Shown here piece after piece: positions 1-52,191 of a stretch of DNA of 52,191 bases. Source of the DNA: an uncultured Prevotellaceae bacterium. GTDB lineage: Bacteria > Bacteroidota > Bacteroidia > Bacteroidales > Bacteroidaceae. Location of the stretch: contig CALZKW010000001.1 in the NCBI GenBank assembly GCA_945788095.1, forward strand, positions 1 through 52,191, written 5' to 3'. The notes beneath the pieces were generated by a model, which saw only the letters and a program-made list of their open reading frames with translations, did no database searches and had not been told where the DNA came from. Every line of letters starts with the position of its first letter. Positions within the stretch are counted from its first letter, which is position 1. The translations under genes and the position numbers were made by a program.

Positions 1-94
1 AGGGCTCACTCGGGACTTACACCCGTTAGACAATGCTCATGCCGAGCGTACCAAACAAGGACGCCACAATCGCAGTGTGGTGCCCTTAGTCGTT

Positions 95-997
95 TTAGGC
101 TTCTTTTGCAGTATGCACAGTAAGCTGGGGGAAGGGGAATCCGATACCCTGGCGGTTGAACTCGTTGTAGATACGCTCAGTGAGTTCGAAATACACGTTC
201 CAGTAGTCGGCCGATGAGGTCCACACGCGCAGCTGCACGTCCACCGAACTGGCTGAGAGGGACGACAACAGGATGGCATGGGCGGGGTCCTTGAGGATGC
301 GGGCATCCTGAGCGATGAGGTCTGCCAACACACGACGCACCTTGTCGATGTCCTCGCCATACTCCACGCCCACGGTGATGTCCACACGGCGGGTCTCATT
401 GTGGCTATAGTTCACCACGTTGCCACTGCTCAGGGCACCATTGGGGATGAAGACATCCTTGTTGTCTACGGTGGTGATGACGGTGTGGAAGATCTGGATT
501 TCCTTCACCGAGCCCGCCATGCCCTGGGCCTCGATGTAGTCGCCCACCTTGAAGGGCTTGAAGAGCAACAGCAGCAAGCCACCTGCCAGATTCTGCAGGT
601 TGCCGCTCAGGGCCATGCCGACAGCCACACCAGCCGAGGCAATGAGGGCTGCAAACGAGGTGGTATCCACACCCAGAGCGCTCACAACGGTGATGACGAG
701 CATCACGGTCAGCACGATATTGACGAAACTCTGCAGGAACGACTTGATGCCCTGGTCGATGTTGCGGCGCTCCATCATGCGTGCCACTACGCGGTTGATG
801 CCCTTGATGACATAGCGACCCACGAAGAAGATAGCCAGGGCGAGCAGGATGCTCTTGCTGACACCAACGCCCCACTTGATGCCTTCCTGCATCAGTTCGC
901 TCAGCTGCTCTGCACCATTGCCCTGAGCCACGTTTGTCACAATCTCAGTGGCCTTGTTGGCCACCTCTTCTGCTTGTACTTGTAGTAAGTTGATCAT
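95..997 (-). CDS. mscS: MscS-family small-conductance mechanosensitive channel
   Basis: 300-aa ORF. Hydrophobic TM helices are followed by the MscS beta-domain region (LFKPFKVGDYIE...GSVKEIQIFHTVITTVDNKDVFIPN). Confidence 0.9.
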   Translation of the reverse strand: MINLLQVQAEEVANKATEIVTNVAQGNGAEQLSELMQEGIKWGVGVSKSILLALAIFFVGRYVIKGINRVVARMMERRNIDQGIKSFLQSFVNIVLTVMLVITVVSALGVDTTSFAALIASAGVAVGMALSGNLQNLAGGLLLLLFKPFKVGDYIEAQGMAGSVKEIQIFHTVITTVDNKDVFIPNGALSSGNVVNYSHNETRRVDITVGVEYGEDIDKVRRVLADLIAQDARILKDPAHAILLSSLSASSVDVQLRVWTSSADYWNVYFELTERIYNEFNRQGIGFPFPQLTVHTAKEA

Positions 998-1035
998 AGC
1001 GTATTGCTTTAGGTTTTAGGTTGTTGGTTTTTAGG

Positions 1036-1086
1036 TTTAACAACGGAACAAACAGAAATAACTATTCCGTTCTTTCTGTTGTTAAA
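1036..1086 (-). terminator. Long imperfect hairpin of the AACAACGGAACAAACAGAA family, between GH43 and mscS
   Basis: TTTAACAACGGAACAAACAGAAA / TTCCGTTCTTTCTGTTGTTAAA. Pairing is better on the minus-strand RNA, where the non-canonical pairs are G-U rather than A-C. Confidence 0.45.
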
Positions 1087-1107
1087 TAAAGACCTATAAC
1101 TTCTCCA

Positions 1108-3990
1108 TTACTTCTTTATTACTTTGTTTCCATTAATGATATACACGCCCTTGCCCAGTCTCTGCCCTTCTGCATAGCGGCGGCCCGAGAGGTCGTAGAT
1201 GCCCTGGGGCACGATGCTGGGTGCTGTCACGCCATCGATGGCCGACCCACCCTCTCCACGAGAGAAGTCGCACACACGATTGCTCATCGTATTGAGGGCA
1301 CGCACATCGGTGGATGTCAGTTCGCGGCGGTATATGATGAGGTCGTCCACGCAGCAGTCAGCGCTGCCCCAGAAGGAGCCGAGTCCGAGATAGAAGTATC
1401 TGTAGGCAGTGAGCTGCTCCAGCAGTCTCTCCCACTCCACCGTCTTCGCCGTCGTTGCCCCCGATGCCGAGGCCACCGCATGAGCGGCCTTCTTCACGCC
1501 GTTGACATAGAGTGCCACACCATTTGTAGGGCCCACGGTGAGCGTCACCAGGGCCCACTTGCCCACGGGGATGTCTGTGTAGGTGCCGTTGTTGGGGTGA
1601 TTGATGTCAAACCACTTTCCGGCATTGTCATTGTAGCCCATGTAGGCATTGCCGGTGAGGTAGAAGCGTGAGCCCTGGGCTGCTGCCGATGTGGCATTGA
1701 AGAATCCCCACACAGCATCCCACACATTGTCATCCGTACGCTTCACCCACATCGAGACGGTCATGCCGTCGAGGTCTGTGATGCCCTTCAGGGGGTTGGG
1801 CATGCGGGTGTATGAATTGCTGCCCTGTGCTCCGAAGTTTTGGTGGAGCACCTTGCCGAATCGGCTATAGTCATCCTGCAGAGCGGGTTTGGTGCCTGTA
1901 GTGCCAAAGGTGGTCTTCTGCTCCCCGTCGTAGGCATTCTGACAGGGAGCCTCATCAAAATCATAGTAGGCCACGATGCCCGAGAGGTAGTCGCCGGCGG
2001 GGATGATTTCCTTCTGAGCCTTCACGTTGTAGGTCTGTTCCCAATAGTAGTCTCCCGAGGTGAGTCGTGCTGTGAGGGTGACAGGTTCGGCAGCGGTGAG
2101 ACCAGCGGGGTTATACTTGCCCGTCTCGCTGATGATGTCGGGGCGCGAGGAGGTCCACGTCAGCGTCGTGTTCTCCTCGGTAGGAAACATCAGGTTGATA
2201 TTGCTGCTGTATGTGTTGCCGTTCTTCACGGCTATCTCGTTGCTCTTGTAGTTGTAGGCCACGGCATAGGGGGCCTGCAGTTTGTATCCCCACACGCTCA
2301 CACCCGCCGTGCTCTGAGCTGTCAGGGCTATGGCTCCGAGCGAGGTGCGCTCCAGTCCCCTCTCAGTGGTGCCGCTCACGTGCTGCTCGCACCACACGCC
2401 ATAGTAGGTCGTCGCTCCCAGGCGTAGCGTCACGTATGCCGTGCCGTCCTTGGTGGTCCAGCTGCCGGTGTAGGCTCCCGTCACTCGTCCGTCCTCGGTG
2501 AGCGTCACCTCCACGGGAGTGCTCTCCTCAAAGTTGGCATGGTCCTGGCGATAGGGATGGAGCAGCAGGTGGTAGGTGCCCACTAACTGTTCGGTGGTCC
2601 AGGGGCATCCCTGTGCGATGTCAGCATCGGTCTGTGTCTCCCCGGCATAGGCAAAGGGAGCTGCCACGGGCCATCCCTTCTCGTTGAGGAAGAGTTGGTG
2701 TACGCGCACCTGATGCCATGCCGTGCCATTGTTCATCTTCGTGTGGTACACCACGAATGTGCGCCCCGCATTGTCCGTGCAGGCCGAGTTGTGACCCTGT
2801 GCACACACACCCACGGTCTGGTTGCCCCAGTGGTTGTAGGCACCCATCAGTTTCATGCCCGCATTGCTGCGCGAGTTGGGGCCGTAGTTGAGCACGTAGC
2901 TGGTGTATGTCGCTGCCGTGCCGCTGCCGTCTGTGTAGGGGCCCTCAGGCTTTTCGCTGCGGAAGACGCGCATCTCGTAGCCCCCATCGGGCGAGTAGAA
3001 CCCATCGCTCATGAAGAGGTAGTAGTGGTCTCCGATGTGCTGTATGTACGAACCCTCGCCGCTGACGTAGCATCCTCCGGCTATCTTACGTCCATAGTAG
3101 GGGTCGCTCACGCCGGCCATGCCCTTGGCGGCATAGTCGCTGGGGTAGGTGTAGGTATAGTCGCGCAGACCGGTCTGCTTGTCGAGCTTGAGCATGAAGA
3201 TACCGCCGCTCCACGATCCGTAGGCCATCCATAGTTCGCCCTCTTCGTCGTAGAACACGCAGGGGTCTATGCAGTTGGGCCAGTAGTTGCCCGTGTCCGT
3301 TCTTTTGTAGCGTGCAGGCATGGTGGTCTCGCCTGTGGCTATCTCATAGTCGGTGTCGGCTATCGTTGGTGCAGCCACGCCGTCGTAGGTCTGTCCGTTG
3401 AATCCTCCCATCACCACGGGGCCCTGGTAGGTGAATGGCCCTGTGGGCTGATTAGCGGTGAGCAGCACGATGATGCTGGCCCAGTGGTCACCGTTGAGGC
3501 TGATGTACATGCACCACTTCTGCATCTCTTTATTATAGATAATGTCGGGGGCCCACATATTGCCGTCCACCCACGCCTCGCGGTCTGCGGCATAACGGTT
3601 GGCATAGGCCTCGGCATCGATGTTGGGCATCGTCACCTCCTCGCCGCGGCAGTTCTTCACGCGCACCACCTGCTGCTTGTTGAAGGCCTCGCGATGGTTG
3701 CATGCCGTGCCTTGGCTGTCGCCCTGGGCCATCAGTTTCACAAAGGTGCTGCTACCCGCGCTCAGGGGGGTCCACGTCTGCAGGTCGCGGCTCTGTGCCA
3801 CGCCCAGGTGTGAGCCCCACACCGTGTACATGCCTCCACGCAGCACCACCGAGGGGTCGTGTATGCTCACCCCCGATGCCATTTGTGTGGTGTATAGATT
3901 GTTGATGTCGCTCAGCGACAGCTGTGTCTGTGCCTCTGTGGCGAGGCCCCATGCCGCAAAGGCCAGGATAGTTAGTATTGGTCGTTTCAT
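1108..3990 (-). CDS. Secreted GH43 glycoside hydrolase (arabinanase-like) with LamG-like domain and T9SS C-terminal sorting domain
   Basis: I chose the start at MKRPILTILAFAAWGLATEAQ (signal peptide; cat at 3988-3990) rather than the ORF-track start at 4281. GH43-type IHDPSVV motif. LamG/concanavalin-like region (MTVSMWVKRTDDNVWDAVWGFFN). C-terminal GIYDLSGRR...GVYIINGNKVIKK is typical of a T9SS CTD. Confidence 0.85.
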   Translation of the reverse strand: MKRPILTILAFAAWGLATEAQTQLSLSDINNLYTTQMASGVSIHDPSVVLRGGMYTVWGSHLGVAQSRDLQTWTPLSAGSSTFVKLMAQGDSQGTACNHREAFNKQQVVRVKNCRGEEVTMPNIDAEAYANRYAADREAWVDGNMWAPDIIYNKEMQKWCMYISLNGDHWASIIVLLTANQPTGPFTYQGPVVMGGFNGQTYDGVAAPTIADTDYEIATGETTMPARYKRTDTGNYWPNCIDPCVFYDEEGELWMAYGSWSGGIFMLKLDKQTGLRDYTYTYPSDYAAKGMAGVSDPYYGRKIAGGCYVSGEGSYIQHIGDHYYLFMSDGFYSPDGGYEMRVFRSEKPEGPYTDGSGTAATYTSYVLNYGPNSRSNAGMKLMGAYNHWGNQTVGVCAQGHNSACTDNAGRTFVVYHTKMNNGTAWHQVRVHQLFLNEKGWPVAAPFAYAGETQTDADIAQGCPWTTEQLVGTYHLLLHPYRQDHANFEESTPVEVTLTEDGRVTGAYTGSWTTKDGTAYVTLRLGATTYYGVWCEQHVSGTTERGLERTSLGAIALTAQSTAGVSVWGYKLQAPYAVAYNYKSNEIAVKNGNTYSSNINLMFPTEENTTLTWTSSRPDIISETGKYNPAGLTAAEPVTLTARLTSGDYYWEQTYNVKAQKEIIPAGDYLSGIVAYYDFDEAPCQNAYDGEQKTTFGTTGTKPALQDDYSRFGKVLHQNFGAQGSNSYTRMPNPLKGITDLDGMTVSMWVKRTDDNVWDAVWGFFNATSAAAQGSRFYLTGNAYMGYNDNAGKWFDINHPNNGTYTDIPVGKWALVTLTVGPTNGVALYVNGVKKAAHAVASASGATTAKTVEWERLLEQLTAYRYFYLGLGSFWGSADCCVDDLIIYRRELTSTDVRALNTMSNRVCDFSRGEGGSAIDGVTAPSIVPQGIYDLSGRRYAEGQRLGKGVYIINGNKVIKK

Positions 3991-4126
3991 CGTATTTTGA
4001 ATTGTGAGATTTTTAGAATATAGGGGGAACAGCCATGCTTTCAGCACCGGTTGTGTGCTGAAGTATGCTATAAGTTTCTTAATGAGTGCTTCCCGGTCCA
4101 TATAATTTACATCTTGTTTCGTGCTG

Positions 4127-4134
4127 CAAATATA
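4127..4134 (-). promoter_or_regulatory. Candidate Bacteroidota -7 box (TATATTTG) for the GH43 gene
   Basis: The reverse complement of caaatata matches TAnnTTTG, about 136 nt upstream of the ATG at 3990. Confidence 0.4.
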
Positions 4135-4266
4135 GATAAAAGTCATTGTATCGGCAACCGAACAAGAAAAAACATTTGAGGTTTTGAGATTGTAGGAGGT
4201 GAACGACCATAGTCGATTGGGGGGTAGGGAGAATTCACATAGCACGCCCTGAAGGAGCGTGTTGCA

Positions 4267-4407
4267 GGGAGGAATGCCCAATCCTATCCAGGAGGAATGC
4301 CCAATCCTATCCGGGAGGAATGCCCAATCCTATCCGGGAGGAATGCCCAATCCTATCAGGGAGGAATGCCCAATCCTATCAGGGAGGAATGCCCAATCCT
4401 ATCCAGG
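4267..4407. repeat. Tandem repeat, 6 units of 23 bp (GGGAGGAATGCCCAATCCTATCC)
   Basis: AATGCCC recurs at 4273, 4296, 4319, 4342, 4365 and 4388, exactly 23 bp apart. Only the junction triplet varies (cca/ccg/cag). The array lies in the divergent GH43/GH29 intergenic region. Confidence 0.95.
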
Positions 4408-4585
4408 AGATTTCGAGTGATAGAATAAGATTTATCTGTCGGATGAACCTAAATGTCAATCCGAAGGATCTCCGTAGAATCAGGGGAGAGGAAAATAGTT
4501 TACTTTCTGAGGAGAGGGGACCTGTTCTCCCCCACCCTATGGATGAAGAAGCAGGGGAAATGTTGGCGGGATGGATTTTTTGGTT

Positions 4586-4593
4586 TACCTTTG
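4586..4593 (+). promoter_or_regulatory. Candidate -7 box (TACCTTTG) for the fucosidase gene
   Basis: Matches TAnnTTTG, 27 nt upstream of the ATG at 4621. Confidence 0.45.
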
Positions 4594-4620
4594 CACCACC
4601 ACACTATATATTGTAATAGC

Positions 4621-5919
4621 ATGAAAAGACTAATCCTATCCGTTGCTGCCATGCTTATGATGGGTGGCAGCATGGCACAAGAGACTTATACCCCCTCGGT
4701 GGAGAATGTGGCTTCGCGACAGGAGTTTGCTGATGCCAAACTGGGCATCTTCATCCACTGGGGCATCTACAGCATGTTTGCCCAGGGGGAGTGGTATCTG
4801 CAGAATGCCGACATCGACCGCGAGGAGTATGCCAAGGCAGCTGATGCCTTCTATCCCCACCGATTCTCGGCACACCAGTGGGTGAAGGCCATCAAGGAGG
4901 CAGGGGCCAAGTATATCTGCATCACCACGCGCCACCACGACGGATTCTCGATGTGGGACACCCGCGAGAGCGACTACAACATCGTCAGGGCGACCCCCTT
5001 CGGGCGCGACGTGATCAAGGAACTGGCCGAGGAATGCCAGCGCCAGGGACTGCGCCTACACCTCTACTACTCGCACATCGACTGGACACGCGACGACTAC
5101 CCCATGGGGCGCACGGGTCTGCACACGGGCAAGGACCCCAAGAAGGCCGACTGGCCTCATTACTATGAGTTTATGAACCACCAGCTGACCGAACTCCTGA
5201 CGGGCTACGGGCCCGTGGGCGCTATCTGGTTTGACGGCTACTGGGACCGCGACCAGGACCCCACCCCATTCGACTGGCAGCTCGATGAGCAGTATGCCCT
5301 CATACACCGTCTGCAGCCTGGTTGCCTCGTGGGCAACAACCACCACACGACGGTGCACCCGGGCGAGGACATACAGATATTCGAGCGCGACGTGCCGGGC
5401 GAGAACAAGGCAGGACTGTCGGGACAGGCCATCAGCCGACTGCCCTTAGAGACCTGTCAGACGATGAACGGCATGTGGGGCTACAAGGTGACGGACCAGA
5501 ACTATAAGTCGGTGGACGACCTGATACGTCTGCTGGTGACGACCAGCGGCAAGGGGGCCAACCTGCTGCTCAATATCGGTCCGCAACCTAACGGCCAACT
5601 GCCTGCTATGGCCATCGACCGCCTCAAGGGCATCGGCGAGTGGACATCGCGCTATGGGGAGACCATCTACGGCACCACCGCCGGCGCCATCGATCCCCAG
5701 GAGTGGGGCGTGACAACACGCAAGGGCAACACCACCTATGTGCACGTCCTGCAACAGGGACTCACCTCCGTGACCATCCCCGCCAATGCGCTGAAGGTCA
5801 AGAAGGCCACGGCCTATGACAGCAACGACCCCGTCAAGGTGAGCAAGGGCAAGGGCACCATCACCCTGTCATGGCAGAAACCCACAGAGCAGGTGGACTT
5901 TATCATCAGGATCAACTGA
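4621..5919 (+). CDS. GH29 alpha-L-fucosidase
   Basis: Start taken at MKRLILSVAAMLMMGGSMAQE (signal peptide). GH29 hallmarks are present: FGIFIHWGIYS, ITTRHHDGFSMWDT, WFDGYW. Confidence 0.9.
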   Translation: MKRLILSVAAMLMMGGSMAQETYTPSVENVASRQEFADAKLGIFIHWGIYSMFAQGEWYLQNADIDREEYAKAADAFYPHRFSAHQWVKAIKEAGAKYICITTRHHDGFSMWDTRESDYNIVRATPFGRDVIKELAEECQRQGLRLHLYYSHIDWTRDDYPMGRTGLHTGKDPKKADWPHYYEFMNHQLTELLTGYGPVGAIWFDGYWDRDQDPTPFDWQLDEQYALIHRLQPGCLVGNNHHTTVHPGEDIQIFERDVPGENKAGLSGQAISRLPLETCQTMNGMWGYKVTDQNYKSVDDLIRLLVTTSGKGANLLLNIGPQPNGQLPAMAIDRLKGIGEWTSRYGETIYGTTAGAIDPQEWGVTTRKGNTTYVHVLQQGLTSVTIPANALKVKKATAYDSNDPVKVSKGKGTITLSWQKPTEQVDFIIRIN

Positions 5920-5925
5920 AGGAAT

Positions 5926-5986
5926 AAGACCAATTAGACCAATTAGGCCAATTAGGCTAATTAGACCAATCATACCAATTACGATT
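5926..5986 (+). repeat. 9-bp tandem array (TAGNCCAAT), about 6.5 units, filling the GH29-cutC spacer
   Basis: Reads AAGACCAAT TAGACCAAT TAGGCCAAT TAGGCTAAT TAGACCAAT CATACCAAT TACGATT, followed directly by the ATG at 5987. Confidence 0.95.
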
Positions 5987-6754
5987 ATGACTACACTCGA
6001 GATTTGTTGCGGCTCTCTGCAGAGCGTCAGAGCCGCCCACGAAGGTGGCGCCCAGCGCGTGGAGCTCTGCAGCGGCCTGAGCGAAGGTGGTGTGACACCC
6101 AGTCTGGGACTCCTGGTGGAGGCCCAGGCTATCGGCCTGCCCGTGCATGTGCTGATACGTCCGCGTGGGGGCGACTTTGTGTATTCACCCAGCGAGGTGA
6201 GAGCGATGTATACCGACATCATCATAGCCCGTCTGTATGGTGCCTCGGGCGTGGTGATAGGTGCACTCACCACGGATGGGGACGTCGATATGGAGGTATG
6301 CGAACAGTTGGTGGCGGCGACCAAGGCGCCGCTGGAGGACAACACGGGACTGCTGCGCCCTGAGTGCTCCATCACCTTCCACCGCGCCTTCGACCTCTGT
6401 CGCGATCCTCACAAGGCGCTGGCCGATATTAAGCAACTGGGCATCAACAGAGTGCTCACCTCGGGCCAGGCACAGACGGCGGAGAAGGGCATCGCCCTGC
6501 TGCGTCAACTGGTGGAGGAGGCCGGAGAGGACCTGAGCATCATGCCGGGCTGTGGCGTCAGCATCGACAATGTGCGCCGCATCATCGACGAGACAGGGGC
6601 CCACGAGATACACGCCTCGCTGCGCTCCCCCATCGAGAGCAACATGCTCTACCACAAGGAGGGTGTCAGCATGGGCACCCCCGGCAGCAACGAGTATGTG
6701 TGGCCCGAGACAGATCCGGAACTGGTGGAGAGAGCGGTTCGTCTTTTTATTTAA
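5987..6754 (+). CDS. cutC: Copper homeostasis protein CutC family
   Basis: 255 aa. N-terminus LEICCGSLQSVRAAHEGGAQRVELCSGLSEGGVTPS, plus FHRAFD and RVLTSG motifs typical of CutC. Confidence 0.9.
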   Translation: MTTLEICCGSLQSVRAAHEGGAQRVELCSGLSEGGVTPSLGLLVEAQAIGLPVHVLIRPRGGDFVYSPSEVRAMYTDIIIARLYGASGVVIGALTTDGDVDMEVCEQLVAATKAPLEDNTGLLRPECSITFHRAFDLCRDPHKALADIKQLGINRVLTSGQAQTAEKGIALLRQLVEEAGEDLSIMPGCGVSIDNVRRIIDETGAHEIHASLRSPIESNMLYHKEGVSMGTPGSNEYVWPETDPELVERAVRLFI

Positions 6755-6818
6755 CAACAACAAAAATCTTCCGTTCCTTCCGTTGTTAATCAAGCCCCCC
6801 CAGGAGGATGCTTTTTGT

Positions 6819-6848
6819 AAGCAAATACGGCTGTTATTTGCTTTTTTT
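6819..6848 (+). terminator. Intrinsic terminator downstream of cutC
   Basis: Stem AAGCAAATA / TATTTGCTT with loop cggctgt, followed by a T-run. Confidence 0.7.
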
Positions 6849-6902
6849 GCCTTATTCTTATGTATTAGGAGCGAAAAGGAGGGGCTTTTGATTAATAAGT
6901 TG

Positions 6903-6910
6903 TATATTTG
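6903..6910 (+). promoter_or_regulatory. Candidate -7 box (TATATTTG)
   Basis: Matches TAnnTTTG, 52 nt upstream of the ATG at 6963. Confidence 0.45.
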
Positions 6911-6962
6911 CGCACACTATACTATATAAACAACCTAATTTATTAACTAAAATCAAACTATC

Positions 6963-9896
6963 ATGAAGAAGAGTTTACTTTCTTTTGCCACTTTGATTGT
7001 TGCAATGACTTCTTCTGCTGCAGAACTTGACAAGGTCACCTTCCCCTTGGCAGAACAGGTTTCTGTGTCCAGTTACAAGAATAACTGGACAGGCGCAACA
7101 AGTATGGGCACATGGAGTTTCACAAACTTCTACAACAACAAAAATGAATGGAACTACATCAAATGTGGTTGGAAGACCGAGGCCACTACCTCTACCATCA
7201 CTTCCCCTGCCATCTTGGGCACAGTAGAGTCGGTGGTGTATACCATCAACAAGACCTCTGGCGTGACAAGCGCTACCTTCACCGTGATGAATGGCGAGGA
7301 TGTAGTGAGCAACACTCCCGTGGATCTTAAGGCTGGTGATGTAACCTGCACCGTAAGCAATGCTCAGGTGGGCTACAGCTATGTGCTGACCATTGAGAAC
7401 GAGAAGGTCAAGAACAATGGCACTACCCAGATTGATGCTATTACCGTCAACGGCGTTGAGGCTGTCGCAGCTGTGGCTAAGCCCCAATTCTCTGTAGCCA
7501 GTGGTACCTACTACGAGGCACAGACTGTGGCTCTGACATGTGAGACCGAGGGTGCTACCATCGAGTATAGTTTCGATGGCGAGACCTATACTACCTATAC
7601 AGAGGCGCTGACTATCGATGAGACCAAAACTGTCTTTGCCAAGGCTTCGAAGGATGAGGACGAGAGCCTTGTTGCTCGTGCAGACTATAAGATTGCACAG
7701 AGTTTTGCTTCTCTTGCTGAGCTCTGCAACCTGACACCCACCAAGGAGGGAATCCCCGTCACCGTGGCCCTCAACAATGAGGTGATCGATAGCATCTATG
7801 TGACCAAGAGTGGTTACCGCAACGGTATCTACCTCACCTCTGGCAATGAGGCTAAGCCCGCTGTAGAAATATACTGCAAGGACGTGCCCGAGTACTGGAC
7901 CGTAGGTGGCACCGTTCGCGGCACCGTGAAGGGTCTCTGGAAGAACTACAACGGCACTTGGGAGGTTTGCCCCGACAGCTGGGATGGCATCAAATACACC
8001 AAGTTGGTCAACGTAGCCGCAGGCGACTACTACATCAAGAATGTGGAGACCGGCAAGTATCTGGGTGGCGGCAATTCATGGGGTACACATGCATCGCTCG
8101 TGGAGAATGGTCAGATCTTCACCGTCGTAGCACTCGAGAATGGCAAGTATAAGCTCGACAGCCACACCTACAACAACGCCACCGACCACTTCCTTGGCGG
8201 TGACTACATAGACAACGTCGGCAACGAGTTCGTATTCTCTGAGGCAGACGGCGGTCTGAATATCATGAATGGCGACATGTATGTGGGCGTCACCACCGGT
8301 ACTGAGGTGGGTACTGCTACCGACAAGGATGAGGTATGGCAGTTGATCACACGTGACGAAATGATTGCCACACTGGCCAGCGCCACCAAGGAGAATCCCG
8401 TGAACGCTACCTTCGCTATCAAGAATGCCAACTTCAACCGCAACCACTACCGCCTTGAATTCGAGGACACTGCCTGGTCTATCACAGCCAGCAACAAGAA
8501 CCTCGGTGGTGGCGACCACTCTAACACCTGTGCAGAGTCATTCCACTCTACCTTCACCCTGACTCAGACTGTGACCGGTCTGCCCAAGGGTGTATACTCA
8601 GTGACTGCTCAGGGCTTCTACCGCCAGGATGGCAGCGACAACGACAACCTGCCCTACTTCTTCGCTGGCGAGGAGACCGCTAAATTCCCCCTGCGCACCG
8701 GTACAGAGAACTCTATGAGCGATGCCTCAAAGTCGTTTACTGCTGGCAACTACAAGATTGATCCCATGTACGTATTGGTAGAGAATGGTGAGATCACCCT
8801 CGGCGCCAAGAACGAGAGCAACGCCAACCTGTGGTGTATCTGGGACAACTTCGAGCTCTTCTACCTGGGTGCTGACGTAGACTACAACGCCCTGAAGAAC
8901 GCTGCACTCGTGGCTAAATGGACCGAGCTCAAGGCTGAGGCTGATAGCGTATACAAGGAATTTGAGCTTGGCCGTCCTGCTGACGCTACTATCGTGGCTG
9001 CCTTCGCTGCTGCTCTCCAGGCTAAGCCAGAGACAACCGCTGAGGCTCTCACCGCAGCTATCGACGCCCTGAGCGCTGCTATGAACGCTGCTGTCAACTC
9101 ATCAGAGGCCTACGACGCTGCTCTCGAGATGGCTATAATCTACAATAGCTTCGGCAAGGCTGCCAACGTATCCGAGGATATGATGGGCGCTCTGGAGGCT
9201 ATCTACGACGGCTATGAGAATGGTACTCTCGACCTCACCAATGGCAACCCCATGGTGAATGCCTACAAGGCTGCCATCGCCAACGTGGCTGCACAGGCTA
9301 CCGACATGACTAACCTCATCGCTAACCCCAGCTTCGAGAATGGCATCGAGGGCTGGACCAAGGCTGAAGGCTGGCAGAACAGCAACCCCTGGATGCACGT
9401 GGCTCAGGACAACTTCCCCGAGAAGGTGGGCAACAACTTCGTAGAGGGATGGGTCCAGGGTCCCAACACCCACGCTGACGAGGCTCTGACTCAGACCATC
9501 ACTCTCCCCGCCGGTAAGTACATGCTCACCGCTATGGCCAAGAACATGCAGCAGGGCAACAACGAGATGCCTCTCGGCTTCTACATCTTCGCTGAGTGGA
9601 CTGGCGAGGGTGCTTTCTCTGAGGTGACCAACATACCTGAGCGCTATGCTACCTACTTCGAGCTCGAGGCTCAGACCGAGGTTACCATCGGTGCCAAGGC
9701 TGAGAACTGCACTGGCAACTGGATCTGCGTAGACGACTTCTGCCTCTATCAGATCAAGGATGGCACCCCCACCGCTATCAGCGGCATCGAGGCTGCCAAT
9801 GCTGACAAGGCTATCTACAACCTCAACGGTCAGCGCATGCAGAAGGCTCAGAAGGGCATCTACATCATCGGTAACAAGAAGGTGGTAGTGAAGTAA
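6963..9896 (+). CDS. T9SS-secreted multidomain protein of unknown activity
   Basis: 977 aa with signal peptide MKKSLLSFATLIVAMTSSAAE. Chitobiase/hexosaminidase-C-like module (GATIEYSFDGETYTTY). Ricin/beta-trefoil-like segment (YYIKNVETGKYLGGGNSWGTHASL). CBM4/9-like module (NLIANPSFENGIEGWT). T9SS CTD (AIYNLNGQRMQKAQKGIYIIGNKKVVVK). I recognised no catalytic motif. Confidence 0.8.
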   Translation: MKKSLLSFATLIVAMTSSAAELDKVTFPLAEQVSVSSYKNNWTGATSMGTWSFTNFYNNKNEWNYIKCGWKTEATTSTITSPAILGTVESVVYTINKTSGVTSATFTVMNGEDVVSNTPVDLKAGDVTCTVSNAQVGYSYVLTIENEKVKNNGTTQIDAITVNGVEAVAAVAKPQFSVASGTYYEAQTVALTCETEGATIEYSFDGETYTTYTEALTIDETKTVFAKASKDEDESLVARADYKIAQSFASLAELCNLTPTKEGIPVTVALNNEVIDSIYVTKSGYRNGIYLTSGNEAKPAVEIYCKDVPEYWTVGGTVRGTVKGLWKNYNGTWEVCPDSWDGIKYTKLVNVAAGDYYIKNVETGKYLGGGNSWGTHASLVENGQIFTVVALENGKYKLDSHTYNNATDHFLGGDYIDNVGNEFVFSEADGGLNIMNGDMYVGVTTGTEVGTATDKDEVWQLITRDEMIATLASATKENPVNATFAIKNANFNRNHYRLEFEDTAWSITASNKNLGGGDHSNTCAESFHSTFTLTQTVTGLPKGVYSVTAQGFYRQDGSDNDNLPYFFAGEETAKFPLRTGTENSMSDASKSFTAGNYKIDPMYVLVENGEITLGAKNESNANLWCIWDNFELFYLGADVDYNALKNAALVAKWTELKAEADSVYKEFELGRPADATIVAAFAAALQAKPETTAEALTAAIDALSAAMNAAVNSSEAYDAALEMAIIYNSFGKAANVSEDMMGALEAIYDGYENGTLDLTNGNPMVNAYKAAIANVAAQATDMTNLIANPSFENGIEGWTKAEGWQNSNPWMHVAQDNFPEKVGNNFVEGWVQGPNTHADEALTQTITLPAGKYMLTAMAKNMQQGNNEMPLGFYIFAEWTGEGAFSEVTNIPERYATYFELEAQTEVTIGAKAENCTGNWICVDDFCLYQIKDGTPTAISGIEAANADKAIYNLNGQRMQKAQKGIYIIGNKKVVVK

Positions 9897-9922
9897 TCAC
9901 TCATCATCATCCCCTGATACAG

Positions 9923-9955
9923 GCGCTGCACACTCCGGTGTGCGGCGCTTTTTTT
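9923..9955 (+). terminator. Intrinsic terminator
   Basis: Stem GCGCTGCACAC / GTGTGCGGCGC (one G-U pair) with loop tccg, then TTTTTTT. Confidence 0.85.
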
Positions 9956-10003
9956 GAGACTCTCCCCCCGCCCCCCAGAAGGGAGGGGGCCGAGGGCGAT
10001 TTT

Positions 10004-10096
10004 AGATATGGGTTTCATCGCCACAGGATATGGGTCTCAGCACCATCAGGATATGGGTCTTGTTGCGCTGAGATATGGGTCTTTTTCTGCTGAGAG
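10004..10096. repeat. Four-unit array, period 22-23 bp, core GATATGGGTCT plus variable spacer of about 11 nt
   Basis: ATATGGG occurs at 10006, 10028, 10051 and 10073. Confidence 0.9.
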
Positions 10097-10195
10097 GTGG
10101 GGGGCAAAGTGTTAGTGAATAGTGAATAATACTTAATACCTTTAATACTGGTAATGTAGAGGAGAAAGCACATAGCACGCCCCAACAAGCCATTC

Positions 10196-10590
10196 ACGGC
10201 CATTTTCAGCACGGAAACATACTGTTGTAGGCCTACAACGGCCATTTTCAGCACGGAAAAATGCTGTTGTAGGCCTACGACGACGATTTTCTGCACGAAA
10301 AATGCTGTTGTAGGCCTACAACGACGATTTTCTGCACGGAAACATATTGTTGTAGGCCTACAATGACGATTTTCAGTGGAGAAACATATCGTCGTAGGCC
10401 TACAACGACGATTTTCAGTGGAGAAACATATCGTCGTAGGCCTACAACGACGATTTTCGGTGGAGAAACATATCGTCGTAGGCCTACAACGACGATTTTC
10501 GGTGGAGAAACATATCGTCGTAGGCCTACAACGACGATTTTCGGTGGAGAAACATATCGTCGTAGGCCTACAACGGACATTTTCGGTATT
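10196..10590. repeat. 42-bp tandem array, about 9.5 units, each unit carrying an AGGCCT-centred palindrome
   Basis: AGGCCT occurs at 10229, 10271, 10312, 10354, 10396, 10438, 10480, 10522 and 10564. Unit sequence is GATTTTCGGTGGAGAAACATATCGTCGTAGGCCTACAACGAC. Units 1, 3 and 4 carry the perfect 16-bp palindrome GTTGTAGGCCTACAAC; unit 2 has one mismatch. Confidence 0.95.
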
Positions 10591-10743
10591 GCGTTAAGGA
10601 ACATAGCATGTCTCAGCGGGGCATATATGGTCTGGCTGCGCAGGTTGTATAGTCCTTATAACTTCCTTTTAACTTCTTTTCAAAAAAAAGCCACGCACCG
10701 AGGGGAGAGTGCGTGGCTATTCGTATGTGGGAGGGGGAAGTAC

Positions 10744-13242
10744 TTAGAGTTTCTTGATGACGTCGAGTAGTTGCTGGCCGAGGCCGATGGTGTAGCCCTG
10801 GCGGCACCAGAGGACGCGGTTGAAGGTGTCGGCTATCAGGAAGACGGGCATGGTGGGGGCCGTGAGATACATGTTGGTCCATATCTCCTGGCGTATCTTG
10901 CCGTCGACGTCGGTACCGAAAACGAGGTTGCGGGGGAGATTGCGGAACTCATCGCGGTTGGTGAAGCGGGCCATCTCAGCCTCGCTCTCGAAGAGGAGCA
11001 CCAGCGAACGACCCCACTGCTCGAGTTGGGCGGCCACAGCGGCTATATCGCGCAGAGCGTGGTTGGTGGGCTCCTGACCGGGAGCGATAAGGCCCACCAC
11101 GTAGTAGCCGCGGCCTGTGATGGAGAGCAACGAACGGATGTCGCCCTGCTCGGTGCGGTAGAGATTCTCGCTGTTGAAACTACCTATCACCGTCACCTCC
11201 TCCTGCGAGGTGCGCATGGTGAGGTCAGCCGTGGTGGTCTCACCCTCGCGGATGGGCAGGAAGTCCATGTGGGCCAAGACGCCGCCATTGGCCAGACGTG
11301 TGCCGCTGACGAGCATGTACTGACCGGTGTCGAGTGTCTGTCCGGAGTCGAAGAGATTGCGCCAGGTGGCACTGCCGTCCTCGGGATAGGTGAGCGACAC
11401 GGGGGTGCCGTCCTGCATCTGGGCCAGGGTGAACTGGTAGTAGTAGCCCGGCGAATGGGCCGTGGTGGTGGGGGTGGCAGAGCGCAGGATGCCCTTGGGA
11501 CTGCCTGCCTGGTGCTCGCTGCCGCCGAAGTGTATGTCCGTCCACTGACCCTGGTCGTAGACCTGCACCTTGCCCGTCACCTCGTCGATGCGGCTGGCGA
11601 TGCCCATGGTGCGGGCCACAGAGACAAAGAAGATGTTGCGCGAGTGGCTATCGGTGCGGCGCACCTGCCACACGCTGCGCGGACTCATGCAGAGGGCCTG
11701 CGGATTGCGGCTCTCGTCGATGGTCACATGCTCGGCCACCCATGCCACCCACTGGCGGTAGTCGCTGCGGCAGGAGGCAATGAAATCGGGGGAGAGCTCG
11801 GTGAGGAAGTACTGCTTGTAGGGCGTGAGCATCTCGTTGCTGACGCGGGGATTGAGCACATAGCGGGCCCAGAGGCTCCGCGGATTGGCCTCGCCCGAGA
11901 GATTGGCCGAGACAGGACGACTGGAGAAGAGATAATGATCGGTCAGTACGTCGAGCGTGACATCGCGGAGGTCCTTCTCGGAGATGACATGCAGCAGCGT
12001 CATGGCCATCTGTTCGTCGTTGACACCGGTGAGGAACTGCTTGATGACATTGTAGTTGCCCCAGCTCTGCTCCACGGCCCAGTTGTCGCGGCGGAAGGTG
12101 GCCTCGTAGGCCGTGCGGATAGAGTCCTCGTACACCAGACGGCGCTGGTTCGCCTCGCGCTGGGCATCGGTGACGGGGGGCATATTGTTGCGCTCGGGGG
12201 GAGGCATCAGGTCGAAGTCCACCTGTCCGCAGTAGGAGACGTCCTTGTCGAGACATACCTCGATGGTGTCCTGGCGGCCCATGCTGCACTTGGCAAACCC
12301 AAACTGCGCCTCTGCTCCCCTACCCCGGCTGGCCCACACCATGATGTCGCCTAAGCCGGAAGAGAAATGCGTCAGGCCGTCCTTGTCCGACTGGCGGGAG
12401 GCGAGGGTGAAGTACTCGGCATAGTTGTAGAGGCGGAAGGAGACGGTGGCGGGCACGGGGCGTCCCTCCCTGTCCACGGTGCGCACCGTGACGGATGCCG
12501 TGGGGGCATAGTTGGCGGTGACGTCTATCTCGGTGAAGCAGGGTGTCTGGCGCATCACGGTCTCGGGACCGTCGTAGCGGCCAAACACCTTGGTGTGCAT
12601 CAGCATGGCTCGCGATGCGGGGGCATTAAACCATCCGAGATTCAACACCGGTTCGGGTTCGCAGGCTCCGAGGAAGCACCATCGGCCATCGACCCAGGCC
12701 TCCACCCAGGCGTGATTGTCGTCGGTGTGTGCCCAGCGGGGGGTATAGACCTGGCGGGCGGGGATGCCCACCGAGCGCAGCGCAGCCACACAGAAGGTGC
12801 TCTCCTCGCCACAGCGTCCCTTGGCATTGCGCATGGTGGCCAGCGGGGCCGAGGTACGGGCATCGCTGGGGGTGTAGGTAACGTGCTCATGACACCAGTG
12901 GTTGACCTCGAGCACGGCTTCGGCCATGCTGAGATGGCGTACACGGCCGCGCAAGGCCTCATAGAAGACGATGCGGGCCTCATCGAGATTCTCATTGTTG
13001 ACTCGAACGGGCAATACGAAGTGGCACCACTCGCGCTCGGGCACCGTCTTGCCCCAGGGCATCTCCTGGCGGGCCTTCATGCTGCAGGCCACATTGCGCT
13101 CCCAGAAGTCGCGGCTGTAGTCGGCACTGTCGGGCAAGGGCATATACTGATAGAGGAAGTCGACGGCCTCGGCCTCACTCGTGGTCTGCGCCTGGGCCGG
13201 CAGAGCGGCGCCGAGGGCAAGAACAAGAAGTAGTCTTTTCAT
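10744..13242 (-). CDS. Secreted transglutaminase-like cysteine protease-fold protein with C-terminal thioredoxin-like domain
   Basis: 832 aa with signal peptide MKRLLLVLALGAALPAQAQ. Transglutaminase core (GRCGEESTFCVAALRSVGIPARQVYTPRWAHTDDNHAWVEAW). The C-terminal section resembles AhpC/TSA-like folds. Confidence 0.85.
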   Translation of the reverse strand: MKRLLLVLALGAALPAQAQTTSEAEAVDFLYQYMPLPDSADYSRDFWERNVACSMKARQEMPWGKTVPEREWCHFVLPVRVNNENLDEARIVFYEALRGRVRHLSMAEAVLEVNHWCHEHVTYTPSDARTSAPLATMRNAKGRCGEESTFCVAALRSVGIPARQVYTPRWAHTDDNHAWVEAWVDGRWCFLGACEPEPVLNLGWFNAPASRAMLMHTKVFGRYDGPETVMRQTPCFTEIDVTANYAPTASVTVRTVDREGRPVPATVSFRLYNYAEYFTLASRQSDKDGLTHFSSGLGDIMVWASRGRGAEAQFGFAKCSMGRQDTIEVCLDKDVSYCGQVDFDLMPPPERNNMPPVTDAQREANQRRLVYEDSIRTAYEATFRRDNWAVEQSWGNYNVIKQFLTGVNDEQMAMTLLHVISEKDLRDVTLDVLTDHYLFSSRPVSANLSGEANPRSLWARYVLNPRVSNEMLTPYKQYFLTELSPDFIASCRSDYRQWVAWVAEHVTIDESRNPQALCMSPRSVWQVRRTDSHSRNIFFVSVARTMGIASRIDEVTGKVQVYDQGQWTDIHFGGSEHQAGSPKGILRSATPTTTAHSPGYYYQFTLAQMQDGTPVSLTYPEDGSATWRNLFDSGQTLDTGQYMLVSGTRLANGGVLAHMDFLPIREGETTTADLTMRTSQEEVTVIGSFNSENLYRTEQGDIRSLLSITGRGYYVVGLIAPGQEPTNHALRDIAAVAAQLEQWGRSLVLLFESEAEMARFTNRDEFRNLPRNLVFGTDVDGKIRQEIWTNMYLTAPTMPVFLIADTFNRVLWCRQGYTIGLGQQLLDVIKKL

Positions 13243-13305
13243 TGGGTTTATTGGGCTTATTGGGCTAATTGGACTAATTGGACTAATTGGGCTAATCCGG
13301 CTAAC
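13243..13305 (-). repeat. 9-bp tandem array (sense TAGNCCAAT), 7 units, filling the tex-transglutaminase spacer
   Basis: Plus strand reads TGGGTTTAT TGGGCTTAT TGGGCTAAT TGGACTAAT TGGACTAAT TGGGCTAAT CCGGCTAAC. Confidence 0.95.
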
Positions 13306-13315
13306 TGCTCCTCTC

Positions 13316-15448
13316 TCACAGTTTCATCGAGAGGGAGATGCGGTCGCGGTCGAGATCGACATCGAGCACCTTGACCATCACCTGCTGGTGGAGGCTGACC
13401 ACCTCGGTGGGGTCCTTGACGAAGCGATTGGCCAGTTGGGACACATGCACGAGGCCCTTGGTGTGGACACCGATGTCGACAAAGGCGCCAAAGTTGGTGA
13501 TGTTGGTGACGATGCCGGGGAGCACCTGTCCGGGACGCAGGTCGGCGGGCTCGTGCACCGTGGGGTCGAAGGCAAAGGCCTGGAGCGGTGTGCGCGGATC
13601 GCGACCTGGCTTGTCGAGTTCGGCCATGATGTCATTAAGCGTGGGCAGACCCACCTCGTCGCTGACGTAGCGCTGTATGTCTATCTGCTCGCGCAGGGCC
13701 TTGTCCTTGAGGAGCTGCTCCACGGTGCACCCCAGGTCCTTGGCCATCTGCTCCACGAGGGCATAGCGCTCGGGATGCACGGCACTGTTGTCGAGAGGCT
13801 GGTCGCTGCCCTCCACACGGAAGAAGCCCGAACACATCTCGAAGGCCTTGGCACCCATGCGGGGCACCTTCATCAGTTCGCGGCGCGACTTGAAGCCGCC
13901 ATGCTCATCGCGGTAGTTGACAATGTTCTGGGCCAGGGCAGGACCGAGACCACTGACATAAGTGAGCAGGTACTTGCTGGCAGTGTTGACATTGACGCCC
14001 ACACGGTTGACACAGTTGACCACCGTCTGGTCGAGCGAGCGCTTAAGCTCTGCCTGGTTGACATCCTTCTGATACTGGCCCACGCCGATGCTGCTGGGAT
14101 CTATCTTGACCAACTCGGCCAGGGGGTCCATCAGGCGGCGACCGATGCTCACGGCACCACGCACGGTGACGTCGTGGTCGGGGAATTCCTCGCGGGCCAG
14201 TTTGCTGGCCGAGTAGATGCTGGCACCGTCCTCGCTCACGACATAGACCTCCACGCCATCGGGCAGGTCGAGATGGTTGACAAAATCCTCCGTCTCGCGG
14301 CCTGCCGTACCATTGCCGATGGAGATGGCCTCTATCTTGTATGCCTCCACGAGGTTCATAATAGTGCGCATGGCCTTGATGCGCTCTGCACGGGGTGGAT
14401 GGGGGAAGATGGCTTCATTGTGGAGCAGGGCGCCCTCGCTGCTGAGGCAGACCACCTTGCATCCGGTGCGGAAACCGGGGTCGATGGCCAGTACGCGCTT
14501 CTGGCCCAGGGGCGACGACATGAGGAGCTGCTCGAGATTGCGCACAAAGATGCGTATGGCCTCCTCGTCGGCACGCTGCTTGCTCAGGGCGGCAAACTCG
14601 GTCTCGATGCTGGGCAGGAGCAAGCGCTTGTAGCCATCCTGCACGGCTTCCTCGACGATGGTGGATGCCTCGCCACGACCGTGCACGAAATAGTGGGCCA
14701 CCTTGCTGACAGCCTGCTCGTCGTCGATGGTGATGCTCAGGCGCAGTATGCCCTCGTCCTCGCCTCGGCGCATGGCCAGGAGGCGGTGTGAGGTGCAGCG
14801 GTGGAGGGGTTCGCTCCAGTCGAAATAGTCGCGAAACTTCTGTCCTTCCTCCTCCTTGCCCTTGACGAGGCGGCTCACGATGGTGGCACCGCGGCGGAAG
14901 AAGCCGCGCACCGCATTGCGGCTGCGCTCGTGCTCGCTGACGCGCTCGGCGATGATGTCCTTGGCGCCCTGGAGCACCTTGTCCACGGTGTCGATGCCTT
15001 TATCGGCGTTGATGTAGCGCTCGGCTATCTGATGGATGGGCTGTCCCTTCTGGCTCTGTATGATGTTGGCCATGGGTTCGAGTCCTGCCTCGCGGGCCAC
15101 TTGGGCTCGTGTGCGTCGCTTCTGCTTGTAGGGCAGGTAGATGTCCTCGAGTTCGGTGGCATCCCATGTCTGGTCGATGCGCTGACGCAGTTCGTCGGTC
15201 ATCTTGTCCTGTCCCTCGATGGCGGTGATGATGGTGGCCTTGCGCTTCTCGGTCTCCTCGAGGCGCTCCACGGCCAGACTGATCTGTGCTATCTGCACCT
15301 CGTCCATGCCTCCGGTAGCCTCCTTGCGGTAGCGGCTGATGAAGGGTATGGTGGCTCCTTCCTGGAGCAGGGCGATGGTATTTTCAACGCCGCGTGCATT
15401 GAGTCCCGTGCTCTTGGTGACGAGCTCAGTGAGTAGTTCTATGGTCAT
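13316..15448 (-). CDS. tex: Transcription accessory protein Tex (S1 RNA-binding domain protein)
   Basis: 710 aa. N-terminus has TIPFISRYRKEATGGMDEV. YqgF-like and HhH regions are present, and the C-terminal S1 domain reads GIVTNITNFGAFVDIG...GLVHVSQL. Confidence 0.92.
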   Translation of the reverse strand: MTIELLTELVTKSTGLNARGVENTIALLQEGATIPFISRYRKEATGGMDEVQIAQISLAVERLEETEKRKATIITAIEGQDKMTDELRQRIDQTWDATELEDIYLPYKQKRRTRAQVAREAGLEPMANIIQSQKGQPIHQIAERYINADKGIDTVDKVLQGAKDIIAERVSEHERSRNAVRGFFRRGATIVSRLVKGKEEEGQKFRDYFDWSEPLHRCTSHRLLAMRRGEDEGILRLSITIDDEQAVSKVAHYFVHGRGEASTIVEEAVQDGYKRLLLPSIETEFAALSKQRADEEAIRIFVRNLEQLLMSSPLGQKRVLAIDPGFRTGCKVVCLSSEGALLHNEAIFPHPPRAERIKAMRTIMNLVEAYKIEAISIGNGTAGRETEDFVNHLDLPDGVEVYVVSEDGASIYSASKLAREEFPDHDVTVRGAVSIGRRLMDPLAELVKIDPSSIGVGQYQKDVNQAELKRSLDQTVVNCVNRVGVNVNTASKYLLTYVSGLGPALAQNIVNYRDEHGGFKSRRELMKVPRMGAKAFEMCSGFFRVEGSDQPLDNSAVHPERYALVEQMAKDLGCTVEQLLKDKALREQIDIQRYVSDEVGLPTLNDIMAELDKPGRDPRTPLQAFAFDPTVHEPADLRPGQVLPGIVTNITNFGAFVDIGVHTKGLVHVSQLANRFVKDPTEVVSLHQQVMVKVLDVDLDRDRISLSMKL

Positions 15449-17934
15449 TGCTTGATGATTTTACGGTTGTTGGTGATATAGATATGTCCATCGGTCAGCT
15501 GTGTGGCGGGCATGCCGTTGAGCTGATACGTGGGAGCGGTGTGCTGCTGGAGTGTGAGGGGGGCGATGGCCGTCATGGGTGTGCGGCTCTGGTAGACCTT
15601 CTGGCGTGTGCCGTCGTAGCCCACAGCCATGATGTAGGCAGCGGCGGTGTCATCACCCTCCCAGCGCTCATTGGGGTAGAGCACCTGTGTGGAGGTGTGT
15701 GGACGCTCACTGCCAAGGCCGTGGACGGTGATGCGAATGAGACGGTTGCAGACGTCGTAGGTCTCATAGGCCACGGCATTGCGCACGATGCTGTGATCGA
15801 TGGTCACCTTGGCGTCGGCGATGCTGTGTGTGCATCCCTCGCCCAGTGTCTGGGGCACGGTGAGGGGGAGTGCGTCGCGATAGATGGGATAGTTGTAGGC
15901 CGTGATGTAGTTGATCTCCTCGCCCACTTCGGGGTAACCCTTGGAGCACACGTGGGCCTTGAGCTGGTCTATCATGCCTTGGTTGATCTTGACCCACCCC
16001 GAGGTGTAGTCGCCGATGTACTCGCTGATGGGGCGGAGCATGCCGGCGCGCTCGAAGAAGGGCAGGAGATTGAGCCCAGTGCTGTCGCAGGCTATCTTCA
16101 TCCAGTTGACCTGCTGCTGTCCGGGGGTGGCATAGGTGGAGAGGTAGCCGGGCGTGGTGCGGAGGCTCTCGATGACCATGGGGATGATGTCGGGACACTT
16201 GCCGGCCTTGGTGCCCCACAGGCAGAGCTGCCAGAAGGGCACGAGCTTGACGAAGACACTGTGGGAGCGCTTCACGGCCATGGTGGTGCCCACGTAGCGG
16301 CCCTCGTAGTCGTAGTCGTCCACCTCGATGGGGGGCTGCTTGGAGGCATCCCACTCAGGGTCGTCCTGCAACTGCCATGCCACGCCCTTGCGGACGCCCT
16401 CCTCGAGGTAGGTCTGGATGCTGCCGCCGCGCATCTTCTCATATTCGCCCTGGCCGGCCTTGCCATCCTCGAGTCGGAGGTCGAGTTCGGTGCCATAGGC
16501 GTGAAGCTGACACCATGCGGCATAGATGTTGTTGGAGGTTTCGCCGAGTCCGGGCCAGAGGAATCCGTAGGCTATCTGATTGTTGTGGCCCCACTCATGA
16601 CCGACCACCCAATAGTCGAAATTCTCTATCGAGGGCTTCATGATGAATCCGAGGTAGGGCATGTCGCAGTAGGAGCCCGACCCGTCGGCAGCGATGCCCT
16701 TGCGGTCGGAGGCATAGAAGAGCTGGCGGTTGCGCACCTGGCGTCCGTAGCGGAAGAGTCCGAGCATGTCGCGCTGTCCCCACTGTATCTGTTCGTAGAT
16801 GTCGGTGAGGAGCTCGATGTCGTCGGGGCAGTAGGTCTTCCAGTGCCACAGGGGGAAGGCCAACTGGGCATGCTCGGTGCGCACGATGAAGATGGTGTAG
16901 TCCTTGGGCTGTCGGGCCAGCATCTGCTGCCAGTCGGCATTGGTCATGGTGTCCTTGTCCCAATAGCCTCGCACGGGGGCTGCCATGAAGTGGAGCTTGA
17001 CCTTGGGCGCGTGCTTGTAGTTGGGGGTGTAGTAGTCCACGAAGACGTTGCCCTCGCTCTGGGCCGTGATGAGGTTGATGCCATTCTTGAGCTGGTAGGT
17101 GGTCTCTGCCTCACTGTATCCCCATGCCTTGATGGTCAGCCCCACGGGGTCGTCGGCGATGCCCGAGACGGCCACCAGCATGCTCTCGCCCTCCTTGAGG
17201 TAGATGCCCGAGGGGTTCTCCCACCTGTTGTAGGGGTCCTTGGTGCCGAGCTCGCGCTGCAGGTCGTAGACGGGCTGGTAGGCCTCATACTGGCCCACTC
17301 GGAAACGGCCGTAGTCGCTGCCCTCGGCCAGCATGCAGTCCACGAGGGCCTTCACGTCGGGGTCGTCGATGCCCTCGCTGCTGGTCACCTCGGGGCGGAG
17401 TACAGAGTAGACATCATCAGAGAAGTAGGTCTGATAGAGCTGGCTCTTCTCTGTGTCGAGGGCATAGGCCTCCACCTCGGCTGCGGATGCCTTCTCGTAG
17501 TAGCCGTAGCGCACGGTGAAGCGCACACGGCGTATGTCGACGCCCTTGGGGATGGGGAATTCGGCGGGCTGGCTGCCATCGTCAAACTTGTCGTCGAAGA
17601 AGGTGACCCAGTCCGTCTCGCCCGATGCACTGACGGAGTACTGCACCTCCACTTCGTCCCAATAGCCCTCGGGGTTGCCGTCCTGGCGGGGCACGTAGCG
17701 CACCATATCGACGCGCTGTCGCTCGGGCAGCGTGAGCGTCAGTATAGCGGGATCGTAGGAGGCTATCTGCCCCGTCTGCCACACGGTGGATGCATCGCCG
17801 TCGATGACATTAGAGGCGGGGAATCCCGTGGCGGCCTTGTTGCTCTGCGCCTTCGAGAAGGCCACACGCTTGAACTGGGCCATCGCCGTGGCCGCAAGAC
17901 ATATCAGGAGGATTGTGGTCAGTGCTCTTTTCAT
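15445..17934 (-). CDS. M60-like (enhancin-type) zinc metallopeptidase with N-terminal F5/8 type C domain and T9SS CTD
   Basis: 829 aa with signal peptide MKRALTTILLICLAATAMAQ. Discoidin-like NVIDGDASTVWQT. HEXXH motif in VVGHEWGHNNQ. C-terminal YQLNGMPATQLTDGHIYITNNRKIIKQ. Confidence 0.85.
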   Translation of the reverse strand: MKRALTTILLICLAATAMAQFKRVAFSKAQSNKAATGFPASNVIDGDASTVWQTGQIASYDPAILTLTLPERQRVDMVRYVPRQDGNPEGYWDEVEVQYSVSASGETDWVTFFDDKFDDGSQPAEFPIPKGVDIRRVRFTVRYGYYEKASAAEVEAYALDTEKSQLYQTYFSDDVYSVLRPEVTSSEGIDDPDVKALVDCMLAEGSDYGRFRVGQYEAYQPVYDLQRELGTKDPYNRWENPSGIYLKEGESMLVAVSGIADDPVGLTIKAWGYSEAETTYQLKNGINLITAQSEGNVFVDYYTPNYKHAPKVKLHFMAAPVRGYWDKDTMTNADWQQMLARQPKDYTIFIVRTEHAQLAFPLWHWKTYCPDDIELLTDIYEQIQWGQRDMLGLFRYGRQVRNRQLFYASDRKGIAADGSGSYCDMPYLGFIMKPSIENFDYWVVGHEWGHNNQIAYGFLWPGLGETSNNIYAAWCQLHAYGTELDLRLEDGKAGQGEYEKMRGGSIQTYLEEGVRKGVAWQLQDDPEWDASKQPPIEVDDYDYEGRYVGTTMAVKRSHSVFVKLVPFWQLCLWGTKAGKCPDIIPMVIESLRTTPGYLSTYATPGQQQVNWMKIACDSTGLNLLPFFERAGMLRPISEYIGDYTSGWVKINQGMIDQLKAHVCSKGYPEVGEEINYITAYNYPIYRDALPLTVPQTLGEGCTHSIADAKVTIDHSIVRNAVAYETYDVCNRLIRITVHGLGSERPHTSTQVLYPNERWEGDDTAAAYIMAVGYDGTRQKVYQSRTPMTAIAPLTLQQHTAPTYQLNGMPATQLTDGHIYITNNRKIIKQ

Positions 17935-17959
17935 AGCTTACATATAATATATGGTGGGG

Positions 17960-18158
17960 AGGGGAGTACTCCATAGGGGGGGGCAATAGAGTACTTAATA
18001 GAGTGTCAATGGAGTACTCCATCTCGAGCAGAGCGCTCTATTGGTAGGAAGGAGAGCGCTCTGGTGGTGGGGAGCAGAGCGCTCTGCTTGATGCATGCGA
18101 TGCGCTTAGTATGGTGCAAATGATGCGCATTGCACGGGGAAGGTACTATGCGCATCAT
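17960..18158. repeat. Array with period of about 23 bp carrying nine short palindromic cores of three types
   Basis: GAGTACT occurs at 17964, 17989 and 18012. GAGCGCTC occurs at 18031, 18054 and 18077. ATGCGC(AT) occurs at 18100, 18123 and 18148. The array lies in the 230-bp spacer upstream of the M60 gene. Confidence 0.85.
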
Positions 18159-18164
18159 GGTGTT

Positions 18165-19010
18165 TTACTGCTTGTAGAACTTCTTGGTCATAAACTCCTG
18201 CACACGCTTGCCAATCTTCTGCTGAATGGCGCCGCCCTCGGTGGGATTCATCGATGCAGTGGCCTTGATGTAGCGCTGCACGATGTCCTGGCTGCAGATC
18301 TCGATGCCGAGTTTGAGGTCGTCGGTGGTGAATGCGGGATAGCACATGCGGAGAGTGGTCTCGGGCAGAGATTCGGTGAGATAGGTCTTGATCTTGGCCA
18401 TCTTCTCGTTGCTCTCGTCGAGTTTGTCGTCGATATCCTCGAGGGCAGCACCAGCGCTGAGCTTGAAGTACTCATTGAAGAGGGTGCGGTAGTCCTCGGG
18501 GCAGTCCACCTTCTCCACGGGGGGCAGTTCGCCACCCATAGCCACGGTCATGGTGGCGGTCATCACCTCGGTCATCATGGGGGTCATGTTCTCGGTCAAC
18601 TTTTTGCAGCTCTCAAGGAACTTCTTGCCCTTGGGACTCTTGTAGACGGCGAGGAGCTCTGTAAGCTCCTCCTCGGAGAAACCATCCTCGAGAGTGGGAG
18701 CCACATAGTCGACCATATCGGTGACGAACTCGTCGCTGTCGATGTAGGGAGCGATGACCTCGTCCATCATGCCGTTGAGCATATCGCCGACTTGCTGCAG
18801 GTCGTCGCTGCTCTGGCCGCTTAGGCCGGCCATCTGCTGCAGGAGGCCACCGAAGGCCTGCTTGATGCTCTCCTTCATGCTCCTGGGCGAGAAGTTGGAG
18901 GTGCCGAGCTCGATGAGCTCACGTGTCTTCTGCTTGTAGGAATCACTCTGTGCCATGGTGCTTAAGCTCATGCACATCAGCATGGCGAGCGACAGGATTG
19001 TCTTTTTCAT
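18165..19010 (-). CDS. DUF2059-like secreted protein
   Basis: 281 aa with signal peptide MKKTILSLAMLMCMSLSTMAQ. Contains FSEEELTELLAVYKSPKGKKFLES, which resembles the DUF2059 motif. Confidence 0.7.
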   Translation of the reverse strand: MKKTILSLAMLMCMSLSTMAQSDSYKQKTRELIELGTSNFSPRSMKESIKQAFGGLLQQMAGLSGQSSDDLQQVGDMLNGMMDEVIAPYIDSDEFVTDMVDYVAPTLEDGFSEEELTELLAVYKSPKGKKFLESCKKLTENMTPMMTEVMTATMTVAMGGELPPVEKVDCPEDYRTLFNEYFKLSAGAALEDIDDKLDESNEKMAKIKTYLTESLPETTLRMCYPAFTTDDLKLGIEICSQDIVQRYIKATASMNPTEGGAIQQKIGKRVQEFMTKKFYKQ

Positions 19011-19041
19011 TGTATTATTTTGTTTGTTGTAAGTTTATTAT

Positions 19042-19090
19042 TTAACAACGGAAAGAACAGAATTATATCTTTCTGTTTGTTCCGTTGTTA
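19042..19090 (-). terminator. Long hairpin of the AACAACGGAACAAACAGAA family, downstream of glnN
   Basis: TTAACAACGGAAAGAACAGAA / TTCTGTTTGTTCCGTTGTTA, a stem of about 20 bp with 2 mismatches. There is no clear U-tract. Confidence 0.5.
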
Positions 19091-19111
19091 GAAAATAGTC
19101 CCGGTCAGCAG

Positions 19112-19133
19112 CCGTTGTCTGTTGTCCGTTGTC
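19112..19133 (-). repeat. Heptamer repeat (sense GACAACG GACAACA GACAACG) just after the glnN stop
   Basis: Plus strand reads CCGTTGT CTGTTGT CCGTTGT C. Confidence 0.85.
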
Positions 19134-19144
19134 AGAAAAGAGCC

Positions 19145-21337
<2,193 letters not shown>

Positions 21338-21357
21338 CTATATCTATTATATTGTTG

Positions 21358-21393
21358 TTGGGCTAATTGGACCAATTGGATTAATTGGACTAA
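21358..21393 (-). repeat. 9-bp tandem array (sense TAGNCCAAT), 4 units, in the aguB-glnN spacer
   Basis: Plus strand reads TTGGGCTAA TTGGACCAA TTGGATTAA TTGGACTAA. The last unit overlaps the aguB stop codon. Confidence 0.9.
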
Positions 21394-22265
21394 TCAATGA
21401 ATCGCTTGGTGAGACCACCGAACTCCTCGATGCGACGGTCGCGCAGGAAGGGCCACCAGCGGCGCACATTCTCGCTGCGCTGCATGTCGACCTCGACCAC
21501 CACGTTCTCCTCCTTGTCCTTGGAGGCGCGGTAGAGCACCTCGCCCTGGGGACCGGCTACAAACGAACTGCCCCAGAACTGTATGCCGTTGGTCTGACCG
21601 CTGGGGTCGGGCTCGTGGCCTACCCTGTTGACAGCAATGACGGGCAGACCATTGGCCACAGCATGGCCGCGCTGCACGGTGGTCCATGCCTCGCGCTGGC
21701 GCTCCTGCTCCTCGGGGGTGTCGCTGCTCTCATAGCCGATGGCGGTGGGATAGATGAGCAGTTCGGCTCCCTGCAGGGCCATGAGGCGCGCTCCCTCGGG
21801 ATACCACTGGTCCCAGCACACCTGCACGCCGAGACGGCCCAGAGAGGTCTGGATGGGGTGGAAACCGAGATCGCCGGGGGTGAAATAGAACTTCTCGTAG
21901 TAGGCGGGATCGTCGGGGATGTGCATCTTGCGATACTTGCCGGCTATGCTGCCATCAGTGTCGAAGACCACGGCGGTGTTGTGGTAGAGGCCTGCTGCAC
22001 GACGCTCGAAGAGGGAGGTAACGAGCACTATGCCATACATGCGGGCTATCGTGCTGTAGAAGTCGGTGCTGGGACCGGGGATGGGCTCAGCCAGATTGCA
22101 GAGGTCGACATTCTCTGTCTGACAGAAGTACAGACTGTTGTGGAGCTCCTGCAGCACCACGAGCTGGGCGCCCTGCTTCACCACGTCGGCTATGTTGTTG
22201 GCCAGTTTCTCTTTGTTTTGCTGCACATCAGCCGTGCAGCTCTGCTGGATGATTCCTATTTTCAT
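21390..22265 (-). CDS. aguB: N-carbamoylputrescine amidase (carbon-nitrogen hydrolase family)
   Basis: 291 aa. LVVLQELH, CWDQWYPE and the adjacency to agmatine deiminase support the call. Confidence 0.88.
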   Translation of the reverse strand: MKIGIIQQSCTADVQQNKEKLANNIADVVKQGAQLVVLQELHNSLYFCQTENVDLCNLAEPIPGPSTDFYSTIARMYGIVLVTSLFERRAAGLYHNTAVVFDTDGSIAGKYRKMHIPDDPAYYEKFYFTPGDLGFHPIQTSLGRLGVQVCWDQWYPEGARLMALQGAELLIYPTAIGYESSDTPEEQERQREAWTTVQRGHAVANGLPVIAVNRVGHEPDPSGQTNGIQFWGSSFVAGPQGEVLYRASKDKEENVVVEVDMQRSENVRRWWPFLRDRRIEEFGGLTKRFID

Positions 22266-22275
22266 TGTTTATTGA

Positions 22276-22311
22276 TTGGACTAATTGGACTAATAAGGCT
22301 AATTGCCCCCC
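22276..22311 (-). repeat. 9-bp tandem array (sense TAGNCCAAT), 3-4 units, in the aguA-aguB spacer
   Basis: Plus strand reads TTGGACTAA TTGGACTAA TAAGGCTAA TTGCCCCCC. Confidence 0.85.
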
Positions 22312-23442
22312 CTACTTCACCACCCCGAGGGGGAACTGCATGGTGCAGCAGTGGAGCGATCCGTGCTGTATGATGAGGGCCTGGCAGTCGATGCCTACTA
22401 TCTCGTGGTGGGGGAAGGCCAGTTGCAGTTGCTTGCGGGCCTGTGCGTCGAGCTCGGGCTGACCATAGGTGGGCATGAGCACGGCTTCGTTGACAATGAG
22501 GAAGTTGGCATAGGTGGCGGGCAGTCGCTCGCCGTCCTCGTCGTAGGCTGGAGCTGCCATGGGCAGTGGCACGAGGCGATAGGGTTCGCCCTCTGCGGTG
22601 CGGAATGTCTTGAGCTGCTCCTCCATCAGGTGGAGTTCCTCGTAGTGCTCGTCCTCGGTGTCGAGACACTGCACATAGGCGATGGTGTCGCAGGGACAGA
22701 GGCGCGCCAGGGTGTCGACGTGGCTGTCGGTGTCGTCGCCGGCCAGATAGCCGTGGTCGAGCCAGAGGATGCGCTGGGCATGCAGGCTGCGCTTGAGGCG
22801 CTCCTCGATGTCGGCCTGCGTGAGGGGCTGGTTGCGGTGGGGAGCGAGCAGACACTGACTGGTGGTGAGGATGGTGCCGCAGCCGTCGCTCTCGATGCTG
22901 CCGCCCTCGAGCACAAAGTCGAGGTGGTCCTCATAGGTGCCGCGGAGCACCTGCTGCTCCATCATGCGGCGGCAGATCTGGTTGTCGAGCGCGGCTTCAA
23001 ACTTCTCGCCCCATCCATTGAAGCAGAAGTCGAGGAGGGTGGGTCCCTGCTCGGTGAGGAGGGTGATGAAACCATGGTCGCGCGCCCAGGTGTCATTGGT
23101 AGGTGCCTCGTGGAGACTGATATTGGCCACCACGGCCGAGGGCAGTTTCTCGTCGAGGAGAGCCTTGACCTCGCTGACGTGGGGGGTGATGATAATGAGG
23201 CGCTCGCGGCGCGCTATCTCGTAGGCCATGCGCAGGTAGCACCCGGTGACCTGTGGCAGTATGGGGGCCCAGTCGGTGTCGGCATGGGGCCAAGTGAGTT
23301 GCACACCGCTCTGGGGATACCACTCGGCAGGCAGATGGGTGGTGCGCACCTCGGTGGCCTCCGGACCTGCCACACGGTCGAAGCGCAGCGTGCGGGTCAG
23401 GTCTTCTATCGTTGTCGTTGGTTTACTGAATCGTATTGCCAT
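22312..23442 (-). CDS. aguA: Agmatine deiminase (PAD_porph family)
   Basis: 376 aa. Contains LPAEWYPQ, NDTWARDHG, GGSIESDG, DTDSHVD and the C-terminal GSLHCCTMQ. Confidence 0.88.
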   Translation of the reverse strand: MAIRFSKPTTTIEDLTRTLRFDRVAGPEATEVRTTHLPAEWYPQSGVQLTWPHADTDWAPILPQVTGCYLRMAYEIARRERLIIITPHVSEVKALLDEKLPSAVVANISLHEAPTNDTWARDHGFITLLTEQGPTLLDFCFNGWGEKFEAALDNQICRRMMEQQVLRGTYEDHLDFVLEGGSIESDGCGTILTTSQCLLAPHRNQPLTQADIEERLKRSLHAQRILWLDHGYLAGDDTDSHVDTLARLCPCDTIAYVQCLDTEDEHYEELHLMEEQLKTFRTAEGEPYRLVPLPMAAPAYDEDGERLPATYANFLIVNEAVLMPTYGQPELDAQARKQLQLAFPHHEIVGIDCQALIIQHGSLHCCTMQFPLGVVK

Positions 23443-23493
23443 TTTTTAGGTTGTAGGTTATAGGTGGGAGGTTGATTGAGGTTATGAGGTCCT

Positions 23494-23538
23494 ATTGGGC
23501 TTATTAGGCTAATTGGGCTAATTGGGCTAATCCCTAAA
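23494..23538 (-). repeat. 9-bp tandem array (sense TAGNCCAAT), about 5 units, in the GH125-aguA spacer
   Basis: Plus strand reads ATTGGGCTT ATTAGGCTA ATTGGGCTA ATTGGGCTA ATCCCTAAA. It is flanked on both sides by CCTAAAA-type heptamers. Confidence 0.9.
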
Positions 23539-23572
23539 ATCCCAAAAGCGAAGCGCCCTAAAACCTAAAACC

Positions 23573-25000
23573 TCACCTACCATACACATCGATCACCAGT
23601 TCGCCAAAGAGGGTGTTGGCCCATGCGAACCATGAGCGGGTGAACTTGGTGGGGTTGTCCTTGTTGAAACTCTCGTGCATGAAGCCTGTGCCGGCATCGG
23701 TGGCCAGGAGTTGGGCGATGCAAGCCTCCTGTTCGCTGCGGTTGGTGGTGGTGAGGGCCTTCATGATGATGCTCATGGGCCACACGTTGTCGTAGCCGGT
23801 GTGGGGACCGCCGATGCCCTCGCCAGCCTTGCCGCTGAAGAAGTAGGGATTCTGGTGGCTCCATATCATGCGGCGGGTGTTCTGGTAGATGGGGTCGGAG
23901 ATGGACATCTCGGTGAGATAGGGCAGAGAGAGGAGCGAGGGGGCGTTGGCATCGTCCATGAGGAGATGCGAACCGAAACCGTCGACCTCGAAGGCGTAGA
24001 CCTTGCCATACTGGGGCGTGTCGACCACGGCGTAGCGCCTCAGGGCTGCCTCCACCTCATTGGCCAGAGCGGTGCACTCCGCAGAGAGTGCGTCGTTGTG
24101 GTTCACCTTGTCGAGCACCGTGGCGGCCTTGCGCAGGATGCTGACGGCAAAGAAATTGCTGGGCACGAGGAAGGGGAACACGCAGCTGTCGTCGGAGGGA
24201 CGGAAGAAACTGGCAATGAGCCCCACGGGATTGGCGGGATGGCCGTAGCCGTAGTTGCTCACCGTGTCGTGGAGGGCACTGGTGGTGCGGGCAAAGGTGT
24301 AGGGTGTGCGGTTGCCACGCTTGCGCTGCTGGTCGCGGAAGACCTGTAGCATCTTCTCCACAGCCTCTATCCACTTGGCGTCGAAGATGGTGTCGTCGCC
24401 CGTCAGCAACCAGTATTCGTAGGCCAGACGCACGGGATAGCAGAGCGAGTCGATCTCGTACTTGCGCTCATGGAGCTCAGGCTTCATGTCGGTGTAGTCG
24501 GACTGCCACTCGCTGCCCGTGGGGCCGAAGTTGAAGGCATTGGCATAGGGGTCGATGCAGATGCTCTTGATCTGGCGGCGGATGACGCCGCGTATCATGC
24601 GCTGCAGGTCCTTGTCGTCCTTCATATAGCGCAGATAGGGCCACACTTGGGCGGCACTGTCGCGCAACCACATGGCATGGATGTCGCCCGTGATGACAAA
24701 GGTGTCGTCGTCGCCGTCCTCCGTCTTGCTGTAGTGCACCGTGGTGTCGAGGGTATTGGGAAAACAGTTCTGAAAAGTCCACCAGAGTTGTGGATTCTTG
24801 CGGAGCAGTATGTCGCGCATCGACTCTATCTTGCGGTCGATGGCCTTGCTGCGGAAGAGGCGCTTCTCGGGCGCCGGGCGCTGCGAGGTGAAGGTATCGG
24901 CCTCCACACGGGCCAACTCGGGGATGGTGGGCATCTCCGCCGCCCCACTCAGCGTAGGGAGCGCAAAGAGAGACGCCATGAGGATATGGATGGATTTCAT
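23573..25000 (-). CDS. GH125 exo-alpha-1,6-mannosidase (DUF1237 family)
   Basis: 475 aa with a signal peptide. TGDIHAMWLRDSAAQVWPYLRY is a GH125 hallmark. Confidence 0.85.
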   Translation of the reverse strand: MKSIHILMASLFALPTLSGAAEMPTIPELARVEADTFTSQRPAPEKRLFRSKAIDRKIESMRDILLRKNPQLWWTFQNCFPNTLDTTVHYSKTEDGDDDTFVITGDIHAMWLRDSAAQVWPYLRYMKDDKDLQRMIRGVIRRQIKSICIDPYANAFNFGPTGSEWQSDYTDMKPELHERKYEIDSLCYPVRLAYEYWLLTGDDTIFDAKWIEAVEKMLQVFRDQQRKRGNRTPYTFARTTSALHDTVSNYGYGHPANPVGLIASFFRPSDDSCVFPFLVPSNFFAVSILRKAATVLDKVNHNDALSAECTALANEVEAALRRYAVVDTPQYGKVYAFEVDGFGSHLLMDDANAPSLLSLPYLTEMSISDPIYQNTRRMIWSHQNPYFFSGKAGEGIGGPHTGYDNVWPMSIIMKALTTTNRSEQEACIAQLLATDAGTGFMHESFNKDNPTKFTRSWFAWANTLFGELVIDVYGR

Positions 25001-25081
25001 ATTGGGCTAATTGGGCTAATAAGACTAATTGGGCCTATTGGGCTAATAAGACTAATTGGGCTAATCGGGCCTATCATGCTA
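25001..25081 (-). repeat. 9-bp tandem array (sense TAGCCCAAT), 9 units with 27-bp higher-order periodicity, filling the GH92-GH125 spacer
   Basis: Plus strand reads ATTGGGCTA ATTGGGCTA ATAAGACTA / ATTGGGCCT ATTGGGCTA ATAAGACTA / ATTGGGCTA ATCGGGCCT ATCATGCTA. Confidence 0.95.
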
Positions 25082-25088
25082 CCTCCCT

Positions 25089-27254
25089 CTATGGGCGGTG
25101 CTTCTTGTCGGTGCCCCACTTGCTGGGCTTGCTGGTCATATAGAATTCCAGTTTGCCGCCTTGGATGATGTCCTTGTAGTCGATGTAGCTGTAGGGATAG
25201 TTCTTGCCGTTGAGCTTGACGTGAGAGACGTAGATGTTCTGCTCGCTGTTGTTGTGCGACACGATGGTGAACGTCTTGCCGTCGCCCACGTTGAGGTCGG
25301 CGCGCTCCACCACGGGAGAGCCTAAGATGTAGCGGCCGCCGCAGGGAGCCACCTGATAGAGACCCATCGACGAGAGGATGTACCAGGCCGACATCTGACC
25401 TACGTCCTCGTTGCCGCAGAGACCCGCAGGCTGGTCGGTGTAGAGTTCGCGCATCACCTGGCGCACCTTCTCGGCGGTCTTCCAGGGCTGGCCCACATAG
25501 TTGTAGAGATAGAGCACGTGGTGGCTGGGCTCATTGCCGTGGGCATACTGTCCGATCAGACCCGAGATGTCGGGATTGGCATCAGCGTTGAGGGTGCTCT
25601 CGGCCAGGAAGAGGGAGTCGAGACGCGCGATGAAGGCCTCCTCGGAGGGGAAGCAACCTACGAGTCCGTGGACGTCGTGGGGCACGAGCCAGGTGTATTG
25701 CCAGGGGTTGCCTTCGGTGTAGTCGGACGTCTGATGACAAGGATTGAATCCCTCGCGAGGGCGGAACTGGCCATCGCTGTCGAGGGCACGCATGCACTGC
25801 AGCTGGGGATCGAAGAGGCGCTTGTAGCCCATGCTGCGGTTGTGGAAGTAGGCGCTGTCCTCCACCATGCCGAGCATGCCGGCCACCTCGGCAGCGCTCC
25901 AGTCTGCGATGTAATACTCGAGGGTCTTGGCCACAGGCTCCCAGTCGCCATGATTGTAGGGGATATAACCCAGTTGTTTCATCCAGCCCATCGAGCGGTT
26001 GTCCTTCATCAGACTCGCCTTCATGGCCTCGAAGGCTTCCTTACGGTCGAAGCCTTCCACGCCCTTCAGGCACATATCGGCCAGCACGGGCACAGCGGGA
26101 GAGCCCACCATGCAATAGGTCTCGTTGCTGTGGAGGTGCCACACGGGCAGTTCGCCCTGCTCACGATAGATGTGGAGCATCGTTTGGGCATAGTCGGTCA
26201 GTTTGTCGCGCATCACGAGGGTCTGCAGGGGATGCAGGGCGCGGTAGGTATCCCAGAGCGACCAGGTGGTGTAGTTCTGAAACGTTACTGCACGGCGCAC
26301 ACGTCCGTCCGACCCCATATAGTCGCCGTTGACATCGTTCCACACCTGGGGCGCCACGAGCATGTGATACATCGAGGTGTAAAAGATGCGGCGGTCGCGC
26401 TCGTTGGCAAAGGTGGCCTGGATGCGCCCCAACTCCTTGTTCCACTTCTCGTCGGCAGCGCGATAGACGGCAGCAAAGTCCCATGTGGGCATCTCAGCCA
26501 GGAGGTTCTGCATGGCATTGGTCTCGCTCACGGGCGACACAGCCACCTTGACCATCACGGGGTCGTAGGGCCCCACCTCGAAGGTGGCCTGTCCGTAGGG
26601 TGCGTCGAGCGAAGCGCTGAGCCAGTGGTGAATGGGCTGCGAGAACTGTGCCACGAAATACACCTCCTGATGGCCTGCCCACCCGCGGCTGATGCGATAG
26701 CCGGCTATGGTGTGGTCGTCGAGCTGATACATACGGGCCTGCTTGAGGCGATCGCCCACACCATTGTCGAGGTCGATGATGATGCGCGCATTGTTGCTGC
26801 CGCGCTGAAAGGTGTATTTATGGAGGGCAACGCGCTCGGTGGCGGTCATCTCGCACACGATATTGCTCCCGCCGAGCACCACCTTGTAGTAGCCCGGATG
26901 TGCCACCTCAGTCTCCTTGCGCATGGGAGCAGCCAGACCCTGTCGCGAGAGTTCCACCTCACCCATGGCTGGCATAAGGGCGATATCACCCAGGTCGCTA
27001 CAACCGGTACCGCTGAGGTGGGTCTGTGCAAATCCCACTATCGAGTCGCCCGACTGATGATAGCCCGAGCACCAGTCCCAACCGGTCTCGATCTGCGTCG
27101 GACCGACATTGACCATACCCTGGGGCACGTTGGCACCCACAAAGACATGTCCGTGGTCGCCAGTGCCAATCATAGGATCCACATACTCTGTGAGGCGCTG
27201 ACCAAACGAAGCAGCCGCCAACAACAGGGAAGAAAGAATAGCAATTGTTCTCAT
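25089..27254 (-). CDS. GH92 alpha-mannosidase
   Basis: Start taken at MRTIAILSSLLLAAASFGQ (cat at 27252-27254). YVDPMIGTGDHGHVFVGANVPQGMVNVGPT is a GH92 hallmark. Confidence 0.9.
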   Translation of the reverse strand: MRTIAILSSLLLAAASFGQRLTEYVDPMIGTGDHGHVFVGANVPQGMVNVGPTQIETGWDWCSGYHQSGDSIVGFAQTHLSGTGCSDLGDIALMPAMGEVELSRQGLAAPMRKETEVAHPGYYKVVLGGSNIVCEMTATERVALHKYTFQRGSNNARIIIDLDNGVGDRLKQARMYQLDDHTIAGYRISRGWAGHQEVYFVAQFSQPIHHWLSASLDAPYGQATFEVGPYDPVMVKVAVSPVSETNAMQNLLAEMPTWDFAAVYRAADEKWNKELGRIQATFANERDRRIFYTSMYHMLVAPQVWNDVNGDYMGSDGRVRRAVTFQNYTTWSLWDTYRALHPLQTLVMRDKLTDYAQTMLHIYREQGELPVWHLHSNETYCMVGSPAVPVLADMCLKGVEGFDRKEAFEAMKASLMKDNRSMGWMKQLGYIPYNHGDWEPVAKTLEYYIADWSAAEVAGMLGMVEDSAYFHNRSMGYKRLFDPQLQCMRALDSDGQFRPREGFNPCHQTSDYTEGNPWQYTWLVPHDVHGLVGCFPSEEAFIARLDSLFLAESTLNADANPDISGLIGQYAHGNEPSHHVLYLYNYVGQPWKTAEKVRQVMRELYTDQPAGLCGNEDVGQMSAWYILSSMGLYQVAPCGGRYILGSPVVERADLNVGDGKTFTIVSHNNSEQNIYVSHVKLNGKNYPYSYIDYKDIIQGGKLEFYMTSKPSKWGTDKKHRP

Positions 27255-27275
27255 ACGCGCGCAATTTATTGTATG

Positions 27276-27283
27276 CAAAGATA
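27276..27283 (-). promoter_or_regulatory. Candidate -7 box (TATCTTTG) for the GH92 gene
   Basis: The reverse complement of caaagata matches TAnnTTTG, 21 nt upstream of the ATG at 27254. Confidence 0.5.
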
Positions 27284-27520
27284 GCACTTTTCGCCGACAT
27301 ACGCAAGCAAAAAGGCATTTTTATACCCCCTTACAACACTCCTCTCCCACCCCGCATTTGCGCGCCAACTGACCAACCACCCGCCGGCCAACTGCGCAGC
27401 ATTCTTTGGAAAGCTACCGCGAAGCTACAAGAGAAGTTACAGAGAATCCAAAGAAAACAGAAATCAAATTACGGATTTCACAAAAACAAAACGCGCCCAA
27501 GAGGCTTCGTATACACTATG

Positions 27521-27577
27521 TTTTCGTCCGTCCGTCCAAAACGCTATATATAGGCGTTTTGGACGGACGGACGAAAA
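27521..27577. repeat. Near-perfect 57-bp palindrome H1 containing (GTCC)3
   Basis: TTTTCGTCCGTCCGTCCAAAACGC - tatatatag - GCGTTTTGGACGGACGGACGAAAA. Confidence 0.9.
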
Positions 27578-27650
27578 GGGCATACGAAAAATCGCGTCGC
27601 ACACCTTGAACTTCATAAAAGAGATGGGTAACAGCACAAAAAAAAATATG

Positions 27651-27779
27651 ACTGTCCGGGGAAATCAAGACCCTGTAAGAGTCGCTATAGAGTAGCGTAG
27701 GGCGTCAACCCTACGTATGGCACTACCCCCTATCCTTTGGCCCTGTAAGGGCCTCCTAACTAATACGTCATGAAAATAT
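27651..27779 (+). repeat. Structured dispersed element R of about 130 nt, copy 1 (candidate ncRNA or MITE)
   Basis: Closely similar to 33382-33512, with only scattered substitutions and small indels. Hairpins: GACCC-tgtaa-GAGTC (27669-27683), CGTAGGG-cgtcaa-CCCTACG (27696-27715), GGCCC-tgtaa-GGGCC (27739-27753). Confidence 0.8.
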
Positions 27780-27807
27780 TTAGGGAACGATATACAATTA
27801 GGCACAT

Positions 27808-27880
27808 ATTGTCGCCCGGAAGGCGATACAGCGAAGCGGTCTATAACCCCAGGTGCCGCACGAAGTGGCACCTGGGGTAC
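27808..27880 (+). other. Cluster of strong GC-rich hairpins (candidate structured RNA)
   Basis: TCGCC-cggaa-GGCGA at 27812-27826. CCCCAGGTGCC-g-CAC-gaa-GTG-GCACCTGGGG at 27847-27877, about 14 bp. Confidence 0.5.
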
Positions 27881-27978
27881 AGGTATCCATACCACAAGCG
27901 CCCGCCAGGCGACCATGCCAAATAGCATATCATTGCCAAACATACCCCCCCCGATTTATCTAATGCTCCCCCAAAACG

Positions 27979-28028
27979 CGTCCATCCATCCAAAACGCTC
28001 AATGCAGGCGTTTTGGATGGATGGATGG
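27979..28028. repeat. Palindrome H2, related to H1, with (ATCC)n arms
   Basis: CGTCCATCCATCCAAAACGC - tcaatgcag - GCGTTTTGGATGGATGGATGG. It shares the CCAAAACGC-N9-GCGTTTTGG core with H1. Confidence 0.9.
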
Positions 28029-28076
28029 CTAAAAACTAACAAAAATGTATCACACAAGCAGCGCCGACACTTAAAA

Positions 28077-29549
28077 CTAACACTTTTGTGTCTTGTTTCT
28101 GTTAATTTTGAAACCAAAAGCAGCCTGCAGCACGGTCATGATGGGACTGAGGTAACAAAAGAAACAGAAGGGGGCATACATCAGCGTGCTCACACCGAGC
28201 ACCGAACTCTGCGTCATGCCACAGGTGTTCCAGGGCACAAGGACGGAGGTGACCGTGGCACTGTCCTCGCAGGTGCGACTCAGCAGACGGGGCTCGTAGC
28301 CATGGCGCTCATAGGAGTCCTTGTACATGCTGGCCGTGAGAATGATGCTGAGATACTGGTCGCTGGTGGTGATATTGAGGAAGATACCCGTCAGAGCCGT
28401 GCTGCCCACAAGTGTCACACAGTTGTAGGCCAGGCGCAGGATGGCAGTCATGATGCTCTCGAGCATGCGCGTGGCCGTCATCGCACCGCCGAAGACCATG
28501 GCGCAGATGATGAGCCAGATGGTGCTGAGCATGCCGCCCATGCCTCGCGTGGCTACAAGGGCATTGAGCTCGTCCACACCCGTGTCGACACTCGTGCTGT
28601 CGTAGAGCGCCATCATGACGCCTCTGAACAAGCCCTCCAGACCGCCACAACCGGCTATCTGATAGAGTTGGCCACGCTGCACCAACATCGCTGCGACACA
28701 GGCCAGAATGACGGCCATGAAGAGGATGAGCATCGAGGGCAACTTGCGCATGATCATGACACCCGTAAGCACAGGCACCACAAAGAGCCAGGGGGTGATG
28801 ACGAAGGTGGAGGCCAGCACCTGGCGCACATGGTCGGCACCACCTGTGCCAGCCTCGTCGTGCATCAGTCCCACAACGAGGAAGATGGCAGTCGTAATAA
28901 TAAAGGTAGGCACGGTGGTGTACATCATGTAGCGGATGTGCTCGAAGAGAGGGGTGCCGACCGTGCTGCTGGCCATCACCGTGGTGTCGCTCAGGGGCGA
29001 TATCTTGTCGCCGAAGTATGCACCGCTGATGATGGCGCCTGCCACAAGACCCTGACTGAAGCCCAAGGCGTCGCCGATGCCCATCAGAGCCACTCCGATG
29101 GTGGCAATGGTGGTCCACGAACTGCCCGTCATCACGCTCACGATGGCGCAGATGAGACAGGTAGAGATGAGAAACCACTGGGGATGGAGTATCTGCAGAC
29201 CGTAGTAGATCATCGTAGGCACCACGCCGCTGACCATCCACACGCCACCGATGGCACCGATGAGCAGCAGGATGATGATGCTCTGCGACACGTCGGTAAT
29301 CTTCTCCGTCACGGCCTTCTCGAAGTCGTCGAAGGTGACGTAGCCCGTGAGCATACCAATGCCCACACAGAAGGCAGAGGCCAGGATCAAGGCCACCTGA
29401 GAGGCACCGCTCAGCGAGTCGTCGCCAAAGACGGACACCACAAACGCAATGAGTGCCACCAGCAAAGCCAGTGGCACACATGATAACCAGAGAGGAGGCA
29501 ATCCCTCCTTGCGTATCTTATTCGTCATATAACTTTCGCTATTGCTCAA
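28077..29549 (-). CDS. nhaC: Na+/H+ antiporter NhaC family
   Basis: 490 aa, polytopic. The overall sequence is NhaC-like (ILASAFCVGIGMLTG...GAIISGAYFGDKISPLSDTT). The start could instead be the internal MTNKIRKEG. Confidence 0.88.
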   Translation of the reverse strand: MSNSESYMTNKIRKEGLPPLWLSCVPLALLVALIAFVVSVFGDDSLSGASQVALILASAFCVGIGMLTGYVTFDDFEKAVTEKITDVSQSIIILLLIGAIGGVWMVSGVVPTMIYYGLQILHPQWFLISTCLICAIVSVMTGSSWTTIATIGVALMGIGDALGFSQGLVAGAIISGAYFGDKISPLSDTTVMASSTVGTPLFEHIRYMMYTTVPTFIITTAIFLVVGLMHDEAGTGGADHVRQVLASTFVITPWLFVVPVLTGVMIMRKLPSMLILFMAVILACVAAMLVQRGQLYQIAGCGGLEGLFRGVMMALYDSTSVDTGVDELNALVATRGMGGMLSTIWLIICAMVFGGAMTATRMLESIMTAILRLAYNCVTLVGSTALTGIFLNITTSDQYLSIILTASMYKDSYERHGYEPRLLSRTCEDSATVTSVLVPWNTCGMTQSSVLGVSTLMYAPFCFFCYLSPIMTVLQAAFGFKINRNKTQKC

Positions 29550-29600
29550 GTTTTTAGGTTTTAGGGCGCTTCGCCTTTGAGGTTTTAGGTTGGTCTGCTC

Positions 29601-29645
29601 GTCAACAGAATGAACGGAGTTTTTTCTGTTTGTTCCGTTGTTAAC
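29601..29645 (-). terminator. Imperfect hairpin of the AACAACGGAACAAACAGAA family, downstream of the POT transporter gene
   Basis: CAACAGAATGAACGGAG / TTCTGTTTGTTCCGTTGTTAA. The pairing is imperfect. Confidence 0.35.
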
Positions 29646-29672
29646 CTAAAACCTACAACCTAAGACCTTAAT

Positions 29673-31193
29673 TTAGCTTACCTTGTTCAGCTTCTTGATG
29701 ATAGAGAAGATGAAGAGGGCTGCTACCACACAGATGGCTGCCAGGACTCCCCATACGAGGGTCAGCTCCTGGCCCCACAGATAACCGGGAATCTGTACGA
29801 GGAAGTTGCCAAGTGCAGTAGAAACAAACCATGCACCCATCATCATACCCTTGTACTTGGGAGGAGCCACCTTGCTCACAAATGAGATACCGATGGGGCT
29901 GAGCAGCAACTCAGCGAAGGTAAGCACGAGATAGGTGCTAACCAAGAGGTTGGGGGTGACATTGGCCATGTGGTCGTTCACACCATTGGTATAGGTGGGA
30001 GTGGGCAGACCTATCGAACCGCCGATCATCAGCACGTAGGCAGCAGCAGCCACGAGCATACCGAGACCTATCTTGACAGGTGCCTTGGGCTCCTTGCCCT
30101 TCTTGCCCAACCAGCCGAAGAGAGCGATGCTGACGGGGGTAAGCATCACCACGAAGCAGGCATTGAACTGCTGGAAGATGGGAGCGCTAACCGATACCGA
30201 ATCGGGCAGCTGGGTGTAGTTCCAGTAGAGGTAACCAGCAGCCAGGGCTACAACGCCCAGACCGCCCAGCTTTGACTTCGCTGTAGCACCCTGGAATACA
30301 GAGAAACCACCAAACACGATAAAGATGGCTGCCACGAGGTTGGTCACGTCGAACATCATTGACTGCACACCCGATGAAGAGGTGGCTGTGTAGTCGCGGG
30401 CGAAGAAGGTCAGCGTGAGACCATTCTGATGGAAGGCCATCCAGAAGAATACAACCACAGCCATTACCAGACAGAGGCATACGATGCGCTCGCGGGTCTC
30501 AGCGGGTGAGAGTTCGTCGGCAACAGCCTCACTGCCAGCGTCCTTGCTGGTCTTCTTGGCGGTAGTGATGACCTGCTTGAAGGTGGGCTTGCCCAGATAG
30601 TAAATAAGGATAGAGAGGATGAGCGAACCGCAAGCCACAGCAAAGGCATAGTGGTAAGAGTCAGCCTCGCTCACACCGAGAGAGGTCTGTGCCCACTCCA
30701 TGATCTTGATGGCAGCGGTGGGTGCAAACATGGCACCTACGTTGATGGCCATATAGAAGAGCGAGAAACCAGCGTCGCGCTTTGCAGCATACTGAGCGTC
30801 GTTGTAGAGGTCGCCCACCATGACCTGGAGGTTACCCTTGAAGAGGCCCGTACCCATACTCACGAGCACCAATGCAGCAGCCATAGCGATGATGGCCAGC
30901 GAATTGGCACCGAGGGGGAGCGACAGGAGCACATAGCCCGCAAACATCACAAAGATACCAATGGTGACCATCTTGCTATATCCAAACTTGTCGGCCAGCA
31001 TACCACCAAAGAGGGGGAGGAAGTAGACAAGCATCAGAAAACTTGAGAAGATGGTACTGGTCAGTTTCTCATCAAACTGGAAGTTTGCCTGCAGAAACAA
31101 GGTAAACACGGCCAACATAGTGTAGTAACCAAAGCGCTCACCGGTGTTGGCAAGAGCAAGCGCCCAAAGGCCTTTAGGTTGTCCTTCAAACAT
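29673..31193 (-). CDS. POT/PTR2 proton-dependent oligopeptide transporter
   Basis: Start taken at MFEGQPKGLWALALANTGERFGYYTMLAVFTLFL (cat at 31191-31193). ERFGYY and GGMLADKFGY are PTR2 signatures. Confidence 0.88.
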   Translation of the reverse strand: MFEGQPKGLWALALANTGERFGYYTMLAVFTLFLQANFQFDEKLTSTIFSSFLMLVYFLPLFGGMLADKFGYSKMVTIGIFVMFAGYVLLSLPLGANSLAIIAMAAALVLVSMGTGLFKGNLQVMVGDLYNDAQYAAKRDAGFSLFYMAINVGAMFAPTAAIKIMEWAQTSLGVSEADSYHYAFAVACGSLILSILIYYLGKPTFKQVITTAKKTSKDAGSEAVADELSPAETRERIVCLCLVMAVVVFFWMAFHQNGLTLTFFARDYTATSSSGVQSMMFDVTNLVAAIFIVFGGFSVFQGATAKSKLGGLGVVALAAGYLYWNYTQLPDSVSVSAPIFQQFNACFVVMLTPVSIALFGWLGKKGKEPKAPVKIGLGMLVAAAAYVLMIGGSIGLPTPTYTNGVNDHMANVTPNLLVSTYLVLTFAELLLSPIGISFVSKVAPPKYKGMMMGAWFVSTALGNFLVQIPGYLWGQELTLVWGVLAAICVVAALFIFSIIKKLNKVS

Positions 31194-31236
31194 AATAAAT
31201 CTGAGTTTAAATTGATTTAGATTATTTTTTCGCGGG

Positions 31237-31244
31237 CAAAGATA
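31237..31244 (-). promoter_or_regulatory. Candidate -7 box (TATCTTTG) for the POT transporter gene
   Basis: The reverse complement of caaagata, 43 nt upstream of the ATG at 31193. Confidence 0.45.
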
Positions 31245-31286
31245 GCAAAAATAACGCATTTGCGGGCACTTCGATTTAACTTTTTA

Positions 31287-31294
31287 TAACTTTG
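31287..31294 (+). promoter_or_regulatory. Candidate -7 box (TAACTTTG) for the SulP gene
   Basis: Matches TAnnTTTG, 44 nt upstream of the ATG at 31339. Confidence 0.45.
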
Positions 31295-31338
31295 CAGTAG
31301 CAAAAGCCAAAAGCATTAAGCAAAATCATCATAAATTA

Positions 31339-33078
31339 ATGAAACACATCAACCTACGTCCCCGCCTTCTCGACTGCATCAAGGGATACAATCGAGATAC
31401 ATTCATGAAGGACCTCATGGCAGGTCTTATCGTGGGTATTGTGGCGCTGCCTCTGGCCATCGCATTCGGTATCGCCAGCGGCGTAACTCCCGAGAAAGGT
31501 ATCATCACGGCTATCGTGGCAGGTTTCATCATCTCACTCCTTGGCGGCACCAAGGTGCAGATCGGAGGTCCTACGGGTGCCTTCATCGTCATCATCTATG
31601 GCATCGTCAACAATCCTGAGTACGGCCTCCAGGGTCTGCTCATCGCCACCATGCTGGCTGGCGTCATCCTCATCGCCCTCGGAGCCTTCAAGCTCGGCAC
31701 CGTCATCAAGTTTATCCCCTATCCCATCATCATCGGTTTCACGGCCGGTATCGCCGTCACCATCTTCACCACACAGATGGGCGACGTGCTGGGCCTGACT
31801 CAGCAGGTGGCCGACAAGAGCGGCGAGATGGTCACCGTGCCCCTCAAGACTCCCGGCGACTTCGTGGGCAAATGGATATGCTATGCCAAGAATATCAGCA
31901 CATTCAACATCTGGAACTTCCTCGTGGCCATCGGCAGTCTGCTGGTCATCATCTTCTCGCCCAAGGCCGTGAGCAAGATTCCTGTGCTCAACAAGATACC
32001 CGGTTCGCTCTACGGCATCGTGCTCGGCACCGTGGCTGTACTCATCCTCAGCCAGTGTGGCATCAACAGCGTCGACACCATAGGCGACCGCTTCGAGATA
32101 CAGAGCAAACTGCCCGAGATGGTCGTACCCGCCATCGACTTTGCCATGATACAGAAGCTGATGCCCGTGGCCTTCACCATCGCCATCCTCGGCGCCATCG
32201 AGAGCCTGCTCAGCGCCACCGTGGCTGACGGTGTGATCGGCGACAAGCACGACAGCAACATGGAACTCGTGGCTCAGGGGGTGGCCAACCTCGCCACTCC
32301 TCTCTTCGGAGGTATCCCCGCCACCGGTGCCATTGCCCGCACCATGACCAACATCAACAATGGTGGCAAGACCCCCGTGGCTGGTATCATCCACGCCATC
32401 GTGCTGCTCGTCATCCTGCTCGTGCTCATGCCCCTGGCCAACTTCATCCCCATGGCCTCGCTGGCTGCCGTACTGGTGGTGGTGAGCTACAACATGAGCG
32501 GCTGGCGCTCTGTCAAGGGCCTGCTCTCCAACCCCAAGAGCGACGTCATCGTGCTCTTCGTCACCTTCTTCCTCACCGTGGTCTTCGACCTCACCATCGC
32601 CATCGAGGTGGGTCTGGTGCTGGCATGTGCCCTCTTCATCAAGCGTATCATGGAGACCACCGAGATCTCTGTCATCAGCGATGAGATCAACCCCAGCAAC
32701 GAGGCTGGCATGAAGAGTCTCAACCAGGAGAACCTCACCATCCCCGAGGGTTGCACCGTATATGAGATCAATGGTCCCTACTTCTTCGGCATTGCCAACA
32801 AGTTTGACGAACTGCAGACCAACATCGGTACGAAGCGCCCCCAGGTGCGCATCATCCGCATGCGCCGCGTGCCCTTCATCGACTCTACGGGTATCCACAA
32901 CCTGCAGAACCTCATCCAGGCCAGCCACGAGCAGGGCATACACATCATCCTCTCGGGTGTCAACCCCAAGGTGCACGCCCAGCTGGAGAAGGCTCAGTTC
33001 TATAGCCTCATGAACGAGGATCACATCTGCCCCCACATCGACGTAGCCCTCGAAAAGGCTCGCGAGATACTGTCTTGA
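31339..33078 (+). CDS. SulP family anion permease with C-terminal STAS domain
   Basis: 579 aa. SulP N-terminal motif (DLMAGLIVGIVALPLAIAFGIASGV). STAS-like C-terminus (VRIIRMRRVPFIDSTGIHNL). Confidence 0.9.
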   Translation: MKHINLRPRLLDCIKGYNRDTFMKDLMAGLIVGIVALPLAIAFGIASGVTPEKGIITAIVAGFIISLLGGTKVQIGGPTGAFIVIIYGIVNNPEYGLQGLLIATMLAGVILIALGAFKLGTVIKFIPYPIIIGFTAGIAVTIFTTQMGDVLGLTQQVADKSGEMVTVPLKTPGDFVGKWICYAKNISTFNIWNFLVAIGSLLVIIFSPKAVSKIPVLNKIPGSLYGIVLGTVAVLILSQCGINSVDTIGDRFEIQSKLPEMVVPAIDFAMIQKLMPVAFTIAILGAIESLLSATVADGVIGDKHDSNMELVAQGVANLATPLFGGIPATGAIARTMTNINNGGKTPVAGIIHAIVLLVILLVLMPLANFIPMASLAAVLVVVSYNMSGWRSVKGLLSNPKSDVIVLFVTFFLTVVFDLTIAIEVGLVLACALFIKRIMETTEISVISDEINPSNEAGMKSLNQENLTIPEGCTVYEINGPYFFGIANKFDELQTNIGTKRPQVRIIRMRRVPFIDSTGIHNLQNLIQASHEQGIHIILSGVNPKVHAQLEKAQFYSLMNEDHICPHIDVALEKAREILS

Positions 33079-33088
33079 AGTGCTCTCT

Positions 33089-33145
33089 GACAACAGACAA
33101 CGGACAACGGACTACGGCTGCGGACTGTTGACCTCCTGACTCACA
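33089..33145 (+). repeat. Heptamer repeat GACAACA GACAACG GACAACG GACTACG and degenerate follow-on units, directly after the SulP stop
   Basis: Period 7, read directly from the sequence. Confidence 0.85.
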
Positions 33146-33173
33146 CGAAAAACTATTGACCATATCGCACAAC

Positions 33174-33213
33174 AAGCGTGGACTTCTGCAAAAGGAGGTC
33201 CACGCTTGCTTTA
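33174..33213 (+). terminator. Hairpin terminator downstream of SulP
   Basis: AAGCGTGGAC / GTCCACGCTT, a perfect 10-bp stem with a 14-nt loop. The T-tract is weak (GCTTTAT). Confidence 0.6.
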
Positions 33214-33381
33214 TGGGGGCGGCGAAGCAAAGTTCACATAGCACGCCCCGCGCTCGGCATCCCGAAGGCAAAATTGGGCTATGAACTGCTGCCCCTTCGG
33301 GGCGTATTAGAGTCTATTTTTCTTTATTGATGATTTTTCTACCCCCCTACCTTTTTAGTTATCCCCCCACCTTATATTATT

Positions 33382-33512
33382 ACTGTCCGGGGAAATCAAG
33401 ACCCAGTAAGGGTCGCTATAGATTAGCGTAGGGCGTCAACCCTACGTATGGCATTGCCCCCCCTATCCTTTGGCCCTGTAAGGGCCTCCTGACTAATACG
33501 TTATGAAAATAT
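33382..33512 (+). repeat. Structured dispersed element R, copy 2
   Basis: Same orientation as copy 1. Hairpin 1 is perfect here (GACCC-agtaa-GGGTC). Confidence 0.8.
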
Positions 33513-33539
33513 ACTCCAACGAGCTCTCTCTGCATGCTA

Positions 33540-36500
33540 TCACCTCAGCACGCGTTTCTTGCCCTGGCTCACCACGATGCCGTGTGCAGTTTGCTCGGAA
33601 ACGGGCTTGCCTGAGAGGTCGTAGAGGGGGGATACAGCACCCTCTGCCACCACGGTTGAGATAGCCGTTGGTGTGTAAAAATCTCCGATGAGGAAATAAT
33701 CCTTCACGCGGGCTGCTGCAGAGGTGACCTTGAGGTAAGCCTCACCGGCAGGACAGACGTCGGAGTCGACGCGGAAGAAACCTGTGCCAAGGCCCTCACG
33801 CGTCTCAAGACGGTAGTAGCTGACGGCATCGGATGTTACAAGACTAACAGGAACGCAGTCTCCCAAGAGTTTGTTCATGCTCAAACTAACGGGAGATGTT
33901 ACACTGGGTTTGAGACGTACCACACTGCCTGGAGCACCATGCACAAGCACAGAAGCACCAGCGGGGAGCGTACCATTCACTCGCTTCATTTTCAGCGTAT
34001 CTACGTCCGTGTCGAAATTGCTAACGTAGTAGATATCCGCATCAGAGTCCTTCAGGCTAACGGGGTATGGCACCGAGAGGGCAAGCCATCCAGACTCGGG
34101 TATGTTACGTTCGATTGTTAGTTTTGTAACAGGGTCGAAGCTCAAATGAGGTGGCTGATTATAGGCACAGTTCTGATTGACCACCTGCGCGCGGTAGTTC
34201 AGGTCGTCCATCAGGTGGGGCAAGGCATAAGGCGACTCAAAACTGGTGAAGTTGATGTAGAGATGATTGTTCGCATTATTCCAAGTGACGAACTCCTCGC
34301 GCCAGTCTCCTAAGAGGTCACCCTGGACGCAGGGATTATTCTTCGTATAGTTGTTGAGCGAACCCCAGAGATAGTTGCCGCCATTGAACTGGTAGCGGTC
34401 GAACGACTTGCTCGAGGGGTTCCAGTGAGCAATGATGCTCTTGTCGAAAAACTCGTCGTAGAGATCGCCGTCCCAGTAGACTCGGGCATTGACACTGGCA
34501 CCACTCGAACCGAGGGCCCACGACGAGGCATTGACGCTCTGGTCGGCACAGTTGTACATCTGGGCACGGGCACTGCTGAGGAACTGCCAGTCGTCGCGGC
34601 TGCTATCGAAATGGGCCGCCAGACCACGGCCTGTGTCGCCGCTCTCCGTCTGACGCATCAGTATCTCACCGGTGCAGGCATCGCGGATATCGATGCCATA
34701 GGGACTCTTCTCGTGACACATCAGCACCTCCAGACCCTCGTGGTCGGGCAGCATGTCGCCCAGATGGAGGGCATCGCCATGCCCCAGATTGGTGCGGTAG
34801 AGACAGGTGCCGTCATGATCGAGACAGGCCGAACCATAGACAATCTCCTGACGGCCATCACCATCCACATCACCCACTGACACCCAGTGAGCACCCTCGC
34901 CATAGACGGTCTTGGTGAGCGTCTTCGAACGGCCGTCGCCATAGTCCAGACGACCATTCGAGGCCGAATAGGCACGGTGCACCCAACGCTCACGAAGTTG
35001 CTCGCCATCAAAGTCGTAGGCACCGATGAAGGCACCGTTGTAGTAGCCACGGGCAAAAATGGGACTGGGATTGCTGTCCGGACCGTCGAGATAAGCCAGG
35101 GCAGCCAAATAGCGCTCACTGCGGTTCTGCTTGCTGTCACCCCAGTAGGCCTCACCCGTCTTGTAGTCCGTGTGGTAGGGAATGGTGCTGATTTCTGCTC
35201 CGTTGAGACCATCAAAGACAGTGATGTACTCTCCGCCATGATCCTGCTTGCCACGACTGCTCAGGAGATTCTCCGTGGGTGAGTCGTTGCCCAGGAGCAC
35301 ATAGTTGCCCTGGCCGTCGATGGTGCCAGGAGCCGTCTTGCACATAAATTCGCCATAGCCATCACCATCGAGGTCCCAGGCGATGAACTGCACGGTGTGG
35401 GCACTGTTAAAGATATTGGGACCGAGGTCGATGCGCCACAACTGTGTGCCGTCGAGCTTGTAGCAGTCGAAGATGGGATTGCTGGTCGTACCGTTCGAGG
35501 CAGCGTCCTTCTCATTAGATGGCGCCCACTTGAGGATGATTTCGTACTCACCATCACCATCCATATCGCAGAATGAAGCATCGTTGGGCGTGTAGGTGGC
35601 ACCATTGCGCAGGTCGACAGGCGTCTGGGTGGGTATCTCGAGACTCTGGTTTTGCCATGTCTTGCCACTCACCACCGACTCCAGCAACTGATCGTTGGCA
35701 TCATACACCTCGAGGCGATAATATGAGGTGGTGCTGCCCGAGGCATCGCGATAGTTGGTCTTGGTGGTGATATAGTTGCCATTGTTGACCCTGGTGGTCT
35801 GCGCCGCAGCACTGTTGCCACGCCACAGTTTGTACTTCACCGCACCTTCGTCCGAGGGACGACGGCGCCACGAGATGAGATTGCCCGTGCCGCCACTCTG
35901 TGCCAGACTGACAGATACCAAACCACGCCCCAGGGGTGTGGCCTCAGGCTTCTGAGGACGACCACCTATGGCAAAGCGTACTGAGAAAGAGAATACCTTG
36001 TTGCCCTGCTGAAGCACGGTCACAAGAGCCTGCTTGTTGGCATAGGTCACCGTGGCTTCATAACCGGGGGCAGCCTCGACCGTAAAATCAGTGGGATCGG
36101 CACTGAGGCGGGTGGCATAAGAAGCAGAGCCACCATTCTGCACCCCGCTGACGAGGTCAGTCAGATTGATGGCATTGCCCTCAGCATCGCGACAACCGAG
36201 ATGCGTCACGTAGTGGTCGGCAGCAAAGAGGGGCTCGTCGACCATACCCTCGACCGTGACATTGCGAAAGGCAATGGCCTTGGGCGAGGAGGTGTCCGTA
36301 CCATTTATATTATAGATGTAGAGGATAACAATGAAGGCCTTGCCCTCGACGAGCATATCATTGATGACGTACTCGTGGTGGCTATAACCATTGGGATTGC
36401 CCTGGTCCACCTTGTTGCGCAGCGGAGCCACCGCCGAAGCCAGTGTCACCTCGGTGCCTCCGCTGGGCTTGATGACCACATCGATGTTGCCGCCATCGGT

Positions 36501-36872
36501 GCCGCATTTGGCTGCATCAAAGGAGAGACGCGTGGGCTTGAAGGTGTGGCCCGACTGAGGAGTGACGCCAAAACTGATACAATGACCAGCAACCTTGCCC
36601 GTCTGGCGTGTATCAACATAAAACATTGAAAACGAGGGAGTATATACTACCGGTTCATAGTCCTCTGTCGAATTTGATACACTCATTTCTTCCACTTTTG
36701 ATACATTACTGCCGCTCAGGTATGAGGAAGTGACGAGCGATTTGGCCTCTCCGTCAGCTGTAGAGGCCGCGAGGTTGGCGCTTTGGGCAAGCGTCCATGT
36801 CACAGAGGCTCTCTGCGCCGATGCAGCAAGCGCAAGAATACCGAATACGAGGCACAAGAATGTCTTTCTCAT
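33540..36872 (-). CDS. PL11 rhamnogalacturonan lyase-like beta-propeller protein with T9SS CTD
   Basis: 1110 aa with signal peptide MRKTFLCLVFGILALAASAQ. YesW/YesX-like segment (CDMDGDGEYEIILKWAPSN...AWDLDGDGYGEF...GDVDGDGRQEIVYG). C-terminal sorting domain (PLYDLSGKPV...). Confidence 0.85.
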   Translation of the reverse strand: MRKTFLCLVFGILALAASAQRASVTWTLAQSANLAASTADGEAKSLVTSSYLSGSNVSKVEEMSVSNSTEDYEPVVYTPSFSMFYVDTRQTGKVAGHCISFGVTPQSGHTFKPTRLSFDAAKCGTDGGNIDVVIKPSGGTEVTLASAVAPLRNKVDQGNPNGYSHHEYVINDMLVEGKAFIVILYIYNINGTDTSSPKAIAFRNVTVEGMVDEPLFAADHYVTHLGCRDAEGNAINLTDLVSGVQNGGSASYATRLSADPTDFTVEAAPGYEATVTYANKQALVTVLQQGNKVFSFSVRFAIGGRPQKPEATPLGRGLVSVSLAQSGGTGNLISWRRRPSDEGAVKYKLWRGNSAAAQTTRVNNGNYITTKTNYRDASGSTTSYYRLEVYDANDQLLESVVSGKTWQNQSLEIPTQTPVDLRNGATYTPNDASFCDMDGDGEYEIILKWAPSNEKDAASNGTTSNPIFDCYKLDGTQLWRIDLGPNIFNSAHTVQFIAWDLDGDGYGEFMCKTAPGTIDGQGNYVLLGNDSPTENLLSSRGKQDHGGEYITVFDGLNGAEISTIPYHTDYKTGEAYWGDSKQNRSERYLAALAYLDGPDSNPSPIFARGYYNGAFIGAYDFDGEQLRERWVHRAYSASNGRLDYGDGRSKTLTKTVYGEGAHWVSVGDVDGDGRQEIVYGSACLDHDGTCLYRTNLGHGDALHLGDMLPDHEGLEVLMCHEKSPYGIDIRDACTGEILMRQTESGDTGRGLAAHFDSSRDDWQFLSSARAQMYNCADQSVNASSWALGSSGASVNARVYWDGDLYDEFFDKSIIAHWNPSSKSFDRYQFNGGNYLWGSLNNYTKNNPCVQGDLLGDWREEFVTWNNANNHLYINFTSFESPYALPHLMDDLNYRAQVVNQNCAYNQPPHLSFDPVTKLTIERNIPESGWLALSVPYPVSLKDSDADIYYVSNFDTDVDTLKMKRVNGTLPAGASVLVHGAPGSVVRLKPSVTSPVSLSMNKLLGDCVPVSLVTSDAVSYYRLETREGLGTGFFRVDSDVCPAGEAYLKVTSAAARVKDYFLIGDFYTPTAISTVVAEGAVSPLYDLSGKPVSEQTAHGIVVSQGKKRVLR

Positions 36873-36931
36873 GGTTATTGTGTGTGTATGGTTATACGGT
36901 TAGGAAAAATTGGCGGAAGCGGTTATCCTCA

Positions 36932-37681
36932 TCAGATAACCACCTCCACGGGGCAGTGGTCGCTGCCGTAAATGTCGGTGTGGATGGTTGCCGACTTGAG
37001 CTGTGGCTCCAGACGGCTCGACACGATGAAATAGTCGATACGCCAGCCCGTGTTCTTCTCGCGCGCCTTGAAGCGGTAGCTCCACCACGAGTAGATTTCC
37101 TTCTGGTCGGGGTAGAAATAGCGGAAGGTGTCGGTGAAACCAGCCTGGAGCAGGGTGGTCATCTTCTCGCGCTCTTGGTCCGTGAAACCGGCATTCATGC
37201 GGTTTGTCTTGGGATTCTTGAGGTCAATCTCTTGGTGGGCCACATTGAGATCGCCACACATGATGACGGGTTTCTTGGCATCCAAGGCCAAGAGATAGGC
37301 ACGAAAGTCGTCCTCCCACGTCATGCGATAGTCCAGACGGCGCAGTCCGTCCTGCGAATTAGGCGTATAACAGGTAACGACATAGAAATCAGGATATTCG
37401 AGTGTGATGACACGTCCCTCGTGGTCGTGCTCCTCCACTCCGATGCCATAGGCCACACTGAGAGGTTCGTGGCGGGTGAAGATGGCCGTGCCGCTGTAGC
37501 CCTTCTTCTCGGCATAGTTCCAGTAACTGTGATAGCCCTCAAACTCCAGATCCAACTGTCCGGCCTGCATCTTGGTCTCCTGCAGACAGAAGAAGTCGGC
37601 ATCAAGCTGGGCAAACACCTCTCGGAAGTTCTTGCCCACCACGGCACGCAGGCCGTTGACATTCCAACTGATGAATTTCAT
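36932..37681 (-). CDS. xth: Exodeoxyribonuclease III
   Basis: 249 aa. Contains [21 protein letters not shown] and the C-terminal GSDHCPV. Confidence 0.92.
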
Positions 37682-37724
37682 ATTACCTTTTACAATTTAC
37701 AATTTACCATTTACAATTAACAAT
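37682..37724 (-). repeat. Heptamer repeat (sense ATTGTAA-type), directly upstream of the xth ATG
   Basis: Plus strand reads ATTACCT TTTACAA TTTACAA TTTACCA TTTACAA TTAACAA. Confidence 0.85.
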
Positions 37725-37777
37725 GTCCGTTGTCTGTTGTCTTCCAACCGTTGTCCGTAGTCCGTTGTCTGTTGTCT
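37725..37777 (-). repeat. Heptamer repeat (sense GACAACR/GACTACG), directly after the CE12 stop
   Basis: Sense strand reads TAG-tA GACAACA GACAACG GACTACG GACAACG GTTGGAA GACAACA GACAACG GACATTG. Confidence 0.85.
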
Positions 37778-37778
37778 A

Positions 37779-39431
37779 CTATCGCCTCAGATACTTAGCC
37801 AGGGGCGACTTGATGCGCTTGAGCCCCTTGGCCACACACTTGGCATTGTTTTTGGCGCCCAGTTTACTCGTATGGGTGTGGTCGTTCTTATAGTATGCCT
37901 TGGCCTTCTCGCGCCCCAGTTTGTCCATGGAGTCGGCAGCGATGTTGTGGAGATCGACAAAGTCGACGCCGGTCTGTTCGACCACCTCGCGGTACCACAC
38001 GCCAAACGACTCATTGCGGCGCTCGATGCGGCCATCCTCCCACTCGTTGCGGGGCGTGAGGCTCACCAGAATGGGCGTGGCACCCTTTTGGCGCACATCA
38101 TCGATCATCTTGCGGAGATACCAGCCAAAGGAGTAGACCACCTCATTGTAGACCTCCCTGTCGTTGCGCACACGGAACACATGACTCGTGTCGCGGGTGC
38201 CAGCCAGTTCGTTGCGCGCCTTGCCATGAGCCAGTTCGCGGCCCGCATCGTTGTGACCAAACTGGATGAGCACAAAGTCGCCAGGGCGCAGGTCATTGTA
38301 GACCTTATCCCAACGGCCCTCGCGCAGATAGGTACGGCAGGAGCGGCCCGCCATAGCGCTGTTCTGTATGGTTATCTTCTTGGTATTGAATACGATATCA
38401 GCCACTGCACCCCAGCCCCACATGCCGTCTTCGTCCTTATCGGCATTCTTCACAGTCGAATCTCCAGTGATGAAAACCACCGGCTTGCCCTCCTCGCGCT
38501 TCACACCCGTGGTGGGGAGCTCCATACTGGTCATCATGGCCTTGAGGGGCTCTATCTCGGGATGCGAGCATGCCATGATGCCCTCAGCGGCACTGCGCGC
38601 ATTGTGACGAGCACCGAAGGCGCTGGTGTGGATGCGGTCAAGATAGAAATGGTAGTTAAACTTCCACTCCGTCATTTCCTCGTACTTACGAGCCGATATT
38701 TCGTTGAGATCCACGAAGGGACAGTCCATCTCCTCGGCTATCTGACGCGCCCAGAGACCAAAGGTCTTGTCCACACGACCTACGCGGCCAGGCTGATCCT
38801 TGTCGTAGGCATTGCGGGGAGTCAGACTCATCAGGATGGGGTGACCACCGAGCTGACGCACCTCGCGCACAAAGCGGCGCATATACTCGCCATAGCTGTA
38901 GACGGTCTCGTGCACGCCCGTCTCCTTGATGGTGACACAGAGCGAGTCGGTGGCGCTGATGCCCTTGATACTGGCACGTGCACGCCCCGAGTCAAAGGGG
39001 CCATTGTCGTTGTGCCCCAGTTCGATGATGACATAGTCGCCAGGACGGATGCCCTTCTTGACATCAGCCCAGAGTCTGTTATAAAAGGTACGCGAGGAGG
39101 TGCCTCCCAGGGCCTGATTCTCCACAGTGATCTGATTTTCATCGAAATACTCGTGAGCGAAGTAGCCCCAGCCCCACTGACCGTTGTCGCCATTGCCGAG
39201 GGTGCCCGTACGCATGGTGCTGTTGCCCACCAGGAAGAGCACGGGATTGCTGCCCCTGCGACTGCTACCAGCCACGGGGCGCGCCGTGGCAGCCTTCTCG
39301 AGCGAGTCGAGCGTGAGGTCGACCACCTTGTTGACATCCTCCATGGCCTCATATTTCTTCTCATCCTCAGTCTTCTGTGCGCTGCATGTCATGGCAGCCA
39401 AAAGCATCATTGGTATTATCGTCTTTCTCAT
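37779..39431 (-). CDS. Tandem-domain SGNH/GDSL hydrolase, CE12 rhamnogalacturonan acetylesterase-like
   Basis: Start taken at MRKTIIPMMLLAAMTCSAQ (cat at 39429-39431). Two SGNH modules: LFLVGNSTM...QWGWG and VFITGDSTV...MWGWG. Confidence 0.85.
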   Translation of the reverse strand: MRKTIIPMMLLAAMTCSAQKTEDEKKYEAMEDVNKVVDLTLDSLEKAATARPVAGSSRRGSNPVLFLVGNSTMRTGTLGNGDNGQWGWGYFAHEYFDENQITVENQALGGTSSRTFYNRLWADVKKGIRPGDYVIIELGHNDNGPFDSGRARASIKGISATDSLCVTIKETGVHETVYSYGEYMRRFVREVRQLGGHPILMSLTPRNAYDKDQPGRVGRVDKTFGLWARQIAEEMDCPFVDLNEISARKYEEMTEWKFNYHFYLDRIHTSAFGARHNARSAAEGIMACSHPEIEPLKAMMTSMELPTTGVKREEGKPVVFITGDSTVKNADKDEDGMWGWGAVADIVFNTKKITIQNSAMAGRSCRTYLREGRWDKVYNDLRPGDFVLIQFGHNDAGRELAHGKARNELAGTRDTSHVFRVRNDREVYNEVVYSFGWYLRKMIDDVRQKGATPILVSLTPRNEWEDGRIERRNESFGVWYREVVEQTGVDFVDLHNIAADSMDKLGREKAKAYYKNDHTHTSKLGAKNNAKCVAKGLKRIKSPLAKYLRR

Positions 39432-39451
39432 ATTGCGTGTAATTTGGCACC

Positions 39452-39459
39452 CAAAGGTA
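39452..39459 (-). promoter_or_regulatory. Candidate -7 box (TACCTTTG) for the CE12 gene
   Basis: The reverse complement of caaaggta, 20 nt upstream of the ATG at 39431. Confidence 0.45.
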
Positions 39460-39503
39460 AGAAGAATTATTGATATATTCTTGCGCATATCATAGAAAAG
39501 ACT

Positions 39504-39511
39504 TACTTTTG
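39504..39511 (+). promoter_or_regulatory. Candidate -7 box (TACTTTTG) for the etf operon
   Basis: Matches TAnnTTTG, 69 nt upstream of the ATG at 39581. Confidence 0.45.
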
Positions 39512-39580
39512 CACGGATTCGCACGAAATGTGCATCAAATGACAAGACATCAAAAACACTAACTAACATATAAACACACA

Positions 39581-40468
39581 ATGAGCATGAAAATCGTTGT
39601 ACTTGCCAAGCAAGTTCCCGACACGCGCAACGTGGGCCCCGATGCCATGACACCCGAAGGCACCGTGAACCGCAGCGCTCTGCCTGCCATCTTCAACCCA
39701 GAGGATCTCAACGCCCTGGAGCAGGCTCTCAGACTGAAAGACAAGAACCCCGGCACCACCGTGACCATCATTACCATGGGCCCCGGCAGAGCCGCAGAGG
39801 TAATCCGTGAAGCCATGTACCGAGGCGCAGATGGTGGCTACCTGCTGACCGACCGCGCCTTTGCAGGTGCAGATACACTGGCAACGAGCTACGCCCTTAG
39901 CACTGCCATCAAGCACGTTTGCCCCGACGTAGACCTCATCATCGGTGGTCGTCAGGCCATCGACGGCGACACCGCACAGGTAGGTCCTCAGGTGGCAGAA
40001 AAACTGGGCCTCAACCAGATTACCTATACCGAGGAGATCCTCGACTGCAAGGACGGCAAGATCGTCGTGAAGCGCCACATCGATGGCGGCGTGGAGACCG
40101 TGGAGAGCGCACTGCCCTGCGTACTTACCGTAAATGGTAGCGCTGCCCCTTGCCGCCCTCGTAACGTGCGCCGCGTGCTGCAGTTCAAGCGTGCACTGGC
40201 ACCCATGGAACTCGCTCCCGGCACCACCTACGCCGACCTGCCCTACGCAGAGGAGTATGAAAAGAAGCCTTACCTGAAGCTCGGTCAGCTGACCTGTGCC
40301 GACGTCAATGCCGACCTCCAGCAGTGTGGTCTGGCAGGTTCGCCCACCAAGGTGAAGGCAGTAGAGAACATCGTCTTCAAGGCCAAGGAGAGCAAGGTGC
40401 TCACCGGCAGCGACGAGGATATCAATGGTTTAATTCAGGAGCTTCTGGCTTCACACACAATCGGCTAA
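39581..40468 (+). CDS. etfB: Electron transfer flavoprotein beta subunit
   Basis: 295 aa. MKIVVLAKQVPDT start and IITMGP. The start may be 39587. Confidence 0.9.
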   Translation: MSMKIVVLAKQVPDTRNVGPDAMTPEGTVNRSALPAIFNPEDLNALEQALRLKDKNPGTTVTIITMGPGRAAEVIREAMYRGADGGYLLTDRAFAGADTLATSYALSTAIKHVCPDVDLIIGGRQAIDGDTAQVGPQVAEKLGLNQITYTEEILDCKDGKIVVKRHIDGGVETVESALPCVLTVNGSAAPCRPRNVRRVLQFKRALAPMELAPGTTYADLPYAEEYEKKPYLKLGQLTCADVNADLQQCGLAGSPTKVKAVENIVFKAKESKVLTGSDEDINGLIQELLASHTIG

Positions 40469-40474
40469 CACACA

Positions 40475-41497
40475 ATGAATTCAGTATTTGTATATTGCGA
40501 ACTTGAAGGCACAAAGGTGGCCGAAGTAAGTCAGGAGTTGCTCACAAAGGGCAGAAAGTTGGCAAACACACTGGGTGTGGACCTCGAGGCCATCGCTGCA
40601 GGTAGCGGCATCACTGGCCAGGTGGAGAGTCAGATACTCCCCTATGGCGTGGATAAGTTGCACATCTTTGACGCAGAGGGCCTTGCACCCTACACCAGCA
40701 AGCCCCATACTGCCGTATTGGTCAACCTCTTTAAGAAGGAACAACCCCAGATATGCCTGATGGGTGCCGACGTAGTAGGCCGCGACCTCGGTCCACGTGT
40801 CAGCTCGGCCCTCAAGAGCGGCCTGACCGCAGACTGCACCGCCCTGGAGATTGGTCCTCACGACGACAAAAAACTGGGCAAGCACTACGACAACCTGCTC
40901 TACCAGATCCGTCCTGCCTTTGGTGGAAATATAGTTGCCACAATCGTCAACCCCGAAAACCGCCCCCAGATGGCTACTGTTCGCTCGGGTGTGATGAAGG
41001 CTGAGATACTCGACCCCAACTACAAGGGCGAGGTCATCATCGAGGATGTGGCCAAGTATGTGCCCGAGACAGAATATGTCACCAAGGTGCTCGAGCGCCA
41101 CGTGGAGGCTTCACGCAACAACCTCAAGGGTGCCCCCATCATCGTGGCTGGTGGCTACGGTGTGGGCAGCAAGGAAGGCTTCGGTCTGCTCTACGACCTG
41201 GCCAAGGTTATCCATGCCGAGGTGGGTGCCTCACGCGCTGCTGTTGATGCCGGCTTCTGCGACCACGACCTGCAGATTGGACAGACCGGCGTGACGGTTC
41301 GCCCAAAGGTTTACATAGCATGTGGCATCAGCGGTGCTATTCAGCACGTTGCAGGTATGAAGGAGAGCGGTATCATTATCAGCATCAACAACGATGAGAA
41401 TGCCCCCATCAACCAGATAGCCGACTATGTGATCAACGGTAGCGTGGAGGAAGTTCTCCCCAAGATGATAAAGTATTATAAGCAAAACAGCAAGTAA
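40475..41497 (+). CDS. etfA: Electron transfer flavoprotein alpha subunit
   Basis: 340 aa. FAD-binding C-terminal domain (IVAGGYGVGS...ASRAAVDAG...QIGQTG...VYIACGISGAIQH). Confidence 0.9.
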   Translation: MNSVFVYCELEGTKVAEVSQELLTKGRKLANTLGVDLEAIAAGSGITGQVESQILPYGVDKLHIFDAEGLAPYTSKPHTAVLVNLFKKEQPQICLMGADVVGRDLGPRVSSALKSGLTADCTALEIGPHDDKKLGKHYDNLLYQIRPAFGGNIVATIVNPENRPQMATVRSGVMKAEILDPNYKGEVIIEDVAKYVPETEYVTKVLERHVEASRNNLKGAPIIVAGGYGVGSKEGFGLLYDLAKVIHAEVGASRAAVDAGFCDHDLQIGQTGVTVRPKVYIACGISGAIQHVAGMKESGIIISINNDENAPINQIADYVINGSVEEVLPKMIKYYKQNSK

Positions 41498-41501
41498 GAC
41501 C

Positions 41502-43208
41502 ATGGCCAACTATTATAACGAACAAATCAAATTCGAGATGGAGAGCAGTCCTCTCATGCAGAGGATTGCCGAACTCAAAGAGCGCGACTACGCAGACAAG
41601 GATGCCTATGCCGATGCACCACAGGACTACGCAGACGCCATCGACTCCTACCACAAGGTGCTCGACATCGTGGGCGACATCACCGCCAACATCATTGCCC
41701 CCAACACTGAGGCTGTAGACGCAGAGGGCCCCCACTGTGAGAATGGACGTGTGCGCTACGCTGCAAAGACCTACGAAAACGTACAAGCCATGGTGCAGGC
41801 TGGCCTCAACGGCGTGACGATGCCCCGCCGCTACAACGGCCTCAACATGCCCGTAACCGTGTATACCGCTGCCAACGAAATGGTATCGGCAGCCGATGCC
41901 GGATTTGAGAATATCTGGAGCCTCCAGGACTGCATCGAAACCCTCTACTGCTTCGGCAACGAGGAGCAGCGCCAGAAGTACATCCCCCGCGTCTGCGCCG
42001 GAGAGACCATGAGTATGGACCTCACAGAGCCTGATGCAGGTTCTGACCTCCAGAGCGTGATGCTCAAGGCTACCTACGACGAGGAGAACCAGTGCTGGCG
42101 CCTCAATGGCAGCAAGCGCTTCATCACTAACGGTGACTCTGACATCCACCTCGTGCTGGCCCGTTCGGAGGCAGGCACTCGTGACGGACGAGGCCTCTCA
42201 ATGTTCATCTACGACAAGCGTGATGGCGGTGTGGACGTACGCCGCATCGAGAACAAGCTCGGCATCCACGGTTCGCCCACCTGCGAACTTGTCTACAAGA
42301 ACGCTAAGTGCGAACTCTGCGGCGACCGCAAGATGGGTCTCATCAAGTATGTCATGTCGCTCATGAACGGTGCCCGCCTTGGCATCGCAGCCCAGGGTGT
42401 GGGTATCTCGCAGGCCGCCTACGACGAGGCTGTGGCCTATGCCCGCGACCGTAAGCAGTTTGGCAAGGCTATCATCGATTTCCCAGCTGTGGCAGAGATG
42501 ATCAGCAACATCAAGGCCAAGCTCGATGCAGGTCGTGCCCTGCTCTATCAGACAGCCCGCTATGTGGACATCTACAAGGCCCTCGAGGATATTGCCCGTG
42601 ACCGCAAACTCACTCCCGAGGAGCGCCAGGAGATGAAGAAATACCAGAAGTTGGCTGATGCCTTCACTCCCGTGGCTAAAGGTATGAACTCAGAGTACGC
42701 CAACCAGAATGCCTACGACTGTATCCAGGTACACGGAGGTTCGGGCTTTATGTTGGAATACGCCTGCCAGCGTCTCTACCGCGATGCACGCATCACCAGC
42801 ATCTACGAGGGCACCACACAGCTCCAGACCGTGGCGGCTATCCGCTACATCACCAACGGCTTCTATGCCGGTGTGCTGGCTGAGATGGAGCAGCAGACAG
42901 TGCCCGCTGAGTACGAGAGTATCATGGCTCGCATCAAGACCATGACAGAGGCATTCAATGCCTGCACAGCCAAGGTACGCGAGGCAGAGAATCAGGAAGT
43001 GCTCGACATCTGTGCACGCCACCTCTACGACATGACCGGTTCAATCATCATGTCGCACCTGCTGCTGCAGAACGCCAGCAAGAGCAAGGACCTCTTTGAG
43101 CAGAGCCTCCACATCTATCTCAACCACGCCGAGACTGAGGTGGAGAAGCACGCTAAGTGGATCAACAACATGACTCCCGAGCTGCTCGAGAACTACAAGC
43201 AGAAGTAA
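41502..43208 (+). CDS. Acyl-CoA dehydrogenase (long form)
   Basis: 568 aa. ACAD motifs (TEPDAGSDL, GSKRFITNG, QVHGGSGF, YEGTTQLQ). Immediately follows etfBA. Confidence 0.9.
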   Translation: MANYYNEQIKFEMESSPLMQRIAELKERDYADKDAYADAPQDYADAIDSYHKVLDIVGDITANIIAPNTEAVDAEGPHCENGRVRYAAKTYENVQAMVQAGLNGVTMPRRYNGLNMPVTVYTAANEMVSAADAGFENIWSLQDCIETLYCFGNEEQRQKYIPRVCAGETMSMDLTEPDAGSDLQSVMLKATYDEENQCWRLNGSKRFITNGDSDIHLVLARSEAGTRDGRGLSMFIYDKRDGGVDVRRIENKLGIHGSPTCELVYKNAKCELCGDRKMGLIKYVMSLMNGARLGIAAQGVGISQAAYDEAVAYARDRKQFGKAIIDFPAVAEMISNIKAKLDAGRALLYQTARYVDIYKALEDIARDRKLTPEERQEMKKYQKLADAFTPVAKGMNSEYANQNAYDCIQVHGGSGFMLEYACQRLYRDARITSIYEGTTQLQTVAAIRYITNGFYAGVLAEMEQQTVPAEYESIMARIKTMTEAFNACTAKVREAENQEVLDICARHLYDMTGSIIMSHLLLQNASKSKDLFEQSLHIYLNHAETEVEKHAKWINNMTPELLENYKQK

Positions 43209-43226
43209 TCACTATCACACCATCAA

Positions 43227-43268
43227 GGGGCAGACGAGCCATACGCAGGTCGTCTGCCCCCCTTTATA
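43227..43268 (+). terminator. Hairpin terminator after the acyl-CoA dehydrogenase gene
   Basis: GGGGCAGACGA / TCGTCTGCCCC, an 11-bp perfect stem with a 12-nt loop, then CCTTTATAT. Confidence 0.65.
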
Positions 43269-43276
43269 TCCATCCT

Positions 43277-44677
43277 ATGACCAAACACATACTCACACTT
43301 CTCCTGCTCCTGTCGAGCCTGGGAGCAGCAGCACAGGAGAAGGTAGCAATAAACTACAAAAAACGGCTTCAGACCAACGAGGGATGGGGCGTATCGCTCT
43401 GCTGGTGGGCAGCACAGTGTGGCAAATGGCCCGAAGAACGCCTTGACTCACTCGTGGACTGGCTTGTCAGCCCCGAGGGACTAAACTACAACATATTCCG
43501 CTACAATATCGGCGGAGGAGACGACCCACAGTGGACCAACTGTTCGCCACACCACTTCGGAGCCCCCGGAGGCAAAGGCCTAAGAGCCGAGATAGAGGGC
43601 TTCCAGGACGAGCGAGGCGGCGCCTACCACTGGGAGCGCGATGAAGCTCAGCGCCGCATCATGCTGACGATAAAGAAGAAGCGCCCTGATGCTATCTTCG
43701 AAGCTTTCAGCAACAGCGCCCCGTGGTGGATGACAGTGAGTGGATGCTGCGCCGGAGCCAAGAAGGCAACCGACGACAACCTTCGCACAGACTACTACGC
43801 TGACTTCGCACACTATCTCGTGGATGTATGCAAACACTACAAGGAAGCATACGGACTCGAATTCGCCACGCTGGATCCCTTCAACGAACCCGTGACGGAC
43901 TATTGGTACCAGAACGGCGGACAAGAGGGATGCCACTTTAGCACCAAAGAGCAGATTAACTTTATCAAGGTGCTCTACCCTATCCTCAAGGAATCTGGTC
44001 TCAAGACCGTCATCTCTGCTGCCGACGAAACCAGCGTGGAACAGTCTATACGCGACATCCTGGCCTACGACAGCGCCTCTGTGCTACAGATGGTGGGGCA
44101 ATGGAACACCCATACCTACCAGGGCAATAAAGAGAACAAGAAACAGATGTATGACATTGCCAAGAAGAAGGGCATCCGCTTGTGGCAGAGCGAGACTGGC
44201 GATGGTGGAAGAGGCATCCACGGCAACCTGATGATGGCTCGCCGCCTCGTGGAGGACATCCGCTACCTGCGCCCCGTAGCCTGGCTCGACTGGCAATACG
44301 TGGAGGAAAACTACGACCAGTGGAGCCTCGTGAAGTGTGACCACGAGTGGGGCACGTATGAGCGACATGCCAACTACTACGTACGCCAACACTTCAGCCG
44401 TTTCGTACCCGCTGGCTACACCTGGGTGGAGGTCAACGACTCACTCGGCCTGGCTGCCATCAGCCCCGACAAGCAGACGTTAGTTTACGTCACCCTCAAC
44501 ACAGACCGGCATCCAAGAAAGGTTGAACTGACCACTCCCAAATCATTCTGTATCAGCGAAGCATACCGCACGTCTCGCCACGAGAACTGCACCCCCATCA
44601 CCCTTCCCCAAACTAACAAAAATGCCACCATCACTCTGCCTTCTAATAGCATTGTGACAGTGGTACTCAAGAAGTGA
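43277..44677 (+). CDS. GH30 family glycoside hydrolase
   Basis: Start taken at MTKHILTLLLLLSSLGAAAQ. QTNEGWGVSLCWWA and FNEP motifs are typical of GH30. Confidence 0.8.
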   Translation: MTKHILTLLLLLSSLGAAAQEKVAINYKKRLQTNEGWGVSLCWWAAQCGKWPEERLDSLVDWLVSPEGLNYNIFRYNIGGGDDPQWTNCSPHHFGAPGGKGLRAEIEGFQDERGGAYHWERDEAQRRIMLTIKKKRPDAIFEAFSNSAPWWMTVSGCCAGAKKATDDNLRTDYYADFAHYLVDVCKHYKEAYGLEFATLDPFNEPVTDYWYQNGGQEGCHFSTKEQINFIKVLYPILKESGLKTVISAADETSVEQSIRDILAYDSASVLQMVGQWNTHTYQGNKENKKQMYDIAKKKGIRLWQSETGDGGRGIHGNLMMARRLVEDIRYLRPVAWLDWQYVEENYDQWSLVKCDHEWGTYERHANYYVRQHFSRFVPAGYTWVEVNDSLGLAAISPDKQTLVYVTLNTDRHPRKVELTTPKSFCISEAYRTSRHENCTPITLPQTNKNATITLPSNSIVTVVLKK

Positions 44678-44708
44678 AAAGTGAAAAGTGAAAAACGAAA
44701 ACAGAAAA
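44673..44708 (+). repeat. Heptamer repeat GTGAAAA GTGAAAA GTGAAAA ACGAAAA CAGAAAA, overlapping the GH30 stop
   Basis: Period 7, read directly. A related copy lies at 52108-52130. Confidence 0.85.
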
Positions 44709-44811
44709 GTACTTCTGCCCATCAAGCAAAGCTCCTCGCTAACTCGTCGCACATGCTACCGCACAGCCCCGTTGGCTTGCAGACTCGTTGACCACAGACC
44801 GTAAACCAGCC

Positions 44812-45111
44812 TCACCCCAGCAAATGCCTGAGGGCCTCGAAGGGATGATAGAAGAGCATACGTGGGCCCGCAAAGCGCATCACGCGGCGAATACGTTCAC
44901 GCATCTCTGGCTTGTAGCAATGCACAGTGCAGCGCTCACAGGTGGTCTTGGCCTCGCCAAACTTACATCTGTCGAGACGCAGGTGGGCATAAGCCAGCAA
45001 CTCCTCACATTCACGACAAAGCGTACTGTTACCCTCCTTATGACGGCAATAGAGAGCTATCATGAGGGCGACAGTACGCTTTTCGCGTTGTATCCTTGAC
45101 TGACGAGCCAC
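44812..45111 (-). CDS. Nitrous oxide-stimulated promoter family protein (YgbA_NO-like, Cys-rich)
   Basis: IQREKRTVALMIALYCRHKEG...CRECEELLAYAHLRLDRCKFGEAKTTCERCTVHCYKPEMRE. The start is uncertain. I propose the GTG at 45111, just after the upstream stop. Alternatives are the ATG at 45063 and the ORF-track maximum at 45183. Confidence 0.6.
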   Translation of the reverse strand: MARQSRIQREKRTVALMIALYCRHKEGNSTLCRECEELLAYAHLRLDRCKFGEAKTTCERCTVHCYKPEMRERIRRVMRFAGPRMLFYHPFEALRHLLG

Positions 45112-45116
45112 AGCGC

Positions 45117-46286
45117 TTATCCTATCTTGACGAGGGTGGCACCATAGCCGTACTCCTGGAAGGAGGCATCCTGCCAGGTGCACTTCTTGTAGCGGTATTT
45201 GAGGTCCTGAAGGATGTTCTTACGCAACACTCCGTCGCCCTTGCCGTGAATGAAGACAATCTTCTGACCGGCATGCTTGATATGCTCGTCCATGACCTTA
45301 TGGAATTCCTTCATCTGACGCAGCAGAATATCTCCTGCAGAGAGTCCCGTCAGATTGTCCAGCAACTGCTCGATGTGGAGGTCCACCTCCAACACGTCAG
45401 TCTGCTTCTTCTGCAGTTTCTCCTGGCTCACACGTGCCGCTGTGACCTCACCGCGCTGCTTGGGAGTGAGAAGAGCCTCCTGAAGTTCTTCGGCATTGAC
45501 AAACACCTGACGTACAGCCTTGTCGTCGCGCACCACATCGACCAGCAGGGCAGGCTGACGGAAGAAAGGCGAAGCCTGGAAACAGTTGGCCTTGTAGAAC
45601 TTCACCTGGTCGAGACGCAGCTGTACGCTCTGGATGGGCTTGAGCTGGAAGGGCTTATCCTGCTTGTAGGCCATACACTGCACACAAAGATGCTCCAGCT
45701 CCTGTAACTCGCTGCGCTTGATGCTCTCCACATACTGCTTGGTATTGGGTTCGAGGGTGAGCTGCTGACGCACCTTCCAACTTGCCCCCTCAGCGCTGAG
45801 ATACTGAATGGTGAGGTAGTAGTTGCAATCATTGATGAGGTAAGCCTCGAAGCGCTTGTCGTTCTCCTCCAGTCCTTTCTGATCGTCGCTATCGATAAAG
45901 GCGAGATAGAGATTGATGAGGTTGGCATTAGGGCGCTCCTGAGGCTTGACCTTGAAGGTGATGGGACGGTCTGCAGGATCGTAGTCCTCGTCATCACCGA
46001 GGGGGCGCTTCTCCTCATCCTGGAATCCATACTGTGCCACAGCCTCCGCATCAGGGGTCTTGGCAGTCTTAGTGCCGGCCAGCTGCTTTGAGGGACGATT
46101 TGTCGCTCCGGTATTGACCTTGGCCATGTTGTAGTCATCGGTGTCGATGACTACAACTTCGCTCTCGAGCATGGGTATCTCAAACCCATCCTCATCCTCT
46201 ACGAGCACGATGCCCTTGGACTGGAAGCCCGAAATACGGCCTCCGCCCACCTCATTGAGGAATCTTACTTTCTGTCCTATTTCCAT
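45117..46286 (-). CDS. Smr-domain protein (DUF2027 N-terminal region)
   Basis: 389 aa. C-terminal Smr domain (LEVDLHIEQL...KIVFIHGKGDGVLRKNI). Confidence 0.8.
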   Translation of the reverse strand: MEIGQKVRFLNEVGGGRISGFQSKGIVLVEDEDGFEIPMLESEVVVIDTDDYNMAKVNTGATNRPSKQLAGTKTAKTPDAEAVAQYGFQDEEKRPLGDDEDYDPADRPITFKVKPQERPNANLINLYLAFIDSDDQKGLEENDKRFEAYLINDCNYYLTIQYLSAEGASWKVRQQLTLEPNTKQYVESIKRSELQELEHLCVQCMAYKQDKPFQLKPIQSVQLRLDQVKFYKANCFQASPFFRQPALLVDVVRDDKAVRQVFVNAEELQEALLTPKQRGEVTAARVSQEKLQKKQTDVLEVDLHIEQLLDNLTGLSAGDILLRQMKEFHKVMDEHIKHAGQKIVFIHGKGDGVLRKNILQDLKYRYKKCTWQDASFQEYGYGATLVKIG

Positions 46287-46298
46287 ATCTGATATCAG

Positions 46299-47180
46299 TT
46301 AGTTTTTCATTCTCCACATGCCCACTATCAGTATCACGGCACCAGCCACAGCCATCAGGGTAATGCGCTCATGGAGCACAATAGTAGCCACAGCCATGGT
46401 GACGAGTGTCTGCGAGTAGATATAATTGGTAGCCGTGACGGCTCCGATGCGCGCCATGACCCAGTTCCAGACGAGATAACAACCGAGTGATGCCACAAAA
46501 CCCAAGAAGAGCAGGTTGCCCGCCACAACGGGGGTGGAGAGCAACTGCCACGAACTCTGGAGCGGACTTACCCAGATGAAGTATGGGAGTATGGTGAGGA
46601 GTCCGTAGCCAAAGACCTTGCGTGTGATGAAATCCACAGAGTAGCGTCCCATGACACGCTTCATACAGAGCGAATAGAGGGCCCATGTGAGGGAGGCTCC
46701 CAGCGCGAGTGCATCACCAAGAGGATTGAGGTGGAGCACGAGTTGTCCGTTAAGTATCACGAGCACCATACCCACGAATGCCACGAGCGAACCGCAGACC
46801 TGGCGGAGCGTCATACGCTCACTCTTGTAGAAGAGGGCAAGTATCAAAGCTGTTAGCAAGGGGGTAGTACCCACCAAAATGCCCACATTGCTGGCCGTAG
46901 AGTACTTCAGAGCCATATTTTCGCTCAAGAAATAGAGCGACCCGCCCATCATACCAAGACACAAAAGTGTTAGTTCGTCTAACAGATTTGATGCAAACAA
47001 ACGCTTGTGGCTAACAAAAATGATACACACATAGGCCATCAGAAAACGAAAGAAGAAGATGCTGGCGGGCTCCATTCCATGAGTGATGAGAACCTTGCTA
47101 CACACGAATGTGGTGCCCCAAACGGCCACCACCAAGACTGCCACGATGTGGGCAAATATCGTTCCCTTGAAGTCTTTCAT
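46299..47180 (-). CDS. EamA/DMT family transporter
   Basis: Start taken at MKDFKGTIFAHIVAVLVVAVWGTTFV (cat at 47178-47180). Ten predicted TM segments in two EamA halves. Confidence 0.85.
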   Translation of the reverse strand: MKDFKGTIFAHIVAVLVVAVWGTTFVCSKVLITHGMEPASIFFFRFLMAYVCIIFVSHKRLFASNLLDELTLLCLGMMGGSLYFLSENMALKYSTASNVGILVGTTPLLTALILALFYKSERMTLRQVCGSLVAFVGMVLVILNGQLVLHLNPLGDALALGASLTWALYSLCMKRVMGRYSVDFITRKVFGYGLLTILPYFIWVSPLQSSWQLLSTPVVAGNLLFLGFVASLGCYLVWNWVMARIGAVTATNYIYSQTLVTMAVATIVLHERITLMAVAGAVILIVGMWRMKN

Positions 47181-47206
47181 CCTTGTACGTTTGCGTTTTC
47201 GGAATG

Positions 47207-47214
47207 CAAAGATA
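47207..47214 (-). promoter_or_regulatory. Candidate -7 box (TATCTTTG) for the EamA gene
   Basis: The reverse complement of caaagata, 26 nt upstream of the ATG at 47180. Confidence 0.45.
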
Positions 47215-47365
47215 CGAACAAAAAATAATTGGCACAAGTTCGGGCATGAATTACACACCTCCGAGGCGGGAATGTCCCCTCGGGACGAAGTAGATATAAC
47301 AGCAGAGAACAGACAAGGCGACATATCGCCTTGCACAATGGCCCTTTGGGGCATGCAGGGCCTCA

Positions 47366-47416
47366 AAAAGGGAAAAGCACATAGCCTCGGTGTTGTCCGG
47401 GCCATGTGCCTTTTTA
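47366..47416 (-). terminator. Intrinsic (bidirectional-looking) terminator downstream of ddh
   Basis: Minus strand reads AAAAAGGCACATGGCC-cggacaacaccga-GGCTATGTGC-TTTTCCCTTTTT. The stem is 10 bp with one G-U pair. Confidence 0.8.
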
Positions 47417-47436
47417 TCACAGATTAATGATGGAAA

Positions 47437-48336
47437 TTATACCAGGTGAGCGATGAGGTCCTCACGATTGCCGGGAAGCATATCGATGACGGGAATCTCA
47501 ATCATGGTGTAGCATCCAGGCTGCTGGAGCATGCTGGCGCGTGCCACATTGATGAGTACCTGAGCGGTGAGGGCAGGGTTGTTGATCTTCATATTAAACT
47601 CAAAGAGCTGGTTGTGAGTCTTGCCGCTCACGCCCTTGCGGGTGAGGTTGACACCATGGCCTACATCATTGAGTGCATCCACGCTCTCCACCTGGAATAC
47701 ATGGGTCTCATCGCTGGCGAAATAGGGATCAGCCTTGATGGCCTTGGTAACCTGCTCGAGGTCAGCCCCCTCCTCCAATTCTACGTATACCATACGACGG
47801 TGGATACCTTCGCCCACGGGGATGGTCATCGAGAGTGCATCCTTGACGCCCTCCTTGCCACGCACGCAGACGCTGTGTCCCATGCTGCGTCCAGGACCAA
47901 AGTTGGTGTACGAGAGGCCCTTGGGAGCAAGGCTCTGCATGAGTGTGCGCACGATAGAGTCTGATCCTGGATCCCATCCTGCTGAGATGACAGCCACGGT
48001 GCCATGCTCCTTGGCCACTTCCATGAGAGATGCGCGGTAGGGCACGATAGAGGAGTGGATGTCGTATGAGTCTACGGTGTTGATACCCATGGCCAGAATC
48101 TTCTTGGCATATTCCTCACAGCTGCGGGTGGGGGTGGCAAGGATAGCCACGTCGACGTCCTTGAGCTCAGCGATGTCCTTCACCACCTCATAGGGGGCCA
48201 GTTCTGCGGGCTTGTTTTCTGCACCATTGCGGCGCACTACGCCTGCAATCTCAAAATCCTCACTTGCCTCGAGTGCCTCGATGGCGTACTTACCGATGTT
48301 GCCATAGCCTACTACGGCTGCTCTAATCTTCTTCAT
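47437..48336 (-). CDS. ddh: meso-Diaminopimelate D-dehydrogenase
   Basis: 299 aa. MKKIRAAVVGYGNIGK Rossmann start and GWDPGSDS motif. Confidence 0.9.
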   Translation of the reverse strand: MKKIRAAVVGYGNIGKYAIEALEASEDFEIAGVVRRNGAENKPAELAPYEVVKDIAELKDVDVAILATPTRSCEEYAKKILAMGINTVDSYDIHSSIVPYRASLMEVAKEHGTVAVISAGWDPGSDSIVRTLMQSLAPKGLSYTNFGPGRSMGHSVCVRGKEGVKDALSMTIPVGEGIHRRMVYVELEEGADLEQVTKAIKADPYFASDETHVFQVESVDALNDVGHGVNLTRKGVSGKTHNQLFEFNMKINNPALTAQVLINVARASMLQQPGCYTMIEIPVIDMLPGNREDLIAHLV

Positions 48337-48430
48337 ATATATATTAGGTGTTTTGTTGTGTTGTTTCCACTAAGTAAGCAAGAATGATAAGAAAATTAAC
48401 ATTTTGTCACACTTAACCTTTTCCAACTTG

Positions 48431-48438
48431 CAAAGTTA
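48431..48438 (-). promoter_or_regulatory. Candidate -7 box (TAACTTTG) for ddh
   Basis: The reverse complement of caaagtta, 94 nt upstream of the ATG at 48336. Confidence 0.4.
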
Positions 48439-48735
48439 TAATATTTAGAGCGGCCCTCAAAACAAATTGGCAGAAATATCGCTACACGGGGGTAAAAAAA
48501 ACGAGCGAACCGCTGTTGCATGCAGTCCGCTCGCTATCCAAGTTTCATACGACTCCTTATCTTTAATAGTGCTGCAAATATACGCCTTTAGATGTGGCGA
48601 GGCGAAAAATCATGACCAATTTGGACTAACAAAAGATACACCCCGACTAACATATCGTACAGCCATTTATATATCAGCAGGTTACAAAACTCCGTTTTTT
48701 TGCTTGCAATCTGTTTGAGTTATCCATATTATTTG

Positions 48736-48743
48736 TATTTTTG
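48736..48743 (+). promoter_or_regulatory. Candidate -7 box (TATTTTTG) for the AraC-family gene
   Basis: Matches TAnnTTTG, 23 nt upstream of the ATG at 48767. Confidence 0.45.
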
Positions 48744-48766
48744 CATTCGCTAACACTAAACCAAAG

Positions 48767-49834
48767 ATGATAAGGACCCTATTTAGCTTCCTTCCGTGTG
48801 CCGTCAGCCTTGGCTGGTTTGTCGTTTTTGCCCTCACTTTCCGCCGAAACGACAAGGCCAAGCGTGTGCTCACCATCTTTCTGGCAGCCTGTGCCATTCT
48901 CTATGGCTGCCACTACATCTACTTCACTCAGGGCAGCCTCTCCCACCCCCTCGAATGTCTGTGGACACTTATGTCGCTGCTCTCCTATCCCCTCTTCTTC
49001 ATCTATCTGTGTCTGCTCACAGCGAGCCGTGTACACCGCGGTGTGCTTTGGGGCATTCTGCTACCCAGCATTCTGGTGGCAGGCATCAAGTATATGGCCC
49101 CCTCGGCCGAGATAGACACGCTGCAGAAGATACTCTTTGCCTCGCAAGTCATCGGTGTGCTCCATTTCGGCAACCGTCGTTTGGAGGCCTTCGACCGCGA
49201 ATTGCACGAGTTTTATGCCGACACCGAGGGCCGCTCCACCGCCCCCATTCGCTATCTGCTTCTCGCCCTGGTGTGCTCCGCATTTGCCTCCACCATCATC
49301 AATCTGCTGGGCCGCCCCTACTTCGAGCGCTCCACATGGATCCTCGCCGTTCCCTCTGTCATCTTCAGCAGCCTCATCTTTGCTGCCAGCCTCATAGGCT
49401 ACAGGCGCCACTTCTCTGTGGAGCAATACCACATCGACACCCAAGACATCCCCGCCACCACCCCTGAACCCAGCGAGGAGTGCGACGAGGAGTGTGTCAT
49501 CACGCAGCTCATCGAGGAGCGCCAACTCTATCTCAACAAGGACTTCACGCTCAGCGACGTGGTGCGCCTCACGGGGTATAGCCGTACCTTTGTGTCCAAC
49601 TACATCAATGCGCAGACCCACCAGTCATTCTCTGACTACATCAATCACCTGCGCATCGAGCATGCCAAGCAACTGATGATGCAAAACCAGAACGAGAAGC
49701 TCCAGGCCATAGCCCTGCGAGCCGGTTTCTCCACCGAACAGACCTTCTACCGTAACTTCCGTAAGTTTAACGGCAAGACTCCTGCAGCCTGGCTGCAGCA
49801 AGGGAGAACTACGAATGACAACAATGGCCTATGA
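48767..49834 (+). CDS. Membrane-anchored AraC-family transcriptional regulator
   Basis: 355 aa. The N-terminal half has about 5-6 hydrophobic helices. C-terminal HTH_18 (LSDVVRLTGYSRTFVSNYI...IALRAGFSTEQTFYRNFRKFNGKTP). Confidence 0.85.
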   Translation: MIRTLFSFLPCAVSLGWFVVFALTFRRNDKAKRVLTIFLAACAILYGCHYIYFTQGSLSHPLECLWTLMSLLSYPLFFIYLCLLTASRVHRGVLWGILLPSILVAGIKYMAPSAEIDTLQKILFASQVIGVLHFGNRRLEAFDRELHEFYADTEGRSTAPIRYLLLALVCSAFASTIINLLGRPYFERSTWILAVPSVIFSSLIFAASLIGYRRHFSVEQYHIDTQDIPATTPEPSEECDEECVITQLIEERQLYLNKDFTLSDVVRLTGYSRTFVSNYINAQTHQSFSDYINHLRIEHAKQLMMQNQNEKLQAIALRAGFSTEQTFYRNFRKFNGKTPAAWLQQGRTTNDNNGL

Positions 49835-49966
49835 GGCATTCATAACCAACGGTCAGGCAGGGAGCCGTCTTCCTATGACCACAACGAATGGCTGACTGCG
49901 GCCCAACCCAGGGATTGGGCCATCGAAATACACTTGGATATATCGCAGAGAGCAAAACAGGGCTAA

Positions 49967-50170
49967 ATGAAAGGCAAGAAGGACAAAAACGAACAGGTGA
50001 CCACCCCCACAGAGCTCCCCGCAGCCATTCCCACATCTACCACTCCCGAAACAGAGACTAAAGAGAGCGCCCCCACGGTCAGCACATCTACCGACTTCAA
50101 GCGCGGAGCCAAGGTGATCTTCCAGGATGACGTGGTGCCCCGCCCATTTCAGACTACGGACTACGGATGA
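49967..50170 (+). CDS. Small hypothetical protein (67 aa, T/P/E-rich)
   Basis: Codon usage is GC3-biased like neighbouring genes. I recognised no homology. The 3' end runs into the GACTACG heptamers. Confidence 0.35.
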   Translation: MKGKKDKNEQVTTPTELPAAIPTSTTPETETKESAPTVSTSTDFKRGAKVIFQDDVVPRPFQTTDYG

Positions 50171-50249
50171 CAGACTACGGCTGTTGTTCGTAGTCCGTAG
50201 ATTATTTATTGTTGACCATTGACTGTTGACCTTCGACTTTTGACCAATT
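50152..50249 (+). repeat. Heptamer repeats GACTACG x3 plus hairpin, then TTGACNN x5
   Basis: GACTACG GACTACG GATGACA GACTACG. Hairpin GACTACG-gctgttgtt-CGTAGTC. Then TTGACCA TTGACTG TTGACCT TCGACTT TTGACCA. Confidence 0.85.
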
Positions 50250-50329
50250 ATGGTACATTTGTGTACCGCGCTTTGTCATTAGACAGAATATGCTTACCTT
50301 TGCTGCATAACAATAACACATGCAAGACT

Positions 50330-50704
50330 ATGAACACACTCACCATTAGTACATACAAGAGCGACAACATCACCCCATCAGGCGAGACCATCATCATCAG
50401 CGAGAAGGAAATAGGCAAATGCCGCGGATGCCTGCGCTGCCGCATACTCAAGCAATGCATCAGCTACAAGGACGATGCACAGGAGTGCATACCCCTGCTA
50501 CTCGCTGCCGACCACCTCGACATCTACCTCCAGCCCGCCAGCACCATACAGCTCCTCATGGACCGCGTGCTCTATGCCCTGGCCGGACAGGGAGAGGGCA
50601 AGACCTTCACCTTCCACATCGAGGACGGCACCGAGGCCGAATACCTCCGCAACCTCCTGACATGGTGTAAATACAAGGAGACTCTCCCCCCGCCCTCCCT
50701 ATAG
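50330..50704 (+). CDS. Flavodoxin-like / iron-sulfur flavoprotein-like protein, possibly truncated
   Basis: 124 aa from MNTLTISTYK. The C-x2-C-x2-C...C...DD pattern (GKCRGCLRCRILKQCISYKDD) and AADHLDIY resemble NADPH-dependent FMN reductase-type proteins. It is shorter than the typical length, and the last 9 codons lie in dispersed element E. Confidence 0.5.
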   Translation: MNTLTISTYKSDNITPSGETIIISEKEIGKCRGCLRCRILKQCISYKDDAQECIPLLLAADHLDIYLQPASTIQLLMDRVLYALAGQGEGKTFTFHIEDGTEAEYLRNLLTWCKYKETLPPPSL

Positions 50705-50718
50705 GAGGTGGCCTCGCT

Positions 50719-50841
50719 TAAGGGCTATAATAAGGTAATAAGAGGGAGCTAAAGGGCTATAAAAGGACGTCACCTCTGTGAACATCAGCAAGACATTCGT
50801 CCCTTTCAAGCCCTTTAACTCCCCTATTATACCCCTAAAGG
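50719..50841. repeat. Imperfect inverted repeat of about 123 bp (arms about 45 bp) upstream of dus
   Basis: Left arm TTAAGGGCTATAATAAGG...GGGAGCTAAAGGGCTATAAAAGGACG. Right arm CGTCCCTTTCAAGCCCTTTAACTCCCCTATTATACCCCTAAAGG. Confidence 0.75.
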
Positions 50842-50870
50842 CACTTACAAGAAAACCTAAAACCTCAAAC

Positions 50871-51791
50871 ATGAACATCCATTTTGCCCCGCTTCAGGGG
50901 TATACCGAAGACTGCTACCGACGTCTGCACCACGCCTTGTGCGAGGGTGTAGACGTTTATTATACCCCCTTCATGCGTCTTGAGCATGGCGAGGTACGCT
51001 CCAAGGACCTGCGCGATGTGCAGCCCGAGCGCAACCAGGGCATCCCCCTTGTGCCTCAGGTCATCGTGCGTGATGCAGACGAGCTCCAGCGACTCATCGA
51101 TGTGCTACGACCTATGGACTACCAGCGCGTGGACATCAACATGGGTTGTCCATTCCCCCTCCAGACACGCCACGGACGCGGCGCGGGCCTACTCCCCCAC
51201 CCCGACCAGGTGGAGCGCATCTGCAGCCTCATCCGCCAGAGTGCAGACATACAGTTCTCCATCAAGATGCGCCTCGGCCTTACCTCGCCCGATGAGTGGC
51301 AGACCCTCATGCCCATCCTGGCCGACACACCCCTCACCCACATCACCCTCCATCCCCGCACCGGGGCTCAGGGCTACAAGGGCGAGGTCCTCATGGAGGC
51401 CTTCGAGGCATTTGTCCACGTATGTCCCCACCCCCTGGTCTACAATGGCGACCTCACCACCCTGGCCGACATCAGACGCATTGAGCAGCGCTTCCCCACC
51501 CTCAGCGGCATCATGCTGGGGCGCGGACTGCTGGCCCGTCCCACTCTGGCCGAGGAGTATAAGAGGGGCGAGGCGATGACCGACACCGATGTCATCCAGC
51601 GCATCAAGGCCCTCCACGACGGACTGCTGGCCGACTATCGCCGCATCATCCCCTCCGAGGCTCAACAGTTGCAAAAGGTGCGCACCTTCTGGGACTACAT
51701 GGAGCCCACCCTGGGCCGCAAGGCCTGGAAGAAGATCCACAAGGCCGGCTCCATGCGCAACTACCTGGCTGCTGTCGACGAACTGGGGTAA
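50871..51791 (+). CDS. dus: tRNA-dihydrouridine synthase family protein
   Basis: Start taken at MNIHFAPLQGYTE. Contains DINMGCP, and HPRT followed by GAQGYKG. Confidence 0.88.
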   Translation: MNIHFAPLQGYTEDCYRRLHHALCEGVDVYYTPFMRLEHGEVRSKDLRDVQPERNQGIPLVPQVIVRDADELQRLIDVLRPMDYQRVDINMGCPFPLQTRHGRGAGLLPHPDQVERICSLIRQSADIQFSIKMRLGLTSPDEWQTLMPILADTPLTHITLHPRTGAQGYKGEVLMEAFEAFVHVCPHPLVYNGDLTTLADIRRIEQRFPTLSGIMLGRGLLARPTLAEEYKRGEAMTDTDVIQRIKALHDGLLADYRRIIPSEAQQLQKVRTFWDYMEPTLGRKAWKKIHKAGSMRNYLAAVDELG

Positions 51792-51842
51792 TTGATCCCC
51801 AATTTCTCGCGTATCTTTACAAATCAGCCAATATACAACCTG

Positions 51843-51893
51843 AAGTCAATCCGAAGTCAATCCGCAATCATCCCGAAGGATCTCCGTAGGATG
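51843..51893 (+). repeat. 11-bp tandem repeat GAAGTCAATCC GAAGTCAATCC GCAATCATCCC GAAGGATCTCC GTAGGATGAGT
   Basis: Period 11. It shares GTCAATCCGAAGGATCTCCGTAGRAT with 4455-4483. Confidence 0.85.
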
Positions 51894-51991
51894 AGTACGG
51901 AAGTAATTTCTTGACACCCCCCCTGACACAGGAGGGCATCAGCGCCGGGCGCTAAATGGCCGCTAAGGGAGGGTATACCTGTCCCCGCAAA

Positions 51992-52092
51992 AAGACCCGG
52001 GTCCTACACCCTACAGGACCCGGGTCTTGTCGTAGTAATACCCGGGTCCTGTCGCGTCAAGACCCGGGTCTTTTTGCAAAGATACCCGGGGG
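51992..52092. repeat. Five-unit array, period 22-23 bp, palindromic core (G)ACCCGGGTC
   Basis: ACCCGGG occurs at 51995, 52018, 52040, 52062 and 52084. The unit layout and parts of the spacers resemble the 10004-10096 array. Confidence 0.9.
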
Positions 52093-52191
52093 CTTTTAGC
52101 ATTCTGGGTGAAAAGAGAAAAACGAAAAGTAATTGTAAAGAAACCCTCATGACATAATTTGTAGTCGCCAAAGTTCATGAAAAGGGTTGAC

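What the first reader, a model, noticed from the sequence alone, without database searches (positions are those of the whole stretch)
10196..10590. 42-bp tandem array of nine AGGCCT-centred palindromes with sopC-like centromere/iteron architecture
Nine AGGCCT cores lie at 10229, 10271, 10312, 10354, 10396, 10438, 10480, 10522 and 10564 (spacing 42, 41, then 42 throughout). Each core sits in a 16-20 bp palindrome: a perfect GTTGTAGGCCTACAAC in units 1, 3 and 4 (unit 2 has one mismatch), and TCGTCGTAGGCCTACAACGA with one mismatch in units 5-9. Units 7-9 are identical. Units 5-6 differ from them by one base (cag versus cgg). Units 1-4 are progressively more diverged, so the array shows a polar divergence gradient consistent with growth at one end. 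A 42-bp period is four helical turns, so every palindrome would face the same side of the DNA. Plasmid F sopC is the closest known architecture: 12 tandem 43-bp repeats, each with an inverted repeat bound by SopB. There is no parAB, rep or mobile-element gene in this window, and the array sits between convergent chromosomal genes. As RNA it would form nine or ten consecutive hairpins.
Basis: partly seen in the sequence, partly recalled or inferred. Interest (0 to 1): 0.8.

Follow-up and report, generated by a model that had tools for sequence, protein, structure and literature searches.

The report
Palindrome-cored 42-bp minisatellite, REP-like
The nine 42-bp palindromic repeats are real, but they are most likely one copy of a scattered, fast-changing non-coding repeat family of gut Bacteroidales, not a plasmid-style centromere or replication origin.

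Summary
Nine exact GTAGGCCTAC cores lie at 10227-10571 with 42/41-bp spacing, in a 730-bp spacer between two convergent chromosomal genes that each have their own terminator. The sopC/iteron reading is not supported. The window has no par, rep or mobile-element gene, no DnaA box and no parS. Plasmid, phage and viral collections gave no match. The array belongs to a wider family. In about 20 genomes, mostly Bacteroidales, and in metagenomes, arrays keep a GTAG-SS-CTAC core and a strict 41-42-bp period while the spacers differ. They sit in intergenic DNA next to unrelated genes, at up to 11-13 loci per genome. Cores vary 2.4-fold less than spacers within arrays. Unit content and copy number differ between strains, and short-read assemblies break in the arrays. 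Each core-to-core 52-mer reads GTAG, a GC-footed hairpin, then CTAC. That is the "double-foot" REP layout described for RAYT subclass 2.4. The closest organisational parallels are the P. gingivalis MITEPgRS (41-nt) and BrickBuilt (23-nt) minisatellites. No trans-acting protein was identified: no RAYT lies near any of the roughly 80 array loci examined. Verdict: a new variant of a known kind, of moderate interest.

The parts
10211..10587 (.). Nine tandem 42-bp units (unit 2 is 41 bp). Each is centred on an exact GTAGGCCTAC core, at 10227, 10269, 10310, 10352, 10394, 10436, 10478, 10520 and 10562.
   Evidence: Per-column diversity is 0 in the core and 0.19 in the spacer.
10195..10210 (.). Half unit without a core (CACGGCCATTTTCAGC). 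It is the decayed left edge of the array.
   Evidence: it matches the right half of unit 1.
10478..10529 (-). Example of the core-to-core 52-nt 'double-foot' hairpin: GTAG, a 16-bp stem with a GCC foot, a 3x3 internal loop, a 4-bp stem, a hexaloop, then CTAC. Consecutive hairpins overlap by the 10-bp core.
   Evidence: -29.9 kcal/mol with z -8.9 on the minus strand, and -25.5 kcal/mol with z -5.7 on the plus strand. The core-centred 42-mer reaches only -12.5 kcal/mol.
10163..10183 (+). Leader motif GAGAAAGCACATAGCACGCCC just upstream of the array. The 13-mer CACATAGCACGCC recurs exactly at 4236 (before a 23-bp array) and at 33235.
10588..10625 (+). Tail with a decayed unit-like stretch (AAGGAACATAGCATGTCTCAGCGG), before unique spacer DNA.
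   Evidence: This rests on visual similarity to the unit start and to the leader motif, so it is an inference.
10005..10095 (+). Four 22-bp direct repeats (GATATGGGTCT...), followed by an AT-rich stretch at 10110-10160. They lie in the same intergenic block. Whether they belong to the same element is uncertain.
   Evidence: A related 22-bp array with a GACCCGGGTC palindrome lies at 51996-52095.
9921..9955 (+). Intrinsic terminator of the upstream 977-aa gene. It marks the left boundary of the intergenic block.
10682..10718 (-). Intrinsic terminator of the downstream transglutaminase-like gene. It marks the right boundary of the intergenic block.

Best explanation
The array is a REP/BIME-like palindromic minisatellite. 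It is one locus of a dispersed, non-coding repeat family found mainly in Bacteroidales. The family is defined by a GTAG-SS-CTAC core repeated every 41-42 bp.

Shown: the core and the period are conserved across genera, while the spacers diverge. The core is under stronger constraint than the spacer. The arrays are intergenic and lie beside unrelated genes. Unit content and copy number differ between strains.

Inferred: units are gained, lost and homogenised in place by replication slippage or unequal recombination between the 42-bp units. The identical units 6-8 would then be the most recent expansion. Each core-to-core 52-mer folds as GTAG, a GC-footed hairpin, then CTAC, which is a 'double-foot' REP, and neighbouring units share the 10-bp core. 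The core is probably kept because a protein encoded elsewhere recognises it. The best candidate is a HUH-Y1 RAYT-type nuclease acting on hairpins in single-stranded DNA. Such an enzyme would also explain the dispersal and the patchy distribution across phyla.

At this locus the array has no centromere or origin role. At most it acts as a hairpin- or cruciform-prone spacer between two convergent, already terminated genes.
For: Family and constraint:
- The genome scan found 44 loci in about 20 genomes, mostly Bacteroidales. Periods were 41-42 bp, or multiples where a core has decayed, and none fell at 36-40, 43-46 or 49-50 although 36-50 was allowed.
- The metagenome scan found 24 more loci.
- Core variants keep GTAG/CTAC and change mostly the central dinucleotide.
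- Core diversity is 0.09 against 0.22 for spacers in 33 arrays, p = 7e-6.

Dispersal:
- Two MAGs carry 11 and 13 loci, with leader and tail sequences conserved between copies.
- Neighbouring genes are unrelated and no family recurs except DUF5128/DUF6261.
- Arrays occur in tandem, convergent and divergent intergenic settings.

Instability:
- Three other pig-gut assemblies carry this same array, and their contigs end inside it. One has a different third unit.
- A related array has 4 units in one strain and 5 in another.
- A relative whose transglutaminase is 57% identical lacks both the array and the adjacent 977-aa gene.

REP likeness:
- The 52-nt GTAG-hairpin-CTAC fold reaches -29.9 kcal/mol with z -8.9.
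- The literature describes GTAG-tagged REPs, tandem REP clusters, and 'double foot' REPs with a basal stem of three G-C pairs for RAYT subclass 2.4. That subclass is abundant in Bacteroidetes and scattered over other phyla (PMC3733652, PMC6006769).

Organisational precedent:
- P. gingivalis has 41-, 23- and 22-nt intergenic minisatellites in MITEPgRS and BrickBuilt (PMC2575886, PMC4596501).
- This window holds 42-, 23- and 22-bp arrays, and the 42-bp and 23-bp arrays share a leader motif.
Against: - No RAYT or Y1 gene lies in the window or in any of about 80 array loci. The motif scan used was validated on eight true RAYT loci. Pfam on 120 neighbouring ORFs found no transposase family among the recurrent families.
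- Flavobacteriaceae RAYT genes that I could fetch are flanked by different repeats.
- Across the family, complementarity beyond the core is significant only at the first two flanking positions. Spacer self-folding is weak, with mean z -1.2. The long hairpin is therefore a feature of this window, not of the family.
- REP biology does not explain a strict 41-42-bp ruler.
- Only one such array lies in this 52-kb window, with no singleton cores. Dispersal within this genome is untested.
- Ascertainment (I required 2-3 exact cores) inflates the apparent core conservation.
Confidence: 0.55

Rival explanations
1. The array is a phased platform on double-stranded DNA for a dimeric DNA-binding protein encoded elsewhere. 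Each 10-20-bp palindrome would be one dimer site, and the four-turn spacing would put all sites on one face of the helix. The role could be centromere-like, nucleoid-organising, or an upstream regulatory array.
For: The 41-42-bp period is strict across genera, with 21-bp and 23-24-bp sub-periods in two lineages. The conserved part is a 10-14-bp palindrome with consensus CYTTY-GTAGGCCTAC-RAARG, and conservation is weakest at the central dinucleotide, as expected for dimer sites. Several arrays sit 50-140 nt upstream of start codons. In five or more lineages the downstream gene is a DUF6261 gene whose protein is only 24-55% identical between lineages.
Against: The window holds no par, rep or HTH partner gene, and no parS or DnaA box. 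This array lies between convergent genes, downstream of both terminators, with no promoter to regulate. There are 11-13 loci per genome next to unrelated genes. DUF6261 is a helical bundle with no DNA-binding fold and no PDB match. There is no plasmid or phage context.
Confidence: 0.2
2. The array is a neutral satellite. It would be a hairpin-prone unit amplified by slippage, with no trans-acting factor. The shared core would reflect common descent, horizontal spread of one old element, and my search bias.
For: Strains differ in unit content and copy number. A relative lacks the array. Some metagenome hits look eukaryotic or coincidental, such as L065 and L074. The searches required exact cores.
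Against: Cores not required by the search are also conserved, and the core is 2.4-fold less variable than spacers within arrays. Spacers in different genera show no detectable similarity, yet they keep the same 10-mer and the same period. No period outside 41-42 bp or its halves was found in a 36-50-bp search range.
Confidence: 0.15
3. The array is a transcribed non-coding RNA: a string of nine or ten hairpins. It would act as an RNA stabiliser, a terminator or insulator, or a precursor of small RNAs.
For: The fold is strong, with z -15.8 for the array. The unit hairpin is more stable on the minus strand through G-U pairs. The consensus scan calls terminator-like hairpins on the minus strand. 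The BrickBuilt elements of P. gingivalis have promoter activity (PMC4596501).
Against: No Rfam family matches here or in 13 related loci. Both flanking genes already have canonical terminators before the array. Periods mix 41 and 42 bp, and pairing beyond the core does not covary across the family. The palindromic core gives no strand preference.
Confidence: 0.07

Closest known systems
GTAG-tagged REP/BIME repeats, in particular the 'double foot' REPs associated with RAYT (TnpA-REP) subclass 2.4 (PMC3733652, PMC6006769)
   Same: A GTAG tetranucleotide sits directly 5' of a hairpin whose foot is G+C-rich (GCC...GGC), with CTAC at the 3' end. The repeats are extragenic, tend to form tandem clusters, diversify within a lineage, and occur in Bacteroidetes plus scattered other phyla.
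   Different: Here the two feet abut (GTAG-GC-CTAC) and are shared by neighbouring units. The conserved part is the foot pair, not the hairpin body. The period is fixed at 41-42 bp. No RAYT gene was found near any array, and canonical REPs are 20-40-nt hairpins scattered as singletons or dimers.
Porphyromonas gingivalis MITEPgRS (MITE464), with 41-nt tandem 'Repeat C', and BrickBuilt, with a 23-nt minisatellite (PMC2575886, PMC4596501)
   Same: These are Bacteroidales intergenic elements whose body is a spacer-free minisatellite of 41 or 23 nt with variable copy number. Copies share leader and tail segments, and there are 10-20 copies per genome. This window also holds 42-, 23- and 22-bp arrays, two of which share a leader motif. 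The Dysgonomonadaceae and Paraprevotella MAGs show the same leader-array-tail layout.
   Different: No IS5-type terminal inverted repeats or target-site duplication bound the window's block. Sequence relatedness to Repeat C could not be tested, because that sequence is only in a figure. P. gingivalis was not among the genomes with two exact GTAGGCCTAC cores.
Plasmid F sopC centromere (12 x 43 bp, each unit with the SopB-binding inverted repeat)
   Same: The units are tandem and about 42-43 bp long, each has an inverted repeat, and there are no variable spacers. The phasing is about four helical turns.
   Different: There is no sopAB/parAB partner and the context is chromosomal housekeeping genes. 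There is no plasmid or phage match, and the palindrome is unrelated. In other genomes the family occurs at many loci.
Plasmid iterons and origins
   Same: The adjacent 22-bp x 4 direct repeats followed by an AT-rich stretch (10005-10160) look iteron-like.
   Different: There is no rep gene and no DnaA box. A related 22-bp array sits in another intergenic region of the same window (51996-52095).

Membership tests
sopC-type (type Ia) partition centromere | Tandem units of about 43 bp, each with an inverted repeat | tested here: met
   Nine 42-bp units, each with a 16-20-bp palindrome.
sopC-type (type Ia) partition centromere | Cognate parA/parB (sopAB) operon next to the array | tested here: not met
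   Pfam on 31 window ORFs shows glycoside hydrolases, Tex, glutamine synthetase, ETF and similar families. No ParA or ParB appeared among the families listed. None recurred among 120 ORFs next to related arrays.
sopC-type (type Ia) partition centromere | Carried on a plasmid or prophage replicon, at one locus per replicon | tested here: not met
   There was no match in 72,556 plasmids, 50,697 phages or IMG/VR. Two MAGs carry 11-13 loci each.
sopC-type (type Ia) partition centromere | Bound and spread over by a ParB-family protein | not testable with these tools
   This needs ChIP, DAP-seq or EMSA.
Iteron-type replication origin | Direct repeats of 17-22 bp next to a rep gene, with DnaA boxes and an AT-rich unwinding element | tested here: not met
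   The 22-bp x 4 repeats and an AT-rich stretch exist at 10005-10160. There is no rep gene. No DnaA box with one mismatch or fewer lies between 9900 and 10750.
GTAG-type REP / BIME | GTAG (or GTGG) 0-2 nt 5' of a hairpin with a fully paired, G+C-rich basal stem | tested here: met
   The sequence reads GTAG|GCCTAC...GTAGGC|CTAC. On the minus strand it forms a 16-bp basal stem at -29.9 kcal/mol with z -8.9. Criteria are those of PMC6006769.
GTAG-type REP / BIME | Many extragenic copies dispersed in the same genome | tested here: inconclusive
   This 52-kb window holds one array and no singleton cores. Other genomes have up to 11-13 loci. The rest of this genome is not available.
GTAG-type REP / BIME | A cognate RAYT (Y1 HUH) gene in the genome, itself flanked by the repeats | not testable with these tools
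   No RAYT lies in the window or in about 80 array loci. Whole genomes could not be searched. The Flavobacteriaceae RAYT loci I fetched carry other repeats.
MITEPgRS / BrickBuilt minisatellite MITEs | Intergenic element whose body is a spacer-free tandem repeat of 41 or 23 nt with variable copy number | tested here: met
   Descriptions are in PMC2575886 and PMC4596501.
MITEPgRS / BrickBuilt minisatellite MITEs | Leader and tail segments shared between copies | tested here: inconclusive
   The motif GAGAAnnCACATAGCACGCCC is shared by the 42-bp array, the 23-bp array and a third site. No longer shared flank was found in the window. Shared flanks are clear in two other MAGs.
MITEPgRS / BrickBuilt minisatellite MITEs | IS5-type terminal inverted repeats (GAGAC...) and a cognate IS | tested here: not met
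   The only inverted matches at the block ends (9940-9970 and 10683-10710) are two non-collinear matches at chance level inside the terminators. No transposase lies in the window.
MITEPgRS / BrickBuilt minisatellite MITEs | Sequence homology to the P. gingivalis repeat units | not tested
   The Repeat C sequence is only in a figure, and no supplement is held as text.
CRISPR array | Repeats separated by unique spacers, with cas genes nearby | tested here: not met
   The stretches between cores are near-identical within the array. No cas family appeared among those listed.

The most novel reading that the evidence does not exclude
GTAG-SS-CTAC arrays with a fixed 41-42-bp phase could be a previously undescribed class of chromosomal element spanning several phyla. 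They would be serviced by a dedicated, still unidentified protein. That protein could be a RAYT-like single-strand nuclease with a built-in ruler that lays down overlapping double-foot units. Alternatively it could be a double-stranded-DNA binder that coats one face of the helix, making these arrays a chromosomal counterpart of sopC-type arrays. Some copies may have been recruited as upstream regulatory arrays, for example before DUF6261 genes in Parabacteroides.
Probability: 0.2. Interest if true: 0.7.

Novelty: new variant of a known kind. Interest (0 to 1): 0.45.

Why it matters
If the reading is right, gut Bacteroidales and a few other phyla carry a REP-like repeat family that has escaped description, partly because short-read assemblies break in it. 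The family has an unusually simple signature: a 10-bp palindrome every four helical turns. That signature makes the responsible protein findable by co-occurrence analysis or pull-down. The arrays are also practical strain markers, because copy number and unit content vary between strains. They mark sites where metagenome assemblies fragment. For this particular locus, the main result is that it should not be annotated as a centromere or an origin.

Tried and rejected
- Plasmid, phage and viral origin: there was no BLAST match for 9960-10690 in PLSDB or INPHARED, and no core pair in IMG/VR.
- Known RNA: no Rfam family matched at gathering or E-value thresholds, here or in 13 related loci.
- Origin or centromere: there are no DnaA boxes or parS.
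- Same 42-mer elsewhere: a window-specific 23-mer found nothing in JGI metagenomes.
- MITE with terminal inverted repeats: the end matches at 9940-9970 and 10683-10710 are non-collinear and at chance level.
- RAYT link: I recalled a Bacteroidetes Y1 transposase, which was confirmed as a real RayT family at 78% identity. I fetched eight loci, and their flanking repeats are unrelated to GTAG-SS-CTAC. No Y1 motif lies in any array locus.
- DUF6261 as the binding partner: arrays lie upstream of these genes in five or more lineages. The protein is a helical bundle (pLDDT 84.5) with no PDB sequence or fold match and no HTH, and it has no NCBIfam or PHROG annotation.
- Coding repeat: ORFs run through the array. 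However, 41- and 42-bp units are mixed, and the ORFs run into the terminators and the opposite gene, so this was rejected.
- Synteny: the nearest relatives with usable contigs are only 57% identical and lack the region, so there is no fine-scale conservation test.
- P. gingivalis Repeat C sequence: it is not available in text.

Full report
**1. The observation.**
GTAGGCCTAC occurs nine times in the 52-kb window, all between 10227 and 10571. Shuffles expect 0.04 matches. TRF reports a 42-bp period, 8.9 copies and 90% matches at 10214-10587. Start-to-start spacing is 42, 41, then 42 six times. Aligned in register, units 6-8 are identical. Unit 5 differs by one base, unit 9 by three, and units 1-4 by 5-12 of 42. 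A core-less half unit precedes unit 1. The core never varies, while spacer columns have a mean diversity of 0.19. The "polar gradient" is real but imperfect, because the last unit is also diverged.

**2. The setting.**
The array lies in a 730-bp spacer between a 977-aa CHB_HEX_C/DUF5013 protein gene (+, ends 9896) and an 832-aa transglutaminase-like gene (-, ends 10744). Each gene has its own canonical terminator, at 9921-9955 and 10682-10718. The rest of the window is ordinary Bacteroidales chromosome: GH43, GH92, GH125, fucosidase, CutC, Tex, type III glutamine synthetase, ETF and acyl-CoA dehydrogenase. No Par, Rep, transposase or Cas family appeared among those reported. No DnaA box lies in the spacer, and the window has no parS. 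The same spacer also holds four 22-bp direct repeats (10005-10095) and an AT-rich stretch. Just before the array lies the motif GAGAAAGCACATAGCACGCCC. Its 13-mer core recurs exactly at 4236, directly before a 23-bp x 6 array, and at 33235.

**3. Population and relatives.**
The two flanking proteins are found with identical sequence in other pig-gut metagenome assemblies. In every case the contig ends inside the array, from either side. The sequences agree with the window, with two exceptions: one sample has a different third unit, and a 99%-identical strain restores a perfect palindrome in the last unit. The next relatives of the transglutaminase are 70% identical (a 2.8-kb contig) and 57% identical. 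In the 57% relative the gene abuts CutC and fucosidase directly, with neither the 977-aa gene nor the array. The array is therefore lineage-specific, polymorphic, and a cause of assembly breaks.

**4. A wider family.**
There is no match in plasmids, phages or viral contigs. I scanned one genome per GTDB species for two exact cores 36-50 bp apart. This returned 44 loci in about 20 genomes:
- Bacteroidota: Parabacteroides, Paraprevotella, Dysgonomonadaceae, Alistipes, Odoribacteraceae, Prevotella, Hoylesella, Flavobacterium and Draconibacterium.
- Other phyla: a Calditrichaeota MAG, a deltaproteobacterial MAG and a Pedosphaera MAG.

Allowing degenerate cores, nearly all are arrays of 3-9 units with a 41 or 42 bp period, or 83 and 124-125 bp where a core has decayed. 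The Calditrichaeota arrays have a 21-bp period and the Paraprevotella elements 23-24 bp. No period of 36-40, 43-46 or 49-50 bp appeared. A metagenome scan for three cores added 24 loci. A few of these, such as L065 and L074, look eukaryotic and may be coincidental satellites.

Spacers differ completely between genera. Core variants keep GTAG and CTAC and change mainly the central dinucleotide, giving GTAGGGCTAC, GTAGCCCTAC and GTAGGGGTAC. The flanks tend towards CYTTY-core-RAARG. Within 33 arrays the core is 2.4-fold less variable than the spacer, p = 7e-6. My searches required exact cores, so part of this contrast is ascertainment.

**5. Genomic behaviour of the family.**
In the Dysgonomonadaceae MAG (11 loci) and the Paraprevotella MAG (13 loci) the arrays sit inside 0.5-0.8-kb non-coding elements. 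Their leader and tail sequences are conserved between copies. All arrays are intergenic, in tandem, convergent and divergent settings alike. Pfam on 120 neighbouring ORFs found housekeeping and glycan-utilisation genes and no recurrent transposase, integrase or ParB.

One recurrent neighbour did appear. In Parabacteroides and a termite-gut lineage a DUF6261 gene starts 50-130 nt downstream of an array, although the proteins are only 24-28% identical. Close homologues confirm this, with 4 units in one strain and 5 in another. A 55%-identical group has a 41-bp-period array with a different palindrome, CTTTCCGATGCTTCGGAAA, at the same place. DUF6261 is an all-helical bundle (pLDDT 84.5) with no sequence or fold match in the PDB and no DNA-binding motif. 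I therefore do not regard it as the binding partner. Other genes with an array upstream are unrelated to one another: an AraC/TPR regulator, GH92, carA, peptidase M3 and ThiI.

**6. Structure.**
As a single strand the whole array folds far better than shuffles, z -15.8. The stable unit is not the core-centred hairpin (-12.5 kcal/mol). It is the core-to-core 52-mer: GTAG, a stem beginning GCC, an internal loop, a short stem and hexaloop, then CTAC. This reaches -29.9 kcal/mol with z -8.9 on the minus strand, and -25.5 kcal/mol on the plus strand. Consecutive 52-mers overlap by the 10-bp core. Across the family, however, complementarity beyond the core exceeds the null only at the first two flanking positions. 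Spacer self-folding is modest, with mean z -1.2. The family-wide constants are the 10-14-bp palindrome and the phase. The long stem is a local elaboration.

**7. Comparison with what is known.**

*(a) REPs.* GTAG-tagged palindromes are known to form tandem clusters (PMC3733652). RAYT subclass 2.4 is abundant in Bacteroidetes and Cyanobacteria and scattered in other phyla. It is associated with "double foot" REPs, which have 5' GT[AG]G and 3' C[TC]AC around a hairpin whose base is three G-C pairs (PMC6006769). The window's 52-mer fits that description. It departs from it in three ways: the feet abut and are shared, the period is fixed, and no RAYT is at hand. No Y1 motif occurs in the window or in about 80 array loci. 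The scan was validated on eight real RayT loci, whose own flanking repeats are unrelated.

*(b) P. gingivalis minisatellites.* P. gingivalis carries intergenic minisatellite elements. MITEPgRS has up to 14 tandem 41-nt repeats between repetitive flanks, and BrickBuilt has 23-nt repeats with a leader and a tail. Minisatellites of 41, 23 and 22 nt were noted in strain W83 (PMC2575886, PMC4596501). This window has 42-, 23- and 22-bp arrays, two of which share a leader motif. That is the same organisation. I found no IS5-type terminal repeats, and I could not compare sequences.

*(c) sopC and iterons.* Only the geometry matches. The defining partners are absent.

A literature search found no paper with this 10-mer in a bacterial context, and no description of 41/42-bp tandem repeats in Bacteroidetes beyond the above.

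**8. Conclusion.**
The array is best explained as a REP/BIME-like, MITEPgRS-like palindromic minisatellite. It is maintained and resized by slippage or unequal exchange. Its GTAG-SS-CTAC core is conserved, probably because an unidentified trans-acting protein recognises it. A RAYT-type nuclease is the leading candidate, and a double-stranded-DNA-binding dimer is the main rival. A centromere or origin function at this locus is not supported. The family signature, a 10-bp palindrome every four helical turns across several phyla, appears undescribed and is moderately interesting. The window's copy itself is an ordinary member of that family.

Noticed in passing
window 5923-5981 (+), 13241-13304, 21358-21394, 23494-23531, 25001-25070: There are tandem 9-nt repeats whose sense-strand unit is TAG(C/A)CCAAT, in 4-8 copies. 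They lie 0-52 nt upstream of the start codons of five different genes: CutC at 5987, the transglutaminase-like gene at 13242, and the genes starting at 21337, 23442 and 25000. They look like a recurrent 5'-leader feature of this genome. The 23-bp repeat at 4267-4409 contains the same ATTGGGC heptamer.
   Followed up: partly
window 4267-4409 and 4230-4250: A 23-bp x 6.2 tandem array (GGGAGGAATGCCCAATCCTATCC) lies between divergent genes. It is preceded by the same leader motif (GAGAATTCACATAGCACGCCC) as the 42-bp array. A third exact copy of CACATAGCACGCC lies at 33235.
   Followed up: partly
window 10005-10095 and 51996-52095: There are two 22-bp-period arrays. The one at the window end is built on a 10-bp palindrome, GACCCGGGTC, repeated every 22-23 bp. 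This is the same 'palindrome plus fixed phase' style at half the period.
   Followed up: partly
window 27651-27757 and 33382-33490: A non-coding element of about 110 nt is present twice, with exact blocks of 23, 30 and 32 nt. The copy at 33399-33446 (-) passes the Rfam gathering score for Acido-Lenti-1 RNA (40.9 bits).
   Followed up: no
window 9956-9973 and 50678-50695; also 1037-1058, 19070-19090, 29623-29644: Short exact intergenic repeats occur at these sites. GAGACTCTCCCCCCGCCC occurs twice and TTTCTGTTTGTTCCGTTGTTA three times. Other C-rich or GACAACGGAC motifs recur in spacers.
   Followed up: no
L042 2868-4145; L035 6862-8000; L023 7086-7998; L078 1186-2270; L085-L089: DUF6261 (PF19775) genes of Parabacteroides and relatives carry a 41-42-bp-period palindromic array 50-130 nt upstream of the start codon. 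This holds although the proteins are only 24-55% identical and one lineage uses a different palindrome. Unit number differs between strains (4 versus 5). DUF5128/DUF4934 beta-propeller genes are frequent neighbours.
   Followed up: yes
L053-L058 (upstream of the RayT gene, about 2500-3000) and L052 2830-2870 / 3620-3650: RayT genes of Flavobacteriaceae are flanked by their own repeats. These are tandem units of about 95 bp in L053, and GCTAGCGCGAGCGTC...hairpins in Aquimarina. Many RayT contigs in public assemblies are only about 1 kb long, which suggests assembly breaks at those repeats.
   Followed up: partly
L043 6091-6164 (-): A FopS-family sRNA (Rfam RF04319, 77.6 bits) lies about 700 nt from one Dysgonomonadaceae array element.
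   Followed up: no

Follow-up and report, generated by a model that had tools for sequence, protein, structure and literature searches.

Introduction

REP/BIME elements are clusters of short palindromes located in the untranslated spacers of co-directional genes, a few nucleotides past a stop codon, where their RNA stem-loops can protect the upstream mRNA; the individual REPs are imperfect palindromes of 20–40 nt, which share one consensus, are scattered over hundreds of sites with their orientation alternating, and are linked to RAYT transposases. The class of constant-size, variable-sequence repeats was reportedly defined in a J Bacteriol paper of 2020 by Subirana and Messeguer; these repeats are called enigmatic, and we know of no function or generating mechanism for them. 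Tandem units of 20–23 nt occur in many bacterial groups, their length corresponds to two helix turns, and a protein polymerising on the DNA or small RNAs have been proposed as their roles (Subirana and Messeguer, IJMS 2021, PMC8161180). BrickBuilt from Porphyromonas gingivalis is a 23-nt minisatellite/MITE (Klein et al. 2015, PMC4596501): it makes up one family, AGAYCATARTATCCTCTCRTRTG, at 19 loci, with a leader, a tail, terminal inverted repeats, and strain-variable copy number, and it is strictly intergenic at 49–591 nt from genes, with long stem-loops predicted and an effect on neighbouring transcription proposed (PMC4596501).

The array analyzed here was located in a 52,191-nt stretch of DNA (the window, taken at its full length) from an uncultured Prevotellaceae bacterium. 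It was a minisatellite particular to its locus and repeated every ~23 bp, each unit being composed of a 10- to 16-bp perfect palindrome plus a ~12-bp linker, and it belonged to the "constant size (20–23 nt), variable sequence" intergenic class, which was common in the present Prevotellaceae lineage: it had nine units at a mean step of 23.0 bp, it was accompanied by several same-size unrelated arrays, and its location was non-coding.

Locus and genome context

The window (56.5% G+C) carried an ordinary chromosomal gene set of the Bacteroidales/Prevotellaceae type, which included genes for glutamine synthetase type III, Tex, GH92, GH125, GH43, and GH29 enzymes, an agmatine deiminase-type protein, ETF, and acyl-CoA dehydrogenase; no transposase genes were found in the window, and no Y1 transposase was present among its 29 proteins. 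A search of plasmid and phage sequences with the array gave no match. Identical copies of the locus came from pig-gut assemblies, one of which, ERZ8974994, is that of the MAG "uncultured Prevotellaceae bacterium SRR3178346_bin.9". The array lay between two minus-strand genes, with the TAA stop of the DUF2059 gene and the ATG of the M60 gene as the limits of the spacer and 6 nt from the DUF2059 stop codon to the first palindrome arm. The features of the locus were as follows:

15445–17934, minus strand: downstream gene, coding for an M60 peptidase of 829 aa that carries an F5/8 type C domain and the signal peptide MKRALTTILLICLAATAMAQ
17935–18164, minus strand, 230 bp: whole spacer from the DUF2059 stop to the M60 start (sequence read directly)
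17935–18164, minus strand: array of nine units on a 23-bp lattice, followed by a 28-nt A/U-rich leader (lag-23 self-identity 0.51; RNA fold)
17935–17962, minus strand: leader CCUCCCCACCAUAUAUUAUAUGUAAGCU, C/A/U-rich and mainly unpaired, directly 5′ of the M60 AUG (centroid fold)
17963–18020, minus strand: block 1, with AGTACT cores (inverted repeat; block fold −19.1 kcal/mol)
18024–18091, minus strand: block 2, with AGCGCT cores (TRF period 23; direct and inverted repeats; fold −27.9 kcal/mol)
18099–18158, minus strand: block 3, with TGCGC(A/T) cores (inverted repeat; block fold −22.8 kcal/mol)
18165–19010, minus strand: upstream gene, coding for a 281-aa DUF2059 protein

The array filled the 230-bp spacer, as the initial annotation had stated, and positions 17935–18164 were the complete gap between the two genes. 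It was non-coding, since it occupied a stop-to-start spacer and its period of 23 was not a multiple of 3; a 50-aa ORF at 18006–18158 (minus strand) was rejected as a chance frame, the 23-bp period disrupting any reading frame. The next-closest M60 homologue was 55% identical. Three relatives (L020, L029, and L033) had the glutamine synthetase gene followed directly by the M60 gene, the two being separated by a normal terminator and promoter, while the present species had the DUF2059 gene and the array inserted between glutamine synthetase and M60. No orthologous spacer was found in relatives by searches with the M60 and DUF2059 proteins; the DUF2059 protein had no relatives outside its own species at E < 1e-10 in a sequence search, and a metagenome scan with this protein as the query gave no matches.

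Nine palindromes on a 23-bp lattice

Direct reading of the sequence confirmed nine dyad cores arranged in three blocks (AGTACT, AGCGCT, and TGCGC(A/T)), with dyad-centre spacings of 25, 23, 19, 23, 23, 23, 23, and 25 bp, as the initial annotation had given them; its core coordinates, which mark where the inner 8-mers or 6-mers start, were correct, and its description of a frame that is kept while the core changes in blocks of three held. The spacings added up to exactly 8 × 23 bp with a mean of 23.0, five of the eight were exactly 23, and the lattice was kept within 2 bp across 184 bp.

The three blocks were built as follows (cores given on the plus strand): (i) block 1 had GGAGTACTCC at 17963–17972 and 18011–18020 and a degenerate AGAGTACTTA at 17988–17997, its 12-nt arms 17963–17974 and 18009–18020 were 100% complementary, and its predicted fold joined the outer units and left the middle one in the loop; (ii) block 2 had AGAGCGCTCT at 18030, 18053, and 18076, its unit 18073–18088 was a perfect palindrome of 16 bp, and its 16-nt arms 18024–18039 and 18076–18091 were 94% complementary; and (iii) block 3 had a degenerate GATGCGCTTA at 18099, GATGCGCATT at 18122, and TATGCGCATC at 18147, with ATGCGCAT at 18123 and 18148, and its 16-nt arms 18120–18135 and 18143–18158 were 88% complementary and lay 7 nt apart, its two partner units having flanks that were inverted complements and not direct copies.

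The array was real and beyond chance. Its self-identity was 0.51 at lag 23, 0.40 at lag 46, and 0.35 at lag 69 over a baseline of ~0.25, and TRF reported the middle block only (18026–18086, period 23, score 87). Compared to 5000 dinucleotide shuffles, it had 7 perfect 8-bp palindromes (shuffle mean 1.05, maximum 6) and 5 perfect 10-bp palindromes (mean 0.26, maximum 4); the palindrome copies were not independent, and counting the three independent cores only gave P ~0.03–0.09. Since the core copies were not independent, the strong support for the array came from its periodic frame and from other places where this architecture was found again.

Core conservation and dyad symmetry

Three observations were new here: the contrast between cores and linkers, the symmetry-preserving differences between blocks, and the pairing capacity of two units over 11–16 nt in each block. 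The 10-bp cores were 86% identical within blocks versus 49% for the flanks (Fisher P = 5e-8, with unit pairs that were not independent). When the best unit of each block was compared (GGAGTACTCC, AGAGCGCTCT, and GATGCGCATC), five positions differed, all five of which were changed as symmetric pairs; block 2 was intermediate, with arms as in block 1 and a centre as in block 3. The palindromy was unbroken through the exact centre of the cores, the two partner units of each block were complementary beyond the core over 12–16 nt, and the unit without a partner in blocks 1 and 3 was the degenerate one. The sense-strand linkers contained 55 C and 15 G in 140 nt; sense-strand C exceeded G in 11 of the 13 co-directional spacers of the window, with one further tie, while sense-strand G depletion was not seen in the related arrays (see below) and hence was not a class property. 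The same organization of invariant columns forming one contiguous core, with near-random linkers of constant length, was displayed by the CCCGGG array (P = 0.0014) and the GATATGGGT array (P = 0.0003) of the window.

The unit number and sequence of the array were also compared between strains. The number of units was identical in six assemblies from three samples, and the copies were near-identical (99.4% overall), the differences within the array being two SNPs plus one poly-C indel, all in linkers, so that the strain comparison was informative for the stable unit number only. With its conserved cores and symmetric block differences (see above), the array bore unusually clear marks of constraint on cores that are self-complementary.

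Predicted RNA fold and probable transcription of the spacer

The sense RNA of the spacer had a predicted folding energy of −76.8 kcal/mol versus −45.7 ± 4.0 kcal/mol in shuffles (z = −7.8, a value that was partly built in, since identical palindromes in a row always fold well in silico), and the antisense strand gave z = −4.8; the two stem mismatches comprised one G-U on each strand and hence pointed to neither strand as the functional one. In the predicted sense-RNA fold, three stem-loops preceded a 28-nt leader that was mostly open and ended at the AUG. The centroid structure retained two of the three hairpins, the hairpin of block 3 being present in both MFE and centroid structures, and the leader (17935–17962) was mostly unpaired in the centroid except for one local 4-bp stem. 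Three other co-directional spacers of the window displayed the succession of stop, stable structure, open leader, and AUG, with z = −5.1, −3.5, and −3.1.

No sigma-70-like promoter was found in the spacer, and the TAnnTTTG box was absent from it; such boxes occurred at other places in the window, and in relatives one lay within ~100 nt of the ATG of almost every M60 homologue. The initial annotation, in placing the array in a promoter or 5′ leader of M60, was only half right, neither of these promoter signals being present; since the array started 6 nt past the upstream stop, the region was better called an intercistronic spacer. No intrinsic terminator (G+C-rich hairpin plus U tract) was found in 17500–18600, and genuine intrinsic terminators were located elsewhere in the window at 9921–9950 (plus strand) and 10689–10718 (minus strand). 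Because it had neither a canonical promoter nor an intrinsic terminator, the spacer was probably co-transcribed with the DUF2059 and M60 genes.

From these features, the array was tentatively interpreted as a co-transcribed REP/BIME-like RNA element with three stem-loops between cistrons, to which we assigned a probability of about 0.35. The DUF2059 gene, the array, and the M60 gene would make up one transcript, in which the identical palindromes of one block would pair together to give three stem-loops of 11–16 bp, set apart by C-rich, G-poor linkers and followed by the open A/U-rich leader before the M60 AUG. The stack of stem-loops might act as a barrier to 3′–5′ exonucleases or as a partial stop, as in enterobacterial REP/BIME, and it would thereby fix the 3′ end and the stability of the upstream message and uncouple the two cistrons in their expression. 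The 23-bp frame would be a legacy of the tandem duplications that built the array.

Inter-unit pairing in RNA, which the initial annotation had listed among several possible roles, was the favoured reading and would explain more features of the present array than the other readings, namely the perfect centres, the core identity within blocks, the arms of the partner units, the decay of the odd third unit in blocks 1 and 3, the G-poor linkers, and the position just past the stop with an open leader before the next start. Palindromy through the centre would be needed for two direct copies to form one continuous helix and would not be needed for a single-unit hairpin. The period was not explained by RNA pairing, since a period of ~22–23 bp was also found in non-palindromic, hairpin-incapable arrays (10006–10094 and 4267–4409).

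Arrays of the same period in the window and in relatives

The window contained four arrays with a 22- to 23-bp period, including the present one, and all of them had different sequences; the CCCGGG and AGGCCT arrays named in the initial annotation were both present, the latter with a longer period. The arrays other than the present one were as follows:

4267–4409: 22- to 23-bp array, non-palindromic
10005–10101: 22- to 23-bp array, non-palindromic
10214–10587: array with a period of 42 bp (AGGCCT array at 10229–10569)
51992–52090: 22- to 23-bp array (CCCGGG array at 51996–52090, with spacings of 23, 22, 22, and 22 bp)

TRF was also applied to 80 loci encoding M60 homologues from Prevotellaceae MAGs (~0.9 Mb in total). 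An isolated period peak was found at 21–23 bp with 16 arrays, plus one array each at 42 and 44 bp, while the periods of 16–20 and 24–41 bp were almost empty; each array had its own sequence. About half of the related arrays had a dyad core with a stem of at least 6 bp, versus ~5% expected for random 22-mers, and the spacers holding arrays of this class included divergent, convergent, and co-directional ones, a spread that counted against the RNA reading. Of the 18 related arrays, 5 lay no more than 450 bp 5′ of an M60 gene, which was not above the intergenic background (P = 0.88). Periodicity in relatives, to which the initial annotation had tied its reading, was accordingly present in the form of ~22-bp arrays, but these had unrelated sequences and no enrichment at M60.

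Alternative explanations

The cores might instead be operators for dimeric regulators or sites of a spacing-sensing nucleoid protein, located about two turns apart on the same face, bound cooperatively, and controlling M60 transcription, a reading that we considered doubtful but of some weight. Its fit lay in the conserved cores, the non-conserved spacers of constant length, and the 8 × 23-bp lattice, and the same layout was found in a non-palindromic array of the window (GATATGGGTCT in four copies, with clustered invariant columns, P = 0.0003); a protein polymerising on constant-size repeats was proposed by Subirana and Messeguer (PMC8161180), and predicted HTCS operators in Bacteroides are conserved direct repeats with a free spacer and a 21-bp step, that is, two turns (PMC3878776). 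A metagenome scan for AGAGCGCTCT-N11-15-AGAGCGCTCT further gave at least 120 loci, and the matches listed comprised (i) 31 TGAGAGCGCTCTCA pairs or triples on high-GC contigs, several of which were located just 5′ of an AAGGAG ribosome-binding site plus GTG start and, judged by this position, looked like operators, (ii) 36 copies of one hairpin-bearing element on human-gut contigs, and (iii) 53 others, including several true 21- to 22-bp arrays. However, three specificities would be required within one spacer, and the 52 kb held seven core or unit sequences that were unrelated to one another, the three tested cores recurring in the window at chance level only; a genome with motifs at this density would have many more of them than regulators. 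No gene for a dimeric HTH regulator or HTCS was found in the window, which had one AraC-type protein ~31 kb off, and AraC-type sites are non-palindromic; no promoter was found inside or downstream of the array, the 23-bp step drifts off the helical repeat of 10.5–11 bp across nine units, and the units of block 3, with one good and one poor half each, suited inter-unit pairing better than two dimer sites. The stacked operators for dimeric regulators suggested by the initial annotation thus had a layout matching known operators (PMC3878776) but were accompanied by no motif recurrence, nearby regulator, or recognisable promoter. Far less probable was its other suggestion, that the array is a cluster of R-M or methyltransferase targets (AGTACT, AGCGCT, and TGCGCA) acting as an epigenetic switch or decoy. 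All cores were indeed even-length perfect palindromes, their 4-bp centres GTAC and GCGC resembled known methyltransferase sites, and CATATG occurred 0 times in the window versus 6.8 expected, so that some R-M pressure may exist in the genome. The depletion outside the arrays that the initial annotation had suggested looking for was nevertheless not seen within the 52-kb window, where the hexamers outside the array stayed at Markov expectation (AGTACT, 9 versus 7.9; AGCGCT, 29 versus 26.9; TGCGCA, 27 versus 22.8), as did the window-wide counts of CCCGGG and AGGCCT, and the hexamer counts of the window gave the target-cluster claim no support. The conservation spanned 10–16 bp and thus went past a 6-bp site, the related arrays had cores with odd 1- to 4-nt centres, and a restriction-like 6-bp palindrome in every core, although truly present as annotated, is automatic in any even-length palindrome.

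The array could also be a functionless by-product, arising because the lineage tends to form and retain tandem duplications of ~22 bp in tolerant spacers, with the palindromes kept perfect by template-switch correction among neighbouring copies and not by selection, a reading to which we gave slightly less weight than to phased DNA binding. Almost every spacer of the window did have tandem repeats of 7, 9, 11, 22–23, or 42 bp; a heptamer array at 19112–19133 had gained one unit between two haplotypes that were 99.4% identical, the 4267–4409 array had six nearly identical copies, suggesting recent expansion, and the arrays were spread over all gene contexts according to spacer length. Adjacent blocks were moreover more alike than distant ones, as seen from the mixed make-up of block 2. 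Neutral decay of duplicated 23-mers, in contrast, would not be expected to give 86% identity in the cores versus 49% in the linkers, or the contiguous cores and near-random linkers of the two other arrays (see above); intramolecular palindrome correction leaves the central loop bases untemplated, yet all cores were perfect through the centre, and the unit number was invariant in the six assemblies. A purely neutral origin therefore fitted the general repeat abundance of the genome and not the core/linker contrast. Improbable, although far-reaching if true, was a sequence-independent "ruler" of ~22 bp in Prevotellaceae, perhaps in Bacteroidales, meaning a protein or DNA-processing activity that would write, read, or maintain short, often palindromic cores at two-turn spacing with free linkers; the array would then record dyad-preserving core turnover on a fixed lattice, and a mechanism would be supplied for the unexplained constant-size, variable-sequence repeats. 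The RNA element paired between units remained the preferred reading of the present array.

Comparison with known systems

The comparison with described systems was applied to repeats, operators, and RNA families. The sole Rfam 15 match of the array was at chance level (E = 0.46). CRISPR was rejected, because the "repeat" of the array was 10 bp and its "spacer" ~13 bp (versus 23–50 and 26–72 bp, respectively) and no cas genes were located in the window; TIGR-like arrays, iterons, and invertible promoters failed on repeat size, absent partner genes, or arm spacing.

The array resembled the HTCS/AraC-type operators (Ravcheev et al. 2013, PMC3878776) in its position upstream of glycan-degrading genes and in its conserved core plus free spacer, while HTCS sites consist of direct copies of an asymmetric site, in most cases two, that lie upstream of a recognisable promoter and adjoin the regulator gene; this identity was rejected, since the array consisted of nine perfect palindromes of three kinds, with no promoter and with no HTCS gene in the window. 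Tandem palindromic operators (lambda OR1-3 and LacI-type pairs) shared with the array the arrangement in sets of three operators, and the metagenomic TGAGAGCGCTCTCA pairs had the inner 10 bp in common with block 2.

REP/BIME served as the working analogy: the location of the array and its palindromes fitted, and its transcription would fit as well if the three parts of the locus are read through as proposed above. Different from REP/BIME, the cores were unique to their spacer within 52 kb and strictly periodic, with no RAYT in the window. BrickBuilt shared with the array the bacterial order, the 23-nt tandem unit, the intergenic location, and the predicted stem-loops; the present array differed from it in having unrelated locus-specific cores, no leader, tail, or terminal inverted repeats of the BrickBuilt kind, and a constant unit number across the six assemblies. 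A BrickBuilt MITE was rejected as an identity, since the array units were unlike the AGAYCATARTATCCTCTCRTRTG consensus, the array abutted both genes, and its cores were not found beyond chance elsewhere in the window.

With the constant-size repeats, the array shared a unit fixed near two helical turns, a non-coding location, a sequence that differed from array to array, and a lineage-dependent abundance. The accessible reports by Subirana and Messeguer cover Bacillus and other groups, while the present arrays came from Prevotellaceae; the array and the family-wide peak at 21–23 bp thereby extended the repeat class to uncultured gut Prevotellaceae. The signs of constraint (conserved cores and symmetric block changes) turned a descriptive curiosity into a testable element, and they carried a warning for annotation, in that palindrome clusters of this kind should not by default be taken as restriction sites or promoters. 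Palindromes and hairpins are not mentioned in PMC8161180, while the present units were conserved perfect palindromes separated by diverged linkers, with cores that changed symmetrically from block to block.

Origin of the M60 upstream region

The DUF2059 gene (18165-19010) matched only itself, with no other homologue at E < 1e-10, and in several relatives (M60-homologue loci L020, L029, and L033 from Prevotellaceae MAGs) M60 was located directly after glutamine synthetase III, an intrinsic terminator and a canonical promoter lying between them; because of these two observations, the DUF2059 gene and the nine-palindrome array in the spacer at 17935-18164 together look like a lineage-specific insertion that displaced M60's own promoter.

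Other arrays and repeat families in the window

Features of two array-bearing spacers elsewhere in the window were as follows:
4134 (-) and 4586 (+): TAnnTTTG boxes, facing outward on both sides of the 4267-4409 array
4267-4409: six near-identical 23-bp units of GGGAGGAATGCCCAATCCTATCC (95% matches)
9921-9950 (+) and 10689-10718 (-): intrinsic terminators of the convergent spacer 9897-10743
between these terminators: four-unit 22-bp array with conserved core GATATGGGTCT and random linkers; -7-like box TACCTTTA near 10143; nine-unit 42-bp array of GTAGGCCTAC hairpins

The array at 4267-4409, whose unit is non-palindromic, separated the divergently oriented GH43 and alpha-L-fucosidase genes and appears to have expanded recently. 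The 847-bp convergent spacer 9897-10743, bounded at each edge by a genuine intrinsic terminator, may be a stand-alone non-coding RNA gene built from nine stem-loops.

Elements present at more than one site in the window were also recognized:
13259-13294, 21366-21392, 22275-22292, 23512-23529, and 25001-25063: 9-bp repeat
5923-5981: variant copy of the 9-bp repeat
33089-33117 (+), 50152-50180 (+), 19112-19133 (-), and 37727-37776 (-): heptamer arrays with the sense-strand sequence (GACAACG/GACTACG)n
1039-1075, 19044-19090, 29600-29645, and 6760-6790: hairpin family AACAACGGAACAAACAGAAA ... TTTCTGTTTGTTCCGTTGTT, downstream of genes
27647-27779 and 33378-33512: two copies of a 135-bp element (92.6% identity)

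The 9-bp repeat (ATTGGRCYA on the plus strand; TRGYCCAAT / CCAATTAGN on the sense strand) occupied six separate short spacers, and all copies had the same orientation as the downstream gene and lay directly 5' of its start codon; a family of oriented microsatellites dispersed in this way points to a function within the 5' leader. Three of the four heptamer arrays lay no more than about 15 nt downstream of a stop codon, and the L082/L084 haplotype of the same species (99.4% identity) carried one additional unit in the array at 19112-19133, so copy number varies within the species. The hairpin family behaves like a dispersed element, REP-like or terminator-like, and spacers holding two of its copies folded with z = -5.1 and -3.5. 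The second copy of the 135-bp element held the sole Rfam match at gathering threshold within the window, Acido-Lenti-1 (33399-33446, minus strand, 40.9 bits).

Across the whole window, CATATG was absent (0 vs 6.8 expected), as were all four kinds of CTAG-containing palindromic hexamers; avoidance of CATATG might stem from a restriction system of this bacterium.

Palindromic elements at other loci

A strongly conserved element, about 120 bp long and with the hairpin AAAAGAGCGCTCTCCCC-N5-GGGGAGAGCGCTCTTTT between fixed flanks GAGTGGGAATAACCTCAC ... CAGTATACCAAATGTC, was present in L089, L091, L094, and about 33 further human-gut metagenome loci among the matches listed; found repeatedly, in many gut contigs, it probably represents the terminus of a mobile element. 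Two related MAGs (L010, 1318-1382, and L077) had repeated TGGCAGAAAGTCTGCCA dyads in common 5' of the M60 promoter, with differing linkers. This motif had the GG-N10-GC spacing of the sigma-54 -24/-12 element, a match that may be a coincidence.

Follow-up and report, generated by a model that had tools for sequence, protein, structure and literature searches.

A dispersed 9-bp intergenic tandem repeat of gut Bacteroidales fills the spacer between GH92 and GH125 alpha-mannosidase genes

Introduction

Short tandemly repeated repetitive (STRR) sequences, heptamers found in heterocystous cyanobacteria, were reportedly described by Mazel et al. in 1990. The tandem repeats of Borgs, which are archaeal extrachromosomal elements, consist of perfect units that are unique to their locus (PMC9879509). 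In Haemophilus influenzae, a heptamer repeat in the 5′-UTR of hmw1A and hmw2A pairs with a G-rich arm to form a hairpin that is processed by RNase III and controls the adhesin (PMC12721329, PMC8262952). Rho utilization (rut) sites are defined mainly by an excess of C over G and by low structure, with an optimal length of 60-90 nt (PMC12360218).

Translation initiation in Bacteroidia is tuned by mRNA structure and upstream adenines rather than by Shine–Dalgarno pairing; the initiation region shows low pairing around the start codon and adenines at positions -3, -6, -12 and -13 (PMC6847099). Here, we analyze a family of 9-nt tandem repeats that occupies intergenic spacers in this lineage. The analysis starts from a stretch of 52,191 nucleotides, hereafter the window, that matches pig-gut metagenome contigs. 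Its source is an uncultured member of the Bacteroidales with 56% GC, and its Tex protein is 74% identical to the best named matches ('Bacteroidaceae bacterium' MAGs) and 79-84% identical to further relatives.

Results

The focal array occupies the spacer between two alpha-mannosidase genes, with the following arrangement.

25001..25081, minus strand: focal array of nine 9-nt units (sense TAGCCCAAT and variants), forming three 27-nt higher-order units
25082..25088, minus strand: remnant of 7 nt outside the repeat (sense AGGGAGG), lying between the first unit and the GH92 stop codon
25089..27287, minus strand: upstream gene, GH92 alpha-mannosidase, with its stop codon at 25089-25091 (Pfam PF07971, PF17678)
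23573..25000, minus strand: downstream gene, GH125 alpha-mannosidase, with its start codon at 24998-25000 (CAT on the plus strand; Pfam PF06824)

Read on the plus strand from 25001 to 25081, the contiguous units are ATTGGGCTA ATTGGGCTA ATAAGACTA ATTGGGCCT ATTGGGCTA ATAAGACTA ATTGGGCTA ATCGGGCCT ATCATGCTA. Tandem Repeats Finder (TRF) reports period 9 with 7.8 copies and period 27 with 2.6 copies, with 88% matches. A preliminary description of the locus had proposed a nine-unit 9-bp array with a 27-bp higher order at these positions, and both the sequence and TRF confirm it. The ORF coordinates likewise bear out the claim that the array fills the spacer, since the GH125 start codon adjoins it directly and its other end lies 7 nt past the GH92 stop; Pfam supports the GH92 and GH125 identities as well as those of the neighboring genes. 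The string ATTGGNCTA occurs 17 times in the window versus 1.06 times expected, and none of 100 shuffles reached 17. The short head-to-tail units detected by TRF are those of a variable-number tandem repeat. The array is not a CRISPR array: its units are contiguous, with no unique spacers between repeats. A 26-amino acid upstream ORF runs through the array; its ATG is missing in two strain variants, so the ORF is probably fortuitous.

Genes were called with a self-trained codon model, which reproduces the database calls in the window and misses some genes (79% coding). Longest-ORF calling gave shadow ORFs at 15448-17976 and 22303-23463, and the codon model was used instead. Against these calls, the window contains five sister arrays.

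5923..5981, plus strand: about 6.6 units (TAGACCAAT/TAGGCCAAT) in the GH29-CutC spacer (TRF, sense view)
13241..13304, minus strand: 7 units between Tex and transglutaminase; the downstream gene takes its ATG from the last unit, CCCAAT, plus G
21358..21394, minus strand: about 4 units between CN_hydrolase and GSIII; the CN_hydrolase stop codon is the TAG of the first unit
22275..22305, minus strand: about 3 units in the PAD-CN_hydrolase spacer, beside a poly-G run
23494..23531, minus strand: about 4 units in the GH125-PAD spacer, within a long hairpin of inverted heptamer arms, (TTAGGTT)n and (AACCTAA)n

Heptamer arrays thus coexist with the 9-nt arrays in the window, and the hairpin that holds the 23494-23531 array has a predicted folding energy of -39.9 kcal/mol. 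All six arrays lie between same-strand genes and all six read TAGNCCAAT in the sense of transcription (TRF, sense views), so the earlier statement to this effect is true inside the window. The genes downstream of them encode GH125, agmatine deiminase, an amidase, GSIII, a transglutaminase and CutC, which points to no conserved gene association. Three of the six arrays touch a start codon or come within a few nucleotides of one, a proportion above the family average.

To place the window arrays in a wider frame, one genome from each of 185,579 species was scanned, without regard to strand, for (TAGNCCAAT)x3. The scan returned at least 117 stretches, compared with about 0.004 expected from random sequence. 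Among the matches listed, 99 fall in gut Bacteroidales MAGs (Sangeribacter, Muribaculum, Paramuribaculum, 'Candidatus Liminaster', CAG:485 and others), several of which carry at least 8-11 loci each. The remaining listed matches are scattered over Vibrio, a Chlamydiae MAG, Limnothrix, Pasteurellaceae, CPR bacteria and others, and one match outside Bacteroidales is a coding (QLD)n repeat. We take the scattered matches to be background, produced as ordinary tandem repeats sample the space of 9-mers. A universal driver behind them was rejected: in viral contigs, two composition-matched control 9-mers give 3 and 4 sporadic arrays versus 2 for the real unit. The amplification in Bacteroidales is a real signal, and the 9-mer array family is real. 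A literature search that included the literal sequences found no published description of it, in keeping with the earlier remark that no described element with this consensus is known. At the gathering threshold, Rfam did not match the array either; its sole match in the window is Acido-Lenti-1 at 33399-33446.

Orthologous spacers were compared to follow the history of individual sites. At the GH92-GH125 junction of two relatives (L210 and L211; GH125 77% and 73% identical to the window, GH92 75-76%), the two genes overlap by 4 nt in the ATGA manner. Such a 4-nt overlap is the classic arrangement for translational coupling. In a sister species (L208/L209; 80%), an unrelated array occupies the whole of this junction between stop and start. 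That array is A/C-rich with 10% G and consists of 5.1 copies of a 22-nt unit, which takes in the GH92 stop region. With orthologous junctions that have either no spacer or an unrelated array, the 9-mer is not conserved at this site, and the comparison indicates that the array-filled junction is the derived state.

The GH29-CutC spacer of the sister species lacks an array. It has one copy of ACCAATCA(C)ATACC, a sequence also formed in the window by the final unit of the 5923 array together with its 3′ flank. This correspondence was read by eye, as the MAFFT alignment of the GH29-CutC spacers of the window and L208 was poor. It suggests that the 5923 array may have expanded in place from a local seed. 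At the Tex locus, more distant relatives have compact spacers, none with such arrays. The 9-mer is also absent from the orthologous PAD-CN_hydrolase spacers of 80 other Bacteroidales contigs (CN_hydrolase 74-86% identical). These spacers often hold other short arrays (CAACATT, GAATAGT, AAACGACC and others), whose copy number differs between near-identical contigs.

Short intergenic arrays are common in these genomes more generally. In 1.09 Mb of Bacteroidales loci picked without regard to repeats, the density of period 5-12 arrays is 11 times as high between genes as within coding sequence, with periods 7 and 8 dominating. A recurrent architecture places a G-containing array after a stop codon and its complement before the next start, which yields a tandem-repeat hairpin; the window has examples at 23443-23572 and 29550-29672. 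Genomes that bear the 9-mer are also rich in other intergenic arrays.

The 9-mer has an unusual symmetry. Its degenerate unit, TRG-N-CYAAT, is in tandem its own reverse complement, and the two apparent orientations differ only in having A,C or G,T at the R and Y positions. Because they differ at just two positions of a self-complementary motif, switching between them needs no inversion. On the mRNA-sense strand, 148 units are of the AC type, 51 GT, 22 AT and 11 GC, and 47 arrays are AC-major and 15 GT-major. Two forms of the unit, TAGNCTAAT and TGGNCCAAT, are perfectly palindromic.

Predicted folding separates the two strands sharply, since the quasi-palindrome can be closed by G.U or G.T pairs but not by C.A. 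As RNA, the sense (C/A) strand of the focal spacer folds at -18.0 kcal/mol, no more strongly than shuffles do (z = +0.34), versus -36.7 kcal/mol (z = -2.57) for the antisense (G/U) strand; as single-stranded DNA, the corresponding values for the array are -4.7 kcal/mol (z = -0.48) and -11.7 kcal/mol (z = -3.65). Across the family, the mean energy per nucleotide is -0.157 kcal/mol for the sense and -0.371 kcal/mol for the antisense strand. The preliminary description had called the sense strand an unstructured linker without self-complementarity. The description holds for the G-poor sense RNA and fails for the complementary strand, which is strongly self-complementary.

Such symmetry could mark an array of sequence-specific sites, in which a lineage-specific dimeric DNA-binding or RNA-binding protein reads ATTRG-N-CYAAT every 9 nt. 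The degenerate unit is a circular palindrome centered on a single free position: at position 4, the dyad center, every base occurs (A.36, C.23, G.12, T.28). Positions G3, C5, A8 and T9 are conserved at about 99%, with the caveat that the search pattern biases this logo, and the same 9-mer occurs at many loci in many genera. The dyad is nevertheless statistically weak (3/4 strict pairs, P ~0.05 given the center), and the 9-bp period would put successive sites on different faces of the helix. Outside arrays, solo units occur at chance frequency (observed/expected 1.05), with no solo or paired sites to suggest a dispersed binding motif. The lack of a conserved gene association and the sporadic arrays formed elsewhere by composition-matched control 9-mers also count against specific binding, which we consider improbable.

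Two other origins were rejected on related grounds. The chance-level frequency of solo units rules out that the arrays arose from a frequent spacer word. The flanks of 97 arrays hold no information beyond partial units, and this excludes a mobile element with conserved ends or a palindrome of the REP/MITE type.

Orientation was assessed for the 99 Bacteroidales loci among the matches listed, with arrays lacking a called gene on one side set apart as edge cases. Same-strand spacers held 44 arrays in the sense and 12 in the antisense orientation, convergent spacers 12 and divergent spacers 10. The preliminary description had proposed a polar, intercistronic family. A sense bias does exist among same-strand spacers (44:12, or 79%, p = 2e-5), yet the polarity is not absolute; the 12 antisense cases were inspected and are genuine, and some arrays mix C/A and G/T forms. 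Intercistronic specificity did not survive the comparison. Co-directional, convergent and divergent spacers carry 56, 12 and 10 arrays versus 56.9, 10.8 and 10.3 from spacer numbers (p = 0.93), and the family has no preference for same-strand spacers. Across these loci, the two orientations are used unequally, yet convergent and divergent spacers are used at the background rate. The window shows only the same-strand type, because its arrays sit in co-directional gene runs.

The bias itself follows the composition of the spacers. In the same genomes, the sense strand of same-strand spacers without arrays is made up of A.37, C.21, G.15 and T.27. Under a null model built on this composition, the odds in favor of the C/A form are 1.97 for each unit; a two-unit seed would then take that form at 3.9 to 1 (80%), and the observed polarity of 79% is indistinguishable from that prediction.

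Within same-strand spacers, sense arrays lie at a median of 16.5 nt from the upstream stop versus 47 nt from the downstream start; 30 are nearer the stop and 14 nearer the start (Wilcoxon p = 0.004), and only 11/44 are within 20 nt of the start. A similar comparison was made for all short arrays (period 6-12) in same-strand spacers. Those with more G than C avoid the half of the spacer next to the start (22 near the start versus 48 near the stop), and those with more C than G are unbiased, with 53 at each end (Fisher p = 0.02 for the contrast).

These positions bear on an adaptive reading of the array as a ribosome standby site or landing pad, in which an unfolded, G-poor array is selected for de novo ribosome loading on the downstream cistron. 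The sense RNA of the focal array is predicted to be unfolded, the array directly precedes the ATG, with A at positions -3 and -12, and the 13241 and 5923 arrays also reach a start codon. Low structure and upstream adenines are what initiation in Bacteroidia relies on (PMC6847099), and the different A/C-rich array at the same junction of the sister species could reflect convergent selection for an unstructured linker. As a rule for the family, however, a start-proximal re-initiation pad, one of the roles first suggested for these arrays, is not upheld: that arrays are nearer the stop than the start argues against it. Moreover, 21% of arrays are in the folding orientation, others occupy convergent spacers where no start codon follows, and two relatives manage the GH92-GH125 junction with a 4-nt overlap and no linker at all. 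The focal array itself has C rather than A at -6 and -13. On balance, we regard a standby function as unlikely.

The proximity to upstream stop codons would suit a Rho-loading, rut-like site, where unfolded RNA with more C than G past the stop recruits Rho and makes downstream transcription dependent on prompt translation. The sense unit of the focal array contains three C and a single G, its RNA is predicted to be unfolded, and, like rut sites, it combines a C>G bias and low structure with a length (81 nt) inside the 60-90 nt optimum. The family differs from rut sites in being tandem, and its median array of 5 units (45 nt) is short by rut standards. With A or T at position 4, about half of the units contain just two C, and 21% of the arrays are in the G-rich orientation. 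The arrays are also found within what appear to be operons of functionally paired genes, in which termination would carry a cost. We judge Rho loading to be very improbable. Array-only spacers contain no terminator-like hairpin or intrinsic terminator, which fits co-transcription of the flanking genes.

Copy number was compared among strains using six independent contigs whose GH125 protein is 100% identical to that of the window. Differences were found of the kind that the preliminary description had suggested looking for, as expected for a variable-number repeat in close strains. One contig (L005) lacks exactly 27 bp of the focal array, that is, one higher-order unit. Another (L003) has an additional 18 bp (two units) in the 23494 array and 7 bp more in the form of a neighboring heptamer unit. 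L003 and L006 have TAGCCCAAT in the focal array where the window has TAGCATGAT. The poly-G run beside the 22275-22305 array is G6, G7 or G8 depending on the strain. Copy-number variation was also sought at the 5923 and 13241 arrays, where the few other contigs are identical to the window.

Variation of this kind is what a copy-number rheostat or contingency locus would require, with slippage altering spacer length and thereby tuning the downstream gene, and examples are known of transcribed intergenic repeats that modulate expression (PMC12721329). The hmw 7-bp repeat of H. influenzae is comparable in being a short tandem repeat of variable copy number upstream of a gene, and the focal array would presumably be transcribed as well. 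Unlike the hmw repeat, however, the focal array is predicted to be unfolded in the sense RNA, with no comparable hairpin, and precedes a glycoside hydrolase. More broadly, the arrays precede housekeeping or metabolic genes rather than surface or variable genes; none of the six downstream genes in the window is the surface, adhesin or restriction-modification gene expected at a phase-variable simple sequence repeat. Six arrays in 52 kb are too many for each to be a contingency switch, and most independent contigs of the window strain carry identical arrays. A rheostat is, in our estimate, highly improbable.

Promoter motifs were examined because the preliminary description had reported no TAnnTTTG box for genes downstream of the arrays and boxes for several others. 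A strict TAnnTTTG motif lies within 200 nt upstream of 5/30 window genes and 0/6 array-preceded genes. The absence was thus reproduced, yet is not significant against the base rate (P ~0.33), and under the strict motif the boxes claimed for GH29, POT and GH92 are absent. A promoter role for the arrays was dismissed: TAnnTTTG matches the unit on neither strand, and the window has few strict boxes anyway. A G-quadruplex of the form (GGG N6)n on the complementary strand cannot explain the family, as only 23% of units have C at position 4. Two further ideas were dropped for want of support, namely a resemblance to the DnaA box (TTAGNCCAA versus TTATNCACA, 5/8 positions) and an origin of the unit as a 9-bp transposon target duplication.

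Discussion

The account that we favor, with about an even chance of being right, is a slippage-driven minisatellite that is kept only or preferentially in the orientation that leaves the mRNA unfolded. The focal array would be a local expansion of a dispersed, fast-evolving (TRG-N-CYAAT)n minisatellite that has proliferated in the intergenic spacers of gut Bacteroidales. Expansion and contraction would proceed by replication slippage or unequal recombination, possibly aided by the hairpin-forming G/T-rich DNA strand. Such a process is consistent with the gain and loss of whole units and of 27-bp higher-order units between strains and with array edges that consist of partial units only, lacking conserved flanks.

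Once formed, the array would be transcribed within a GH92-GH125 polycistronic mRNA. There, the C/A-form strand is predicted to stay unfolded and the G/U-form strand to form a stable hairpin. The C/A form may persist as a G-poor, unfolded linker that suits the Shine–Dalgarno-independent, structure-sensitive initiation of Bacteroidia, and the G/U form may be selected against before a start codon. The 4-to-1 polarity could result from this folding filter or, equivalently, from the general excess of A over T and C over G in the sense strand of spacers. The 9-mer itself would carry no specific signal, and the net effect at this junction would be the replacement of tight translational coupling by an 88-nt passive linker. 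The focal array is, therefore, most likely a harmless unfolded mRNA linker and not a dedicated control element.

Three observations weigh against this minisatellite account. It does not readily explain the recurrence of one 9-mer at many loci per genome and in many genera, which fits pure neutrality poorly. In addition, an uneven logo with a free dyad center is what dimer recognition would be expected to produce, although the search pattern biases the logo. The closeness of three of the six window arrays to a start codon, above the family average, also counts against it. Together, the uneven logo and the recurrence of the same unit are the main unexplained point.

A further reading is a functional, orientation-switchable RNA module of gut Bacteroidales, in which C/A arrays act as unfolded intra-operon linkers or loading sites and G/U arrays as stable 3′ hairpins that end or protect the upstream transcript, and/or in which a lineage-specific dimeric protein recognizes the dyad and its free central base. 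With such a module, two transitions per unit, with no inversion, would convert the C/A form to the G/U form and back. We consider this quite unlikely. If it were true, it would represent an unrecognized layer of operon-internal regulation that evolves rapidly through copy number. Likewise, if specific binding, Rho loading or a rheostat were correct, the arrays would amount to a new kind of control element within the operons of an important gut lineage.

If, instead, the slippage-driven minisatellite is the correct explanation, gut Bacteroidales carry an undescribed and abundant class of hypervariable intergenic repeats. The arrays would then be ready-made markers for strain typing. They would also break short-read assemblies, as suggested by the many matches at contig ends. 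Their orientation bias would offer a natural read-out of selection against folded intergenic mRNA in bacteria that lack Shine–Dalgarno initiation. The GH92-GH125 junction itself documents a transition from translationally coupled genes that overlap by 4 nt to genes parted by an expandable linker.

Comparison with described systems places the family as follows. Like the cyanobacterial STRR sequences, it consists of short head-to-tail units at many intergenic loci per genome (six in 52 kb in the window) and is common to related genera. Unlike in those sequences, its unit is 9 nt rather than a heptamer, its host belongs to a different phylum and is not a heterocystous cyanobacterium, and the unit is quasi-palindromic with strand-asymmetric folding; for the 9-mer family, orientation relative to transcription is quantified here. 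With the REP/BIME and MITE-type palindromes, the family shares an intergenic, dispersed occurrence and dyad symmetry, and it differs from them in being tandem rather than a single palindrome and in having no conserved ends or target duplications.

The Borg repeats are, with the STRR sequences, the closest analogues, and share with the family flanking partial repeats, rapid turnover and an independent origin at each site (PMC9879509). They resemble the 9-mer arrays further in being enriched in A and C and depleted in T and G on the gene-carrying strand, in that some first units begin inside gene ends, and in that intergenic unit lengths are mostly not multiples of three. In contrast to Borg repeats, the 9-mer arrays represent one imperfect unit family at many chromosomal loci and in many genera. 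The 9-mer family thus belongs neither to the STRR sequences nor to the Borg repeats, nor is it a REP/MITE, CRISPR or Rfam family; we rate it as a set of dispersed intergenic short tandem repeats, a known kind of element.

A short open reading frame through the focal array

The nine-unit 9-bp array that fills the GH92-GH125 spacer (25001-25081, minus strand) is also traversed by a short ORF:

24997-25077, minus strand, 26-aa ORF (MIGPISPISLISPIGPISLISPISPI) through the focal array

AGGGAGG precedes the ORF, whose TGA overlaps the ATG of GH125. Its own ATG is absent from the variants on the strain contigs L003 and L006, so this reading frame is probably fortuitous. At the far end of the agmatine deiminase gene downstream of GH125, a poly-G run immediately 3′ of the stop codon (window about 22306-22312) comprises G6, G7 or G8, depending on the strain contig.

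Arrays in other genomes

Among the matches listed from the species-level scan, many (TAGNCCAAT)n arrays lie at the extreme ends of MAG contigs (e.g., loci L019, L029, L048, L058 and L061), and arrays of this kind appear to break short-read assemblies. The soil Chlamydiae MAG CAWCVY01 carries long GTCCAA-type 9-mer arrays at no fewer than five loci (at least L027, L034, L065, L107 and L117), often preceded by an inverted (TTGGAC...)n; these look like an independent, hairpin-forming repeat family. A conserved locus common to three Pasteurellaceae species (L045, L091 and L106) has exactly three copies of TAGTCCAAT, and the inverted unit TTGGACTAA lies about 30 nt further on. In a relative (L211), a 22-nt array of 4.2 copies (CCCTTAGCGATAAGCGTCCGAA) occupies positions 2845-2936, immediately 3′ of the GH125 stop codon.

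Heptamer repeats

Two kinds of heptamer array also occur in the window:

19112-19133, 33089-33117, 37748-37776 and 50152-50180, (GACAACG/GACTACG)n, a second repeat family, directly after stop codons
998-1107, 23443-23572 and 29550-29672, inverted arrays, (TTAGGTT)n then (AACCTAA)n, in same-strand spacers

The (GACAACG/GACTACG)n arrays have the same sense polarity at all four sites, and several are followed by hairpins built from those heptamers. The inverted arrays form long hairpins covering the entire same-strand spacers; the spacer at 23443-23572, folded with its flanks (23413-23575), gives −39.9 kcal/mol. This design, with a G-array at the stop side and a C-array at the start side, is also recurrent in other Bacteroidales.

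Longer repeat units and hairpins

Repeats with longer units, and further hairpins, were found at the following positions:

4267-4409, 23-bp array of 6.2 copies (GGGAGGAATGCCCAATCCTATCC, 95% matches), divergent spacer that precedes the GH29 fucosidase gene
10214-10587, 42-bp tandem array of 8.9 copies, convergent spacer 9897-10743
27525-27571 and 27979-28025, two hairpins with arms of tetranucleotide repeats, (CGTC or CATC)n
27647-27779 and 33378-33512, direct repeat of about 135 nt, copies 93-96% identical

The 23-bp array contains a GCCCAAT core resembling the 9-mer family. Every 42-bp unit is itself a hairpin (CGTCGT-AGGCCTACA-ACGACG), and on the minus strand these units score as terminator-like. 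The two tetranucleotide-armed hairpins have a common core, CCAAAACGC...GCGTTTTGG, between their arms. The copies of the direct repeat flank 5.7 kb containing Na/H antiporter, POT and SulP genes, and each includes, on the minus strand, a hairpin resembling Acido-Lenti-1. The hairpin at 33399-33446 scores 40.9 bits; the one at 27668-27715 reaches 31.7 bits, short of the gathering score (37).

Follow-up and report, generated by a model that had tools for sequence, protein, structure and literature searches.

The 822-bp gene-free spacer between nhaC and a GH92 gene in an uncultured Bacteroidales bacterium from the pig gut is read here, at about an even chance of being right, as an accretion of REP/BIME-like hairpin repeat modules in the 3' region of nhaC, being neither a gene nor a switch. 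Two of its components, the element R and the inner part of a long hairpin L, are dispersed repeats of the host genome, and one palindrome is present locally in two copies, H1 and H2. The feature is real and stands out statistically. Within the species the whole block is fixed; the nearest relatives found do not have it. It is best explained as including a Bacteroidales variant of the Acido-Lenti-1 module.

The window (the whole stretch of DNA analysed, 52,191 nucleotides) is also carried by ENA contig ERZ940998 k127_68021 (L001) at 99.98% identity, and strain variants of it are present in other pig-gut and Logan assemblies. The spacer (27255-28076) lies 3' of nhaC and 5' of GH92, ranks among the two largest of the window and is bordered by two genes:

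28077-29528, minus strand: nhaC coding sequence (Na+/H+ antiporter, from translation and PF03553), its stop codon forming the upstream border of the spacer.
25089-27254, minus strand: GH92 coding sequence, its start at 27254 forming the downstream border.

The lack of a credible ORF, stated in the original prediction for most of this region, was confirmed for the full span. The longest spacer ORFs (102 and 92 aa) had no Pfam match, a six-frame query of 27515-28035 against 5.8 billion proteins, which could also have revealed other copies through miscalled genes, returned nothing at E<=10, and no gene is called in the spacer on the public contig. No recombinase, transposase or reverse transcriptase was found in the 52-kb window, and blastn of 27500-28050 against plasmids and phages gave no match. 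The 541-nt hairpin block of the spacer folds at -243 kcal/mol (z -10.4).

The outer elements of this block are the two palindromes, one of them abutted by a half-site:

27521-27577, no strand: palindrome H1, with arms 27521-27544 and 27554-27577 of 24 nt, 100% complementary.
27979-28028, no strand: palindrome H2, with arms 27981-27998 and 28008-28025 of 18 nt, 100% complementary, and a 9-nt loop.
27972-27984, plus strand: CAAAACGCGTCCA half-site, abutting H2.

Only 12 hairpins with a perfect stem of 9 bp or more and a loop of 3-12 nt turned up when the whole window was scanned; three are in the spacer, H1 and H2 being the longest by far. Their relatedness, as originally noted, is evident from the common core CCAAAACGC-N9-GCGTTTTGG, which the window contains exactly twice (0.02 expected), and from 83% identity over 47 nt in direct orientation, about 454 nt apart. 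The tetranucleotide repeats described for the arms are likewise present, as (CGTC)3/(GTCC)3 in H1, around a 9-nt loop (TATATATAG), and as ATCC/GGAT repeats in H2, which begins 48 nt past the nhaC stop. Weaker pairing lengthens H1 to 27506-27588. A sequence 12/13 identical to the half-site, CAAAACGCGCCCA, was found at 27487-27499, 22 nt from H1; the similarity between the flanks of H1 and those of H2 is not significant by itself. H1 and H2 differ mainly by one G-to-A change per tetranucleotide unit, with the matching change on the opposite arm. Template switching within quasi-palindromes yields perfect complementarity and arm-matched substitutions of this type; it may be what has kept H1 and H2 complementary, their arm-matched G-to-A changes included, and we infer that their perfect complementarity need not reflect selection for pairing.

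The search for other palindromes with the common core, proposed with the original prediction, gave no third one in the 52-kb window, no further copy of H1 or H2 in any sequence searched and 0 matches in IMG/VR. A metagenome scan returned 111 matches, mostly one ordinary human-gut terminator. The three best look-alike contigs (L091, L130 and L197) share CATCCAAAACGCTCAAT...GCGTTTTGGATG and have variable outer arms. They were rejected as relatives of H1 and H2 since they come from Parcubacteria, where ordinary terminators have the same A-tract/stem/T-tract design, and their resemblance is therefore probably convergent. Palindromes with arms of short tandem repeats recur in related Bacteroidales loci; among them is an in-frame 111-nt palindrome with (GTGAAGA)4 arms inside the GH32 gene of a related metagenome-assembled genome (MAG), L012, missing from two orthologues and resembling the Rickettsia palindromic elements in its placement.

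The element R was placed between H1 and H2 in the original prediction, a location that stands, and its nature could be corrected to that of a dispersed repeat with a second copy some kilobases away:

27647-27779, minus strand: R copy 1, dispersed repeat of 133-135 nt.
33378-33512, minus strand: R copy 2, 92.6% identical to copy 1 over 135 nt, same strand, sharp borders, 28 nt past the stop codon of a same-strand rhamnogalacturonan-lyase gene.
27668-27715, minus strand: Acido-Lenti-1-type core of R copy 1, with an 8-bp hairpin, a 12-nt linker and a 5-bp hairpin.
27641-27649, minus strand: T9 run directly after R copy 1, outside the repeat and missing after copy 2.

R forms three hairpins (27753-27739, 27715-27696 and 27683-27669). 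Both copies lie downstream of a same-strand gene, copy 1 about 300 nt past the stop, and conservation between them ends at the R border on the upstream side. Terminal inverted repeats are not present in R. When hairpin 1 with its spacer was compared with hairpin 3 with its spacer, as for 1.5 tandem units, only the hairpins themselves were alike. The sharing of AGGGTTGACGCCC between R and a foreign sequence at the right end of the window is marginal, its score being reached by 6-11 of 1000 shuffles.

An Rfam scan, as suggested originally, matched Acido-Lenti-1 (RF01687) at the core of copy 1 with 31.7 bits (E 3.7e-5), short of the 37-bit gathering score, and at the core of copy 2 (33399-33446, minus strand) with 40.9 bits, above it. 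This was the sole Rfam family above threshold in the window, with matches restricted to the minus strand. In the R core the family layout recurs, an 8-bp hairpin with a 4-nt loop, a conserved 12-nt linker and a 5-bp hairpin ending in CU, the linker reading GCUA..UAU..CG ... CU as in the known members. A covariance model was built from the published RF01687 seed sequences together with both R cores. It scores the two R cores at 49.8 and 43 bits (copy 1 at 43), values that are partly circular as the cores are in the training alignment. Over 1.43 Mb of related Bacteroidales loci the model gave one more good match (35.2 bits, E 7.7e-6), in the Prevotellaceae MAG L012, in which the 3' end of R (TTTCCCCGGACAGYAATAAT) is also present. 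The joint alignment of seed and R cores supports the two-hairpin structure well, with covariation at 12 of 13 pairs and 95% of cells paired.

Some features set R apart from the family as described. Its host belongs to the Bacteroidales and not to the Acidobacteria or Lentisphaerae, the copy in the spacer stays under the threshold, and the 48-nt core is embedded in a 133-nt repeat that adds a further hairpin on the 5' side and has a conserved 3' end. Multiplicity is shared, as the original hosts carry multiple copies of the family, often in tandem; seed coordinates place the Lentisphaera members in tandem arrays with spacings of 69-74, 110-115 and 192-200 nt, which is the behaviour of a repeat element. 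No function was given for Acido-Lenti-1 by Weinberg et al. (2010), whose only remark was on its proximity to group II introns in Lentisphaerae, and a 2026 preprint reports that in Tannerella forsythia the motif follows protease genes. GTDB genomes, JGI metagenomes and IMG/VR, collections from which the host species is absent, gave 0 exact matches to the R core. In IMG/VR, 0 matches were likewise obtained with the 5' and 3' parts of R, the apex of L and the foreign right-end sequence of the window.

Adjoining R, the hairpins reported as a cluster in the original prediction, TCGCC-cggaa-GGCGA and the stem of about 14 bp with its GAA loop, are present, but they are parts of one long structure:

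27780-27950, minus strand: L, a single imperfect hairpin of about 170 nt, with an apex stem at 27846-27878 (12-14 bp) and a small hairpin at 27811-27825.

The L segment matches its own reverse complement by nhmmer. The minus strand folds at -86.9 kcal/mol (z -5.7) with 61 pairs, 11 of them G.U, and the plus strand at -67.4 kcal/mol (z -5.2) with 49 pairs, two of them G.U. A second, diverged copy of the inner module was found in a 99.2% identical strain at the end of contig L204, which stops some 690 nt beyond the cytochrome bd genes, within an L-like copy consisting of a CGCC-N5-GGCG hairpin followed by TCTATAACCCCAGGTGCCG. The two copies align with a score of 43 against a maximum of 42 in 1000 shuffles. 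No target-site duplication and no full second copy of L were found. As a long foldback of about 170 nt, L resembles MITE transcripts; it differs from MITEs in that its inner module alone is seen twice and that terminal inverted repeats with a target-site duplication are not definable for L, nor for R.

GTAG- and CGTC-tagged REP palindromes lie mostly downstream of ORFs, are often transcribed and are sometimes intragenic, and CGTC REPs consist of an unpaired CGTC tag, an 8-9-bp stem, a 4-5-nt loop and a 3-nt tail (Di Nocera et al. 2013, PMC3733652). The spacer shares with REPs and BIMEs the arrangement of hairpin repeats in mosaics downstream of genes, probable transcription and G.T pairing. 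The location is extragenic, with a same-strand stop codon about 300 nt before R copy 1, 28 nt before R copy 2 and 48 nt before H2. Hairpin 2 of R copy 1 reads on the plus strand as GTAG followed by CGTAGGGCGTCAACCCTACG (GTAG-CGTAGGG...CCCTACG), as in a GTAG-tagged REP, where an unpaired GTAG stands at one foot of a 5-13-bp stem, whereas copy 2 and some strain variants read TTAG. H1 and H2 recall CGTC-tagged REPs in that their arms start with CGTC, iterated in H1; they depart from CGTC-tagged REPs in their stems of 24 and 18 bp, their 9-nt loops and the pairing of CGTC within the arm. REP/BIME families number tens to thousands of copies per genome and go together with a RAYT gene. A gene for a Y1 transposase (RAYT/IS200) was not present in the window, the genome having been read over these 52 kb and about 4 kb more. 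The modules might nevertheless spread as single-stranded hairpins through an enzyme of the IS200/RAYT kind acting in trans.

Strain variation was followed in five assemblies (the window, L001/L208, L209, L002 and L003+L210). Length, order and orientation of the spacer are the same in all of them and its sequence is nearly identical; three of the five span both palindromes. H2 is identical in the window and the four public contigs covering it, apart from the outermost repeat unit in L002. The between-sample differences in the 822 bp are all within R (27746, 27723, 27703, 27696 and 27692), and some of them shift R toward the state of copy 2, a pattern that fits exchange between copies or assembly confused by the repeat. 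Contigs from independent assemblies break at the distal border of R (L002), in hairpin 2 of R (L003 and L210, both of one assembly), within the H2 loop (L004) and, for L204, in the apex of the L-like copy.

Outside the species, the closest NhaC among 185,579 GTDB species genomes is 68% identical and belongs to MAGs labelled 'Bacteroidaceae/Prevotellaceae bacterium', and the closest among the 5.8 billion proteins reaches 75% identity. The nearest relatives, with nhaC at 66-75% identity, keep PTR2-nhaC, carry another gene directly after nhaC and have no GH92 nearby. The nhaC/GH92 junction is missing from 80 GTDB loci and from the closest homologues in Logan/ENA, and 1.37 Mb of related loci contain no DNA similar to the spacer. 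Since relatives have neither GH92 nor spacer DNA after nhaC, the block stands at a lineage-specific junction. Absence or lack of conservation at the orthologous junction in close relatives, together with a lack of transcripts or inversion reads, had been named originally as what would speak against a special element; the block is indeed absent from the nearest relatives, which do not have the junction itself, but within the species it is conserved.

As for expression, the window has 24 occurrences of the Bacteroidota -7 motif TAnnTTTG, mostly before genes and as TAnnTTTGC, and one such box can be assigned to GH92:

27276-27283, minus strand: likely -7 box of the GH92 promoter, TATCTTTG(C), also given as TATCTTTGC (consensus TAnnTTTG), 22 nt before the ATG.

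With this typical box next to its ATG, GH92 does not need the spacer for its promoter. The sole other minus-strand -7-like box of the spacer, TATGTTTGG at 27944-27937, lies inside L, is atypical (TTTGG and not TTTGC) and loses its TA through a 3-nt deletion in L002 (a 99.3% identical strain). No conserved promoter was found inside the spacer block, and sigma-70-like and terminator-like matches in the spacer are no commoner than in shuffled sequence. Nowhere in the spacer is a GC-rich stem directly followed by a U-run, as in a canonical terminator. The A4 and T4 tracts of H1 and H2 are buried in their stems, while genuine terminators of the window have a U-run at the foot, so that the original judgement that these are not ordinary terminators holds. 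The accompanying statement that no U-tract lies outside the stem is strictly true for H1, flanked by AAAA and CAUAG; H2 has UUUU on the nhaC sense strand after a gap of 4 nt. As the spacer has no canonical terminator and no conserved promoter, nhaC transcription most likely runs into the hairpin block, judging from these sequence signals. The block would then probably be transcribed as a structured tail of the nhaC mRNA, in which stable hairpins may act as barriers to 3' exonucleases or read-through, or as processing sites, and may insulate nhaC from GH92. In this way hairpin repeats may shape mRNA 3' ends between carbohydrate-utilisation genes.

The insulated ncRNA gene or genes suggested in the original prediction correspond to an alternative in which one or two free-standing minus-strand ncRNAs are encoded, R as an Acido-Lenti-1 sRNA and L as a long hairpin RNA, with H2 and H1 as flanking stems for processing or termination. 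We regard this as unlikely. The part that stands is the match of R, on the minus strand only, to a family that Rfam types as an sRNA gene. RNase III, which cuts perfect duplexes of 18-24 bp, could process such stems. One-sided changes in R keep pairing only on the minus strand (hairpin 3 of copy 1 has a U.G pair, and in hairpin 2 U.G becomes U-A), and the 11 against two G.U pairs of L point to the same strand. This G.U excess and the one-sided changes are a weak hint at structure on the RNA level, as the minus strand is G+T-rich across the whole spacer, its hairpin-free part included, and the z-scores of the block are equal on both strands. Taken as proof of an RNA, the G.U asymmetry is thus weakened by composition, which can explain it. 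Against free-standing genes, moreover, stand the lack of an own conserved promoter, the only -7-like box being the atypical one within L that is deleted in L002, and the position of both R copies in the 3' region of an upstream gene, with copy 2 beginning 28 nt past a stop and upstream conservation ending at the R border.

Of the three ideas offered originally, a composite non-autonomous mobile element came closest, in that R and the inner module of L are dispersed and contigs break inside them, but nothing shows H1 to H2 moving as one. In its specific form, H1 to H2 would be a single palindrome-associated element of the IS200/IS605 type, moved by a Y1 transposase encoded elsewhere, which we consider improbable. 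H1 and H2 are hairpin-forming direct repeats of the similarity and spacing given above, the block is missing from relatives, and the many small polymorphic insertions of this genome make mobile DNA with hairpin recognition plausible. However, neither a second unit nor an empty site was found in the sequences reached, no transposase lies in the window, the content mixes independently repeated modules (R and the L core), and perfect arms of 18-24 bp contrast with the short imperfect hairpins at IS200/IS605 ends.

A slightly smaller likelihood is given to H2, H1 or both being unusual nhaC terminators, with an A4-stem-T4 core like that of bidirectional terminators and extra outer arms. The start of H2 so close to the nhaC stop, the A-tract/T-tract layout of the core AAAACGC...GCGTTTT and the near-identical cores on Parcubacteria contigs, among ordinary A-tract/T-tract terminators, agree with such a role. 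In the spacer, though, the T4 is buried in a long stem whose inner GC part is just 3-5 bp, no U-run stands beside H1, that of H2 comes only after the gap, and the genuine terminators of the window differ. H2 could act as a terminator only of a non-canonical kind.

Inversion of the H1-H2 segment by site-specific recombination between the left arm of H1 and the right arm of H2, switching GH92 or nhaC, is very improbable: the inverted repeat originally pointed out does exist (27527-27544 and 28008-28025, about 18 nt, 89% complementary, 463 nt apart) and, like the invertible promoters common in gut Bacteroidales, flanks some 460 bp of DNA on the 5' side of a glycoside-hydrolase gene, but it follows automatically from two palindromes in direct orientation, its repeats being whole palindromes, and there is no recombinase within 25 kb on either side, no conserved promoter inside, a GH92 promoter outside the segment, and a single orientation in every assembly reaching into it, including the three that span both palindromes.

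A wider interpretation than the accretion of REP/BIME-like modules, and a doubtful one, would be that H1 and H2 represent an undescribed class of perfect palindromes in Prevotellaceae-like gut Bacteroidales, with arms of tandem tetramers (H1 and H2) or heptamers (in related MAGs), mobile or regenerated by template switching and able to land in frame; that Acido-Lenti-1 is the core of a REP-like DNA/RNA module reaching into the Bacteroidota and not an sRNA gene; and that the spacer is a meeting site of both. Should the repeat-module reading of the spacer hold, an Rfam 'sRNA' would be reassigned to the REP-type repeat modules, with its range extended to gut Bacteroidales, and the accumulation of hairpin repeats would be documented for uncultured Prevotellaceae-like genomes. 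The finding reveals neither a new regulatory switch nor a new gene. Hairpin repeats of this kind also break metagenome assemblies at predictable places.

Comparable material lies elsewhere in the genome. The other large spacer of the window contains a 42-nt tandem array of GTAGGCCTAC palindromes, and an 86-nt strain-polymorphic insertion has a related copy elsewhere in the genome, with further small strain-polymorphic insertions besides; the array and these insertions indicate that the genome accumulates such repeats. A group II intron is located at the left end of the window.

An 86-nt insertion lies near the right end of the window, and it is missing in three contigs (L204, L206 and L207) of the 99.2% strain. 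An inverted relative of it, with 82% identity, could be located on L204 at 16623-16672. The same contig carries, at 16862-16899, a diverged second copy of the inner module of L, the long imperfect hairpin of the nhaC-GH92 spacer; this copy is situated about 690 nt beyond the cytochrome bd operon, and the contig terminates within its apex palindrome. The insertion and the other repeat features are as follows.

Repeat and palindromic features of the window and of compared contigs (L-numbers)
Window 50756-50841: 86-nt insertion with the direct repeat CTAAAGG on both flanks
Window 33261-33304, plus strand: another Acido-Lenti-1-like match, weak at 24 bits (E about 0.004)
Window 10172-10590: array of about 10 tandem 42-nt units, with the palindrome ATCGTCGTAGGCCTACAACGACGAT in every unit
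L012 12189-12310, from a related Prevotellaceae MAG: palindrome about 120 nt long whose arms are (GTGAAGA)4
L016 7985-8059; L022 12340-12404 and 12827-12909; L069 9359-9421: palindromes with heptanucleotide-repeat arms
L076 5949-6024; L007 11440-11600; window 19043-19090: further sites of such palindromes

The weak Acido-Lenti-1-like match is located 94 nt from copy 2 of the dispersed repeat R, on the opposite strand, and overlaps the hairpin GCCCCTTCGGGGC. The array of 42-nt units occupies the other large spacer (9897-10743), which has convergent genes on either side. A 45-kb contig from another sample would, as estimated from its size, start at about window position 10,540, within this array.

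The L012 palindrome represents a net in-frame insertion of 111 nt within a GH32 gene and is absent from the orthologues of this gene on L010 and L008, being similar in this respect to the Rickettsia palindromic elements. Intergenic palindromes with arms of heptanucleotide tandem repeats are also recurrent in related Bacteroidales.

At its left end (positions 1-50 and beyond, L202 5411-5530) the window enters a group II intron at the intron's 5' end, which the Rfam model group-II-D1D4-3 matches with 35.9 bits against a gathering score of 32. The intron is inserted downstream of an mscS-like gene, directly past a terminator-like hairpin, and all four public contigs break at it.

At the right end, the sequence departs from strains L204 and L207 at 52144-52191 and continues in L211 and L212; contigs from two samples end there. 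This divergent sequence, which may be an inserted element, carries AGGGTTGACGCCC, identical to hairpin 2 of R, and an ATG (MADIQFTQVVS...) about 90 nt into it; its likeness to R is marginal only. A cluster of three GACCCGGGTC-type palindromes was also noted at 51992-52090, immediately upstream of a TATCTTTGC promoter box on the minus strand.

Follow-up and report, generated by a model that had tools for sequence, protein, structure and literature searches.

A hairpin-forming repeat of the Acido-Lenti-1 family in a Bacteroidales genome as a likely end module of an IS200-like Y1 transposase system

The window analysed here, which is the whole stretch of 52,191 nt, is 99.98% identical to a contig from a pig-gut metagenome. 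According to a gene map based on Pfam, its central part encodes GH125, GH92, NhaC, a POT transporter, SulP, and a rhamnogalacturonan lyase (Table 1). Named relatives of the NhaC protein are only found in MAGs of Bacteroidaceae and Bacteroidales, with about 67% identity. Comparison within the window reveals two direct copies of a short repeat, R, in which 125 of 135 aligned columns are identical; the copies differ by 8 substitutions and one 2-nt indel, and no further full copy is present within the 52,191 nt. R has a length of about 130-135 nt, and the part common to all strains corresponds to positions 27651-27774 of copy 1. Copy 1 is located about 300 nt after the NhaC gene and about 360 nt before the GH92 gene, while copy 2 begins 28 nt past the stop codon of the lyase gene, between convergent genes. 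Both copies thus lie 3' of minus-strand genes and on the same strand as the respective upstream gene. A sequence-only reading of this DNA had placed R at 27651-27779 and 33382-33512 in the same orientation, and both ranges fall inside the borders given here; the four hairpins that it described are located where it put them in both copies. It had also noted the absence of a transposase nearby, and a tblastn search of the 52-kb window detected no Y1 transposase gene.

Table 1. Genes, copies of R and their parts in the central region of the window
Feature	Positions	Strand	Remarks
GH125	23573-25000	-	
GH92	25089-27287	-	
R copy 1	27647-27779	-	half unit, 25-nt spacer, full Acido-Lenti-1 unit, 20-nt tail (5' to 3')
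Full unit, copy 1	27668-27715	-	46-nt type: hairpin A, linker CUACUCUAUAGCG, hairpin B, CU
Hairpin 1 (hairpin B), copy 1	27669-27683		GACCC..GRGTC
Hairpin 2, copy 1	27684-27696		GCTA..TAGC
Hairpin 3 (hairpin A), copy 1	27696-27715		CGTAGGG..CCCTACG
Hairpin 4 (half-unit hairpin), copy 1	27739-27753	-	GGCCC..GGGCC; GGCCCUUACAGGGCC
62-nt segment	27775-27836	-	abuts the 5' end of R copy 1 (minus strand); in the window strain, absent from L077 and L078
NhaC	28077-29528	-	
POT transporter	29673-31259	-	
SulP	31339-33078	+	
Third, diverged unit	33261-33304	+	94 nt from the unit of copy 2, tail to tail
R copy 2	33378-33512	-	architecture as in copy 1
Full unit, copy 2	33399-33446	-	
Hairpin 1 (hairpin B), copy 2	33400-33414		GACCC..GRGTC
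Hairpin 2, copy 2	33415-33427		GCTA..TAGC
Hairpin 3 (hairpin A), copy 2	33427-33446		CGTAGGG..CCCTACG
Hairpin 4 (half-unit hairpin), copy 2	33472-33486	-	GGCCC..GGGCC
Rhamnogalacturonan lyase	33540-36872	-	

Other repeats are found in the intergenic regions of the window. A long near-perfect palindrome (CGTCCGTCCGTCCAAAACGC...GCGTTTTGGACGGACGGACG) occurs at 27512-27585 and 27979-28025; the two occurrences are 83% identical, lie 454 nt apart and bracket R copy 1. Weak Rfam matches to mir-4520 and other eukaryotic matches at 27512-27586 were discarded as artefacts of this palindrome. Tandem repeats of 9 nt (ATTGGGCTA and variants) fill short intergenic gaps at 5933-5993, 13223-13328, 21339-21408, 22275-22318, 23467-23554, and 24983-25089, one of them constituting the whole gap between GH92 and GH125. 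The 16-nt word TTCACATAGCACGCCC stands ahead of three features (4219-4427, 10152-10590, and 33218-33304), namely two tandem arrays, one of 23 nt (4244-4427) and one of 42 nt whose units bear palindromes (10172-10590), and the diverged unit beside R copy 2. Low-complexity words (GACAACGGACAACGGAC and CCTAAAACCTAAAACC) are present in both orientations between unrelated genes at 19104-19133, 33089-33125, and 37745-37776, and also at 23533-23573 and 29549-29589. Palindromes of the type GACCCGGGTC with a 22-nt period are located at the right end of the window (51990-52090).

R itself consists of one and a half units. On the minus strand of copy 1, the half-unit hairpin is near-identical to hairpin B, has the same orientation and is located 70 nt 5' of it (start to start). 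In copy 2, the corresponding hairpins GGCCCUUACAGGGCC and GACCCUUACUGGGUC are likewise alike and in direct orientation, with 72 nt from start to start on the minus strand. Two stem positions of R deviate from Watson-Crick pairing; read on the minus strand they are U·G, read on the plus strand C·A. The stem mismatch that the sequence-only reading had described for copy 1 therefore holds for the plus strand, but is a U·G pair on the minus strand. The words ACGTAT/ATACGT and GGGG/C-run, for which long-range pairing had been considered, are present in R and invariant, and the spacer is not conserved in relatives. The folding energy of R is modestly below that of shuffled sequences, with z about -2.4 on each strand; as both strands are only modestly better than shuffles, folding energy alone says little. 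A template/variable repeat pair of a diversity-generating retroelement was rejected, as the differences between the copies are not adenine-specific. A search of a protein database for the peptide that translation of R would give, which would appear as spurious ORFs over other R copies, gave no candidates. Blastn searches with R against plasmid and phage collections and pattern scans for the unit in viral contigs gave no match.

A search of Rfam, as the sequence-only reading had recommended, identified the family to which R belongs. The model RF01687 (Acido-Lenti-1) matches the minus strand of both copies, copy 2 with 40.9 bits and thus above the gathering score of 37 bits, copy 1 with 31.7 bits and thus below it. 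The match spans hairpins 3 and 1 with the intervening sequence, and these two hairpins are the two helices of the family. Both copies have an 8-bp hairpin, a 12-nt linker GCUA..UAU..CG, a 5-bp hairpin and a 3' CU, the linker and the CU being shared with the family. In contrast to the family, in which the loop of hairpin B has 3 nt, this loop has 5 nt in R, and R occurs in Bacteroidales and inside a larger 1.5-unit module, whereas Acido-Lenti-1 was described from Acidobacteria and Lentisphaerae. A covariance model of our own, built from 65 distinct units taken from pattern scans and the published alignment, detects three units in the window: those of copy 2 (43.3 bits, E=6.5e-10) and copy 1 (37.2 bits, E=2.5e-8), and a diverged unit next to copy 2 (25.0 bits, E=4.2e-5; 23.7 bits with the Rfam model). 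The latter is possibly the decayed inverted partner of the unit in copy 2.

In the paper of 2010, no function was given for Acido-Lenti-1, and only its proximity to group II introns was mentioned (Weinberg et al. 2010, PMC2864571). The published alignment comprises 89 sequences, many of which lie in Lentisphaera in clusters 69-200 nt apart (PMC2864571). Integron attC sites and a CRISPR array were considered for these clusters and dropped, as an R'/R'' core is lacking and the spacings are too short and variable. In the papers on Acido-Lenti-1 that were consulted, it is not tied to a transposase.

Further members of the family were collected by scanning for the unit pattern. Representative genomes, a collection that does not include the source species, yielded 3 loci (from Planctomycetota, Bacteroidales, and Verrucomicrobiota) and metagenomes yielded 57, and in these 60 loci our model finds 159 matches. 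In 65 units, 96% of the cells of hairpins 1 and 3 are paired and compensatory changes occur at 12 of 13 pairs. For hairpin 4, which was followed in 17 flanks of Y1 genes (see below), 92% of the cells are paired and compensatory changes affect 3 of 5 pairs. Hairpin 2 is only 57% paired without any compensatory change and was rejected as a conserved helix. At least two strong units within 600 nt are found in 43 of the 60 pattern-fetched loci, and neighbouring units are inverted in 42 of 53 cases, with preferred gaps of 8, 27, and about 110 nt. This arrangement in inverted doublets is a habit of REP, REPIN, and BIME elements and not of RNA genes. The trait is weaker for R itself, as only copy 2 has an inverted partner, the diverged unit. 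In loci of the metagenomes Ga0099364 and JGI24702J35022 (e.g., L013, L017, L025, and L062), a conserved 36-nt hairpin module (CTAGAGCGTATTAAAAATTGCTCTGGAATCCCCCTC) regularly stands in front of the doublet; the resulting composite element of about 150 nt is present on dozens of contigs of one metagenome organism. Genes for DUF1559/N_methyl proteins and sulfatases near units were dropped as candidate partners, being ordinary neighbours of the Planctomycetes type that are not adjacent to the units.

Clustering of the ORFs of all fetched loci revealed a small protein encoded directly beside units in three loci (L054, L044, and L006). These ORFs contain the Y1_Tnp domain (PF01797, E 5e-13 to 3e-26), directly adjoin units, and encode proteins with about 50% identity to one another. 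The two full-length proteins pass the IS200/IS605 model NF033573 (64 and 69 bits; cut-off 55) and fail the RayT model NF047646 (23.5 and 29.5 bits; cut-off 80), while the protein of L006 is a truncated fragment of 90 aa that stays below the IS200 cut-off of 55 with 34.5 bits. In L054, one unit on the plus strand (396-441) and one on the minus strand (1008-1053) border the gene (503-957). In L006, which belongs to a Bacteroidales MAG, the gene is immediately preceded by a 1.5-unit module. A profile of the three proteins retrieved more than 7900 homologues of about 150 aa, many of them encoded on contigs of 1-2 kb.

The association was also approached from the protein side with eight independent loci, which were chosen on contig size or on similarity to the L006 protein and not on the presence of units. 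Seven of them (L065, L067, L068, L070, L072, L073, and L076) have the same order: the gene, on the plus strand, is preceded by a full and then a half unit, both on the minus strand, and followed by a half and then a full unit, both on the plus strand, with the bracketing units within about 110 nt of the coding sequence on both sides. Most of the bracketing full units reach at least the gathering score of Rfam's own RF01687 model. Overall, gene and units are associated in 10 independent loci, 3 found by pattern and 7 by protein homology. From the gene outwards, the elements of each flank are a half unit (UAU..CG, hairpin, CU), a spacer of 22-27 nt, and a full unit. The flanks of one gene share linker and stem sequences and differ from those of other genes, and gene and flanks therefore change together. 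The minus strand of R has the layout of such a flank, with a spacer of 25 nt and an added tail of 20 nt, and R is therefore best regarded as a solo, REP/PATE-like copy of this end module. Flanks that closely resemble R were found at none of the fetched Y1 loci. In L073 (7398-8492; GCA_002315615.1, DCHK01000064.1), a Bacteroidales-type Y1 gene is embedded in a BIME-like cluster with no fewer than six units, of which four precede and two follow the gene. L066 is the one Y1 locus that lacks clear units; it encodes a protein of 263 aa, and three copies of another short repeat with weak model matches (10.6 bits) surround the gene at 1498-1535, 2420-2457, and 2548-2585.

Comparison of strains provides evidence of recent change in R. 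Strains L001-L003 and L077-L078 have copy 1 at the same site, and L077-L079 have copy 2 and have likewise kept the diverged unit. In strains with about 99.3% identity, an identical G-to-A substitution has altered the loop-closing pair of hairpin A from U·G to U-A in both copies, and copy 1 of the other strain matches copy 2 at several positions at which copy 1 of the window differs. Thus, both copies of R change in concert between strains. The 62-nt segment that is present only in the window strain of this comparison has an indel junction of exactly ATATT|TTCAT at the 5' border of copy 1, and both copies in the window are preceded by ATATT, an observation on two copies only. Target-site duplications and empty sites, which the sequence-only reading had suggested looking for, were found at neither copy: the flanks GGAGT.../...ATATAAGG and CCCTAA.../...TTTTTTTT contain no duplication, and R occupies both sites in every strain recovered. 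Beyond the species, a comparison for empty sites is not informative, as the nearest outside relatives of NhaC are only about 75% identical. Two independent assemblies of the same species, from other samples, break inside or at copy 1, which hints at additional copies. Y1 (HUH) transposases act on single-stranded hairpins, cut at a distance from them, and leave no target-site duplication. The assembly breaks, the concerted change, the 62-nt indel, the ATATT, and the absence of duplications fit this mechanism.

Short extragenic palindromes that form inverted doublets and clusters are also characteristic of the REP/REPIN-RAYT and TIRtron/TIRYT systems. A low-copy Y1 gene bracketed by inverted repeat copies, with gene and flanks co-varying, is a further trait shared with REP/REPIN-RAYT and TIRtrons. 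REP/REPIN elements and their RAYT transposases were reportedly described by Nunvar in 2010 and by Bertels and Rainey in 2011. Hairpin A of R begins with GTAG as REP elements do, whereas most members of the family begin with CTAG or CCAG. Further differences are the two-hairpin unit with its conserved single-stranded linker and the proteins, which fail the RayT model and pass the IS200 model. Di Nocera et al. (2013) reported 'TIRtrons', in Acidobacteria among other groups, in which a Y1 gene lies between long inverted repeats, some of them with a double palindrome, and the repeats are also dispersed as families (PMC3733652). The general kind of system is thus already known.

The two near-identical direct hairpins on one strand of R resemble the left-end and right-end hairpins of IS608, whose TnpA (PDB 2a6m/2vhg) is, among proteins of solved structure, the nearest in sequence to the Y1 proteins. 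The lack of target duplications, together with ATATT in front of both copies (n = 2), may be a further likeness to IS200/IS605 elements and PATEs. In contrast to these, the transposase genes studied here are without tnpB and are flanked by inverted and not by direct modules, and therefore differ in appearance from IS copies; no autonomous IS bearing these two ends in direct orientation was found, as all Y1 genes fetched have inverted flanks. The MITE of the type 'IS200/IS605-derived PATE' that had been proposed from sequence was thus close with respect to the Y1 protein of the IS200/IS605 type, the direct near-identical hairpins and the missing duplication, but not with respect to the inverted flanking modules and the lack of a cognate transposase in the window. 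The architecture of R is REP/RAYT-like rather than IS-like, and this earlier alternative of an IS200/IS605-type repeat was essentially right.

Among known transposases, the Y1 clade found here matches TnpA-Y1 subclass 1.2 of Quentin et al. (2018, PMC6006769), which was described as low-copy, without REPs and without the typical terminal hairpins of IS200. Both have a length of about 150 aa, a low copy number and the motifs DH[IV]H (HuH), WQ, and Y---Q--HH. In contrast to the subclass as described, the genes studied here have conserved flanking modules in 10 independent loci, and the first motif, in general [DN]H[IV]H, is NH[IV]H in the Bacteroidales branch.

Taken together, R is most likely a DNA repeat of the REP/REPIN/'TIRtron' kind, small, non-coding and able to form hairpins, and an end module of an IS200-like Y1 transposase system. 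This suggests that the Rfam family Acido-Lenti-1 is a repeat of this kind and not a small RNA gene. Furthermore, Acido-Lenti-1, an orphan since its description in 2010, may well be the missing cognate repeat of a large cross-phylum clade (subclass 1.2) of domesticated IS200-like Y1 transposases, forming a REP-RAYT-like system with a two-hairpin unit of which R would be a currently or recently active module. As the most likely mechanism, we infer that a Y1 transposase encoded elsewhere in the genome or in recent ancestors would recognise the hairpins on single-stranded DNA of one strand, which is the minus strand of the window. It would presumably cut at fixed distances outside the two copies of hairpin B, and the 130-nt module could in this way be moved or copied without target duplications. 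Several observations weigh against this explanation. The 52 kb contain no more than two full copies and one diverged unit; the window has no Y1 gene, and neither a Y1 locus with flanks close to R nor an empty site was found. The proteins are below the RayT cut-off, and Quentin et al. (2018) list no repeats for subclass 1.2. Finally, U·G on the minus strand at the two imperfect stem positions (two positions in two copies) and the location of both copies just 3' of minus-strand genes give R the look of an RNA element.

R may also be a transposase-derived repeat that was co-opted as an RNA-level 3' UTR element, in which hairpin B and the following UUGAUUU would end or stabilise the transcripts of NhaC and of the rhamnogalacturonan lyase. 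Such a role would add to the main explanation and is considered rather doubtful. It agrees with the position of both copies downstream of a gene on the same strand, especially with the short distance of copy 2 from the lyase stop codon, and with hairpin B and its U-rich tail being flagged as terminator-like in both copies. REP elements are known to end or stabilise transcripts in E. coli, and a recent report describes REPs as 3' UTR regulators (10.64898/2026.03.23.713779). However, the number of terminator-like sites in R obtained by consensus scanning is not above that in shuffled sequences, the short U-tract is interrupted, the copies number only two, and the roughly 300 nt between the NhaC stop codon and copy 1 contain other hairpins. 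Hairpin B with UUGAUUU could weakly terminate the transcripts of the upstream minus-strand genes or protect their 3' ends.

It is improbable that the minus strand of R encodes a small structured RNA or a processed portion of one, as Rfam's classification of Acido-Lenti-1 as a likely sRNA implies and as had also been considered in the sequence-only reading. The score of copy 2 above the gathering threshold, the strong covariation of both helices, the two stem positions of R that are U·G and not C·A on the minus strand, and the co-orientation of both copies with the upstream gene all speak for an RNA, and a preprint of 2026 reports RF01687-type matches downstream of protease genes in Tannerella. 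However, DNA hairpins would covary equally, and the family as a whole lacks the G·U tolerance of a selected RNA fold. A small RNA should tolerate G·U but not A·C on one strand, A·C on the model strand being equivalent to G·U on the opposite strand. Among 1560 stem cells of 120 distinct units, 95% are Watson-Crick pairs, and 16 G·U stand against 37 A·C on the model strand. G·U is therefore not enriched on either strand, and the structure looks like a DNA palindrome. In addition, units mostly occur as inverted doublets, so that half of them face the 'wrong' way, they bracket a transposase gene symmetrically, and R copy 2 lies between convergent genes. Two further features had been noted in the sequence-only reading. 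The reading of two loops as GNRA-type fails because the model strand is the minus strand, on which the loops read UUAC and UGAC. The word TATCCTTTG, which resembles a -7 promoter motif, would point into the 3' ends of minus-strand genes, and the number of promoter-like sites in R is not above that in shuffles either. A MITE derived from a DDE-type transposon with terminal inverted repeats and target-site duplications is very improbable, as R, although short, non-coding, dispersed and bordered by AT-rich sequence, has ends that are not inverted repeats of each other and flanks without duplication, and belongs to a family tied to a Y1 and not to a DDE transposase.

As an end module of a Y1 transposase system, R would be a mobile-element-type repeat located in two 3' intergenic regions of a polysaccharide-utilisation neighbourhood, and its annotation as an sRNA gene is not warranted. 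For the family, the link between Acido-Lenti-1 and the transposase clade concerns a clade whose substrate DNA was previously unreported. If this link holds, automated annotations of an 'Acido-Lenti-1 ncRNA', for example in virulence loci of Tannerella, should be read as repeat insertions, and the clade would gain a defined DNA substrate for biochemistry.
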